Assembly: GCA_022813865.1 (NCBI GenBank)
Contig: JALDZX010000026.1
Coordinates: 1-64,000 of the forward strand
Direction of reading: 5' to 3'
Origin: Xylographa opegraphella
Lineage: Eukaryota
Length of the DNA stretch: 64,000 nucleotides
Each line of letters opens with the position of its first letter. The stretch's first letter is position 1. Of this stretch, positions 1 to 64,000 are shown one piece after another. The notes under the pieces were generated by a model. It did not search any database, was not told where the DNA came from, and saw only the letters and a program-made list of their open reading frames with translations. The translations under genes were made by a program, and so were the position numbers.

Positions 1-59
1 AATCGTCCACCTAAAGCTTACGTTCTAGGCGTGCTTGCGTGGTGAGTTGATGAGCCATA

Positions 60-250
60 ACACTCTCATTTTCTTTATAATTAATTTCATATCTTTCAAG
101 TTTAACATTTATTATTATATAATTGCTTAAATCGCTCATGAAAGTATTGAATTGAATTCAAATAATCGTCGCAAATGTTATCGAGAAGTAATGAATAATG
201 AATTAAAAACTCGCGAGAATCGTAATAACACCACGATATATTACCCCGTT
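60..250. other. AT-rich tract (possibly mutated/RIP-like relic DNA)
   Basis: Visibly AT-rich (e.g. ttctttataattaatttcatatctttcaagtttaacatttattattatataatt) compared with the roughly balanced GC of the rest of the window; no ORF. Confidence 0.5.
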
Positions 251-361
251 TTTTGCTTAACAGAAGTCCCAGACGAAGTGGCGTCTCCCTGACTATACTA
301 TACCGAGTCGAAGCTGATACTATTCATCAGTACTTCAACGAACTCGACAGATACACCTATA

Positions 362-1091
362 ATGACGGAACGAGCTGTCACGAAATCACTACCATCGATT
401 CCACCCATATCTTCGCGGAAATACGAGGCACCCCAGTCCCCTCCAGCGATGAGGGACAAGCCGCCACCCTTCCTCAACGCTACCGTGGACGATGTGTACG
501 CGTTCTACAAAGCACACCTTCGCTCGATAAGGGACGATATTGAGCGCGACGTCTTCACCAGCTTTACTTTCTTGGTGGTTGACGCCGCCTGTCTCCGTTC
601 TTCCCCACCGCAATGTATCCTGTGCAGCGACGCTCCTGATTACCACGAAGGGGCCGAAGAGGTGGTATTAAAACAGCTACGTCTACTGCTCGACGCTGCT
701 GTGTGGCATATGGTCCCGCTGGAGCACATGTCAATGACACCCAGCGAGGTCAGCACTCCGGACTGTAAGGCACTCAACTCCATACCGCCAGTGGTCATGA
801 TGCCGTTTGATGCCGTTTGACGCCGAGCAGCCCACTCGCCATGTATACAGGCCTGCTACTGCGGCGGAGGCGTGGGTGAATAAGCGACGGCTGATAAATC
901 GATTCCCGTGTATGGAGGATGACGAGCGCCGGGCAGTGTCATTTCAATGCTCGAAACGGGAGGCGAAGGCTACAGCTATGATGAATAGAGAGGTCTTTGA
1001 GGCTGTTCAGTATCGTGAATCTGGAATCACCTTGCACGATGGTAGGCCAGGATCGAGTGACTTAAATACTCTTGCAGGAAACGACGCTTGA
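362..1091 (+). pseudogene. Hypothetical protein gene broken by a 10-bp tandem duplication (frameshift)
   Basis: ORF 362..820 and ORF 807..1091 overlap in different frames. TGCCGTTTGA occurs twice in tandem (801-810, 811-820). Removing one copy joins ...VVMMPF-DAEQPTRH... into a single ORF of about 239 aa. Confidence 0.65.
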
Positions 1092-1420
1092 AATTGAATA
1101 TATACCGGGTTCTGTATTCGAATTCGAAATGAAATATAACATGAAAGAAAGGAATATTTCGGGCATAAATTTGTGCAAACAGAATTCCAATTCCAAGTTC
1201 CAATAAACATGCTTGATATTTTATAACATTGGCGATGAAATATTATACAATCGTTGAAACACTCGCATTCGATTCTGATAATGTGTAAGTAATATATAAA
1301 TGTTTTTAATAATTACATTATATTATACTGTATGAATCGGGTTCAAAATCGTAGCATCGATTCAATTCAGTCAAATATTCTCAAATACCAACTATCCAAT
1401 GTTCTCTACGATCACAAGTA
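1092..1420. other. AT-rich tract
   Basis: Abrupt switch to AT-rich sequence right after the stop at 1091 (e.g. aatatataaatgtttttaataattacattatattatac), continuing up to the MPH1 stop. Confidence 0.5.
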
Positions 1421-1425
1421 TTCCT

Positions 1426-4400
1426 TCACTCCTCACTATCACTTTGAACGATCATGCGCTTTCCGTTGCTCCGCTTTGCCCGTGATGCTCCATCCCCAAT
1501 TTCAATTCTACCCACAGGCAGAGCATTGGAAGCCTTGGTGCTCGCGACGAGAGCTGTGAAATCTGGCAAGTCTTGACTCAAATTCATGTCGTCCTCATAT
1601 GTCCTTTGCAGTGGCACATAGAACGGCTTCTCCGGACTATCCAACGCGGGTGGTGATGAAGCAGAAGAGGCTGCACCATCATTAGCAAGCACATCCTCGT
1701 CATTGATGAAGTCGGCAAGATCGGAGCCATTTTCATCGTGTTCATTCTCGACGTCTTCGTCCGAGGCCATGGGATTGATACTTGAGGTAACCTGTGAAGA
1801 GTTTCGAGGTGTCGACTGTGACTCAGATGGAATACTCTTCAGCTCTTGCACCAGCGGAGAAGGGGGAGCGGGAGTATGGTTCGTACTCTGTGTTCGACCT
1901 TCGGATCTGCTGAAAAAAGCATCGTGTTGTGCAGATTGAGCTTGTCCAGCACGAAGATCATCTGGATGTAGGTTCCTGGCAAACAGGTTGTTGGTTTCCT
2001 CTGTTGAGTTGTGCAGGTCGCTTAGCATTTTAACCATCCTCTTGGTTTTGTGTCCGTGTTCAACGTGCTGAAATGGCCTCAAAACTCGCTGTAGTGAGGG
2101 GAAAGTGTCTACCCTCGGCGCGGTCACGACCTGCTTGGCCTCTCCACCGATGTCAAGGTAGTTGCGCTCGAGATCGCCTTGTTGGCAAGCAGTCAGTAGC
2201 ACTGACTCCAAAGGTGGTGTAGGATCCAGCTCTAATATAGTCGCACGGCTCGTTGCGCTTGCCAGCTGTTTTCGCACATCGGTCATTTCGTCGTCATCAT
2301 CATTATCGTCATCATCATCAATTCGTGAAGCCTTAGTAAACCCTTGTCGAACACCATCCGGCATGTGAAATTTCTTTGGAGGCCGCTTTGGGGGTCGTCT
2401 CCTCTTCCTGGGCTCTGGAAGGTATGACTGGGTGTTCTCAAGCGGGATTTCGATAACTCTCTTGTCCACGACGGGTTGTACGTTTTTCGGCATGATACGA
2501 GGAGACAAGTCTTCGTGATAGGTGAATCTCGTACCGGCTTCAATCATCTCTTGCATCTTCGCATAATTGTCTTTGGCCTTGACAAAGTTGTCCTCTTCCT
2601 TTCCTTTCATCAAAAGCATTACGATATTTCCAGCACGTTTTCGCCCCGTTCGACCCATTCGTTGTAGCATCCTGATTGGCGAAGCTGAAGCATCATAACA
2701 CACAATCAAGTCGACCTCCCCTATGTCAAGACCTTCTTCGCCAATCGAGGTAGCCACAAGTGTGTTATATTCACCCTTCTTGAACCTTGCGATGACGTCG
2801 AGCTGCGTTTTCTGGTCCATACCTTCTGATCCTTTAGAATTCGCCTGACCGACGAATACGTGTGGCCGAATCATAGGTCCATCACGCCTTAGGACCCTCG
2901 CAATCTCCTCTGCGCTGTCCCGGTAGTGAGAAAAGACCATGATTCGAGTACTTGCCGGCGGTATACCAGGAATAACACCTCTCCCGTCTCCAGCATCAAG
3001 GAAATGATTGAGCACAACGGACCGGAGGTGGTCGAGTTTGGGATGGCCAATGAAGTCCTTGTCGCTTATCCACGTTCCAACTCGGGTCATCAATTTGTTG
3101 AAGTGTTCGCTTTCATTAATCTCTTTCTTGTACTTGCTAGCCTTCTCTCCACTAGCGATTTCACTGCGGAAATCAACAAGCTTATGATAGAAAGGTCCAA
3201 TGCCATGGAACTTGAGCAGTTCGATTGCGTGAGAGAGACTGGCAAGTATACTGAATATGGTGTTGACCATTCCCTTCACACCCATATGCGCTTTCCTCCC
3301 AGCATCCGATGCCATCCATTGTTGTCTAGCAGTCGTACAGCCATAAGGCGTCAAGTTCATGGGATCTCTATTCCAGTATGCGTTCATCCCTATCAGTTTA
3401 TTGAGAAGAGGTTGAAGTGCCTTTGCGAAAAGGTCCATGACCATCGTTATTTCTTCAGAATACTCGAATATCACCGAGTCGATTTTCCTGGAATGTACAT
3501 ATTGCCGAATGTCCAAGGATTCTTCGGTACGGACTTCGACTCTGGATATTCCCAAGCCATCAATTACTTCCTGCACGGCCTCGACCGAAGCTCCAGGTGT
3601 TGCAGTCAATGCTAGAACTCTGAAGCTGGTATTGAACCTTCTGAGGAATTTGACCACTTCCACGTACGCATAGCTACCAGTTGCACGGTGAGCTTCGTCA
3701 ACGACCAATAGCACAATCTTCTTCGGATCCGCAATCCCGCTTTTGAGGTCGTTGACAATAGTCTGCGGTGTCATGAAGAAGACTCTTTTACTTTGCCATT
3801 CTTCGGCCCGAATACCGGGAGCAGTATTACCAGTCAGTAATGTTGTTGCCGATCGCGGTATACCTGCGATGTTAAAACAAGCCTCCACCTGTTGCGAGAC
3901 AAGTGGTTTCGTAGGAGCGACGAAGACAATTTGTGCATCTTTGGTCCATCTGAACCAGTTCAGCATAATAGTCGCGGCAATGAAGGTCTTCCCAAGTCCC
4001 GTCGGAAGTGCCACGAGTAGGTTATGGTATAGCCCTCTGGCCACGATGCTGTACTGATAGTCTCTTATGGTCCCCAGATTCGTTGGATATACCCACGACT
4101 GAAGTGCGTCTTTTTCGAGGATGTGATGAGTGGGAGGTTCGACTCGATTTGCAAGCGGCCAATTCATACGTCTCACCGATTGTGTCTGCGGCTCCTCTTT
4201 TATGACCTGTGTTCCAAAAAGAGTAGTCTGTCGTAGGTTTTTCTGAGGGCCAACCAATCTCCTTTGCGTCGCTGCTTCAGACTGCCATCGTTGAGGGTCT
4301 AAATAATACGAGTCAACGTCTATCGATTGCGCCTCTCTGGCGTTCAACTCTCTTGCAACTGCTTCATCATCAAACGACTGGTCTTCAATTTCAAATCCCT

Positions 4401-5031
4401 CATCGAAGCCGTACGTTTCACTCGTTGATGGTGTCCGTTCCTTCGGCGAGGCGGCTTTTGCCTTGCTCACAGATGCAGTTGAATCCTGCAAAGCTCGCGA
4501 GACAACCTCATTTTCGTTGCCACGTGTGTTCCTCTGAGCTTGCATTGCATCATCTTGATTTATTGCGGGCGAAGGAGGCGATGGTGGCTTCGGCTTCTGC
4601 CAGTAACAGCCACGAATCCTGTAGGGGCTTTGTGAAGAGGGAGGCACTTGCGTGTAGAATGTAGTCTCTGGTATATCTGTATACTTAGGAACGTGGATTT
4701 TGTACCTAGGATGTGGCATTTCTTTTGGTGACTTGGTGATTTCCTGCGAGTCCTGACTCTGATTTGCCCCGGGAGGTGTAGTGGGTGGCTCGATGTCGTA
4801 CTCATCGTGAGTACCATGGGTACTCTGGCCCAAAACTTCTTCAGACGACGTCGTACTGTTCTGGTGGGTCCTTCGTGGAGGAATATCAGATGCGTCGATG
4901 TCGTTGAGACGCCGTCGTTTCGCTGGACGGTGGGTAGTGAATTTCGTACTCTGCTGCTCGACCTGGGTGGCTATGAGCATCAGGTCTTCGTCCGCCAAAT
5001 CCCCAAACTCATCTCCATCACTGTCTGCCAT
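1426..5031 (-). CDS. MPH1: FANCM/Mph1/Fml1 ATP-dependent DNA helicase
   Basis: Single 1201-aa ORF with SF2 motifs ALPTGLGKT, DEAH, LALTATPG, ATSIGEEGLDIGEVD and QRMGRTGR, plus the Mph1-typical WVYPTN..IRDYQ. Confidence 0.95.
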   Translation of the reverse strand: MADSDGDEFGDLADEDLMLIATQVEQQSTKFTTHRPAKRRRLNDIDASDIPPRRTHQNSTTSSEEVLGQSTHGTHDEYDIEPPTTPPGANQSQDSQEITKSPKEMPHPRYKIHVPKYTDIPETTFYTQVPPSSQSPYRIRGCYWQKPKPPSPPSPAINQDDAMQAQRNTRGNENEVVSRALQDSTASVSKAKAASPKERTPSTSETYGFDEGFEIEDQSFDDEAVARELNAREAQSIDVDSYYLDPQRWQSEAATQRRLVGPQKNLRQTTLFGTQVIKEEPQTQSVRRMNWPLANRVEPPTHHILEKDALQSWVYPTNLGTIRDYQYSIVARGLYHNLLVALPTGLGKTFIAATIMLNWFRWTKDAQIVFVAPTKPLVSQQVEACFNIAGIPRSATTLLTGNTAPGIRAEEWQSKRVFFMTPQTIVNDLKSGIADPKKIVLLVVDEAHRATGSYAYVEVVKFLRRFNTSFRVLALTATPGASVEAVQEVIDGLGISRVEVRTEESLDIRQYVHSRKIDSVIFEYSEEITMVMDLFAKALQPLLNKLIGMNAYWNRDPMNLTPYGCTTARQQWMASDAGRKAHMGVKGMVNTIFSILASLSHAIELLKFHGIGPFYHKLVDFRSEIASGEKASKYKKEINESEHFNKLMTRVGTWISDKDFIGHPKLDHLRSVVLNHFLDAGDGRGVIPGIPPASTRIMVFSHYRDSAEEIARVLRRDGPMIRPHVFVGQANSKGSEGMDQKTQLDVIARFKKGEYNTLVATSIGEEGLDIGEVDLIVCYDASASPIRMLQRMGRTGRKRAGNIVMLLMKGKEEDNFVKAKDNYAKMQEMIEAGTRFTYHEDLSPRIMPKNVQPVVDKRVIEIPLENTQSYLPEPRKRRRPPKRPPKKFHMPDGVRQGFTKASRIDDDDDNDDDDEMTDVRKQLASATSRATILELDPTPPLESVLLTACQQGDLERNYLDIGGEAKQVVTAPRVDTFPSLQRVLRPFQHVEHGHKTKRMVKMLSDLHNSTEETNNLFARNLHPDDLRAGQAQSAQHDAFFSRSEGRTQSTNHTPAPPSPLVQELKSIPSESQSTPRNSSQVTSSINPMASDEDVENEHDENGSDLADFINDEDVLANDGAASSASSPPALDSPEKPFYVPLQRTYEDDMNLSQDLPDFTALVASTKASNALPVGRIEIGDGASRAKRSNGKRMIVQSDSEE

Positions 5032-5107
5032 CTCTCAGAGCCCCGACTTGCTCTGCCCAGCGTCAGGATTCGAGCGCATGGTAAGCGCCAGAACTCGCAC
5101 ATCGGGG

Positions 5108-5137
5108 GAACGCGCCGGTGTTGGGGATGACGCGCCT
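5108..5137. promoter_or_regulatory. Two MCB-like (ACGCG) elements upstream of MPH1
   Basis: gaACGCGcc (~5110) and tgACGCGcc (~5130), about 80-105 nt upstream of the MPH1 ATG. ACGCG cores are typical of fungal G1/S and DNA-repair promoters. The motif is short, so a chance match is possible. Confidence 0.3.
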
Positions 5138-6141
5138 GCGGAACCAATCAATGTAAGCGAGAAGCGCTAGATGTTACCTTCGTGTCTGTTTCCTTTCCCC
5201 ACTTCTTTTCTTCTTCAACACAACTAAATCCAAGATGAAGAGATGGCCTTTGCGTCAGCGCCAGCACTCACTCCTCAGCTTTGGCTGTAGGACGTGGGCG
5301 ATGCTGATATGTCTCGGGTCCGACTCACCACCTTGTGAGAGATAATCTGAACCAATCTGATTGGACAAGTTGTGTTCTTCTTCGTTGCCATGACCTTAGT
5401 TATCCTCGCACAAGTTGCCAGACATGAATCAGCCTGCTATATCGTATCGAGTACTTGGCAAAAGACTTTGGTGAAATCAAAACAGCCATTGTTGCTATAT
5501 CGTTGTTTGGAGCGAAGCTATTCATTGTGATTTGTTGCATCTCGCAATCACTTTATCTTGGCAGCTGCGCTCAAGCATTCTTCTGCCCCTGCTGATATTT
5601 CGATAGATTGAATTTCGTTATACACCACTTATAGGCAACTGAGACTTGATCATATAACATGGGTGCTCAATACTACGCGATGGCTCAGGCGATTCTCACA
5701 ATCCTATACACTCTGCCAACGACTCCCCAACAGCATTCACGGCGTTTTGTTTGTTCCTCATTTCAGTAGCCATTTGTCCACACGTTTTCATACACTTGCC
5801 CATCTGCCCCTGTGTAACACGCACCCTCCCTTCTCCGACCCTCACACATCATTGCGCGAGCGAACTGTTCAGTCGGTTCCGCCCAAGGTCCCGTCAGCGC
5901 TACATAGGATCATGTAATATTACAACAACATCGAGGAGCTCGGACGCCTCTTCGACGAAAACATTGATATTGTTACTGTGAATAAATAGCTGCACCAAAG
6001 AGTCATGATGTATCGCCAACGCCACGCAAACCAATTGATGCTACGTAAGTGCCTTCAAGGGTATCATTCGCCCCTCCCCTTGACATGCAAATATGCATGC
6101 CGACCAGATTGCCAACCATTTCATTCAAGAGCATTCCTACT

Positions 6142-8357
6142 CTACCATTCATAACCCTCGCAATGCAGATATACACCCTCCGCTCCGGTTCCTTTGCTAG
6201 CCCCTCGTTGGTCACTTACACTCGCAACGGTATTCCTGACCGCTTTGTTGAGCGCTGCAGGACCACAAACTGCGACCCCAGTCTCGCCGTGCGCATGGTC
6301 AAGAGCCGTCCAGAGAATGGAACGAATGTCTGGCCGGCCAGAGGTCAGAGTGCTGAATGAAGCCAGCCGGGATCTGAGAAGAGACATGGGCGATACGGTG
6401 CGGGTGTGGACAGAAGCCGGGGATTTTTGAGAGCCGGGATTAGGTTTCTCAGTTGTGGCTGTGAACGGCACCGCTTTCTCGTCGGAAAAAGGCGGCTGCA
6501 GCACTGGTGCAGAGGTGATACCATCGCCCTCATCATCGTGTTCCTCCAAACCGGTTTCGCAGCAGCACGGGCCAAGGCGGACATCGCAATCGCATCCACA
6601 CTGCCGTGTGTCCTCCGCTGCCTCCGTGAAGGAAGGGTCACAGGTGACGTTGATATGGACAGCGATTTCAACACCGACTCGATGAAGACTCTCGATAGCC
6701 GCGTGAAGTTCATTGACGATCCATAGGGCCCACTCGGCATTCTTGATCATCCAAACAAAGACAACGTTTCGAACAGGGAGATTGTGGATGGAAGCGCGGT
6801 GAGCAAGGTCGAGTAGAATGGGGAGAATAAAGGTCACCCCGGTAGAGCCGGCAATGAGGATGGCGGTGTCAAAAGCGGCGAAGTCGGAGTGAGATGCTCC
6901 ATATGGGCCGTCGATGAGAGCCAGAAATTGCTCTTCCGGGTCAGCAGTTGGCTCGACCTTTGGCTTCTCAAAAAGATTCTCTGTCGATGAACTGACAGCT
7001 CCATTCAAAATCCGCTTCGTGAAACCTTTGTGCGCACGTAGAATAAAGACAAGGTCGTTGTTGTGCGAGGATGGTATGGACGCGATGGTGGCCGGATGAG
7101 ACTGCCCGATGCCAAAGCGAGGAATGCAGAGAAAGACATGCTGGCCAGGCTTCCACGACTTGACTCTGTGGGAACGGACGCTGACCTTCGTCACACCACC
7201 TGGAAGACTGATCAAAGTAGCTCTGCCCGGCTTACTGTTATTGAAAGCGGAGCGAGCGAAGCGGCTTAGACGGTCAAGTACGAAGAAGCCGATTCCCAGC
7301 CAAATGAAGATTCTGACCAAGACATTAGACCATGAAGGGGCCGTTCTTGGATAGGTCTTACCTGGCATTCAAAGCATTGGGAGGAATGTGATAGAAGACG
7401 GCCACGAGGAAACCCACGAAGGAGATGACGTGCTGGACCACGAAGAACTCGTACGAAAGATTTCGAAGTGGCGCTGTACTGCTGAAGACCAACCAAAGTA
7501 GCAGAATCCACGTGGCAAAACCTACTATAATTAGCATCCGCATGTTAAAAAAAATACCGAGCGTAAATTCACCAGTTGGAATACACGAGTCCGTGCTGAT
7601 CTCGATTTGCATCACTCCATACTCGTTCCACCCGACAAGCTGGTAAGCTCCGTGCAAAGTAGCAGTCAGGAGGATGACTCTCGCGACCCATCGATGTAGA
7701 ACCTGCAAACGCTCGTACGATACCCCGACAAGGATTCCAATGAGGTTGTTCTTTCCCGCGAGCAGGATGAGAAGCGGGAATTGGGCAACCGTCAGCCAGG
7801 CCGCCCGAAGACCTCGAGCTTCCCAGAACTGCGCTCCAGGGTAATCAACATTGAAGAATTCGAGACCGAGCACGAATCCCAGGTAGGTTAGGATAAGCAT
7901 CGATACTCCGAACGCAGGTATTCGCAACCAATGTGATCTCGTAGGAGAGACCTGAGGGTAGGACGCCTCGCGGACTATGGAGGTCACTGTAGCCATTGCA
8001 GATGTGAATGGGTTGGAAGCATGAGCCGGCCGAGGATGGTTTGCAGCCGCAGCCCGAAGTCTGTGCCATATTTAGCCTCTCTGAACATGTAAATGAATAG
8101 ATCGAGCAATATTGCGCGTACCTCGTCTTCAATGTTGCCCAACGAAGAAAGTTGATCGCTGTAGCGAGGAATATCACAACCACGATGCCATACCAGAATG
8201 CTCCTGTGACCGCCCAGTCGAATGGTTGCAAATCAGTGTCATCAAGCATGGCTGCGAGGAAATCCGATGCCACGGTATCATTTGACATGTCCATGCCGAT
8301 ATCAGATAGACCTGGGCCTCCTGTCGGCATTGCGCCGTCGCCACCGTCCATGTCCAT
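6142..8357 (-). CDS. Ferric/cupric reductase transmembrane component (FRE family), 4 exons
   Basis: Predicted exons 8357-8122, 8060-7573, 7521-7362 and ~7313-6142. Heme-binding segment LHRWVAR...LHG; FAD-binding HPATIAS; NADPH-binding IDGPYG, LIAGSTGVTF and VAVCGP; C-terminal YLHCEGYEW. Confidence 0.9.
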
Positions 8358-8613
8358 GTTGGAAATGTCGCTTAGTTATTCTTCTTGACGATATGAGGTT
8401 CTGCAGCGCACGGGGCAAAATGACACCTGAGAGGACAGATAGGGGATGAAACAGAACATGCGAGAGGAGTAGTTATCCTCAAGTAAGAAGACGTAAGGAT
8501 CAAATTCCTCTCAGATGGCGTATTTTGAGTTCCAGAATCTACACTCGCTGTTTAGGTGAGATTGTCGGTCCGCCCCACACCAAATTGGGTCGCCGAGGAC
8601 TAGCCGCTGCACT

Positions 8614-8629
8614 TGAGCAAGTTTGCGCA
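8614..8629. promoter_or_regulatory. Candidate paired copper-response elements (Mac1-type CuRE)
   Basis: TGAGCAAG-TTTGCGCA. TTTGCGCA (8622-8629) matches the yeast CuRE TTTGC(T/G)C(A/G). The adjacent inverted TTGCTCA is a near match. Both lie in the shared FRE/CTR promoter. Confidence 0.45.
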
Positions 8630-8806
8630 CAATTCTGCTGAAGGATGGGTGAAGGTAAACCGAACATCAGACGTACGTAGGCTAGGCTTTGCACGATGGC
8701 TGGTGATGATCGATCAAAGAGAGACGCCGGTTCTTTGTTGTAGTTTTCGAAGCCGCTGAACCTCCAGCTTGAAGTCCACATTCTTCATCGACAAGACCCT
8801 CCAACG

Positions 8807-9335
8807 ATGACCAGCACAACGTCCATGCCAGGCAGTATGGCCTCGGCCAGCAGTGGAATGTTGAGCGGAATGTCAAGCTCCTTCAACGTCAACAACTTTG
8901 CGACAACATTATATTCCACGGATTGGATGCCCACCACTCCAGCAGGCTATGCCGGATCATGGCTCTTCCTCTGCTTCCTCGCGTTCATCTGGCGAGGCTT
9001 GATTGCCACCCTCTTGAAGCTGGATGCGTACTGGACCCGCAAGCACGAGACTTATAGCATTCTCGTGGACGGAGGGAAGGAGCGCGTGGACCGGAAACAA
9101 ACGGTGGAGGTTTGGAGGACGTCGGTCAATCTTCCGCGGGCCGCGCTGACAACGGTGATCCAAGGAATTGCATATCTCCTGTACGTCGTTCCTCCGGCGG
9201 CGTGACTCTCTCGATTTGTGCTGACGCGAGTCCAGGATGATAGCTGTCATGACCATGAATGTCGGGTTCTTTTTCGCGGTGCTGGTGGGCTACTTCATGG
9301 GAGAGCTGTCTTTCAAGCGCCTCCATGCTCGATAA
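8807..9335 (+). CDS. CTR-family high-affinity copper transporter, 2 exons
   Basis: Met-rich N-terminus (MTSTTSMPGSMASASSGMLSGMSSSF) and a TM segment after W.P. Intron 9181-9235 joins YLL to MIAVMTMN (the CTR MxxxM motif), followed by GYFMG (GxxxG); stop TAA at 9333-9335. Confidence 0.9.
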
Positions 9336-10554
9336 ATGCCGTTTGGGCGGGACTGTACAGAATGTAGATAGGAAAGTCTCAGCTGGCAGCTGGGTCATTG
9401 GGTTGGAGTTCTGGAAGGAGGGAGGAGCTACAGTTTGTTGTTTTCTGCTTCACTAGCGAGCCTGATAGTCGCACCAACCATCTCTACCTATGCATGCCAA
9501 AGGCACACTGGATCTTGCCTCTCTCGATCCTGCACACAGTGCGTCGAGTCGTTCCTTACATTGTCCGGCGCCAACATTCCCCTCGTTTGATTGTAGCAGG
9601 CGTGCCGAATGCGTTTCCAAGAACCTCCTTATTTGCTGACACCAGGTGCTTGATGGAATGCCTACCAAATCCAGCTGGGAGGCTACTATTACTTTCAGCC
9701 TCCATCACATAGTCTCCATCTGGAAATTGCGCAAGCAAGAAACTACCCGGGGGCAAGGTCGTCCAGCAGTCCACACGAGCCAGCCACGTTAGGATAACCT
9801 GGGGGGTGGTGATGACCTCGGTAGGAGTGGTAGCTAGTCTCAGATGTCTGGTTCGCACAGCCGCCGAAAATTACCCTGCTCTGCAATCCGACGTCCGGGG
9901 AAGGATCGCATGTGTTTCTTCTTGCGTGGGACAGTCAGTTCCAAGATCCTCTCGCCTCTGCACACTCTGGACTATGTAGACCCTCCCCTGCGTGGAAGAC
10001 GTTTCTTCATCGCTCCCCTTGCTCCAGCTCGAACGGGTTCATAACCGGCCGAGCGCCGAGGCCTCGGCCGGACCAACCTATCGAGCACGCTAGGAATTTC
10101 CGGTCGCTTACCGACGTCCATTTAGAGCCAGCGCGTGGTCTTTAGCGTGAGCCAATCCAATCTGGAGGGAGATCGGGCTCTTGGCAGTTCCCTGGAGTCT
10201 AGATCCCCGGATCACAGCAGGAAATGGCTCCGGATGGTGGAGGGTTTGAGTATTCAGATAGTCAGACTGACCAACGTTGGGCTCATTCCCTAACATGGAG
10301 TCCGTGGACAGTTCCGTGTGACACATGCATTATTGTAAACTACCTATGGACTTATCTCGCCATAAAAGGATAAACGTTCCCAGAAGTGCCTCACCCGCAT
10401 ACCTCCGTACCAAAGCCTGTCACCTATTATGCTCGATATTTACATGGTGGAATGGAAAGAAACGCCGGGGAGCCGCGATGGCGGCCGTACATATGAAGCC
10501 GCCAACACCCTGGCCACCTCTGGTCCGTGTATCTGTGAAAACGTCTGCCGCCGT

Positions 10555-11867
10555 TCAACTGGCCCTTGGCGTGCAGCTGGAACTCAAGGCCGGTTGGCTG
10601 GGAGGGTCGATCAGCGAGTAGCTGTACGAATCCGAGACGGTGTACCGGTCCGAGCCACGGTATTGGCCGTAGTTCTTCGCGTAGGATGGCGACCACGTCG
10701 CGTTGTACATGGAGCAGTACAGGCCTTGCGGGACCCCGTTCTCCGACAGCACGTAGGCGTTGAAGAAGATCTTCGAGCCATGTCAGCAGTTGCGACCGCA
10801 GCGAGTGGGCAGGGGGGAACCTACGCATGGGGTGTAGGTGCAGTCCGCGTTGGGATGTCGCCCGTCGTACGCGGTCTGAGCGGTGCAGGCGCTTGCACAT
10901 GTGGCCGGGTCAAAGCCTTGAGTCTGGCTGAAGGGGAAAAACTGGTACCCCATGTAGCTGTTGGGCGCGTTGATGGCACCACCGAGTTCAACGGGCCCGG
11001 TGAAGCCAGGAACAGCAGGAGGCGGGGAGTTCTTGTTGTAAGCTATCGTCGGTCACGTTTAGTAATGTATTTCAGTCAGAGCACTCATGACGGGACTACC
11101 AACCGTTGGAGCCTACAATGACGATTTGGAAGCTATCACGATACTGCCCGGTATTTACGGCCTCGCCAATGGTGAGAGGAGTCCCATAAAGGGTGCACTT
11201 GAAGTTCGTGACGCTAGAAGGATTGGGGCAATTCACAGTCTTCCCGACAGTCAGAACGTGTTCCACGGTAACCCTTCGACGAAGACTTACATTAGGGCTG
11301 AGGCTGGGATCTCGTTCAATATAGATATTGAAGGCTGTGCAGCCGGACGCACGGTCGCACAGGTTGGCACACCCGAGAGAATCGAAGCTGGTCAGGGTGT
11401 GTAAACCCATATAGTTGGGCGCGTTCACCGACGCGGCGAGATTGGTGAAGACCGACTCATACCCATAGGGTGTGGGGGCATTGGTTGCCATGGCCTGCGC
11501 AGATCCGGGTTAGAACGATACCTGCGACAAGCATGTGAACCCATACTTGTAGGGATGGATCAGACTGAAATGCAGCAACCGTGTCTGGGGATGGAACTGG
11601 CCCGGAGCCAGCTGGTTGAGGAGCACACGTTCCATCTCTTCTCTCGACCTCTATGTCTCTCCTCTTGCGTGAGTCTAGGCTATCAGTTGCGAGAGGTGCC
11701 ACACTTGTTGTCGTCAGGACTGAGGGGATGTTTGACACAACATCGTATGGTGGTGTCACAATAACCGGAGGCTCGGCTGCAGCAACTCCATCAAGATCAA
11801 TGTCTTGTGGGTGGGGAAGAGCGAGTGCAGTTCCCACGAGACCGAATGCAAGAAACGAGGGACGCAT
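10555..11867 (-). CDS. Secreted Cys-containing protein (conserved fungal hypothetical, PAN/apple-like modules), multi-exon
   Basis: Signal peptide MRPSFLAFGLVGTALA; Kex2-like RKRR and ERR sites; Cys modules CANLCDRASGCTAFNIYIERDP and CASACTAQT...; ends YSYSLIDPPSQPALSSSCTPRAS*. Assembled from ORF pieces separated by GT-AG introns. Confidence 0.75.
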
Positions 11868-13565
11868 CCTGGGTCTGATAACGGTGCCTGAGGAAAGATC
11901 TGAAGAAAGAATTACGCAGTGTTTAATTCGAGCTTATGAAATTGAAATAACGCGCATCAAAACATGCAAGGAGAATGTGTCCCTTTAATACTCGCAGTAC
12001 TTCGTCTAGCCCGTTGTACGTCGAACACAAACACTCAGCTGCAAGCCATCTTAACGCCCTTGAGGCTGGGCCGGCCAAGGTAAGCTAATTGACCATTGAA
12101 GCTGGACCTGGATGAGAGCCACGCCTCTGGAGGATTGCTAACGACCCGTAACCCGTTAGGCATGAGCGTCAACGTAGACCAGGGCCGGTGCTTGCGCGTG
12201 CCGAAATATTGACGGCATGGGCATAGCACCTAGTCACGTCGGCGGTACTCCGTATACGTGGTGCCAAGCGCACAAATCGTCTAAGAACTGGCGCCACATT
12301 ATTGAGAATGGAAAGCGAGAGGAAACTACAGGTATGGTTGCATTTTTAGGATTTGAACTATTCGAAGAGTCTACCCCAAGAAGTAGCAACGACGGAGCCG
12401 GCTCCAGGATCACACCAGCCAGCCTCAAGCCTGAATGCTTAACGCCACAAGAGGGACTTGGCCCATCCCAAGCAAGTAGCGTCGTGTTTGCCTTGCGAGC
12501 GAACACGAGAAGAGCGTCTGGTGTGCATGATACAAGAACAGTGTGGGAACGCTATACGTTGAGATATGCTGCCAGAAGCGTCGTCGCTCCTCAAGCATGA
12601 AGGAAGAAGTCATGTTTTTGATATTCGTTGAGCCGTTGGCGGCATCCCGATCTCCGCCCGTGGGCATCTCCGCAACCAGACTAGCGAGTACAGCTAGCGA
12701 GTGAGCCCCTGTGCCTCACTCGGCACGACTTTCCCCCCCTGAACAGGGGTGAGGACCAGCCTAACTTGGAATATCCTCGTCGACCTGTACCTGGAACCTT
12801 ATATCTCTCGCTACCTTACTAAGGTATGCTTGGATAGACTTCCTTCACAAGCCAAGCTCGACTGCTACCACAAGTACTGCTACTGCAAACACTCGGCAAT
12901 CCCGACGAAGCAAGACCAGCGCACAACCACCTCGTTGGCCGGTGATGCATAACACGAGTTACCAAGGTTCACTTCAGGCTCGGCGCCAACGCCGGACCCA
13001 CGACCATGTCACCTGGTCCAGGTCTCGCATCAGCCACGAGGGAATGAGGCGGCTCTAGACTTCAAGTCGAACATGCGGCTCTCGGATCTCGGATCCTGGA
13101 TGTCTCACTATCCACTGGACGTGCTGACGGTCGAGACCGGCTTGGCCGTGAGAAGTATATGTGAGGCAGAAACTTGAAGCAAAGGCATCATCGTGAAGAA
13201 AGTTGTAACTGGACACTTCTCACACTTCTCACAGAATGCGACTCATATCTCGTAACTACGGCGAACCCCACATGCTATGTTAACAGCGTAACGGGTTGCA
13301 TTGAAAATCTGACAGGTAGATCGAGATACTCCGTTTCCCTCATCTTTTTCTTGCTGTCTGTCTTTCGATTACTAAAGACATGATTTCTCTTGTATTATCA
13401 ACGGAGATATCCCGCATCGAATGTAGCAAGTGGTCTTTTATGGCACGTCAGAGGAGAGGCACCAAAAACAAACGTGTCAGGCGTTGCTAGACCAAAGGAT
13501 GACTTCGTTGTATATTAAACAAGCCATGCTTTGCATCGGACGAAGCTTGATGTGCTGTTGCGCGA

Positions 13566-14870
13566 TCATGTCATGCCAATGGCCTGCCCATCCTTTTTCC
13601 ATACCTTCGCATCCTTCATCACGAATTCTACTTGCCGAAGAGCCTTCACATCCTTCCGAGGATCCGCACCCAACGCGATGATATCCCCCGCGACTCCCTC
13701 CTCGAACCAGCCAAACTTTCGACCACACCGCATGCCTCCACATGCCTTCCATCCACCAATGGTGGCTGCATGAAAAACATCCTCCAGTGGTAAGCCGGCC
13801 TTCAGCATCAATTCCAATTCTTTCACATTTTCGCCGTGAGGGAACGGCCCCGTATCACCTCCGCACGCCAGCTCCAATCCCAGGTCCCATGCCCGTTTCG
13901 TCGTGGCCAAGATAGTATCCATCACCTTGCCTTTCACGAAGAGATCCAGGACCGCCAGGGTAGGGACAAATATGCATCCATTGGTTTTCATAGCCATCAG
14001 CGTCTCCTGGTCGGCAACAAACCCATGTTCAATGCTCGTGACTCCGGCTTTTGCAGCCATGTTGACGGCCTCGTTGGACCCGCAGTGCGCTGCAACCGGA
14101 CAGTCCGCACGATTTGCCTCCTCGACCAGTGCATTCATTTCTTCCTGGCCATAGAGCAAGTAATTTGGATTTCTCGCCTCGAAATCCACGAGCGCGGCCG
14201 GGTTCGAGGGCGGGAACTGCACATCAGGCCCTCCGGGCACAATTGGAGACGGGAATCGCATCTCCCGTTTTCTGTAATCCGCATACACCTTGATCACGTC
14301 CGCCCCTATCCCAATCCTTCTCCGCACTGCCGCCCTGACCCCATCTACTCCGTCCGCCACGTCCGACAATAATGGCGGGCAACACTGACTCCTCTCGCTT
14401 CGGAAGGCATAACCACCCGAACTCGCAAGCGCCTGCGTGGCAGCATAGATGCGTGGCCCGGGTATCAGCCCGCGGTTGATGGCGTCCCGGATGCCTGTGT
14501 CCGAATCATCCATGGCTTCGGTTCCTAGGTCGCGGTAAGTGGTATACCCCGCCAGAAGCGCGCTGCGGACATGGTTGACGGCGCGAATGGTTCGCTCCGT
14601 GGGTGACTCGTCGCGCATCTGCACTTGCCACGAAGCTTCGGCGTACGCATGCAGGAAGATGTGAGTGTGGGCGTCCACGAGGCCTGGGAGGACAAGTGGA
14701 TAATGGCGGAGATCGATATCGTCAGGGGATATATCCTCGGCAGTGTTCTGGCGGTGAAAAACCTTCGTGATGAGGCCGGTAACCGGGTCGACAGTGATGG
14801 AGCGGTCTCGGAGGAACGCCTTCTGTTGGGGATCGAACAGAAGTGATGTGTGGACGGTGAACGGGGACAT
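13566..14870 (-). CDS. Metal-dependent amidohydrolase (prolidase-like, Amidohydro_1)
   Basis: 434-aa ORF with LPGLVDAHTH (HxH), GYTTYRDLG, GADVIKVY, VAAH, SIEHG and GGDTG motifs. Confidence 0.9.
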   Translation of the reverse strand: MSPFTVHTSLLFDPQQKAFLRDRSITVDPVTGLITKVFHRQNTAEDISPDDIDLRHYPLVLPGLVDAHTHIFLHAYAEASWQVQMRDESPTERTIRAVNHVRSALLAGYTTYRDLGTEAMDDSDTGIRDAINRGLIPGPRIYAATQALASSGGYAFRSERSQCCPPLLSDVADGVDGVRAAVRRRIGIGADVIKVYADYRKREMRFPSPIVPGGPDVQFPPSNPAALVDFEARNPNYLLYGQEEMNALVEEANRADCPVAAHCGSNEAVNMAAKAGVTSIEHGFVADQETLMAMKTNGCIFVPTLAVLDLFVKGKVMDTILATTKRAWDLGLELACGGDTGPFPHGENVKELELMLKAGLPLEDVFHAATIGGWKACGGMRCGRKFGWFEEGVAGDIIALGADPRKDVKALRQVEFVMKDAKVWKKDGQAIGMT

Positions 14871-15371
14871 GGTTTCGCGGTTTTTGTTTTACGGGCTTAG
14901 ATAAATCATATGTATAGGTATTTATGGCCGAAACAGCTCAAATTCGGTATCGAGCCTGATATAGCTATCAGAACTTCTAGGCTCGTGAAACCTCGAATGG
15001 AATTACAATACGCAGCTTCACCCAGACGCAATTGCCATTGTACAGGCTACTCCGCTTCAAATAACACGTCGTTACCACATCATAAGGTACCTGTGTGGGT
15101 TAAATCCGTACTATCGGACGTGGAGAGGTTGGGTGTAACCGGAAATGGAAGGACGCTCGCGGAGAATCGGTGATCCGGTTATTAACCACATCATCATAGT
15201 AAAATATGGGTCTGAAGCTAACATGTGCGCGACGGAGAATACACAAGAGACATTTGATAAATGTCGACCAAGTTGATATGTATGTCTGGTATAATTGATT
15301 GATTAATCAGGGGAAGGGTGGAGTGGCAGCCACTTCTTTCCAACACTATTGCTGAATACGTTCATGAAGTC

Positions 15372-16227
15372 TTATTGGGACACCCATGGCAAACCCATTT
15401 CGCGCATCCTTACAGCCAGTTGAAAGATGTAGTCTAAGCTAATTGAGATCAGTTGCCGCATCTATCACGCCGGCCTATACCACTCACCTTTCGGCTTGAG
15501 TTTTAGCTTTCTGGACATTGTCTCCCCATACATAACTGAAACCTGTCAGCGCAAGATCTCGGCCCTGGAGGTGCTTTTTTACATGCCGTGCCGTCTCACA
15601 AGGACAGCATATGTGTCGGGATGTTGCTCCATCGCTGCAGTCAGACTGCTCGTGAGGTCCCGCTCGCTGGCTTGGATTAGCAGCTCATTCGGACGATCAC
15701 ATTCGAACTTACTGAGCGGTGTTCTCGATAATAGGAATGCTCAATCTGTCGAAATAACCCAGCATGCCGGGCTTGCCCCGGCCCTTGGGAATACCCTTGA
15801 TCTGTTCGATCTTTTCAATCTCGAAGCATTTCTTGCGCACGTCCTCTTCTGATTCTCGGGCATCTCTTTCAACCAATAGCGTGACAAGGACAGCCCACTG
15901 ACTGTGCGTGTGGATACAGCATCCAGCTCCACGATCAAAGGCCGCAAGGAACAACGGTGTACATTGGGAAGGATTCAGCACAGGGGGCTCCCGAAGGTAC
16001 TTGCGTGTAGCATAATCCATCACGAACATATCTGTAGGCTGCAACAGTTCTTTCTGAACACCGGACGGGGCAATGAAGATATACGGTCCATGACGAATCG
16101 AGGTCCCTCCACCTGTGCCTGTGACCCACCCCCAGTTGTGGAAATTGCGACACAGAGTACAAATCAGATTCGCTGGATGTTGCGGGTCAGAAGACAATAT
16201 CAGATCCTCAGTAGTTACGGAGTCCAT
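15372..16227 (-). CDS. MDE1: Methylthioribulose-1-phosphate dehydratase (methionine salvage), multi-exon
   Basis: [37 protein letters not shown] and IPIIENT; later exons encode [12 protein letters not shown] and LDYIFQLAV; stop TAA at 15372-15374. Confidence 0.92.
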
Positions 16228-16825
16228 TACTGAGAAAACAGCCAATTTCGGCCTATAATCAAGTAGAGTTGCTCACTTCCGTTTAGACCTCGGGCGTCAC
16301 TCGGTACAATGCACCACTCTATAATGCGTTGCACAGACAAGCAGGTGAATTATCTGTATTAGAAGCAACAAGAGCTTTGGGATATACCAGCGACCAAACG
16401 CAAGGATGGTACAAATTCTGTCGTTCGGAAGTGGCCGTTCAAACGTTAGGAAGTTCAATGTGCGGTACGGCGTAGAGGCTGGATCTGCAAAACCTCAACA
16501 GCCTACTGGCAGAGTGGTCGCCGGATCCAGATATTTATGTCGGCCATCAGCGGCCTTCTCGGATACGAGCACAGTACTCTTCACGTGTAGTCACCACGAT
16601 GCCACAGAGCGTCGGGGTTCTAGAAACCTCTGTAAATTAATTACGGCTAGTGGTGAAACCAAAATTTGGAGCTCCTTTCCGAAGAGGACACTTTTCATCT
16701 CAGAGGTTCCCCACACTCCGACCAATATAATTTCTTCATCAACGTGTGCTGCCTTGAAAGACCACCTCTTGTCTCGCTCTTGTGCCATTGCCTTTTGGCT
16801 TTGATATCAGTAGTCTTCATTGAAG

Positions 16826-18818
16826 ATGCGTCTCGACGCTGCTCTCGTTTCGGCGTTCTACTCGTCCGCCGTTCTAATCGGTCATGCCCGTGCCCAGGAT
16901 GCCGAGGATCTTGTGGGATCCGTCACTTCTGTGGTGGAGTCACTGACATCTTCTCTTGTCTCAAAGCCTACCTTTACAGTAAGTTGTTCTACAAGGAATA
17001 CACAAGGCTGGTGATTATGCTTGAACAACTCCCACTAACAATATATTCAAGCCTTCTGTCATCAAAGCTCCATTCTTCGAACAATTTACCGATGACTGGG
17101 AGTCGCGATGGAAACCTTCTCACGCAAAGAAGGAGGATTCGAAGACCGACGAAGAGTGGGCCTATGTCGGGGAGTGGGCTGTCGAGGAGCCCCACGTTCT
17201 GAAGGCTATCGAAGGGGATAAGGGACTTGTAGTCAAGAACGCTGCAGCACATCATGCCATTTCTGCCAAATTTGACGAGAAGGTAGACAATAAAGGTCAA
17301 ACTCTAGTCGTCCAATATGAGGTCAAGCTTCAAAGTCAGAATTTCTTCCCTACCAGCTCAAGTCTGTACTAACACAGCTCTGTTAGATGGTCTTGAATGC
17401 GGCGGAGCATATATGAAACTCCTCCAGGACAACAAGGCTCTCCACGCTGAAGAATTCTCAAACGCCTCCCCGTATATCATTATGTTTGGCCCAGACAAGT
17501 GCGGCGCCACGAACAAGGTAAACCGCCAGCATTTTCTAGACACACCAACGCAAACGCTAACGAACTTCTTACAGGTTCACTTCATCTTCAGACACAAGAA
17601 TCCCAAGACTGGCGAATATGAGGAGAAGCATCTGAAGAGTCCCCCCATGGCCAAGATCGAGAAGCAGACCAATCTCTATACACTTATTGTGAAACCCGAT
17701 CAGACATTCCAGATCCAAATCAACGGGGAGAGCCTGAAAAACGGTAGCCTTCTTGAAGACTTCACTCCGTCTGTAAACCCAGAGAAAGAGATTGATGACC
17801 CCAAGGATACCAAGCCAGCGGATTGGATTGACCAGGCGAGAATCGCAGACCCTGAAGCAACCAAGCCAGAAGACTGGGACGAAGACGCGCCCTTCGAGGT
17901 CGTTGACCAAGAAGCCACAAAGCCCGATGATTGGCTCGACGATGAGCCATTGACAATACCGGACCCAGAGGCTGAAAAGCCTGAGGACTGGGATGATGAG
18001 GAAGATGGCGACTGGGTCCCTCCAAGCGTCTCTAATCCCAAGTGCGAGGAGGCTTCTGGTTGTGGAAAATGGGAACAGCCGATGAAGAGAAACCCGGATT
18101 ATAAGGGCAAATGGACAGCGCCGTTCATAGATAACCCAGCATACATTGGTGTTTGGAAGCCTCGCAAGATTGCAAACCCAGACTACTATGAAGACAAAAC
18201 CCCTGCCAACTTCGAACCGATGGGAGCTGTGAGTTTTGTGCCGTACAATCTCACGATTCACCACTAACATATTGGTAGATTGGATTCGAAATCTGGACAA
18301 TGCAGAACGATATTCTCTTCGACAACATCTACATCGGTCACTCCATCGAAGACGCTGCTAAACTCAAGACGGAGACATACGATATCAAGAAGCCGATTGA
18401 GAGTGCCGAAGACGAAGCGGCTAAGCCCAAAACACCTGAGAAGGCCAAGTCCCCATTGGATCTCAAGTTCATGGACGATCCCATTCTATACGTCCGTGAG
18501 AAGGTCCAGCTGTTCATGACCATCGCCCGGAAAGACCCCATTGAAGCCATCAAGTTCGTTCCCGAAGTCGCTGGAGGTCTTGGTGTTCTTCTCGTCACCC
18601 TTCTTGCAGTTGTTATCGGAGCTGTCGGGATGAGCAGCGCGCCACCGCCCCCTTCATCGGCAAAGAAGAGTGCTGAGAAGGCCAAAGTGAATGATACGGC
18701 AGCTTCAGCTATCCATGAGTTGGCCGAGGCTACGACTTCGGGGACTGGTAGTGAGAAGGTGCAAGCTGAGGTCAACAAGCGCACAACACGCTCCTCGGCT
18801 GCTGCTGCTGCTGAGTGA
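16826..18818 (+). CDS. CNE1: Calnexin, multi-exon
   Basis: Signal peptide; [30 protein letters not shown]-domain repeats ([33 protein letters not shown]); C-terminal TM helix and cytosolic tail. Confidence 0.95.
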
Positions 18819-19288
18819 TCTAATCCCTGAAGAGCGTTACCAAATACAAGGCACGAAGATGATCGTGGACTTCGTGTTGAGGTATGTTCAGGAATAGCTG
18901 CAACGAGGGTAGTTGCTCCAAAAATTATTATTCAGATGAACGAAACCATTGGGTTGCCGATTCCTGAGATATTGTGTGGAACATGTACAATATTAGCTTA
19001 GCGGTTAAGGTAACATGATTCGAGAACTTAGATATTCTCCTGTCCTCTCTCTTGCCGTACTTTGATATCTGCAGTTACTGTAACGAATCTGGGAGACTAC
19101 TGCAGCAGGGTAGCTGAAACTACCGGGTACACTACCTAATCCCCTCCCTGCAAGGCCCCACAACATTTCGGCAAAGCTCACCCCGCAACACGACGTCAGC
19201 TGAGTAGGGATAATCACCGCTTGCTGCTGAAAGAGTTGTACGATGATGGGCTTTCAATCTCAACCTCCATGATCGACAATAAAGCGCA

Positions 19289-21143
19289 ATGGCTTCGAGG
19301 AGAATAGCATGGTCGCTACCAGCACGTCAAATACACCGCATAACCCCTCGTCGAAGTTCTCTGAATCCCCTGGTCAATGTACAATTCCTCCGAAATAGGA
19401 CCCCCTCGAGATCTTTCCAAATGACTTCCAAACACTACAGACCTGCCGGTACAAGCACGGCAGCCTCAACCGCTGAGGAGTATCAAACGGACCACAAAGC
19501 CCTCAAATCGCCCATAGATACCCACAACTTCATAGACAACCAGTTCATCCAGTCGAAAGCTACAACATGGATCGACCTCCATGATCCCGCCACCAATAAC
19601 CTCGTCACCCGCGTGCCTCAGAGTACAGACGACGAACTTCGTGCTGCAGTCGAGAGTGCAAAGAAGGCATTTCCGGCATGGCGGGCTACGAGTATCATGA
19701 GCAAACAGCAGATTATGTTCAAGTTCGTGGCATTGATACGGGAACATTGGGATCGATTGGCCGCGAGCATCACCCTGGAACAGGGCAAGACTTTTGCAGA
19801 TGCCAGAGGTGATGTCTTGAGAGGCTTGCAGGTAGCAGAAACAGCTTGTGGAATCACGACACAGTTAACTGGCGAGGTGTTGGAAGTTGCCAAGGACATG
19901 GAGACAAGGAGTTATAGAGAGCCATTGGGCGTGGTAGCCGCCATCTGCCCCTTTAGTAGGTTGACCACAGCAACTTGTGCGACAGCTTGGCTGATGAAGT
20001 GCCAGACTTTCCCGCTATGATTCCTTTATGGACCATTCCAATCGCAACAGTCACCGGGAACACGCTCATCCTCAAACCTTCTGAACGAGACCCTGGTGCT
20101 GCTATGATCCTCGCCGAACTGGCTCAAAAGGCCGGCTTTCCTGATGGAGTCATCAACATAATACACGGCGCTGCCAAAACAGTCGACTTCATAATTGACG
20201 AACCTGCCATTAAAGCGATCGGCTTCGTGGGTAGCAATAAAGCAGGGGAGTACATCTGGACGAGAGGTTCTGCGAATGGAAAACGAGTGCAAGCCAATCT
20301 AGGCGCAAAGAACCATGCCGCTGTCATGCCGGATTGCAATAAGAACCATGCCCTCAATGCCATCACCGGAGCTGCTTTCGGCGCGGCCGGTCAAAGATGT
20401 ATGGCTTTGAGTACCTTGGTGATGGTCGGTGAAACAAAAGACTGGGTAGACGAGATCGCTGAACGGGCTAAGAAGCTCAACGTTAATGCTGGATTCGAAG
20501 AGGGTGCTGACCTCGGGCCCGTGATCAGCCCGCAAGCCAAAGCGCGCATCGAAGGCCTGATTGCAAGTGCCGAAGAGGAGGGTGCGACAATCGTACTTGA
20601 CGGCCGAGGTTACAAGCCAGAAAAGTACCCTAATGGAAACTGGGTCAGTGAAAGATCTTTCCTACCTAGTGCTACAGTTCTCCCTTCCTTTACCCAAAAG
20701 TCTCCAACTAATACCTGGTACGTCTCTAGATTGGGCCTACTCTTATCACCAACGTTAAACCACACATGAAATGTTACACCGAAGAGATCTTCGGGCCCGT
20801 CCTTGTCTGTCTCGACGCCCCTAATCTTGACGCTGCAATCGACCTCATCAATGCCAACGAGTACGGCAACGGTGTTGCGATCTTCACGCGCTCCGGCGCC
20901 ACTGCCACTTACTTCCAAAAGCACATCGAGGCCGGTCAGGTGGGTATCAACGTCCCTATCCCCGTGCCCCTTCCAATGTTTTCCTTCACTGGAAACAAGA
21001 AGAGTGTTGCAGGCGGTGGAGCAAATACATTCTATGGGAAGCCTGGCTTGAACTTCTATACGCAGACGAAAACGGTGACGAGTTTGTGGAGAGAGGATGA
21101 TGCAGGGGTGGAGAAGGGGGTGAATATGCCAACGCAGAGCTGA
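19289..21143 (+). CDS. Methylmalonate-semialdehyde dehydrogenase (ALDH6 family), mitochondrial, 3 exons
   Basis: Arg-rich presequence; ICPFNFP across intron 1; [15 protein letters not shown], catalytic GQRCMA, EEIFGPV and GINVPIPVP. Confidence 0.93.
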
Positions 21144-23098
21144 TTGGGCGTATAAAGGCAAGCTGAAGGATCATGTATATTGTATATAAATGGAGAACAT
21201 GGAACGGAGGTGCGGGCGGCCTTCACAGGGACAAATGTAAAACTGCTTATTCAATGCATGTTTCGTGGGTTGTATCTTGGATTTGTCGTCGCGTGCGCCT
21301 CATACATACGTTACCTCGATCCACCCAGCGACTTTTTCTGACTTGGGCACCGCTCTGAATCTATTTCGGATATTGTGCACACAAGACAATATCTGTGGTG
21401 TCGAATATCATCGATTGTTAGTGTCACATGGTTCACATTTGTGTGGTGACGGGCTCAGTCGTGGAACGTACTTTGGAGGAGGCTACTATAGTGAGTACTT
21501 CTAACCTCTCCGTGTATTAAGCTCTCGGAGCCTTGATAGTGTTGTGAGCTAAAAGACGATGGAGGTGCTAGACTTGGTGGTTGGGAAAGACCGGAGATGA
21601 GTTGCGCAGCTTATCATAGGACTAATGGCCAGGAGCGACTTGATATATCTAGGGTACAGTTGACCACCGAACGTTCGGCTGGGTATCAATCGTAAGCCCT
21701 GACGTATGGCTCTCTGGCTGTTACCTTTTTCTTCTGTGCAGCAGGAAATGGCAGGCTTCATCTCGTGGCTAGGTCTAAGCAGTCTCGCGTGGACTTATCC
21801 TCATGGCTTCTGGTCTTCTTGTTTGCTTTGCCTGCCGAATTAAAGATCTCATTGACATTTCAACACATTTAATTCCCTATTCTGTCCAACTGGAATATTG
21901 TATGCAAGCAGTTTGGTATTTACTACCACAACAGGCTATACTATTCCGCACCAAATTCTGTGGGATGGAGTTGAACCGCGTACCTGATTTCCTCGGTCCA
22001 AAGCTACTCTGCGAAATCTTCTGCGACATCAGGAGTATTCGTAGGAAGACATTCGTCTTTAAACTCCAGTACTCACGACATAGCAACTCATTCCTTCTTG
22101 CGGATCTGCTCACTGGTCCCGCTCTTACCCGTTTACCGTTTCTGATTCGGTGACTAATCTCACACCGATCAGTCAATCTGCTAATAGGAAGTCCGACAGA
22201 TACGAGAAATTCCGGTATCACAACAGTCGGAGAGCAGACAGTATGGATTGTCTCTAAAATTCAACACTCGATGTCACTCCAGCGCCCGCTGGAGACATGC
22301 ACGCACCGTTGGTGAGTACATGTGCTTGCAGTAAATAGCTAGAGTTATGCTGAAAGGATAGAAGTTTTAGCTGATTTCGGCAAGAAATTTAGGTATGACG
22401 GACTATACGAGGTAACCTGTCCTTCGATTCTAGCTCATGAAACCCCCATCTTTGTTCGCTATTGGGATAACCTCTGCCAGCCATTATACTGGACTTTGTG
22501 CTACCGTACATTGAGATTTTTAGTTTGGGAATATTGCAGCTGCCTTCCATAGTTACATGTTGTATATACGTCAGCTTTACATATCTCAAGGGGTCATTGG
22601 GAAGTGAAGCCGTTGTGTGCAATAGTTCACAGCTAGGGAATCTTTCTGCCATAGAATCCGAAGAGAGCTTCGGCATGTGCCACCCTCAAGCTACTATATT
22701 GTGATCTACGTGGTCTTGCACACTCGTCGCATCTTTCAAGTGATTCGATCTTCCTGCTGTCCTCTTGTTAATTGGGTAAATCCTCCGGAGTACCTTTGGT
22801 GAAGATAGGGCGGCAGGCAACATCACGTGAGCTCCTCTACCTGTGCAAGCGCCACTTCTAGCGTTAAACTCGGCGGAATCGAAGAAGAAAGAACATGACC
22901 TCGCAGTCATTTCGCCATATCATTCCTCTTCATCTCCACCCAGTCGCCGCACTCTTGGGAAGAATCTCCTTCTCCACCATGGAAGACACCTGAGTCTGCT
23001 GGTACTACCAGCTTATGTCTCTCCATGAAGAGATGCCTGCTGGATAAGAAGACCATGGCTATCACTTATCAGGTACCATCGTTCGCACAATATCCAAT

Positions 23099-24765
23099 AT
23101 GGAAACACTGGAAATCTGCTGCCAGGTCTGCCACCGACCAGGTACCAGCACCTTGTCCCTCAACTGCGTCACGTGTGCTCGAAATACGCTGTATGAACCT
23201 CGACTACAGCATGTCCAATCGTTACTCAGCAAAGAGGCACTCGGAAGGGAAGTTGAGCACGCCTTGATAGCAGGGAGGGCATCAAACAGGACTCACGCAT
23301 CTGCTCGTATCACGTACGAAAGTTCGACGTCTCAATCGTTCGAGGTCGTTGAGCGCATCAAGACCATTCAAAGTCATGCGGACATCTTGCAAGTCCAAAT
23401 AAAGGAGATGAGACTGGACAATGCGAAGCGGAAAGCCGCACATGAGAAACGTCGGACACTTCTCGGGGCTGCGAAGCGCGATCTTGCTGAACAGGAAGCC
23501 AAAACAGCAGAACCCACTCAGAGGGCTATTGCCAAGACCAACCACACGTGGGACATCTTGCATACTGAAACTGTGAAGTCCCGCGTTTTTCTATGCCGAG
23601 AAGTGGCGAGTCTCTATGGTTTGCAACAAAAGAAGCGAAGGAAAGGAGTTTTGGGTCGCGATTCCTACATCATCGGCGGTGTTCCGATTGTCGACATTCG
23701 AGATATCAATAGTAAGTGATATATCGTCTGTTTGTATTCGTGCACGAAATGGCTGCTAATAGATCCGAAGCTACGGACCCTCTTCAAATTACCGTCTCCA
23801 CTGCTTGTATTGCTCATCTTCTTCATTTGACGTCTCACTACCTTGCCGTTCGTCTTCCGGCTGAAATTTCCTTGCCTAATGCCGTCCATCCGTATACCCA
23901 GATCTTTTCTCCGTTGTCGTCTTACAACAATCCAGCCATTCCATACCCCCGTACGAAACTGTCTCCTTCGTCCTCGACATCTAACACTAACCGCCCCACC
24001 TCCCGAGCACGACCTCTGTACCTCGATAAGCCTCCTCTCAATCTTGCGACCGAGGATCCAATAGCCTATGCACTATTCATTGAAGCCATAACGCTCCTAG
24101 CTTGGGATCTTGCCTGGCTCTGCAAAACCCAAGGTCTCGATGTCAGCACACGCAGCTGGGAAGATGTCTGTGCCTTGGGCAAGAACATGTGGCTGCTCTT
24201 CGTTGCTCCGCCCACAAGACCCACGATCTCTCGTATCACGTCCACAACTACCGATGCAGTTACGAAGACTCCCTCCCCAAATACGATTCCGTCCACCAAA
24301 GCACCGATGATCAAACCTTCCGAAATTACCCACACTGCCGGGATCGCGGCTTTGCATCTGGGACATTTCTCACACGGCACAAACCACAGCTTCCTCAGCG
24401 CTGCCGAGGGTTCCGAATACATGCGAACATGGAAGCTGGCAAGTCCAATGCGGGTCATTCAGAAGGTGAAAGATGCGCTTGTGAGTGCGCGCATGGGTGC
24501 CGACTGGGAAGTTCTTGAGGAAGTTGAGTGGGAGGGGGAGGCTTTGGAGAGGGAAGAAGCTGGGAAAGCAGCAGCCGTGAACACAAACGAGCCTGCGCTA
24601 CCCAGAACTCTTCTCGGTGGGACTGCGGTCGAAAGTGGATCACCTAAGCTTAGTGGAACCCTTCTGGCTAGAAGATCAAGACGAGCATCGGAAGCGCAGG
24701 AAGAGGGAAGAGAGAAGGGTAGGAGTGGCTGGATGAAGCTCAAGAGTCGAGGCGTGGATGGCTGA
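23099..24765 (+). CDS. Atg14/Vps38(UVRAG)-family PI3K complex subunit, 2 exons
   Basis: N-terminal CxxC...CxxC (CQVC, CVTC); long coiled coil; RVFLCREVASLYGL; intron 23712-23770; YLAVRLPAEI and LLAWDLAWLCKTQG. Confidence 0.8.
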
Positions 24766-24932
24766 AGTGGGAGCACTTCTCCCCAGTTCGCGGTAGCTAC
24801 CTGTACGGCGGTAATGGCGCAACTTAGATCATTGGATCTGCTTCTATCTTGGAGGTGGCTGCATGCCGTAGTGCAAAATAAACGTTGTCTGAAGTATCCC
24901 TCCTGGATCCATTCTTTTTGATATAGAATGGT

Positions 24933-25016
24933 ATACTTCACTGGCTCCACGCATATGTAGATACTTCACTGGCTCTACGCATACTTAGATACTTCACTGG
25001 CTCCACGCATATATAA
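24933..25016. repeat. 28-bp minisatellite, 3 tandem copies
   Basis: ATACTTCACTGGCTCCACGCATATGTAG / ATACTTCACTGGCTCTACGCATACTTAG / ATACTTCACTGGCTCCACGCATATATAA, head to tail with no spacers. Confidence 0.9.
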
Positions 25017-25627
25017 ATCAGAATGTGTGACTTCCGGTGTTGCTGCGAGGGCTCGCAGCCTTGCTGAGTCTACACTGGATACTCGAGAAAAAATTCCGTC
25101 TTTGCCGTCTTCGATCTTATATATCGTTGTAGACGTCCGTGGAATAGGAAGCAATGGCTCTACGACTCCGCTAGAGGGTGGTAGGAGCCACTGCATTCAA
25201 GATTGACGGACATGGGAGGTCAGGGCCGGTTGGATTCTACTCGCTTGCCGTCACGTCACAACTGACAGGATACGATTCCTGAACGAAAGTCACAAACACG
25301 ATATCCATCTGTGATTCTTCTCGGCGAGGACGGATGCCGAAATGATTAATGACATCGTCGAGCAAATGTACTGCACACGCAGGGGCTTAAATAAGTCACA
25401 CTGTCAGCGTAAGTGCTAGGTTCAGCGCCACACGACAATGTCGATAGAATTTATTCATGAGTATCAGCATATGGTGGAGTTATGTACAGAGTTGAAACAA
25501 GGAAAACCGTAGCCTATAAGGTAGAATAACCATCGCCCCGCCCCTGTCCGTTATTTCGGTAGAGTTCCGTATAGCCGTCATGACGCCTCCCAATTTTGTA
25601 CTCATGGTGTCCAACAGGCCCAACACT

Positions 25628-28421
25628 TCAAAACACCAGCTGATCCAACCCCATGCCACGATAATACCGCCGTGTACGGTGATGTAACACTCGAGGGTCG
25701 GCATCGAGCTCGTCGTCCGGCATCCAGTCGTTACGCTCTGCCTCAGGAAATAACTCGTCGTCATCGGACTGGCATTCCTCATCCCTGAAGAAATTCATGT
25801 CCAAGTCTTTCGAAGGCCGTAGCCGACGAGTTGTGCAGATAGCCTCCTTCCCGTAATCATCCCACTGTACCCTCTCGAACTCGAACAGGCCCCCCAATGC
25901 CTGATCCGTGTTGGCAACGAAGAACGAGCTCCCATCTGGTACGAATGCTGTGCCGCCAATTTCGCCGAAGAAATCAAATCGCTGTGTCGTTTTGAAGGTC
26001 ACCGCGTCCACGACAGACACGATATCTGCCGGCTCGGCCATCAGCAAAACAGGTCTGCCGCCTCCCAAAGGAGAAAAGTGCAAAGATCGGGCACCTCCGA
26101 TTTCTGTTCCAATAGGTTCTTCCAGTAAAGGACGATTCCAGTTCCGAGCATCCCATATCTTCACACTCCCGTCTTGGTTGCCCGTGGCCATGTAGACGCC
26201 ATTTGGAGACCAATCGCACGCGAAGCCAAAGTCATGGTGGCGCTCAAGACCTATTATCTTGCGACCTGATTCGGCGTCCACGACTACTGGCTGGGTGTCA
26301 TCTCCGACGATCAGACGGAGGCGGCCGTCAGGACTAGTGACTGCGCAGTTGACTACCAAGCCAAAGTCGCGAGTTTGGATGACTGTGTCGGTATAACAAT
26401 CCAATACCCTCACCCTGCTATCGTTGCAACAGAAAACTACTTGAGGTAGTCCACTGCGGCGGGCAAGAAAAGTGTGAACGTGATTCGTGATGTTGTTGAT
26501 CCATCGTGTTAATAAGCCAGCAGCAAAACATGCGTCGTCGGCGGAGGTAAGCGATTTATAGGCGTACTCGCCTTCATATCCACCAACAACAAGAACGCCG
26601 TCACCAGCTGCTAACGTAGATACTCGAGTAGATATTGTAGGACCATCACCATGACGCTCTGCGAAGTTCATAACGCACTGTTGAGTGTTGAATGTCGTAT
26701 CAGCGCATGCAACTCCATCGGTGGTCGGGAAGAAGACTGTATTCTTCGTTGGTGCTGCCAATAGGTGTCGAAGTTGGAAGTGAGCGAGCTTTGCCTTGTG
26801 ACCTGGCATGAAACGGCGAAATCGAAAGGAATTATTAAGAGGTGTAAGTGTAGAGGCCCTTTGTCGGGGGTCATCGAAAAGCCGATCCTCCAAATCGGGG
26901 TAATTCCGATAATTACAGTACAGCATATTTCGGATAGCTCGAGCGTCCTCTCGCCTGGCTCCTATCTTGCTCCAATCCAAGCCTTGGTAATCGCACTGTT
27001 CATAGTCGAGATCCTCAATCAATATGGCATTCGATAGCCCTCCAATCTCGGGGTCCAGTGTCGGAATCATTCCATTCATTGGGGGAAATCGGACATCTTC
27101 GAAAGCCAGTCTTTCTTTCCAGAGTTCGAAGAACTCCGAGGCTGTCAAATTGCTCTCAAAATCCGAATCTGGATCTGGAGGTCGAAGGGTTGGGAATAGT
27201 GACGGTCCGACGGGCCCTCGTCCCAAGCCGGGGAAGAAAAGGTTTGAGAAGGGGTCTGCGCGGTTCTGATAAAAATCAAACGGAATATTCTCTGCTTCTG
27301 AGATTTCATCTTGAGCGGATCCTACATACGAAGAAGTATCGTTATCCTGTGCACGGTCTGTAGATTGTGACCTGCTCAGGGCCATGGTTGCATCCGCGAT
27401 GGCAGGCAATGAAATGTTGATCAAATTTGCAAGAGCATTATCGTCTAGCGGTGCTGGTATCCAGCTAGCTGAATCTCCGAACGGTGTCAACGTTTCAACG
27501 TCAGCCGAATGGCGCAGCTCTCGGCTGCTACTTGACACTGTCAGATCCTCTCTATCGCTTTGCTTCCATTCCTCCAAATGCATATCCATGTCCGTATCAG
27601 AGCTTTCGCTATACAGCAGATCACACGTGCTAGTTTTGGTGGATTCCATCGAAGGTGACGGGGCTTCATCCATAGAGAAATCGTCTACTGATGAAGTGAT
27701 TGTGTGAGAGTGACGAGGCTGGTGAGAAAACTCTGGAAACTGGAGCTCATGAGACAGAGGAACGCCACCTGTCAAACCATCATCACTTTCGGAATCTGAG
27801 GCAACCTCCGTCATATGTGAATGTATTGTATGGTCATAATATCTATTGTCTCGGACTCTTCCTTGCAATTGCACTTCATTGTTAGCTACGTGGATCAAAC
27901 ATACCAGTACGGCGGTCGTTCACAGTACGGCCCCTCGGATGAAGCAGCGACTCACCTTGATATGATGATGTGCGCAAAAGAGAGACCCTATTTGCAAGTC
28001 TGGAGTCCGTATGCATGATACTAGCTGTGAGACTATCCATGATCCGCCGGTTCGCTTGTGCATCTAATGATGTTCCTCCTTGAGTGAATGGGTCATTGGA
28101 CATGACATCGTCAATGTCAAAATCGCAATTAGAGCCTGCAAGGTTATGTAAAGACTGTATTGACTGGCGTTCAGGGTCTCGTTGTCGAATTGTATCTGTT
28201 CTTGGTCCTTGGTCATGTGAAGAGGGCGAGTGTCTGGCCAGGCCGTCCTGGGATGCTGTGGACGCTTCTCTACCGTCTATTAGTGTCTGGTGAGGAAGTC
28301 CGAGGCGAGACGACAGAGATCGGTCTTCCTCCATGACGAGTCGGGAAAGATGTGACGCGATGAATGAATGACTCCCATGGTTCTGCTCCATGGCTTCTAG
28401 GCCAGCTACAAGATCTTCCAT
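25628..28421 (-). CDS. WD40-repeat protein (DUF2415-like) with long acidic N-terminal region; 5' exon structure uncertain
   Basis: HFQLRHLL, NNITNHV, VNCAVTSPDGRLRLIVGD, HHDFGFACDWSPNG..MATGNQD and LMAEPADIV match the conserved eukaryotic WD40 family. The upstream ORF 27882..28421 probably supplies exon 1. Confidence 0.8.
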
Positions 28422-29524
28422 TATCTATCAACCTCTTTATTCTGCTTCGTTCTGCCAAGTGATATTCCAAGTATGGTCATTCCCCCACACCCCCCTCAAT
28501 CGATGTCAAATAGGCTACCGGTTCGCCATACCTAGTTACGGCGAGGTGAATAAGGTGGTCGTTCGCTATGCGCAGGTCTGACCCTAAGCCGCGGAATCTT
28601 GCAGCTGAGGTGGTACAAGAGTCAAGCGACTAGTCGTATATCCACAATGATGGGCCTCCGTCGGAGCTCTTGAAGTCTGGATTCGGAATGTTGCAGCGGC
28701 CTGATGCACACGAACCACCGGATGATGCGGTGCACAGCCGGCAGAGATCTTGCAGGTGGCTTCGAGGATCTATTGCGCTCCTCTATGGACACTCCCCTCC
28801 GAGATCTGAGAGACGGGGCCGGTGTTGGACTGTCAAAGAAGTCAAGGAGGGTGGTCGAGTTGTGGTCGAGTGGTTGGTGAAGCGCCATTGGCAGCCTCGA
28901 CCCACCTCGCACTGCGGGGAGCACTTGTATCATATCCTAGCGTCTTCAGCTCTAACTTTCGCTGGGGTGTGGACAGTGAGTGATATATCACAACTCGGCA
29001 TACAGCGATCAAGCCAGGAGGTGGTCGATGAGCTCGACTGGACAGTGATGGTCTTATCGAAGCTGCCAGAGTACCTGATTATCCGGCAAATTACTTGTCA
29101 GCTCATGCACCTTCATCCGTCGCCCACACCAACCACTTACGAAGGGCCAGGTTTCAACAATCTGCCAATGCTTTGTTCCTGGAGACTGCCACTCGGCACG
29201 GTATTTCTCGCTTTATAGCGAAGTAGGAAGAATGAGAATTTTCACCATACACAATTACTTTAGATATCTACACTGAAGCGGGTTGCTCTTGAATGGTGAA
29301 CCCCGAAACCTATATATGCATCACTTTTGCCGTCGAGATACATGCACACTGCAACTGAACATCGAGGTGCATGCAGAAGAGCGTGCCATATTATTTGACC
29401 AGTGCGTTTCTGCCTTACATGCAGCCGTGAAGCCCGTGCAGCTCTCATCGGCTGGACTTATACTGTGGGTCAGACATTCTGCGATTCGTGCGGTCTGTCT
29501 GCAAGAGTGGTGTGATTGATTGCA

Positions 29525-30397
29525 CTATGTACTTGAGAGTTCAGTGGAGCGCGATGTATCCACTCCCTTAATTTTTCTTGCCGTCACCCTCAACCTGACA
29601 TAACCCAACCACTGGGTTCCATCTTCCTCGTGCGTCAGCACTGTCTCCAGAGCGGCGCAGACCTCTTTCACAGCGGCTTCCTGCTGACTCGCCGATAATT
29701 GTTCCAGGAACTGTGGACCGAACAGCCTCACCCAGCCTTCTATACCACCGGTGTCATCCATGATTAGCTTGGTGGGTCGATACTCCAGCTGCGATTTCTC
29801 CACAATGAAACCAGCGTTCTCCAACATCTTCGTCATAAGCTTCTCGGATGGGAAGAACCAAGGGCAAACTTCGCGAGCTCTTTGTATGTCGAGGCCCTGA
29901 TGAATGACAGCAGCCAACAGTGCTGTGTGAACTTCGGCAACGTTTCCCGCACCTCCCATCTCAAAAACCAATACTCCGTTGGGCTTCAGTGCATCATGAG
30001 CTGCCTGAAGAACCGCTTGACGGGTGTCTGGGTCCCGAAGTATCCAATGGAAGGCGGCATTGGAGAAAACCTTGGTGTAGTATCCTGGTCGAAAGTGTGA
30101 TGACTTTTCGAGGTGTCGACAGTCGTGTATCTCCCAGGTCAAAGCCGGGATCGAGCCGTAAGAGTTGCGTGCAGCCTCAATGAGATTTGCGGACGCATCA
30201 ACCCCAACCACCAAAGCGCAGCGTTCTTTGATCTCTGCTGTCAAGGAGCCATTACCGCACCCGACATCGAGGATGACGTCGTCAGGCTGTGGATCCAGCC
30301 ATGATATCAGGGTAGATGTCAACTTTGGAACAAAAGACCCAGAGCTGGCGTATGCTTTGGCTTTCCAATGATCCACAGACCCCAGTTGTTGCGCCAT
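29525..30397 (-). CDS. Class I SAM-dependent methyltransferase (Tam-like)
   Basis: Motif I ILDVGCGNG; VGVDAS; KVFSNAAFHWI; LKPNGVLVFEMGG; ends YVRLRV. Confidence 0.88.
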   Translation of the reverse strand: MAQQLGSVDHWKAKAYASSGSFVPKLTSTLISWLDPQPDDVILDVGCGNGSLTAEIKERCALVVGVDASANLIEAARNSYGSIPALTWEIHDCRHLEKSSHFRPGYYTKVFSNAAFHWILRDPDTRQAVLQAAHDALKPNGVLVFEMGGAGNVAEVHTALLAAVIHQGLDIQRAREVCPWFFPSEKLMTKMLENAGFIVEKSQLEYRPTKLIMDDTGGIEGWVRLFGPQFLEQLSASQQEAAVKEVCAALETVLTHEEDGTQWLGYVRLRVTARKIKGVDTSRSTELSST

Positions 30398-31821
30398 CCT
30401 TACTATAACGTCCGAGAAATTGCTACTGAAGACGGAACGCAGGGTATTATGATGCCACGGAGAAGGTTAGTAGATATATATAGCGTCTCTATCTTCGTCC
30501 TGGTATTGGCTCAAGGTCGCGGAGTAATGTCTAATGGAACACAGTGATCTGGGGAAACCGGATAGATATTTATACAGTATCGTATTCATCAGCAGATAGC
30601 AGTAACTCGGCCAGAGGACCAGTCGCGTCGTCTGCGGGCTTTTTAAGTCTATACAGAGTATTAATCACAAGTCCAAGATATATCTGAACCTCGAGGGGTC
30701 CGACATCGGAGCTGGCTCCCCCTTGTGGAGCATAGCCTCGTACGCCTTGCCTCACGAGAGAGGCAGTTGCAAACGGGCACCGAGCTCTGTATATATATTG
30801 AGAGTATGTGTGGATACTCGCTGAGTTGCTCAGTTTTCCGCCATTGCACTGTGAGACAGCTGATTTTTGAGAAAGTCGATCTACATACTTGGAAGGAAGA
30901 ATGTTGTTCCGCGTGGACGGGGAGGGAGCAGTTCGCAGCCAGATCATTTTGCAAAACAGATGATCATATAGTATCCATGGTCGTTCTCGCCTTCAAGTAA
31001 ATTTAGTGCGCCTTGTCTCTAATAGTCGACCGAATTCGAATCCTTTCATCCACAGATCACGAGCTCTTCTTCTGCTTCTCGCCTCAACGCACATGCATGT
31101 TTGAGACCGCAATGAAGGATTATCTCCAATAATCCATCTCGCAAAGCTGGGTATCTACCATAATCTGTCTGGAGCAAGAAACGCTTTCTATAACCTGCCG
31201 TGCCCTATATGCGTCTATAGACACTTAAGAGCTTAGATATCCTTTCACGTGGAACAGCAATACTGCGGCGGCGGAATGCGCCTCACTGTATATCGGGAGA
31301 TATGAAAGATATTACTCAGTACTGCTTTATGACCGGGATTTGTCTGTTTACTTGTCTCGACAGAATGCCGTGAGTTTATCCTAGTGTGTCTGGCGCCGAC
31401 AATGGCTGACGGGATTTTGAGCCGGGGAGTACAACGAACTATGGATGCGTTAGGATAAGAAGTTGTGCATGAGCTTAGGGTTACATGTGGTCCATCAGAC
31501 CGTCAAACGATCTATTAAGTGTTCAGATGCTACTTTCGCTCTATTACAGCAAAGCCGTGACTCCTGCCGTCCATGCTGATTACATCCGCTGTGACTGTCA
31601 TTCGCTTCTTCCGATCCCGACATTATTCCTACACCTCCACCGGCTTTTCCTTATCCAACCACGAAGCATCTTGTCACCTGCGGACTGATGCTCTCGGACG
31701 CCCAATCAAATGCCAAATAGGAATGCCCGATACTCCTACAGCCGTGCGTCTACCATTCCCGCAATGCACATGCGCAAATGAAATGCCACAGGAATGATAC
31801 ATCGCTAATCGCCAAAATTGC

Positions 31822-34131
31822 TCAAAATATTCCCCAACGCTTCCATTTCGTCTTCTCTTCCGCCGCCGGTTCTGCCTGAGCCGGCACTGCGGACTTTTCT
31901 TTCTTCGCTCTCCGCGGCGGCGGCGAATTCGTGGAAGCAAGCGTACCCCCTGATGCTGCAGCGCTGATTGCGTTTATACGGTGCTTCGCACGCTCGTCGC
32001 CCAGATCAGCGGCACGGACGTACCACACGTTGGCTTCCAGCGGATCTCGTCGACAGCCAATCCCCATCTCAGTGAAGTATCCTACCGCATACTGTGCTTT
32101 AGGCAGCCCTGACGAGTCGTGTTAGATCGAAGATGAAGCAGGATTGTTCACGCAGGACTGACCAGACTCGGCCGCCTTAAGCGCCCACTCATACGCTTCA
32201 TTCTCGTCCTTCTCTAGCACAGGTTCTGCGCCAACCATATACCAAGCACAAAGAGCCATCATCGCTAAAGGATGTCCCCGTTGCGCAGCACCCGTGTAGA
32301 AATGTACACTGAGCGCAGGATCTCTAGGACAGGTTAATTTCCCGTGCTCGTAAGCATCACCGAGTCGGTAATTTGCTTCTGCATGACCGAGATCGGCTGA
32401 CTGAGTGAACAACTGAGCCGTATAAGACTCATCTTGGAAAATGTCAGCGCCATACCCCGTTTCGTGAAGTAACCCCAGCTCATAAGGTGCCGAGTTGTAC
32501 TGGAAGTCAGCCGCCTCTGTAGCTCGCTTAAGCCATTTGAGACCTTCCCGATATCTGTTTCCGAGAGCCAGCTCACCCCCCAAACAAGCCAAAGCCAGTC
32601 GTGTCATCGCACCAGGGTGATTTTTGGAAGCCGCCTGACGGTAAAATTGAACAGCTTTGGTGGGATCGCTTCTGGTCCCCCAGCCGAACTCATAGCATAA
32701 CGCAGCACGGTAGCCAGCTTCAGCATGACCATGCTTACTTGATGCCACGAACAAGGGGAACGCTCGATCGTTGTCTTCCCTACCTCGATTGAAGAGCCCA
32801 GAGGCGTATCCGTCGGCAAGGTAGTATTGTGCATACGGATAACTTTTGTCGGAGAGCCGCTGCAATATCTGTTTGGCTTCGCGGAGAAGCTCAGAATTCG
32901 GTCCGCCAGCTCTCTCATCCGCTGCAGATCCGTCAACGTTTCTTACTGGCATGGGACTTTTTTGCCGTTCTGTATTGCCGAGGTCTTGTCCATTAGCGGT
33001 AGCTTCTTGAGCTGCGTTTATCATAAATATCGCAAACTCATACTGAATGGCCGGATCATTGGTCTTTACGAGATTGGCTCTGTACATTTCCAGAGTCTTC
33101 TTAGTGCTGAGCAGTGAAGCATTAGCGCCTACGGCTACCCGTAAGTGGGCATTATCAATGTTTGCTGAAGGTGCAGGCTGTGGATACGGCACGTTCAGCA
33201 AATCAATAAAGGATATCGGACGGTTGTCAGGCGACCTCGTGCCCTGAGAAGAAGTATTACGATTATGACCATTGGGTGAGAGTTGCGGTGAACGCGTCCG
33301 ACCTCTTGCAGCAAATTCAGAAGTGGCGGAGAGTGCCGATGCTGGCCTTGAAAAATTCTCTCCTAATATAGAGTGTCTGTGTGCTGATCCCGTGGCTGCA
33401 CCATTGGCCGTCCGAACCCCAGTCGCATCACTTTGACTCTGTTGGTGGTGGTATTGCAGAGAAGGGGCCATTTCCGGAGCTTGACAACCACTAGGAGGAC
33501 GTCTAGGAGTTCCATTACTCACGTTACTCCTTACGCTGTCGTCGCTAGTATTTCTGTCATGAGGTGACTTGGATCCATTACCAAAATTTCTGATCTGTCT
33601 ATTGTACGGATCTCCTGCTTCTGGAGTCACTATTCTTGGTGAAATAGTTCTCACGTCGTTCAGTTGGTGCAGCGATGTGACGGATGACTGCTGTGTATTT
33701 GGGAATGGATTAGGACTCAAACGTAGAGTTTGCTGCTTCATGATGGGTATCTCATTGCTGACAGACTTGATCGTGCTCTTGAGAGGCGCTGGATATTGTT
33801 CTCCAGATGGTGTTCTTGAACGATCGAAGTATGACGAGTTATAGTCTTCGATCTCAGTGGATGATGGTTCGGGTATTTGGTAATCAGAGGAATTGTTAAT
33901 GTGGACCGGAGACACCGGTCCTTCTTGAATACGGGTTCCCATTGTTGTCATTGGAAAGGGTACTGGCTTTCTATTGGGAGACGATGTGCCATGTCGATTC
34001 AAGCTCTCTTCTGACGATTGTCGCTGCGGATAGCGCTGTGAAAACGGTGGTGCTAAGGTCTGCATGGTATCCAATGGCGATGGCTTCGATGGTGAGGGCG
34101 CAAATTGGCCAGTATCGTATAGCTCCACCAT
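31822..34131 (-). CDS. Chitin synthase activator (Skt5/Chs4-like, Sel1 repeats), 2 exons
   Basis: Low-complexity N-terminus followed by Sel1-like repeats (YAQYYLADGY, AGYRAALCYEFGWG, ANYRLGDAYEHG, AMMALCAWYMVG); intron 32162-32109; last exon AQYAVGYFTEMGIG...KWKRWGIF*. The start codon is uncertain. Confidence 0.88.
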
Positions 34132-35882
34132 TGTGTCCTTGTCGATACTTAACACAAGAGAGTGTAGTGGTTCTTCAGTGTACGGTTGTTATCTGCCAAC
34201 CCCGAAATTCATTTTCAAGTCGACCTGGCGCGTGTCCACAAATCGTTGGAACTTTTTTTCTCGCCGGCGCAACTGATAACTTTCGTATGGGTTGTGCCCA
34301 GCACAACGAGTCAAGTTTTTTGCCTTTGCTGAGAAGGCTTCTTTTGGGAGACGTGGAAGTTGGAAAGCCTGCTTTCTTCATCCGGTCAGCAAATACGGAC
34401 TGAAAACAGTGTACGAGATTGTGGGATTGAGGACCCCAGTACTCGCAACTACAGTCCCAATGAGATCAAGGACAGGAGGGGCAATGTGATAGTCGGTTGC
34501 GGACTGACAGTCACCCAGTAACTTCGCAAGTCAACAATGAGTATAACGAAGGGCGGTTGCCGCACGAGTACGTCTCAAGATGGCATGAAACTTCGAAGAC
34601 CAATTCGACGATCCTAAAGCTCGACTGCAGTGGCAGGATCACGAAGTCATAAGTGAGCGTCAGAGAGTACCTGTACGAGGTTTATTTGTTGGGGGGAGGC
34701 TTAGGATGAACGGGCTTAGTAACATGCCACACAAACACCTACATACTGTGCGAAGGTACTGCCACATGCAAGACCTCATGTTTCGCCCTGCACCAGAGCC
34801 GTATGTACGGTAGCATGGCCCGAAGTCCTCCTCCGTTGTACTCCCAAGCCTTATGAAATCTATATTTGTACAAGTTCTGAGACAGCTACAACGGTAGGCG
34901 TCAAGAGAAGGAATATATCCACTCCCTCCCGATCCCTCCCTTTCAGGGGCAATGGTCTCCAACAACAGCTCTCCTATCGACAGTGACTGGTACGAAGTAA
35001 TGCAAGGTACCTTCAATGGTGTCGTCGGCCCTGATCGCCGACAGGGATAATCCGCCAATCCACACGTTATCGCCGTGCATGTGCATCGCTGGTGAACTGG
35101 ACTCTCTGCCTACATGCCTAGATACCTCGCGTTGGACAGGTGCAAAGCTCAGATGCTGTAGCCACTTTGAATAGAGACGACGGGTTTTCTGGTAGTACGG
35201 ACGAAGCCGGAGTCATCGAATACGATGTTGGGGCCATTGGTGCATTCGTGATTTCTTGGTGGCATTTCTATCTTTAGCCCTCGGCCGTCGCCCCGCCAAA
35301 CGCATCCCGGTCCCCGCCCGTAACATTTCTGTAGCCCGGAAGGCCGCCCGCCGAAACTTGTGACGCGCGGGCTGGATTTCATGAAATATTGTCCCTGATT
35401 CTTGCAAAACACCACATCTGTTGACTCCACGGCCAAGACACAACCGCCACTGTTCCTTGTCTCTTCTGGCTTCCAGAACCCTCGCAATCTATCACGCTCG
35501 TTTGCTCTGTCCCACCAGAAACTCAGTCACACCTTCAAATTTTTTCCGTGACGACCACAAGCGTCCCCTAAGTTGAACATCACAATCTCCCAGCCTCGGT
35601 TGAGGCTTCCTTGTCATACAACGCTCTTCTTCAGCTTTTGCCACGCGAGAAATAACGGTTCGATTCTATCGGGGAAAACCGCTACTGAACATACTTACAC
35701 TCAAGTCAGCCATCGCTGAAATGCTTCCCGCACATCCTTCTCAACTCTGCTGAGCTACGTATGCTTGCCAGAGAAGCTGAGCACCGCAGATTGTGGTAGC
35801 TTTGACTTGGAGGAGACAGCTTCGTAAGTGCAGATCAAATGTAAGGACAAGCTCAGGAATGCTTAAATAGCGTCTTAGCATC

Positions 35883-38800
35883 ATGTCGCTCCCACAGAAG
35901 CCCCACGCCACGTCTCCCCGGCGAAGAGATCGGAGGGACAGAAATTCGCAATACCGAGACTCTCCGCGACGGCGTTCTCGACCTCGTGATATCGAAGCTG
36001 CGCCATACTACGATAACCCGCCAAGTCCTTACTACTCTCCCACCAAGTCCTCTCCCACACGGAGACCAAGACAGGAAGCATATATACGATCCGCCGATTC
36101 CCCGATCGATCGGAGCATAATGGCTTCACCTTCCAATGTGAATGAGCTTGGGCGAAAGAAGAGCCTGGTGCGGCCCGAGCGGAACAAGATTGACAGGGAC
36201 CATCCGAATTACCAGTACCGTAAGCATGCGCAGAACATGCCGGTCTATCCTTCCACGACAGGTAATGATCTTGTTACGGAGGATATCGAGGAGGACGATT
36301 CGGTACCTCAGGAAGAAGCCGAGTTGAAGGTTTTGACAAATTCGGAGCACGTTTCGTTGGGCAAGGTGAGGGACTCGGAGGACTTGCCGCGACGTAAACA
36401 CAGACGCCGGAGACGCTCGACCACAGTAGGAGATGATGGTACACGTCGATTACACAGGAAAACAACAAGGAGGGAGGAGATGGTACTCTCCGAAAAAGAA
36501 AAGCTCCGGCAGAGAGATCGCGACTCCGTTCGTCCTCCAAATCTTTGGAACTTCTATTGTTATGTAATAACGTTTTGGGCTCCTGGACCAATTCTTGCTT
36601 GTTTTGGGAAACCTGCCAAGGCTCAACAGCGAGCATGGAGGGAAAAGATCGGTCTCATATCGATCATTATCCTGATATGTGCCGCCGTCGGCTTTCTCAC
36701 GTTCGGATTTACTCAAGCTGTTTGTGGCATACAGCCTGTTCAACAACATGTCAACAGTATCGGAAGAGACACCATGATATTTCATGGCCAAGCATATAAC
36801 TTGAATGGAATGCGACACCCAGGAGCACAAGGCATACCAGACGGTAGTAACGTCCTGTATGATCTTCCACACAAATATGGTGGTCAAGATGGAAGCTTCA
36901 TGTTTCAAAATGTCAACGGAGCTTGTAAAGGACTGATTACACTTGCGCCAAATTCCGATGTCCCAACGAATGCTGCTGGTGATCTTGCTTGGTATTTTCC
37001 ATGCGTAGCGTTCAACCAAGATGGGTCTAGCAAACCCAATGACACCATTGAGTACTATCTTGGTTATTCATGCCATACCACAGAAATCGCCAGGCAGGCA
37101 TTTTATCAATATATGGTCAGTTCTGGGGACGTATATTTTAATTGGGACGATTTAAAGAATACGAGTCGTCGTTTGACAGTGTATTCTGGCAACGTCTTGG
37201 ACCTGGAACTTTTGAGATGGTTCAATACCTCTCAAGTCTCAGTGCCAGCTTCATTCAACGATCTTCTCGATAATCCCGCCGTATGGGGCACCGATCTTAC
37301 TCATGCTTTCCAGTCCGGACCACAGAAACAACTTGGTCAGTGCCTGTCCGAAATCATTCGAGTTGGGTCCATAGACACAGAAACTGTTGGCTGCATTGCG
37401 TCAAAGGTGGTGCTATATGTTTCTTTGGTATTTATCCTGTCGATCGTTCTGGCCAAATTCTTTCTCGCTTTGGCATTCCAGTGGTTCTTGAGCCGCCGCT
37501 TTGCGGCTTCAAAATCGTCCATATCAAAAAACCCCCGAAGAAGAGCTCAAGAAATCGAGGATTGGACGGACGATATCTACCGTCCACCGCCAAAGATGTC
37601 GGATCCTGCCTCAGACACGCATAGCAGGAAAGGTAGCATGTTTTTACCGACAACTTCGAGGTTCACAAGTCCTTACCTTACGGATCGAGCAATGATAAAA
37701 GATCATCCAGCACCAACCACAATGGCTAGTCAGAGTACTACGGCGAGAATGCTGCCACATGCGCCCTTGTATAGGAACTCGATCCCTAGTACTGGTACTC
37801 TACCCACCACGAATCCCTCAACGCGACTTAGCATGGCCGGAAGTCGCTCCAGTTTACTCGTGTCAGGTTCTGGACAAGAACAAGGGACGGCAACAACGAT
37901 GACGGATATCGAAAGCACCGGTCCTGCCGGGTTCATCCACGAAGCCGTTGTTCCTCAGCCTCCGCCAGATTTCCAGCCCTTCGGATACCCATTAGCACAT
38001 GCAATATGCTTAGTGACAGCTTATTCCGAGGGTGAAGAAGGGCTGAGGACAACCCTCGACTCGATTGCGACCACAGAATATCCAAATAGTCACAAAACCA
38101 TACTCGTTATATGCGATGGCCTGGTGAAAGGCTCAGGTGAAGTTCTGACAACTCCTGATATCGTTCTTGGAATGATGGGTGACTTTGCCATACTTCCGGA
38201 TGAGGTCGAACCGTTCTCTTATGTTGCTGTTGCGAGCGGATCGAAGCGCCATAACATGGCAAAGGTGTATTCGGGCTTCTACGATCACGGAGAGAACTCT
38301 AGGATTCCTGTCCACAAGCAGCAAAGAGTCCCCATGATGATCATCGTCAAATGTGGCACTCCTGATGAATTGAAGAAAAGCAAGCCCGGAAATCGTGGAA
38401 AGCGCGACAGTCAAATCATCATCATGTCATTCCTTCAGAAGGTCATGTTCGACGAGCGTATGACTGAGTTGGAGTACGAGATGTTCAATGGCCTGTGGAG
38501 GATCACCGGTATATCGCCGGACTTTTACGAGGTGGTATTGATGGTAGATGCAGACACCAAAGTCTTTCCGGACAGCTTAACGCACATGGTGTCCGCGATG
38601 GTGAAAGATCCCGAGATCATGGGCCTATGCGGAGAGACGAAGATTGCGAACAAACGCGCGAGCTGGGTTACCATGATACAAGTTTTTGAGTAAGTTCGAC
38701 TCAGCTTCGCATAGCTGATCTCTGCTGATCATTACAGATATTTCATCTCCCATCACTTGTCAAAGTCATTCGAGTCAGTCTTCGGTGGTGTCACCTGTCT

Positions 38801-39710
38801 GCCAGGCTGCTTCAGTATGTACCGGATCAAAGCCCCAAAGGGCGGCCAAAATTACTGGGTGCCCATTCTCGCAAACCCTGATGTCGTGGAGCACTACTCA
38901 GAGAACGTCGTCAATACGCTCCACAAGAAGAATCTCCTCCTCCTTGGCGAAGATCGATATCTGTCAACCCTCATGCTCAAGACCTTTCCAAAGCGTAAAC
39001 AGGTGTTTGTTCCGCAAGCTGTCTGTAAAACTACGTGTCCCGAGCAATTCTCCGTCCTCCTTTCTCAACGTCGTCGCTGGATCAACAGCACTATCCACAA
39101 CCTCATGGAGCTGGTCCTCGTTCGCGATCTCTGCGGCACTTTCTGTTTTAGCATGCAGTTCGTGGTATTCATTGACCTCGTGGGCACGCTAGTCCTTCCA
39201 GCTGCTATTACATTCACCTTCTATCTAATTATTATATCTATTGTGAAGAAGCCTGTCCCCGTTATCCCGCTGATCCTACTGGCACTAATCCTTGGTCTTC
39301 CTGCTGTTCTTATCGTTCTCACCGCTCACCGCTGGTCGTACGTGGTGTGGATGTTAATTTATCTCTTATCGCTGCCGATATGGAATTTCGTCCTTCCCAC
39401 GTACGCGTACTGGAAGTTCGACGATTTCAGCTGGGGTGACACGCGCAAGACTGCGGGCGAGAAAACGAAGAAAGCAGGGATTGAGTATGAGGGCGAGTTC
39501 GACAGCAGCAAGATCACAATGAAACGTTGGGGCGATTTTGAGAAAGGTTTGTTTGATTCAAATAATGTACTTTCGTTTATTGACCCCGGTCTAGAACGCC
39601 GCCAACGAGCGCCGGCCTCTCACTGGTCTAACCAGTCAACTTCCGTTGCACCTGGTTGGCAGCCCAGCGTACCATCCCATTCCCAGCGCTATTACGATTC
39701 GGATGTCTGA
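35883..39710 (+). CDS. Class IV chitin synthase (yeast Chs3/Aspergillus ChsD type)
   Basis: AWREKIGL, cytochrome b5-like region, [40 protein letters not shown] and DDFSWG; intron 38690-38737, and a probable in-frame 48-nt intron near 39547-39594. Confidence 0.95.
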
Positions 39711-40536
39711 TGCTTCTACGAAATCCTATGTATTACCAGTGCGCGGGCATCATTCAAGTTAATAGACGTGGGCATCATCGGCGTTTTTGTATCAGGGGAC
39801 TTGTCCTTTTTAGCGCAGCATATAATCCAGAAACTCTGTACGCATAGCGCAGTCCTCTTTTGCGGTCTACTGCAGCTTGGGAGGAGGTTTGGACCTCGGT
39901 ATTGTATATAGCAGCGCTTCGGCGAACCATAAATTATAAAACGGATTCGAGTGGTGACTTTAGGACTTGTATAGACCAGTTGCTAGACATCTGCCTACAG
40001 TGAGTTCCACTAACTCATTGCGTGATTGAAGCGCCCCAGCGTTCCAGTGGAAACAGCCGCTTGCTGATATATGGGCCTTGCAATTTTGCCTTCGCCTCCT
40101 CCACGACCTCCTTCACAGGCTTCACTTTCAGCCTTGTCCCACATAGGTTCCGGCTCACATCCGAGTACGCCCCCTTCTGACCATTGCAGCACCTTCCGCC
40201 GTTTCTCATTCGCCGACGACTTCTTAGACGTCTTGTTCACTTATAGCGCCAACGTGGTAACCCCGTCCACCCTTTCTTGTTGCCATATACGCTAACGTCT
40301 GGATCGCGTTTGTTGGCTGTCCTTGATTGTTCCCGGGCTTGATAGACGTAATTCCTGTCCCATTCATTACCGTTGCAGGCCAATATCGGTGACGGGTAAT
40401 GTCACTGATTATAAAATCCAGTGTTCACATTAGCGAACGATGAGAAGAATGGCGGCGGCAGCGATTTTGTCAACAGAACGTGATAGAAGCGTATGCAGTT
40501 ATCAGTTGCCAGCGGTTGGGTAAAACGTTTGTTCTT

Positions 40537-41358
40537 TCATTCGATGTAACTGCGAAATTCCGACATGGCATCATTTTCCAGGAGAAACTCATCCTTCTCG
40601 TCCTCAGAATCATCTTCAATTTCTTGGTCGCTGCCGTCTTCGCCCAACGCTAGATGAGAGCCTTTGACTCTCAATTCATGTCCATGGATCGGAACTGACT
40701 TGTTGTCGAAGAAATGTCTCGAGACCACGGTGTCGTAAGCCACGGCAAATATCTCTTCGATGTCTACTGTACCGGCGGTGTACCTTCCCACCGAACGGCC
40801 CGTCGAGCCTTCCATTGCCACGTCTAATTCGGCCGGCAACCCTAGTGCTTCACCAATCGGGGCAGTAGCACGCACTTTCGCAGCACGGCTTTCTGACTTA
40901 TTCAGCTCGTATATAGTACTCGTAGTGGTTAAGAACCCGACCACCATATATATCTTGCGTACCTTATGCATCCGCATCAAGGCCCGAACCTCGGCGGCCA
41001 TCCTGGGATCACGCATAAGCTGATGAAAGCGCGAGGGAATCTGCGTCATCTGATATCTCTTGACATGCTCGCTTCGCATCGAGACCGAGTGCTCCTTGTC
41101 TTTCTGCCCACCGATACTAAAATATCTGGTCAACTGAGCGCGTATAGAACTGTTACTCGCGCCCTTTATGATGTCTTCGCGGCTTTTGTATACGATTGGT
41201 TCTTCAAGGATGTCTGGGACGATACTTTGAGGGCCGAAATGCTCTGGTGTGAAGGCGTAGTTGGGATCCAAAGGCTTCAGAACGATACGGCCCATGAAGC
41301 TGGGAACATGCTTCTCATGGACGGAATACGGAAGTACCAAAAACCGCTGCGGTCTCAT
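40537..41358 (-). CDS. Fungal gasdermin-like pore-forming protein (RCD-1/HET-Q1 family), 273 aa
   Basis: Intronless ORF of gasdermin size. Order of motifs: N-terminal FLVLP...MGRIV..PLDP; alternating beta-hairpin segments (YFSIGGQKDKEHSVSMRS; LDVAMEGSTGRSVGRYTAG); the family-typical IYMVVGFLTT and EEIFAVAY; LALG followed by a 34-aa acidic tail. It is adjacent to a protease gene. Recognised by pattern only, not by HMM. Confidence 0.8.
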   Translation of the reverse strand: MRPQRFLVLPYSVHEKHVPSFMGRIVLKPLDPNYAFTPEHFGPQSIVPDILEEPIVYKSREDIIKGASNSSIRAQLTRYFSIGGQKDKEHSVSMRSEHVKRYQMTQIPSRFHQLMRDPRMAAEVRALMRMHKVRKIYMVVGFLTTTSTIYELNKSESRAAKVRATAPIGEALGLPAELDVAMEGSTGRSVGRYTAGTVDIEEIFAVAYDTVVSRHFFDNKSVPIHGHELRVKGSHLALGEDGSDQEIEDDSEDEKDEFLLENDAMSEFRSYIE

Positions 41359-41865
41359 CAGCAGGACCTTGCGGCCATGGAAATGGTTCTCACGTCGTCC
41401 TTCATCCTTTGAAATGTATCAAACGCACTCTAAGCGGGGTCAACTTCGGAACTTCTGCTCTACCAAACTGCTCCAGGAAGTCTGCGACTGAAAGATCTTC
41501 TGTGAATATTCACTCAAATATTACAGTGACGCTCCCGCAAGATGAGGTATTTGTGGCATCCATCCTAGCTTGAACTTGATGCCGAGACCGAGCCTAGTTA
41601 CGAAGCGGAAGCTCCGCCACTCTTATCAGCCTCGCGCTAGGACGCCGACACACTCATGGTCCTGCGAATCATGGCTACAGTTTAGGCGCCCAAAGGTCTA
41701 AACTCGTCCCAACGCCTGGCTGCAGGACAGGCGGACATGTACGTGAGAATAATCATGTCTCAAGGGCAATCGCTAGGTCGAATGAAGGGAGTTTATGTTA
41801 TTAAACACTCCCCTTTGTTCAGCTTCGGTCTCTTGGTAGTGTAATCTTGTTTTTTAACTTCTCAG

Positions 41866-44800
41866 ATGAACATTATGCAGCAAATTACAGTATTCGAGCG
41901 CCAATACATACTAGAGCATGGCCGGGGCTCTTGGATAATTGATGTCAGTATCAATGGGGAGAGCTTTGAGCAGAACTTGAAACTCGAAGACCCCTTTACC
42001 CCCGAGGATGAGGCTGAGTGTCGTTGGTATCTGGAGTCATTCGCTCCGAAATCGCCTTTCGAATTGACCCGGGCTAAAAGAATTGCTGAAAAGCTCGACT
42101 TGTACGCAACTCAACTGGGGGACGGCATTCGACTGCTTGATCTAGTGTCTCGGTTTCCACGACTCGATCAACCTCAATATATTGAGCTGGAAGTGGTCGA
42201 AGGGTATCCTGATGCCAAGATCGATTCGCCAGATGCAAGTATACAGAGGCTTCACTGGGAGCTGCTCGAGAACTGTCTTCGCCATTCTGAAGGACCTTGG
42301 CCAATCTCTGTGACACGCAGTATCAGGAATGAGAACAAGACGTGTGGTATCAAGAAAGTAACGTCCTGGGCGGTAGAGAAAGCATCGGACGGTCCGAGAA
42401 ATAGCTTCAACATCCTGCTCGTGGTTGCAAGGAACCTGACGTTCGATGAGAGTGCCCACCAGGACGTAGATCCTGGTCTTACACTCAGAGCTCTTCTCGC
42501 AATCAAAAGACACCTGAAAGTATCCAACGCCCCATACGAATTGAATGTCGAAGTAGTACGACCAGGCACTTTCAATGCCCTCCAAGAGCACCTACAACGT
42601 GCGACCGAGGAGCATGGCCCTGGCTACTTCAACCTGGTACATTTCGACATGCATGGCATTATTGGTTCTCATAATGGGTAAGCCGTTATAGTTTGCTGCT
42701 GTTTGCGCTGCAGCTGATTTTATAGATCTTATCATGCTTGGCTTATGTTCGCAAATGCTTCATCTTGGAACAAAATGAAACCTGTTCGATCTGGCAGCAT
42801 CGGCAGATTGTTGAAGAAATACGATATCAGTATCGCTGTGCTCAATGCATGCGAAAGTGCAAGACCCAATAAAGGCATGCAAGCCAACCTGGCTCGGTCC
42901 TTCATCGAGGAAGGGGTCACAAATGTGCTCGCAATGGCATACAAAACCATGAGTTCTGCTGCGCCACTATTTTTAAGAGCGTTTTATCAAGCTCTCTTTC
43001 TAGAGCATGCTCCATTTTCACGTGCCGTCAGCCAGGCTCGAGTCTCCCTGCGAGATCATCCTAAACGTGCTGCTCGCTGCGGCATCGAAGTTGATCTACG
43101 GGATTGGTCAGTCCCAGTTGCGTATGTCGCGAACGGAGTAAACATTAGAATCATGTCAGCACTGAATACCCCGTTCGAAGCCATCGAGGCCATACCACAA
43201 GTTATGTCAGCTTCTTCCGAACGAGGAGTGGTTGGTCGTGATTACGAGAAACTCCGCTTTGAACGGCAGCTTCTTGAGACTAAATCTGTCTATCTTCATG
43301 GACCTGCTGGGTAAGTTTACAATCATATGTTGAAAACATTGGCTATAGGCTGATATCTTTAGCTCTGGTAAGACCCAGATGTTAATCGAGCTGTACAGAG
43401 AGTGGGAAGAAACTGGCTTTATGGATCATTGCTTCTACGTCGACTGTACAGCCCTTCCGAATTTCAACATTTTTATGGCCCTAGTAATAATCGATACTGA
43501 GCTGGATGAATCCGAAACGACGTGTAATTCTAAAGCGAAGATCACGCCCGAGAAGATCGCAGATCTCTCCGCCATACGTGAGCTACTTGACAGAATTCGC
43601 AACAAACGCGTGGTGCTAATTCTCGATGCAATGGACGAACATCATCCCATCAAGGTCAATTACTTTCCATTCTACAACGTAGAGAGCTTTGACGACAAGA
43701 AAGCGGCATGCAATCGGAGTACAGCAGATAGCTTTTTCGTTGCCTGCCGTACGTTACCAACCCTGTTTACTATCGTAGTCGGCCGCCAGGATCAGACGTG
43801 GTTGCAAACACAATTCCCAAACTTTCGGGCCTCAACTTTTGAGCTTGCGGGCTTGGATCTGCCATCAGCGATTGACTACTCGGAGATGATCTTGGAGAAG
43901 AGGTTGATTCCTCGTAGCCGTAATGGTACAGAAGCGGATGCATTAGTCCACATTATCAATCTGCTACAAAGACTTCCGCTTGCTCTGGAAATGTTTTTGT
44001 CAAGTCCTTTCAAGGAGGCAAGTCTTTACGATATCTACCAAGACCTTATTAATGGGAGAGGACTTGCTGCCACACTATCGAAGCGTCCTCGATACTACAT
44101 CAACGGGACTGCCCGGTTTCTACGAAGTCTGCCTAAAATATATGATGATAAACATCAGAAAATCTTCTATCTCTGTCTCGCATCATTCTGGCGACTGGGG
44201 CCATATGATGGGTTTACATTTTACTCTGAACCGGGATCCAAGGACCCATACACAGGCGTCGGCACCAGCTTTGCTTTGCGAAAATTAGATGCAGCTGGAG
44301 TCATCAAGGTTAGCGGGAAATGTGTATCATGGATTCACCCCCTGTGGACTCTTTATATACGTTTCAAACTACACGATTCTTCATACGTCGGAGGTCCTTT
44401 CGAGTGTATTGCTTGGCACGAGCTTTCTATACGGGCTCGATTCATGTATGATGTCTCCGATGGACTTCTCCAGGTTTTGAAACCAGTGGTTGAGCACGTA
44501 CATAGAAGTGGCTCAGATTTTACCACTGTGAAAGCTGTTATACGGGAGTCTTTTCCTAACTTCTTAACCTGTCTTCAGTTCTGTACATCCCGCTACCCAA
44601 CGATACCATTGAATTCTTGGCCAATCAATTTATTTCTTGTGTATCCCAATCATGCGCGGTTTGGCCTGAGTATATCTGAGCAGATATTGCTTGCGGAAGG
44701 CCTCGAGAAGCTCCTTGAACGTTTCATCGAACTCAATGGAGGCATGGCTGTTTCCCAAGAAAACGGCCTTCATCTCTTTGCCATAGTGTTGTGTGTTCTA

Positions 44801-46183
44801 CTCTGTTCTACATTTCACCGAAATGTTGACTTCAATCAAAAAAAGGCACAAAGGTTTACTAATCTAGGAATCCAGTTTCACGAAGCTTCGGTGTTAATGT
44901 ACGGGCAACCATCTCCGGAAATTCTTCCTCCGCTAGCCGGACTCTATACCTGGAAGGTAGTTGATCTCCTTCGCAGCGGCAACACTAAGGAAGCTGGTGA
45001 ATGGCGAGAAAAAGCACTGGGGCTAAAGCGCAAATTCACGGAAGCCTCTTGTGCAAACAAGGCGCTATTAGTCCAGGGAAGGGAGAATACATCAGAGTAC
45101 GCTCGTTTGATGGAATCTATGGATTTGCCATGGTCCCTGATGAAGATCTCCATGGAAGGGGACAAGGGCTGGCAGAGCTTCCATCAAATGAGCTTTCAGG
45201 ACGAGAACGAGCTATTCGTTTACTTATATAACCTCGACGATAGACGTGAAATGTCCGTTCATGTTGATGAAACCTCACCTTGCAACGATACCTTGGAGGT
45301 GCGCATTCGGAAGTGGTTTTATGATACTCGATCAAAACAAAGCGCAATCAATCACTTAGAAGAGGCTATCGACATAGGCGCATGGTCGCAAGCGATGAGG
45401 TTGCACTTGAGCCTCGGTAACGAGTCCACCAACCAAGGGGACCACATGCAAGCTCTCATGCACGCTGAGAGGGCTCTGAGCATTGGCAAGCAAAATTTGC
45501 CGCTGAGTGCAAGCGAGGTAAGGAGCTTTGGTCTGATGCAAGAGATCCTCGCAATATTTGGAGAGGATTCGACTTACAAACCCACATGGAAAGCTACGAT
45601 CGAATCCATACGGAGCCGCACCTCTCCTCTCATTAAACAGCTTGGAGAGGACGGACATTGGAGGCCATTGGCAAAAGCTTTCAGCTATGTGTTCGACCGC
45701 ACAGATTCGTCTGGCAAGGAGTTCGACAAAGCCATCGACCAGTGCCGGGCTCTTCTCGGGGATGAAGGGGCTGAGAATCTAAGAAGCAAGACGAAGCAAC
45801 TCTGGAAGTACGCAGATGAATTAGAAGCCGAAGAAGCGGCCGAACGCGTGGCGGAAGAGGCAGCTCGTGTTGAGGAAGAAGCACGTCAGCAACGCGAGGC
45901 AGAAAATGTACAGGTGCTACTACAGGAGCATATGGAAAAGGAGCTGCTACCAATGGTCAGAAGTGCGGGAAGAAATGACATTGCCGATGTGATGAAACGG
46001 TACATCGACATTTCACAGCGTCTCACGGAGGTCGACGATGCGGAGATAAAAGATCTACTTCTAAATGCGGCCAAGGTCTTTCCACCACATGTGGTATCTC
46101 TTTGGAGATTGACCTTATCAGCCAGTCGAGCAATTGCACTGTCTGTTGAGGCATTACAACTTCTTCCTGAGACCAAAGATTGA
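41866..46183 (+). CDS. NLR-like protein: CHAT (caspase-like) protease + STAND P-loop NTPase + helical/TPR-like C-terminus, 3 exons, ~1405 aa
   Basis: Predicted exons 41866-42677, 42726-43310 and 43363-46183. CHAT motifs: LHWELLE, NILLVVAR, VHFDMHG (catalytic His, 42637-42657), VLNACES (catalytic Cys, 42841-42858) and DWSVPV. NTPase motifs: VVGRD, Walker A GPAGSGKT (restored by splicing), Walker B VVLILDAMD and LPLALE. Confidence 0.88.
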
Positions 46184-46805
46184 GCACTTCCACAACTCAG
46201 ATCTATTCCCCCTCGAGGTCGCCGGGCAAGGTCGGTTTGCGGCAAGAAAGACAACTGCTGGCCGATCTCCGGACTCGGTCTTAATACGCAAACAGAAATT
46301 CCGCCCCAAGGAAGCCGTTCACCATTCGAGCGAGTCAGACATCGGGATTGTGCAGACACCCTCGGACAGGCTTCACTCGGTTTGTAGTTGTCCAATGAAT
46401 CAGCGTCGGCAAGCTCTTTACTTCAATCCTGTGCTTCGAGCCAGATGGGTGTCCATCTGGCGCTGGTGCCCAAGTTTTGAAGTATCATTACACGGTTGAT
46501 AACTGCAGAAAGTTGTTCCTGGGTTCTGATCAAATCAAGGAAGAGACAGTTTGTGTAGCATGGCTTCTATATTACTTTTGGCCGAAGGGTGGGGTTCGCA
46601 TGCGGGCGCCCTCCCCGCCTGAAAAAGGGCCAAGAGCGCCCCTCATCGACAACAAACTTCCATCCCGTCTTGCATCATCAGTTCCGATTGTATAATAACC
46701 TGTGCGATCTGTACATAACGCCCGTGTCCATACCTTTTGCTTATATAGTACATACATCATCGCTTGCCTTCTTATAACGTAGCTATATTTATAGCATTCT
46801 GAAGT

Positions 46806-48137
46806 ATGTCTTACGACGACTCTTACGACGGAGGCGGCCGCCGCCCGCAAGCATATGGCCAAGACGACGGCTACGGTGGCCAGCCGCAAGGCTACGGCGT
46901 CCAGCAAGGACAGCCGCAGTTCGGAGGAGACAGCTACTCGGGCTCCGGTGCTGGAAACCAAGGCTACGGGCAAGAGGAAGGACGACAACAGCACCGTCGG
47001 CGCGAAGAACAAGGACAATACGGGGGACAAGATGGAGATCGGTACGATCAAGGACGCCGCCAAGAGTACGGAGGAGAGGAGCATGAAGGACGCCGCCATC
47101 ATCGGGAAGAGGAGGGTGGGTACGGCGGCCAAGCCGCTTATGGACAACAGGGCGGAGGCCAATTCAACCCGCAAGGAGGCTCCGGCTATGGAGAAGAAAA
47201 CGAAGGTCGTCGACAGCATCGTCATCAGGAGGAGGGTGGTTACGGCATTCAAGGAGGATCGCAGTATAATACTGGCGGCGGCTATGGGATGAGCAACCAG
47301 TCTGGAGGTCCGAGCCAATACGGCGGAAACCAGGGCGGAGGCTATGGTGGAGGGGACAATCAGCACGATTTCTCCGGTGCTATGCAGCATGCTCAGCAGC
47401 ACGGCCAACAGTATGGCCACGATCCGGACGATAACGCTGTTTATACTCATGCCATCAACCACCTTCAGAATAACCAAGCATCGATTCAGAACTCTCCCCT
47501 GGATATGAACGAAGTCCAAAGCGCTCATCAGGCTATCTATTACGGTCAAGGCTCTGGTCAACCTCCTGATGCGCAGGCTATAGGTATGGGTGCAGCTGCA
47601 CAAGCTTTGCAGAAATTCCACGACAACCCCGGAAAAGGCGAGCAAGGAGGAGGCCTGATGCACACCATCAGCTCGTTAGCAGGTGGAATGGGTGGCGGCC
47701 AGAGCCAACAGAATATGTTAGTTGGGATGGCAATGGCAGAGGCGAAGCAGATGTTCAGTGGCAAAAACGGCGGAAATGTCGTACGTTACTCTTTGCATTC
47801 TGCCTGATTTAAGCGTTCTCCATGACTGGGTTGGGGAGAGTCATATGTCTGGTTTCCACTACTGTCAATACTCAGCTATCATCACTCTCGTAAGTCTTTA
47901 TTCCGCTGAGCTAACACTGCAATATAGGCTCCAGGAACCAGCGAGGAGAGTGCTGTCATGAAGGCCGGAGAGACTGCACTGAAGATGTATATGCAAACTC
48001 AAGGCGGCGGCTCTGGAGGTGGAGGTTCCGGACTCGGAGCCATAGCAGGCAAGCTGCTGGGCAGAGGCGGTGGAGGCGGCGGCGGGAGTAGTGGCGGTGG
48101 GGGACTGCTGGGCATGGCCGAAGGATTGATGCGGTAA
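46806..48137 (+). CDS. Gly/Gln/Tyr-rich low-complexity protein with conserved small helical C-terminal domain (fungal 'beta-flanking protein'-like)
   Basis: Exon 1 46806-47780 and exon 2 47928-48137. N-terminal GGYG/QGG repeats; C-terminal AHQAIY, GMGAAAQALQKF, LVGMAMAEAKQMF and KAGETALKMYM. Confidence 0.75.
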
Positions 48138-49012
48138 ATATTCGTACTCATGGGTAAGATCTTTCGTGCTGGGGACATGGTCCCGTTTTGCGCCGCTTAG
48201 TACTCAGCATACTTTACCACCTGGACGGAGAGTTTGAGGTTGATGAACTACAGTTCAAAAGTCGTGAATATTCATCTATTTGGCTTGTATCATCGTAAAG
48301 TACGACAGACGGAACAGAATCAGGCTCCGAAGTAATTCGCAAGGCCATGGCCGGTGTTCCGTACCTTTTGACAGACGAGGCAGATGAGGCAGTGGTCAAC
48401 AATCGCCATGAGTGAGTCTACTGCGTTAACCAGTGAGTGCATTAACCCCGTTCAGCGTTAGCGTGTACTCATACACTAGTGCTCGACGCCTTCTAATTTC
48501 CGACCTCCACAAGCCATTCCTCTTTATATATCTCAACCAAGCCGACTGGTCGCAGCATTCAATCGACGGCAGCCGTAACCCCCTTTGGCCGGAGAACCTG
48601 ACCATTGACCCTGCAGGAGTTCGGTCTGTGTTTCTGTGATAGGCTGAAAGAAAGCAGGAAACCCGTTGGCGCTGCACAAAAAATGGTTATTGTTACCCCA
48701 GATCTGTGCCTCATCTGGGCTGACCCTTTTCGTGCTGGCTTCCCAAGCTCATTTCCCTGTCATATTGATAATGTAGTCGCCATCTTTAGCTGCGATGTTT
48801 TCCTCCCCCTTCCCTTGACAGCACCTTGATTGCTTCATTGCATATCTATGCGAATTTACTTGCTTTAGCATCGACATAACACCGCTTCACTCTTTCAGCG
48901 GGCACTCATTTGAGCGATATCTACATACATAATCGATAATAATTCCAGTATTCGATCAATAGTCGTCAACTATACCCTACATACCATAATATTACTGACT
49001 CAAGAATATTTA

Positions 49013-50324
49013 ATGATGAGGGCAGCGCTGTGTACGGTTGCTGCTTCGATACTGTCTGGATCGTTCGCTGCGGGAGCTACATACGAACATCGCCATGCTC
49101 AAGAAGCATTCTATTCCTTAATCAAAGGCTGTGAGACCCCCGCAAGAGAAAATGCGACGTGTGGATGTACGCCCATATCTTCAAAATGCTGTGGAGAAGA
49201 GCAATGTACGTCGGACCCTGCGTTTAACCCAGGAACGACAACCACCTTAGCGATCTGAACATGGTCGCTATTGATATCGATAGTATTGACTTCTTCCTAC
49301 AGTGTTGCAACCACCCCCGATTACAACATCAGCTCTGAGTTCTCAATTGACAGTTTCCACCGCATCAATATCTATCAGTACATCTGCGCCTACTTCTCCA
49401 CCTCTAATTTCTCCATCAATCGTCCTTCCACCCTTTATATCCAGTGTATCCTCCGAAGTGACCTCATCCGGACTTTTCTCTTCGCCCTCATTCAGCTTAT
49501 CTTTCTCCAACGCTCCCACTGAGATCAATTCACTCTCGCGATGGTGCATAACCTATTCACCATACACCGCTACCGGCTCCTGTATGACGTCCTCCGATAT
49601 CGTCTCTGATATAGCCTCCATTGCTGCAAAAGGCTTCTCTTCTGTCCGCCTCTATTCTACCGACTGCAATGCCCTCTCTGCTGTCATCTCGGCAGCCGCA
49701 ACCCACGGCTTGAAGCTCGTCCTAGGAATCTATATCTCTGACGCTGGTATATCTGGCGTGGAAGATCAGGTCTCGGACATCACGAGTCATTTCGAGGGAG
49801 ATTACTCGATGGTCGAGATGGTGGTTGTGGGCAACGAGGCTATTTTCAACAACTACTGCTCCGGCGCGGAGCTTGCAGCTTACATTTCGTCAGCGAAAGC
49901 CACTCTACAAACCGCAGGCTACACGGGCCCCGTAACGACCACCGAGCCTATATCCATACTGCAGGCCAATACCGCGGAGTTGTGCGACGTTCTCGACGTT
50001 GTGGGCGCGAATATCCATGCATTTTTCAACAGCGATATCACGGCTTCCCAAGCTGGCGCTTTTGTCTCATCTTCTCTACTGGAGCTAGCTAATTTCTGCC
50101 CCGGGGACAAACAGGTCTATAACTTTGAGACTGGGTGGCCGAGTGCCGGGGATGCGAACGGACAAGCGGTGCCAGGAGCCCGGGAGCAGCAGGTAGCAAT
50201 CGCGGCAATCTTGGCGGAAGCCGGGGCCAGGAGCGCAATCGTCAGCTTTGCCGACGAGTTATGGAAGGCGGAGGGAGATTTGGGGATAGAGCAGAGTTGG
50301 GGGTGTGGGCACCTGTTCGAATAG
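49013..50324 (+). CDS. GH17 beta-1,3-glucanase/transglucosylase (BtgE/Scw11-like), 2 exons
   Basis: Signal peptide; intron 49206-49302; Ser/Pro-rich linker; ITYSPY, VRLYSTDC, VVVGNEA, NIHAFF and ETGWPS (GH17 catalytic glutamates). Confidence 0.88.
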
Positions 50325-50966
50325 GAGCCTGTATGGAAGGGGGAAGATTGGAAAAGGATGGAGAACGGGAGAACGGACGGAAATGATGATTATGAACAGG
50401 GAGCGGCTTGGTACTTGTCGTTTGGCTCAACGCCTTTGTGCTTGAAGACGAGGCACCTTTTTAAATCAAGGAGTCGTTATGGATCACACTAGCTGCGAGA
50501 AAATAGCTTGATCGTACCGAGTTGAGAATTCTATCACGATTCTAGATATCAGGATTCGTGGAGCAAGGGGCACAGTGTGAAACCGAAATGGAAATTACAA
50601 TATACAAGCTGAGCGGGAGAGAGTGTATTAATTGCATGACTTGTCGTTGACCTAGGATATGCTTGAATGCTGTTGACGTCCGGCATACAGTTCATGTCAC
50701 GGATGGATAACGTCAGTCTACTCGTTATCATTCGAGGTTTGCATCGTGGAATATTGCAAGATTCTGTATAATATTCAGTGCAGCTGAAGCGTTTCAAACC
50801 TACTTGACGTCCTTATTATTATGCCATTGACGGCCCATCTGAGCTCGTTCGATCGCTTTCATATCCTACGCAATCATTGCATAATTGTGGTAACAATACC
50901 CCCGACTCCGTGAATAATTCTAAGACCAACGAACATTTATCCAAGTATATAAATCATTCATATATG

Positions 50967-52980
50967 TCACATTACCGTGAGGCCGTGGACCTCCACCCCT
51001 GCAAAGGCGCGGCAGATTCCCTCCAAAGGCAGCATCACCTCCGCATACATTGCCTCGCGCAGTGCGGTTTCCGTCGAAGCAGGAGTCCGCGTCCGGATAT
51101 TACAAAATATGCACGAGCCGATGACTCCTGCGAGCTGCGTTCCGGCGTCGTCCGCGATCTGGCGGTGCCAAGCGGCCGCGGTGGCGAAGTCGGTGAAGTC
51201 ATTCGGACGGCCATTGGGACCCAGGTACTGGCTCCGGAACAGTTGTTCCTCCAAACTCTCTCCGAACCAGAGCTCGAGGAGCAGGACGCCGAGACAGAAG
51301 ATGGCAGCATTCATGGATTCCAGAGGTTTGTCGTCGATGGTGCGGTCTTGACTTGGCGATATGTATGGCTGGTCCACTACAATGGGTCTGGCGCACCCTG
51401 CACTTGCTTTTAAGAATGCTATGTGCTTCTTATTCCAGTCTCCTCCGAGCCACGGGGTATTGCAAAGCTCAATTGCGGAGGATGCGAGCGTTGCGGCCAG
51501 AGACATTCTCTCACGTCTTGTCAGCCTTGGGGCCCGTCCATTCGTGTCTAGGGTCCATGGTTGCCCATGAGTGGTGAGCAGACTGTCCAATGTCACCGTT
51601 TCTCCCGTATCAGAGGTTGTCACCGCCTTGGGCAGAGCGTAGAATTCATGGCGTTGTCTGTTTTGATCAAGAAGGAAGCCGAGACAGTATTCTTCGTGGG
51701 GGAGATTCTGCATAGCTGCGCAAAGATTGCGTATCTCCTGCGAATGGACAGTGCGCGGTTCTGAAGCACTTGCCACATTCGGGGATGCTGCAAAGGTCAC
51801 TCTTCGAGAGTTCGAGGTTTCGGAAGCGCCAGCGATGTGGGATGTGCCTGGGACCGCAGGAAGCGGCTTGTCAACCCGCAGTCGAGAGACCTGCGACGCG
51901 ACATCATCATCGGTGCCAATGTACTCGTCTACCTTAACCTTCGCCTGTTGCCACTTCCAGGGCGATGACTCACGCGCTTTAAGTCTTGTCTGGAAGGTGA
52001 ATAGAAGATCGAAGGTATCTACCGAGACGCCGGCATTGTCCGAAAGCAAACCTTTCGAAGCTGTAGTATGTTCTCGCTTCTTGAGAAGAAGTTTCGTATC
52101 ATGGGTTGCAGAGCATGTGCATCGCCATCCTTGCGTGATGATCGCGTGTAAATTACAAGCCCGAATCCGGAATTGGGGAGATGTCGTCGACGACGGTTTC
52201 CGACGACTTCTTGCAAGAATGACCCGATCGCTAGAATGCAGTAATTCCTTGAGCTCGCTGTTGTGCTTGACCAACGCACTCAAACGCTTCTCTCGCTTCC
52301 TTCTGTTCCAAGTGAACTTGATTCGTTCCTTCTCAAAATCCAGTCTATCTTCCGGCAAGAATGGAGTCTGGATGGAGGGCAGAGAATGATCAGATCAGAG
52401 CGCGTGGAAGCGGGCGGATAAATAAGGGAACTAAGCAGAGGCGCGGAAGTATAAACAATTGCTTTCACGATAGAAAACAGCACAAAGGCAGACAACAGGA
52501 GCCTTAAGGGATAGTTATAGCGCAGTATTGGAATTGCCAGTGGCCTTCTCTGCATATTTGCATGGGAGGCTGATGTACACGTACCGTGGTGGCAATCACT
52601 TGCTCGATGCCGAACTCGGTTTTCAAGAGCTTCGCCATGATGCGATTGATCTCATCCATTGTGACCCGGTATTGGTCATAGCTTCTGGGTAGTCTTCTTT
52701 TCAATCGATCCTCAAGGTTGAGCCAAGAGGGGCCTCCAGGATCTTGCATCAAGCATTTCAGCTCCAAGTCAGAATGAACCACGGTGGTCAACAACTCCTC
52801 AAGGTTGTTCTCGAACAAGGCCCTCTGCGTTCGGAGAGTGTGGCAGAACGCCGTGAAGTTGGGTCGAAAGTGGTACCAGTCCGAAATCTTCTCATATCCT
52901 TCGCGGTAGTGCTCGGCAGCAGAGACAAGGAGAGGGAATGCAGCAAGAACGAGACCAGCTGTCTCAATCCCGGTGGCCAT
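50967..52980 (-). CDS. HeLo-like N-terminal domain + degenerate kinase-like C-terminal domain (DUF7580-type), 2 exons, ~598 aa
   Basis: Exon 1 52980-52585 begins MATGIETAGLVLAAFPLLVSAAEHY, a hydrophobic/amphipathic first helix typical of HeLo-like domains. Exon 2 52367-50967 contains RRERMSLAATLASSAIEL..TPWL..DWNKKHIAF and IFCLGVLLLELWFG, resembling a kinase C-lobe with no HRD/DFG motifs. Confidence 0.7.
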
Positions 52981-53344
52981 GCTACCTCCGCGGTGGCCTG
53001 GTGAGGCACCGAGAAGGCAAAGCCGTACTGTCGGCGATTAATCGGCGTAATGAGGAAACTCATACACGATTGGCTGAATAGTCACTTATATCATGAAGCC
53101 AACGATCAAGAATCAATTCTTCGGCGAAAAGCTGCATCATCAATGGGATGCGAAGGAACGATGCTTCGTATTGGCCGGTAAGCGCCTTGCAGAAAGACTG
53201 GGAACAACAATCCCGCCATTTCTATTTAAACACTGTGATTGGATCACAGGCGTGGGGTGGGCTTTCATTGGTCACCATCGATGCGATAATACTTCGAAAG
53301 CAGAGTTGTTTGGCTCAGGAGGCATAAGTTTCATTGCAGCAGTA

Positions 53345-56300
53345 ATGTCCACCGAGAATGTCTCTGTTTCACACCATGCGCACGTTTGTATATATTTGTT
53401 CAAGGCGACGTCTTCCCATCTGCGAAACTCGTATCAAGAATACATCAATCACCAGGAATTCCTCGATGAGTATGGACGTTACAATCTCTGGCTTCAAGAC
53501 AGCGGAGCCGTGAGGGTTGGTCGGCGTTCATTAGATCATCGCCTTGCAGAATCAACATACATCTCTGGGCCTGTTCTGTACCTGGTCAAGGACTTGCGCC
53601 AAGCGCTCGAGGAAGGTCCGCGTCTTATTTCATAAGTGCAAAGCAATGCTTACATCGGCTAGTACTCGCTATTGTCAGCGACAAAAGACCACAGAGAACC
53701 TACGAACTGCAAGAATCGGCTGCCGATGTGAACGTTGACGAATTGAGTATCAGCTCGAATTCAACCGATTCTGATTTCGACGCCCAGAGTCCGCTCGGCT
53801 TGAATCCAGGTCCGACAACAGAGCTACATCAACTATTTCTAGCCATAAACGAGACTATCAACAGCCTTTTTAGACTCTCTTACCTTGTTCAGGATCCTCG
53901 TCCCCGAGACCGCTACACGCAAAATACTTCGACCACTTCTCTCAACGAATCCTACGACATCGATCACGTATGGAATCAGTATCCCTATGTTCGCTCGACC
54001 ACCTGGCTTCTTCGTCGCCTTGGGAAGGCCAATGCTAGGCGCCGACAGTTCTTTCGAAATGCAGATGCTCGTCTAGAGCAGAGGGCTCAGGCTCAAGGTT
54101 TGCCAATAGAGGACGAAGCAGAACCGACACAATTGAACAACGAATCGGTTACAGTCGCTACTCAAAATCCTTCCACTCTTTTTTCTGTTGCGCAAAGGAA
54201 GACTAATTCTGCGATATCTTTTGTTAATAACGATGATTTCAACGAGGATGATGTACGATCAGTAACGTCGTACGGTACATCAGTGAATTCTGAAAATAAA
54301 ATGTTTAATCGTATTCCGCCTCCACCGAGAGAATCTATCAACGGACGACCATTTGAGTGTAAATACTGCTATCAAATGATAACTGCAAAATCCCCAGGAC
54401 CTTGGAGGTACGAAGCCCAATCACCTCAAGCATTAGTTTGACCATACTAACATCTGCTTTGGCTCAGGAAGCATGTCTTTGGTGATCTATTGCCTTACAT
54501 CTGCACTTTCGAGAATTGTAGTCTGAAGATGTTTGGCGAGCGTCACACATGGTTTGAGCACGAACTAAACTTCCACAGAAGAGAATGGTCTTGTTTTATA
54601 TGCTCCTACTCCTCGACAATCGAAGCAACCTTCAAGAGGCATTTGACCGTGAGCCATCACGACTTATACACCGAACCACAACTTCCATTTCTCATGATGA
54701 AGTGTGAATCGTCGATTCGTACGATCCCTGCGAATGCTTGTCCGTTTTGCAATAACGACAGCTGGACAACGCCTAGTCCAGACCTATTATCACAACCAGC
54801 CACTGGTCCCGAGAATAGTGCGAATCTGGTGAGCCTGAAACAGTTCCGCAGTCACGTGGGACGCCATATGGAGGATTTGGCCCTGTTTGTGCTTCCTCAG
54901 CGTTACGACGCGGAGAACTCAATCAGCTCAAGTTCTGATAACTCGGATACAGATAACGATTCCGAGTCTGACACACCAGCCATAATTTCTAGCAAACGAG
55001 ATCGTATGGGGCGTACATCTCTAGCGAGAGCGTGCGCTGCACAGCGGGTTGACGAGGTTTGGCGATTGATCGCAGAATTTCCGCAAGAGCTGGACGCAGC
55101 GGACTATGCAGGCAACACACCGTTACAGATTGCCAGCAGTAACGGTAACATCGAGATCGTAGAGGCACTCCTCGATTCTGGATGTGGCACGAAGTGTAGA
55201 AATAAGGTCTGGAACACTCCTCTCATGGAAGCCGCCATGCACGGACATAGCAGCGTTGTTTTCAGGTTGATTGCTGCAAGTATTAGTGCTGATGAACGCA
55301 ACGCTGATGGCAAGACGGCCATAGACATGCTGGATGCAAGTGTAGCAGATTATGAAATTATCAAAACGGCTCTTACATATGCCGGAATCGATGTTACCAA
55401 GACCGAAATCGCAGAAGCGGAACAGACGGACAATAATGGCTGGGAGAGCGATAAGACCGATACCCCTATTACCAGGCAATTGATAGTCGCAGTAGGGACA
55501 GGAGCTGAAGCTGAAGCCGAAAAACTTCTCGAGAGTGGGGGCGATCCTGATGCAAAACACTTCAGAGAAAGAAGAACGAAGATAAGGGCGCTCGACGTAG
55601 CTGCAATATACAACCACTCAACATTGATACCTTTGCTCATACGTTACGGCGCGAACATAAAGCTTGTTAATCCGGTAACACCGATCATACTTGTGGCAAA
55701 CAGTCTTGTGGAACCTCTGCGTTTACTTCTGGAGAATGGGCTCGATATCAATGTTCCCTGCTTGGACCTTAAACCAACTGCTCTTAGTTGTGCAGCGTTG
55801 AGTGGCCAGGTAGAAATAGTCAGATTACTACTGGCATTTGGCGCGGACCCTAACAGAGAGATCCCGATGTTGCCGTTGTGGCCGCCAGCATTACCAGCGC
55901 TCCACCATGCTGCAAGCACTGGTAATGAAGAGATCGTCGAATTGCTACTGGCGAGCGGGGCTGACATTCAGCTGAGAAGTTGCTTTGGTACTTCGGCATT
56001 ACACCACGCGGCATCGAGCGGTCAATGTCAGATGATACGGCTACTCGTCCGTCACGGAGCTCACCTCGAGGTCGTGGACGATGGTCGCTTGACACCACTC
56101 CTCAACGCAATCAAGCACCACAAGGTGGAAGCCTGCAAGTTGCTGTGCTCGCTTGGCGCCTCCACCAATTCCAACCCGGCGAGGCAAGGGGCACTGTCCT
56201 ACGCCGCTGAGCAAGGCCAACTCCCAATAGTACAATACCTGCTCGATGAGGGAGCCGATATCGATACCTGCGATACCGGGCTCGGAACTCCCCTTCACCA

Positions 56301-56502
56301 TGCCGCCGCTTTGCGCTTGCCGGGCATGATCCAGTTCTTGCTCCAGAAAGGTGCGAATATATCGATCAGAAACGTTCGAGGGAAAACGGCGCTGGATTTC
56401 GTGGTTCAGAGTGGAGCTGAAAATCTGGCGAAAGTGTGGTCCACCTATGCGGTTGACAGGAACCCCACGAGTTCCAACGATGCGGATACTCCCAATGACT
56501 AG
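53345..56502 (+). CDS. Helical N-terminal domain + C2H2-like zinc fingers + ankyrin repeats, 3 exons
   Basis: Predicted exons 53345-53615, 53663-54407 and 54468-56502. N-terminal EYGRYNLW..DSGA...SLDHRL and RRLGKANARRRQF; zinc-finger segments FECKYC...WRKHVFGDLLPYICTFENC, WFEHELNFHRREWSCFIC...HL..SH, CPFC...HVGRHMEDLA; about 10 ankyrin repeats (GNTPLQIA, TPLMEAA, ALHHAA, TPLHHAA). Confidence 0.82.
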
Positions 56503-57090
56503 AGATCTGCCATTGTCCAACGGGGAGTAGAGCTTCCGCAAGGCTTTCAAAGGCAGAACGTGATCCTGTGGCAGCTGTCGAGTCATAATCTCAGCCCCCC
56601 TCATTCACTTCGTCAGCGCCGCCAAATATTCTCGTCATTTGTGAGCCTTGGTAGTGCTTGACAACTTTTGCCACCGTCGCGCCCAACAGCAACAGTCTTT
56701 ATCATGGACGAACTCTTCCATGCAGTCTATAGCAGTAGTGTAGCCCCGATCATCAAGAAGATGACCAACCGTTTCGGATGCAAGGGAATGGTTATCACGA
56801 CTTGTGAGCCACAGGGGTACCACGCTGCTAAAGATTCTGGAGGTCGACAACCACGTTCTTACTAGTTGTACACACATACGACAATGATTCAAGCTTTCTC
56901 TCACCGCCACAACTCAGCCGTGGACCATCGAACGACGTATGATTGTATCTGCTATATATACCAACCTATAATCCCGCTGTTTTGCCCCCATCAGCCCGCT
57001 CACGCGGCGCCATCCAGCCCATTTTCCCAAACACAAACCCATCCCTCGCACGCGTATTATATACATATAAAATACCCCTCGTACCGTACC

Positions 57091-58610
57091 TCAGGTATAG
57101 AACTGACTCTTCATGAAGCCCTCCGCGCTCAACTCTCCGGGCTTACGCTCCACCTGGGGTCTCTGGATCCCCACCTTCATGCTCCCTTGCCGACTATTCT
57201 CCCCTTCCGTCGTCATTGTCTGGGCCCGACTACCCGACGGGCTGCCCGCTCCTATTTCCTTGGGGCGTCGCTGAATGACCTCCAAGTACGGACTCGGCAG
57301 ATAGCCGATCCGCTTATCGCGCGCCCTGCATCGCCACCATTCGGACGGATTGCCCAGAGGATCGGACTTCGAGAGCACGGCGACGAGGTCGTCTTTCTTG
57401 ACTTCAAGATCGATGCCGGGAGTGAATGCGGTTCCGTTTAAGTCCGGTACGTAGTCGTAGAGGACCCTACAGAAGTCCAGCTGGCTGAGATCCAGGGGTT
57501 GTATCTGTTGTTGGTCGGGGGGAAGCGGTCGTCCATCTGGACCCAGAAGTAAGCCCTGGGCGGCAGCTTTCTCGTCTTGAGATTTGGCAAGGGCATGGAT
57601 GAGCTTGCCCATTAGATACGGAAGGCCGAAGGCAGCGAGAATAAAGAAAAGAAAAGGCTTTTTCGAAGGGCGTGGAGGTGCGGGAGAGCCATCAGGTAGT
57701 GTAGAAGGTGTGATTCCTTGCGAGGCGAAGAATGCGGCGGGTGTGAGGGCCGTGGCGTCTGCTGGAGGAGGACGTCCAGTGACTTTGGCAAGGAGGGTGC
57801 GTACCCATCGAAGGATGGTGAAAATACCGAGAATAGAGCCTAGAGTATCTCGAAGATTGGAGAACTGTTCGGCAACGGAGATCATAGCTATGATAGACAT
57901 CAATTAATGGCACTGTCATTTGGGTGATTCGGGATAGTCATGACAGTGTCGGGATACCACAAAGGAGAAAAGACGGGATCTGACGTACCGAAAAAGCTCG
58001 AATGCGTCGCCATGTAAGTGCTCTCCAGCATCTGCGCAAAGCCCCCGAAAGCACCCACTATGCTCTCGATGATCTGAAAGGTCGCCTGGGTGCTCTGACT
58101 GAAGCTGTTGGACAAGCTGTTAGGATCTCCACCCATCCCAGGCTGTCCGGGATATCCTCCCATTGCCCCGTACATGCCGCCAATTCCCCCCATTCCTCCA
58201 TACATCGAGCCGTATCCACCCCCATACATGGAGTTTCCCATCCCACCCAGGCGTGAGTACGGAGAGGAATAACTTCCGTAGCCACCGCTAGCGCCGCCGT
58301 AGGGAGAGGCACCATATCGAGAAGCCCCTCCATACGGCGAATAATTCGAGGCGGTCTGATTAACCACAGAGTTTAGTGTAGACGGTCTGGCGGGAAGGCT
58401 CGGGGGTTGAGCCTGTGACGAAGAGGAGGTAGTGGAAGAAATGTGAGGATTAGCTGCGGCGGTACTTGCAGATCCTGGATTTGATGAGAGCGCTGATTGG
58501 AAAGCGACCAATGTCAGTGGACAATTGAGACGAGGACAATATAGCATACCGGGACACCTACTTGCGGCACCAGCTCGCTCCCATGGCTTCGGTGGTGATT
58601 GTGAAGTCAT
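57091..58610 (-). CDS. PEX13: Peroxin-13 (peroxisomal docking protein), multi-exon
   Basis: SPPKPWE N-terminus; YG-rich region; STQATFQIIESIVGAFGGFAQMLESTYMATHSSF; TM segments; C-terminal SH3 (FCRVLYDY...EWWRCR...GYLPSPYLE). Confidence 0.95.
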
Positions 58611-59345
58611 GAAACAGCAAACTTTCCCTACTTGTTATCACAAGATCGCTCACACGGCGGATCTTTGCACCAAGTATAGTGTCGCTCCTTTGGTAAGCAG
58701 GTTGTCTATCTGATCTTTGTTCGCTGGATGCTCTCCCAATTGCTTGGTAGGGCTGCCTCGGCAAGTGACGTGAGGGGCTTCGTTGGCTTTTCCAAAGGCG
58801 GTACGGAGGTATTGAGATACTGTAACCAAAAAGTCAACAAGAACTTGTTTACTCTTTACTACTTCCACCAAAATTAAGACTCGTGCAGTATCCTGTGCAA
58901 CAGCGCGATATTCTGTCGCCTTCACTTTCATCTGGAGGTTAGGTGACAGAATTACCTCGGCTAGGATATGTCAGCCGGAGAGCATTAATACGGCCCGACC
59001 TAGTCGAGCTAGTCGAGCCCCCGGCCAGCGGTTATCTCCGTTTCCAGCATGTGCTAATTCCTCCTGATCAGATCTCCCTGCTACGACGATGTTTTGTGAA
59101 CAGCAAGAAATTTCTGAGATAGACAACTATTGCTGGTACGAGCTCACTGCAATTACCAAACAGCATAATGTTACCGCCTCATGGAGCGGATGCATGATGG
59201 TACAAAGGTTTCAATACCTAGGGTTTGCGCAACATTTCCAGTCATACTACCGCTTACAGCTCCGGGTCCTTACTTGTCACATCTAAGTACAGCCATCCAT
59301 TTCGCCTATCCAACATAACCGCACTGCTATAAGCAGTGTGCTGTC

Positions 59346-60751
59346 TCATGGGATGATAACGTTGAATGGAGTGGAGTTGGGGCTGTTGATGTAGCCTGCA
59401 ACAGCGGCTCCTGAAAGAGTACTGCCAAAGGGTGTGTTGGGACTTAAGACCTCAACGTGCGCAACACCGCCAGATACAATGGCCGCGATCTTCATCGTTT
59501 CAGAGGTAGGCCTTGGGAGGCCCTGTGGTGGAGTGCCTGCATAGTTGCTGCCCATGTGCATACTCGCATACCCGGTGGTGGCGCCAGCCTCGAGGATCTC
59601 GTGAATGTCCCATTCTCCACAGCCAGTTGCCCAGCAGCTGCACTTTCCATATTGCTGCTGATTTACAATCTGGGTATTCAGGAGCCAGAATGCCGGCATG
59701 TCTGCGTTGAGATATCCTGTTTGTCCACTCGCCGGCATTTGAATCTCAATCATGAATACCTTCTCGGCACCGCTCCAGCCATCTAGCTAAAGTCAGTGGA
59801 TCCCGTTATCGAGGTACATACAGGGAAGGTCTTACGATGAGCATTCGCGCCCGGAGCTGTTGCACCGCAATCATTTTTACATACAACGTCCGAAGAGACG
59901 ACGAATTCAACGCCATCGGGTATCAGGCAATTTTCAAGAATTGTAGGTTGATGAGATGAATTCTGGCCATTTGGTGTGATGTATCCAAGTGTGGCACCGA
60001 GAGATTTGCTGTATCATCGTCAGTGTGAGTGACATAGGCCACAGATACAGTGCTTACTATGTCGCCGAGTTCCAGTTGACATTTCCCAGAAATGTTAGGC
60101 CATCAGCTGTAGCTGACTCGGCGTCATAGTATGCTACGCGGCCCCAATTGCCTTTACCGGCATCTATGACTGGGGCTGCCGCTGGCGCGGCCACAGGTGA
60201 TGCTGCTGCAGGAGATGCTGTTGGCTTTGCTGCAGCTGGGGCTGGACTTGCAGCATCCCAATTGTCTGTCATGGTTACCACCGTTCCAAACATTGTCGCT
60301 GTTAAGAGTTGACCATTGCGCTTGTCGACATTCTCCTTCTCCTCACGAATTTCCTTTTTCTTGTCATGAAAATGCTGGTGACCATGACGGCGGTGATGAG
60401 CGTCCGCTTTCAGGTTACGCTTTCTGTTTGAGGGATTGTCTTGCGTGTAAACAGCGAACTGTTTAACTTTGGCAGGCCCTCGAATGACAGCGGAGAGCTT
60501 CACATCACGAAAGAATGTCAGTCTCCAAGTACACGAGAATTGAAAAAACATCTACGCACCTCTTCATCTAATGGAGAGTTCGCACCATTGAACTTGTACT
60601 GTTCGGTCGGACATTCACCCTGAGCATTCAGGCTCTTGAGTTTCTGGTAAGTGCCTGATTTTGGAAAGCCTTTGAAGGTGATGCCATGCGCCGAGGTGGT
60701 TCCCAGGACACCGACGAGCAGCGCGGCGCCGATGATGGCGATGTTACGCAT
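59346..60751 (-). CDS. Tos1/Pga52-like secreted cell-wall protein (DUF2403/DUF2401), multi-exon
   Basis: Signal peptide; GANSPLDEE; IRGPAKVKQFAVY; His-rich HHRRHGHQHFH; WGRVAYYDA; DMPAFWLLN and QYGKCSCWATGCGEWDIHE. Confidence 0.85.
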
Positions 60752-62236
60752 GTTGCGTTAAAGGTGATATTTCTAGCGATGTGTGGTGGAAGTACTTAGG
60801 TAGGCGATGAGTTTAGATCCTGCTCTAGGATGAAGATACTCGTTATTCTGTGGGGTTTTGGCTTAGAGCTCGGGATGAAGTTATGCTTGATCGCGACTGC
60901 TATAATTTTGTGTGGTTGGAACTGAGCGACTTCCCGAGCCTTCAAGTGAACGTGGTAGGCACAATGACCTTTGAGGATTCGATGATCAACCAACGGCTGA
61001 GGTCAATAATGAGAAAGGAGTGAATGAATTCTTTGATCGACCAGACGGGCTCCCAGTGACCGGCTCGTCACACAAAGACCATGAAGGTTCGGGATGAGCC
61101 AGCCAATAGCGATGAAGTGTCGACGAATGATGCGGTTTGGATATTCGCGGGCCGCTCGCGTACTTTTTGCTCGGGTACCGGTGATCGTTCCGGGGGGTTC
61201 AGCCGCCGAGCTACAGGGGCCAGACGTTAGGGTTAAGGGCCGGTCAGCGGTCACGCGTTTCTCATCGTGAAGGATATCAGCGCGATGCTTCTCAACCAGC
61301 TTACTGCCACGGAGGGACTGATCTACTTGCGTCGACAAGTGTACAAGGTGATTCAAGAGTATTAAATCACGACGACAGTTATTTCAAGGGATCTTGTGAC
61401 ATTCCGTTGTGAGGAATTCAAAACAACAAAAGCAGGGCCACTGATTGGACGTGTCAAGTTTTAAATATAGAGCCTTGAAAACAAGGTCGTCTACTCTTTG
61501 TATCTTTACACTTGAGTGGCATGGTGATATGTCTGGTTATGTGCAGTGGTCGCGGTCGAGGTCGTGGTCATCAGCTTGTGACCAGTCATTGTGGCGTGAC
61601 AGCACAAGTGTGAGTCTTTTGCGACAGAGTCTCGGTGATCCTAGGCATTGGCGATAAGTCACCGAACATGGTGCTCAGGACAGCGACTGCTGAATCATCG
61701 TCGGTGCTGAGGTACGCTCAGCCATGGATGCAATACGAGTTGCTTTCGAACCTTCACTGTCCAACATGAACTGGTGTCATTGGCTGCCGCTTCCGAGGAT
61801 TCATGCTGTGTCACATCGCGGTCGACTCGTTGCACTTCCACGATATTACAACCGACATGTGCGGCTTGTAATGATACGTCATTCGGTGTGGGCATTGGTG
61901 ACTGCGCTCGAGTGATTGATCTCATCGAGGTGAGGGCCGGGGAACAGACGGCTCAAGAAACGGGTAGAATGGCAAGGGTTACGAGACAAAACCATCTAAA
62001 AGCTTCATTTGCGAGTCTGTTTCATCCACGATAACTTTATGGGCCAGTCTATCCGAGCAGAGATGGGAATATAGACAGATCTTAAGCGTCCTCGAGACAG
62101 ATGTAGCATAGAAGTCGCCCTCTTCCCACATTGAACCTTTCCTCTATGAGTAACAGCAATGCAGACCATTCCCGTGGGTATATCATGTCATGCCATCATA
62201 AATCATGCTGCCCAGCAAGCACTATGCCCATGTCCA

Positions 62237-63870
62237 TCAACCAGCATTCCTTCTCGTCCCTCCCCCAACGCCTGCCACGTTACTCGCATGCGCCAGCAGG
62301 AACTTACAACACGTCAAGGTGTACTTGCACGCATGCGTCCAGGCCTCGTCCTGACTGATGCCAAGCTTGATGCTGACACCATGGATCTTGTCCTTGTCGA
62401 TCTTGTAGGGGAGTTTCAGACCCCCAGCCTGCTGTCCCCGTGCCGTTTGGCTTTCACCATTCTCGACGAAGTCACCCAGCTGACGAAGACATTCGAGGAA
62501 AGCAACCATCGCATCATTGAAACGTCGGTGGAGGATCGTACGGCCAAGCGGCAAATCACCGGATGAATAAAGCTCGAGCGCAGTGATCTTGGGTTGCTGT
62601 GTCCGTGGGGAGGTATTTGGGAAGGGTCCGGATGGTATTCTCGTACTCGTAGTGGAGCCGGCGACTGAATTTGTGTTTGGGTACTCAATCCGCTCGATGT
62701 ACGAGGAGCTACCCATGGGTTTGATTCTGTACCCGCGAAATTGAAATCCTAGTCTATCAGCCACAGTCGCAAGCAACAAAGCTGTGGTACCCCAAGCAGC
62801 GTTGATTTCTGCCCACTCGATATTGTTTGGAGGTGCAAGTCTGCCAAGTCGAAGGCCATTGATGGTGCCGAAGTTGCCATCATGACCAATACAAAAGGTG
62901 TCGTTGTAAACATTTGTCCGCTGTAATCTCTCCAGCTGTTGTGAATCATGGAGGTAAGCAGCCTGCAGAGCATCGCTAGTATCCCGTAATGTGGACAGCC
63001 TTAGTGCAAAGGCGTTTCGCGATCTCCAAAACTCTTCCTCCTCACGGTCTAAAGCCCGAGACTCTGCTTCCAGCTCGGCTACTTCATCCGATAGTATGTC
63101 CCTCTCTTCCTCAAGAGCCTTGAGCTCGATTAATGCCTTCTCTTGCTTTTCGTTCACGATTATGAGCTCAGCTTCAGCCTTGGCGACCTCGCTCTCGGAC
63201 GGGATGCTATTTTTTAGTTCTTTGAGGAAAGCGGTATACGCATCGCGCTCCTTGATTGAAGCAGCAAGCCTGGCTTCCATAGAGGCGAGTAAAATCTCCG
63301 TACATTCGGCACATATTGGATGATCTATGTCTGATCTGGAGGAAAGAATCTCGAAGAGTCGCGAGGCAGAATCAATACCATTAGAGAGAGACTGATGTGG
63401 GACCTCGGACAAGGCGCTCGACATCGAAGCTGGCTGCTTCACTGGTGCCTTAACAGAACTGTTCTTCCTGTTACTGGCTATTGCTGGAGGCGGGTGGACT
63501 TGAGACTCTGTAAGCATGACGAACGACATCGCTGGATTGTCTACAGCAGATGTGCGACCCGGTGTATCGGAGTTATGTACTGCTGTGCTCTGGCGAAGAT
63601 CTGAAGCTGTTCCCTTGAAAAGAGGTGGTGCTGCATTCTGCAGCGCTTTCTGAAGCTTCTCATTTCTCTCACTGGGATAGAGTGGCCTAGAGAGTGCTGT
63701 AGATTTCCGATGAGGTTGTGTGCTTGAGCCTAGGAAATGTTAGCTTACACCTGTGGTTTCCATAGATGCTTCGATTATCACAAACCCACTAGTAAATCGA
63801 AGGCAGCAGGATTCAGGTCTTGAAGAGATGGATCTAGTCTTAGCGGTACACGGCACCTTTGGCAGTTCAT
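62237..63870 (-). CDS. ATG6: Beclin-1/Vps30/Atg6, 2 exons
   Basis: Exon 1 MNCQRCRVPLRLDPSLQDLNPAAFDLL (63870-63786); exon 2 (from 63729) has SDIDHPICAEC, a coiled coil, RTNVYNDTFCIGHDG.FGTINGLRLGRL, EINAAWG and WTHACKYTLTCCKFLLA. Confidence 0.95.

Positions 63871-64000: not shown

Follow-up and report, generated by a model that had tools for sequence, protein, structure and literature searches.

A conserved head-to-head pair of a DUF7580 pseudokinase gene and a zinc-finger–ankyrin gene in filamentous ascomycetes

Do two divergently transcribed fungal genes that share a short upstream region belong to one system, and if so, to what kind? The question is raised by a pair of genes, here called A and B, in the 64,000-nucleotide stretch of Xylographa opegraphella DNA analysed in this study (the window). 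What is understood of regulated cell death in fungi comes from a small number of gene pairs, in which HeLo or gasdermin executioners are combined with NLR or protease partners. The initial annotation of the window placed A and B close to such pairs, taking A for an MLKL-like executioner and B for its sensor.

Results

Gene structures

The two genes and the region between them are defined as follows.

50967..52980, minus strand: gene A, 598 aa; exon 1 52585-52980, intron 52368-52584, exon 2 50967-52367 including the stop codon; splice sites read
52981..53344: shared intergenic spacer of 364 nt between the divergent start codons of A and B
53345..56502, plus strand: gene B, 1016 aa in our revised model; exons 53345-53615, 53663-54407 and 54468-56502

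The start codons at 52980 (minus strand) and 53345 (plus strand) were confirmed, and with them the 364-nt distance given in the initial annotation. Removal of the single intron of gene A (GTACGT...CAG) yields a product that matches the 598-aa database protein P0001 at every letter. For gene B, the N-terminus beginning at the ATG at 53345 and the zinc fingers agree with the family consensus. The revised 60-nt intron of B (54408-54467; GTACGA..CTAAC..CAG) restores a family-wide motif, PFECxxC...W.KHV..DL.PY.C, and relatives of B carry an intron at the same position. The deposited 947-aa model of B, P0012, was rejected because it skips part of the zinc-finger region and so deletes conserved finger residues, and an upstream ATG at 53093 was rejected as the start since alignment of the family places its N-terminus at the ATG at 53345.

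Conservation of the head-to-head pair

The linkage extends to the homologues of A and B in other genomes, as the initial annotation had anticipated; they lie head to head according to both locus tags and metagenome loci. Where a metagenome locus holds a relative of A (25-39% identical) and has sufficient upstream DNA, a relative of B is found head to head with it in every case (15/15). The spacers between these relatives are ~170-450 nt. The linked loci represent four independent lineages, plus one partial lineage and Xylographa, with one lineage accounting for 12 of the 15 metagenome loci. The flanking genes differ, there being a single flank-to-flank ORF match among five loci, and pairwise identities indicate that A and the conserved part of B diverge in parallel across lineages. 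Because the same pairing recurs in other lineages it is not a product of chance. A and B are thus a conserved, co-inherited and divergently transcribed two-gene module of filamentous ascomycetes. Since the pair is kept in distant fungi while its surroundings change, A and B probably act as one unit.

Gene A encodes a pseudokinase

The protein encoded by gene A, which starts with MATGIETAGLVLAAFPLL, is composed of a helical N-terminal domain and a DUF7580 region.

52606..52980, minus strand: N-terminal helical domain, aa 1-125; hydrophobic first helix, with E6, G9, L12, F15 and P16 conserved in an alignment of 13 N-termini
51021..52181, minus strand: DUF7580 (PF24476), aa 195-581, in exon 2; Pfam E 2.1e-25, score 90.5 bits (cut-off 27)
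50991..51614, minus strand: aa 384-591, the portion of DUF7580 that resembles a kinase C-lobe; catalytically dead

A clearly belongs to the Pfam family DUF7580, which itself has no described function and of which a literature search found no mention; every relative of A that we found also matches it. The C-terminal part of A has a kinase fold from which, on the evidence of sequence alignment, the HRD Asp, the catalytic-loop Asn and the DFG Asp have been lost. Among 11 aligned sequences, no Asp, Asn or Lys is invariant, or nearly so, in the stretch from the helix at 416-432 to that at 480-500, where conservation is limited to W438, W443, F450 and P466. The earlier description of a kinase-like C-lobe without catalytic motifs is therefore accurate. 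In the PDB, the A-family sequence profile had no match at E<=10 to any chain of a kinase, HeLo or MLKL protein. The DUF7580 family is a pseudokinase family, and its kinase fold and conserved partner gene are additions of the present analysis.

Pfam gave no support for the proposed HeLo-like character of the A N-terminus. None of 11 A-family N-termini or proteins matches Pfam HeLo (PF14479), PigL_N/HELL or SesA at E<=10. Two predicted structures of the N-terminus, of middling confidence (pLDDT 70 and 67, pTM 0.39 and 0.44), place helices at 4-65, 71-79 and 84-123; they resemble a helical hairpin, not a compact four-helix bundle, and their structural matches are generic. The sole HeLo lead for A is a language-model likeness to clusters annotated in part with HeLo (0.94) and PigL_N (0.89).

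Gene B belongs to a large zinc-finger family with an exchangeable C-terminus

Gene B follows the plan of its family, in which a helical N-module is succeeded by four C2H2 fingers and then by a variable C-terminus.

53345..53691, plus strand: first part of the N-module, aa 1-100; C15, F19, R45, W49, S62-L63 and L84 conserved in the alignment; weakly HeLo-like at family level
53809..54096, plus strand: second conserved helical part of the N-module, aa 140-235; family consensus ...RLS..I.NP.P.DR...DI.HV...P...RLGKA..RRRQ...; tblastn matches in the loci
54358..54897, plus strand: four C2H2-type zinc fingers, aa 323-482, ending in H.GRH..DLALF.LP and interrupted by the intron 54408-54467
54997..56499, plus strand: ankyrin-repeat C-terminus, aa 516-1016; Pfam Ank_2 5.1e-61, Ank 2.5e-50; lineage-specific part

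The family comprises at least 1815 clusters at 50% identity, and its N-module has no Pfam domain of its own. The motif EYGRYNLW..DSG, from which a HeLo-like N-terminus had been proposed for B, is present, and the first residues of the protein are not markedly hydrophobic. The proposal gains weak, though recurring, backing at the level of the family. Pfam HeLo is matched at E<=1 by 16 of 149 B relatives (9/79 and 7/70 in two sets), and the six alignments viewed are co-linear, covering profile positions of about 8-130 of 205. Most of these matches are below threshold, with one relative, P0069, exceeding the cut-off (E 3.2e-5, 24.3 bits against 23.2), and the B of the window has no Pfam HeLo match at E<=1. 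A PDB search with the B N-terminal profile gave five matches no better than chance, with neither HET-s nor MLKL among them, and a language-model look-up with B residues 1-230 gave unnamed clusters only, with scores <=0.89.

The several C2H2-like fingers of the initial annotation are four in number by pattern scan (aa 323-472), and the finger region is 35-42% identical to the partner genes of the metagenome loci. The finger profile of the family matches TFIIIA (E 1.9e-7), Zif268, GLI, YY1 and many other C2H2 chains, and zf-C2H2_4 is found at E<=1 in 50 of 149 relatives. The spacing of the fingers is irregular, and they also give weak matches to zf-Di19, DUF629 and an autophagy-receptor finger, which are finger families that do not bind DNA.

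The ankyrin repeats of B are matched by Ank_2 in five stretches and by Ank in seven. No ankyrin match lies beside the A relatives of 30 metagenome loci; the C-terminus of B is exchanged among lineages, as had been predicted, with TPR, WD40, protein kinase or weakly NACHT-like domains replacing the ankyrin repeats elsewhere. The protein kinase domain is carried by the partner gene of one lineage. B itself is NTPase-less, as first described, no NTPase family (NACHT, NB-ARC) being matched in any of its exons (Pfam, E<=0.1). Among the relatives, NPHP3_N occurs in only 3 of 149, with a weak match (E 0.0035) in one partner gene of the loci, and some bear a homeodomain, ARID, PHD, Myb or a chromatin-remodelling subunit.

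Relationship between A and B

Comparison of the A and B families detected no shared domain or short motif (hhalign probability 0.1%, and only 4% for the N-domains), which leaves no amyloid-type relay between them. Complex predictions for full-length A with B 1-330, made without the proteins' own family alignments, scored 0.58, 0.63 and 0.62, against 0.49 for one unrelated control, and so favor neither binding nor its absence. Because the better HeLo evidence lies on B and not on A, the assignment of A as executioner and B as sensor is not established.

Discussion

MLKL, in animals and plants, consists of a four-helix-bundle killer domain, a brace and a pseudokinase. A has a like layout: its helical N-terminal domain, in which the first helix is hydrophobic, is followed by linker helices and then by the dead kinase fold of DUF7580. 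B resembles the 'all-in-one' fungal NLRs with N-terminal HeLo or HELL domains in that a weakly HeLo-like N-module precedes superstructure-forming repeats, but differs from them in having four C2H2 fingers at the place of the NTPase and a dedicated pseudokinase gene always adjoining. Pairs of a fungal HeLo/HELL executioner gene and an NLR gene, HET-S/NWD2 and HELLP/PNT1, are described in reviews. As they are portrayed there, these pairs share with A and B the adjoining arrangement, the exchangeable repeats (ANK/TPR/WD40) on one partner and, as far as the weak matches in the B family go, HeLo-type N-terminal domains. A and B differ from them in that B has no NACHT/NB-ARC domain, that the two proteins have no common amyloid motif, and that the weakly HeLo-like domain is on the repeat-bearing partner, B, the other partner being a pseudokinase. 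The system is thus undescribed only in part: the 'HELL domain plus kinase/pseudokinase' architecture is already mentioned in a 2025 review; a literature search for a HeLo domain with zinc fingers and ankyrin repeats found no work on such an architecture by title or abstract.

We tentatively favor the view that A and B form a conserved module of the HeLo/MLKL cell-death kind. In this view the exchangeable C-terminus of B would sense a cue, and B would act jointly with A, probably through direct contact. One or both of the helical N-domains of A and B would thereby be set free to attack membranes, and the outcome would be a regulated cell-death or immune-type response that proceeds with neither the NTPase nor the amyloid motif seen in known fungal pairs. 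That the two genes work as a unit is probable; that they do so in controlled cell death is possible. A broader proposal, which we regard as doubtful, is that A and B are the first representatives of a widespread but unrecognised module for cell death and immunity in fungi, in which HeLo-like/C2H2 receptors with swappable sensors (ANK/TPR/WD40/kinase) act via a head-to-head MLKL-like pseudokinase with neither NTPase nor amyloid relay, as a fungal counterpart of RIPK3-MLKL.

In this pairing the DUF7580 pseudokinase is constantly accompanied by a member of a large zinc-finger family with a distantly HeLo-like N-terminus and a C-terminus exchanged in the manner of a sensor. Provided that the coupling is functional, the pair would offer a testable two-gene system for the control of MLKL-type pseudokinases outside animals and plants, and would bear on the role of the many ascomycete 'C2H2 plus ankyrin' proteins.

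It is unlikely, but deserves serious weight, that B is instead a C2H2 transcription or chromatin regulator that controls the pseudokinase A through the shared 364-nt promoter, forming a regulator–target cassette unrelated to cell death. Divergent regulator–target pairs are common in fungi, and both the resemblance of the finger profile to TFIIIA and other DNA-binding proteins and the nuclear domains on some B relatives would fit such a role, although some of these fusions may be gene-model errors. The irregular finger spacing and the matches to non-DNA-binding finger families are less easily accommodated, ankyrin, TPR, WD40, NACHT-like and kinase C-termini would be unusual in transcription factors, and the recurrent HeLo matches of the B N-module are left unexplained.

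Somewhat less probable again is a linkage through a bidirectional promoter or co-expression alone, for instance in a stress or developmental programme, with the proteins having no direct action on one another. The conserved short spacer and the lack of a shared domain are what such an arrangement would predict. However, the linkage outlasts divergence to 25-40% identity though all flanks change, which exceeds what is usual for mere co-expression, and A diverges together with the conserved part of B. Finally, chance adjacency or ordinary local synteny of close relatives is very improbable: the preponderance of one lineage among the metagenome loci and the close relationship of the Xylographa species would suit it, but it is contradicted by the same head-to-head order in four further independent lineages, at 25-55% identity, and by the near-complete turnover of the flanking ORFs between the five loci.

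Conserved divergent linkage

We show here that two head-to-head genes of the lichen-forming fungus Xylographa opegraphella, a filamentous ascomycete, recur together across distant lineages, and very probably constitute a conserved functional unit. Gene A encodes a helical N-domain followed by DUF7580 (PF24476), and gene B an N-module, four C2H2 fingers and an ankyrin C-terminus; their start codons lie 364 nt apart.

52980..52585, minus strand: gene A, exon 1
between 52585 and 52367, minus strand: gene A, intron of 217 nt (donor GTACGT, acceptor CAG)
52367..50967, minus strand: gene A, exon 2
53345..53615, 53663..54407, 54468..56502, plus strand: gene B, start at 53345, exons of our 1016-aa model

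The X. pallens homologues of the two genes carry consecutive locus tags. Metagenome contigs were scanned with the A alignment, and the 30 resulting loci, with A relatives at 25-41% identity to the query except for one 37-residue fragment at 59%, were then searched by tblastn with parts of B. The B N-module and fingers lie on the opposite strand in all 15 loci that have the start of A and at least 5.7 kb upstream, 381-932 nt from A as measured between alignment ends. A partial B match comes from one locus with 1.2 kb upstream; the other 14, which either extend no more than 752 nt upstream or contain just a weak A fragment, are uninformative on linkage. Where it can be placed, the start-to-start spacer is 381 nt (locus L009), 167-239 nt (L021) or 336-441 nt (L015). 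Since 12 of the 15 linked loci form one lineage (90% identity), the independent cases number four, plus the partial one and Xylographa, in lineages 25-55% identical to one another. Across five representative loci every ORF match at E<=1e-5 falls inside the pair, bar one transporter-like flank match, indicating that the pair alone is conserved and not its neighbourhood.

Recurrent divergent linkage is thus as the initial annotation anticipated, and so is swapping of the B C-terminus: tblastn found no ankyrin repeats in the partner genes of the metagenome loci, which have instead TPR (L009), a protein kinase domain (L025) or a weak NACHT-type match (L021). The L025 partner (5978-9176, minus strand), from a distant lineage, is a B-family gene in two ORFs ending in the kinase domain (Pkinase, E about 1e-4), and here a kinase gene stands head-to-head with a pseudokinase gene. 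A quick tree was built on the family core after removal of three short sequences, with a sample that leans towards the query's relatives. The B genes linked to DUF7580 are spread over a clade containing 63 of 154 sequences (support 0.8), so the pairing may reach well into the B family.

Gene A encodes a predicted pseudokinase

The spliced product of gene A is identical to the deposited 598-aa protein P0001, and exon 2 clearly belongs to DUF7580 (Pfam, E 2.1e-25). An AlphaFold model of the full-length protein from 35 aligned sequences has a mean pLDDT of 66.7, rising to 80-94 over residues 480-580, and the Foldseek matches listed for it are protein kinases and pseudokinases alone (weak E-values of 1.3e-3 to 8e-3, probabilities 0.89-1.00). 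An 11-sequence alignment shows no conserved Asp, Asn or Lys at the expected catalytic loop and DFG sites, where only W438, W443, F450 and P466 are kept. By this model and alignment, DUF7580 in gene A is a pseudokinase, in agreement with the kinase-like C-lobe lacking catalytic motifs first noticed from the sequence alone. The A-family sequence profile alone gives no sign of a kinase relationship.

Residues 1-125 are helical, and linker helices follow at 139-213 in the full-length model. The first helix is hydrophobic and conserved across aligned N-termini (E6, G9, L12, F15, P16). A language-model look-up places the N-domain near clusters with HeLo in 29% (score 0.94) and PigL_N in 13% (0.89); HeLo-type Pfam models match none of 11 A-family N-termini or proteins, even at E<=10. 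Models of the N-domain (pLDDT 70, pTM 0.39) form a long helical hairpin and no compact bundle. Because AlphaFold did poorly, according to a published survey, on the largest HeLo-like cluster of that survey, we read the hairpin neither as support for HeLo nor as a negative.

Gene B belongs to a large family with variable C-termini

The deposited 947-aa 'Ankyrin-2' model of B (P0012) lacks ~70 zinc-finger-region residues relative to ours. The second intron of our model is 60 nt long with canonical signals, and gives back a motif conserved family-wide, PFECxxC...W.KHV..DL.PY.C; B relatives have an intron at exactly the same point. Given the family consensus and splice signals, we favour this single short intron and reject the deposited models, which lose conserved finger residues. 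Those of three Xylographa species (P0012, P0013, P0014) each lack a different piece of the conserved zinc-finger region.

Residues 1-322 of B, used as query in a full HMMER search, returned 1815 representatives at E<=1e-3 (691 at E<=1e-10), from about 130 to 2186 residues long. The common core comprises a ~100-residue helical stretch (C..F..L ... DE.GRF..W.GNIGA...SLDYRLRDAS...LL.DL), an acidic linker, another helical stretch (RLS..IRNP.P.DR ... FDI.HV..KFP...RLGKAI.RRRQY..YRE.HH.KL) and four C2H2 fingers ending in H.G.H...LALFALP. Searched as a profile, the fingers match TFIIIA (E 1.9e-7) as well as classical C2H2 proteins. What follows the core differs greatly between members: of the 149 best relatives, 13 have ankyrin repeats and three a NACHT-type NPHP3_N domain; a few contain TPR, WD40, RhoGEF, BAG, homeodomain, ARID, PHD or Myb domains, and many have no recognisable C-terminal domain. 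A Pfam search found no NTPase domain in the window's B, as the initial annotation had inferred.

The N-module as such has no Pfam family. HeLo (PF14479) is the sole recurring family outside finger and repeat families among B relatives, matching 9 of 79 and 7 of 70 at E<=1. One relative, P0069, passes the curated cut-off (24.3 bits against 23.2, E 3.2e-5), and the alignments are co-linear in all six cases inspected, with the protein N-terminus on profile positions 8-130 of 205. A sequence search with the B N-terminal profile gave no match to any HET-s chain. A distant HeLo relationship is likely but not proven; the suggested resemblance is weakly supported by recurrent matches at the family level, but not for the window's own B protein, which has no HeLo match.

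Possible mechanism

The anatomy of the pair, inherited as a unit, is in keeping with HeLo/MLKL cell-death modules: a pseudokinase with a helical N-domain on the A side, and a distantly HeLo-like N-module with a swappable repeat or sensor domain on the B side. Either partner may be the executioner: the evidence for HeLo is better for B, and the first helix is more hydrophobic in A. A mechanism of cell-death or immune type is the reading we prefer, at somewhat short of an even chance. Known fungal pairs, according to reviews, combine an NTPase receptor with an amyloid motif common to both partners. By contrast, B has no NTPase, and family and N-domain comparison detected no segment common to A and B, so coupling would have to go through plain contact between the proteins or, where B bears a kinase domain, through phosphorylation. 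The main rival makes B a transcription regulator of zinc-finger type that controls A through the shared promoter. It draws on the TFIIIA-like fingers and on nuclear-type C-termini in occasional B relatives; we regard it as unlikely. Mere co-expression of A and B, without direct interplay, seems slightly less likely still.

The pair had been proposed as a possibly undescribed architecture. The layout of A is of a known kind, since a 2025 review mentions HELL domains on kinase or pseudokinase proteins; the zinc-finger partner stands as new within the literature searched. That search, which lay outside subscription journals and supplements, returned no paper mentioning DUF7580, and no earlier report of it as this pseudokinase, of its constant zinc-finger partner, of how large and architecturally variable the B family is, or of the family's weak HeLo signal.

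Remainder of the window

Neighbours of the pair are ordinary genes: a chitin synthase and its Sel1-repeat partner, PEX13, ATG6, ATG14 and calnexin. At 32125-39707 the chitin synthase, of class IV type and on the plus strand, lies head-to-head with the minus-strand Sel1-repeat gene, in what looks like the usual activator-synthase arrangement. A further head-to-head pair occupies 40540-46183.

40540-41418, minus strand: 293-aa ORF (product P0166), no family match
41845-46183, plus strand: long gene facing it, CHAT caspase-like (E 8e-12), with weak NACHT (E 0.036) and weak TPR matches

The 344-aa ORF adjoining gene A (49290-50324) matches no Pfam family, even at E<=1, and contains an 'ETGWPS' stretch that may be glycoside-hydrolase-like.
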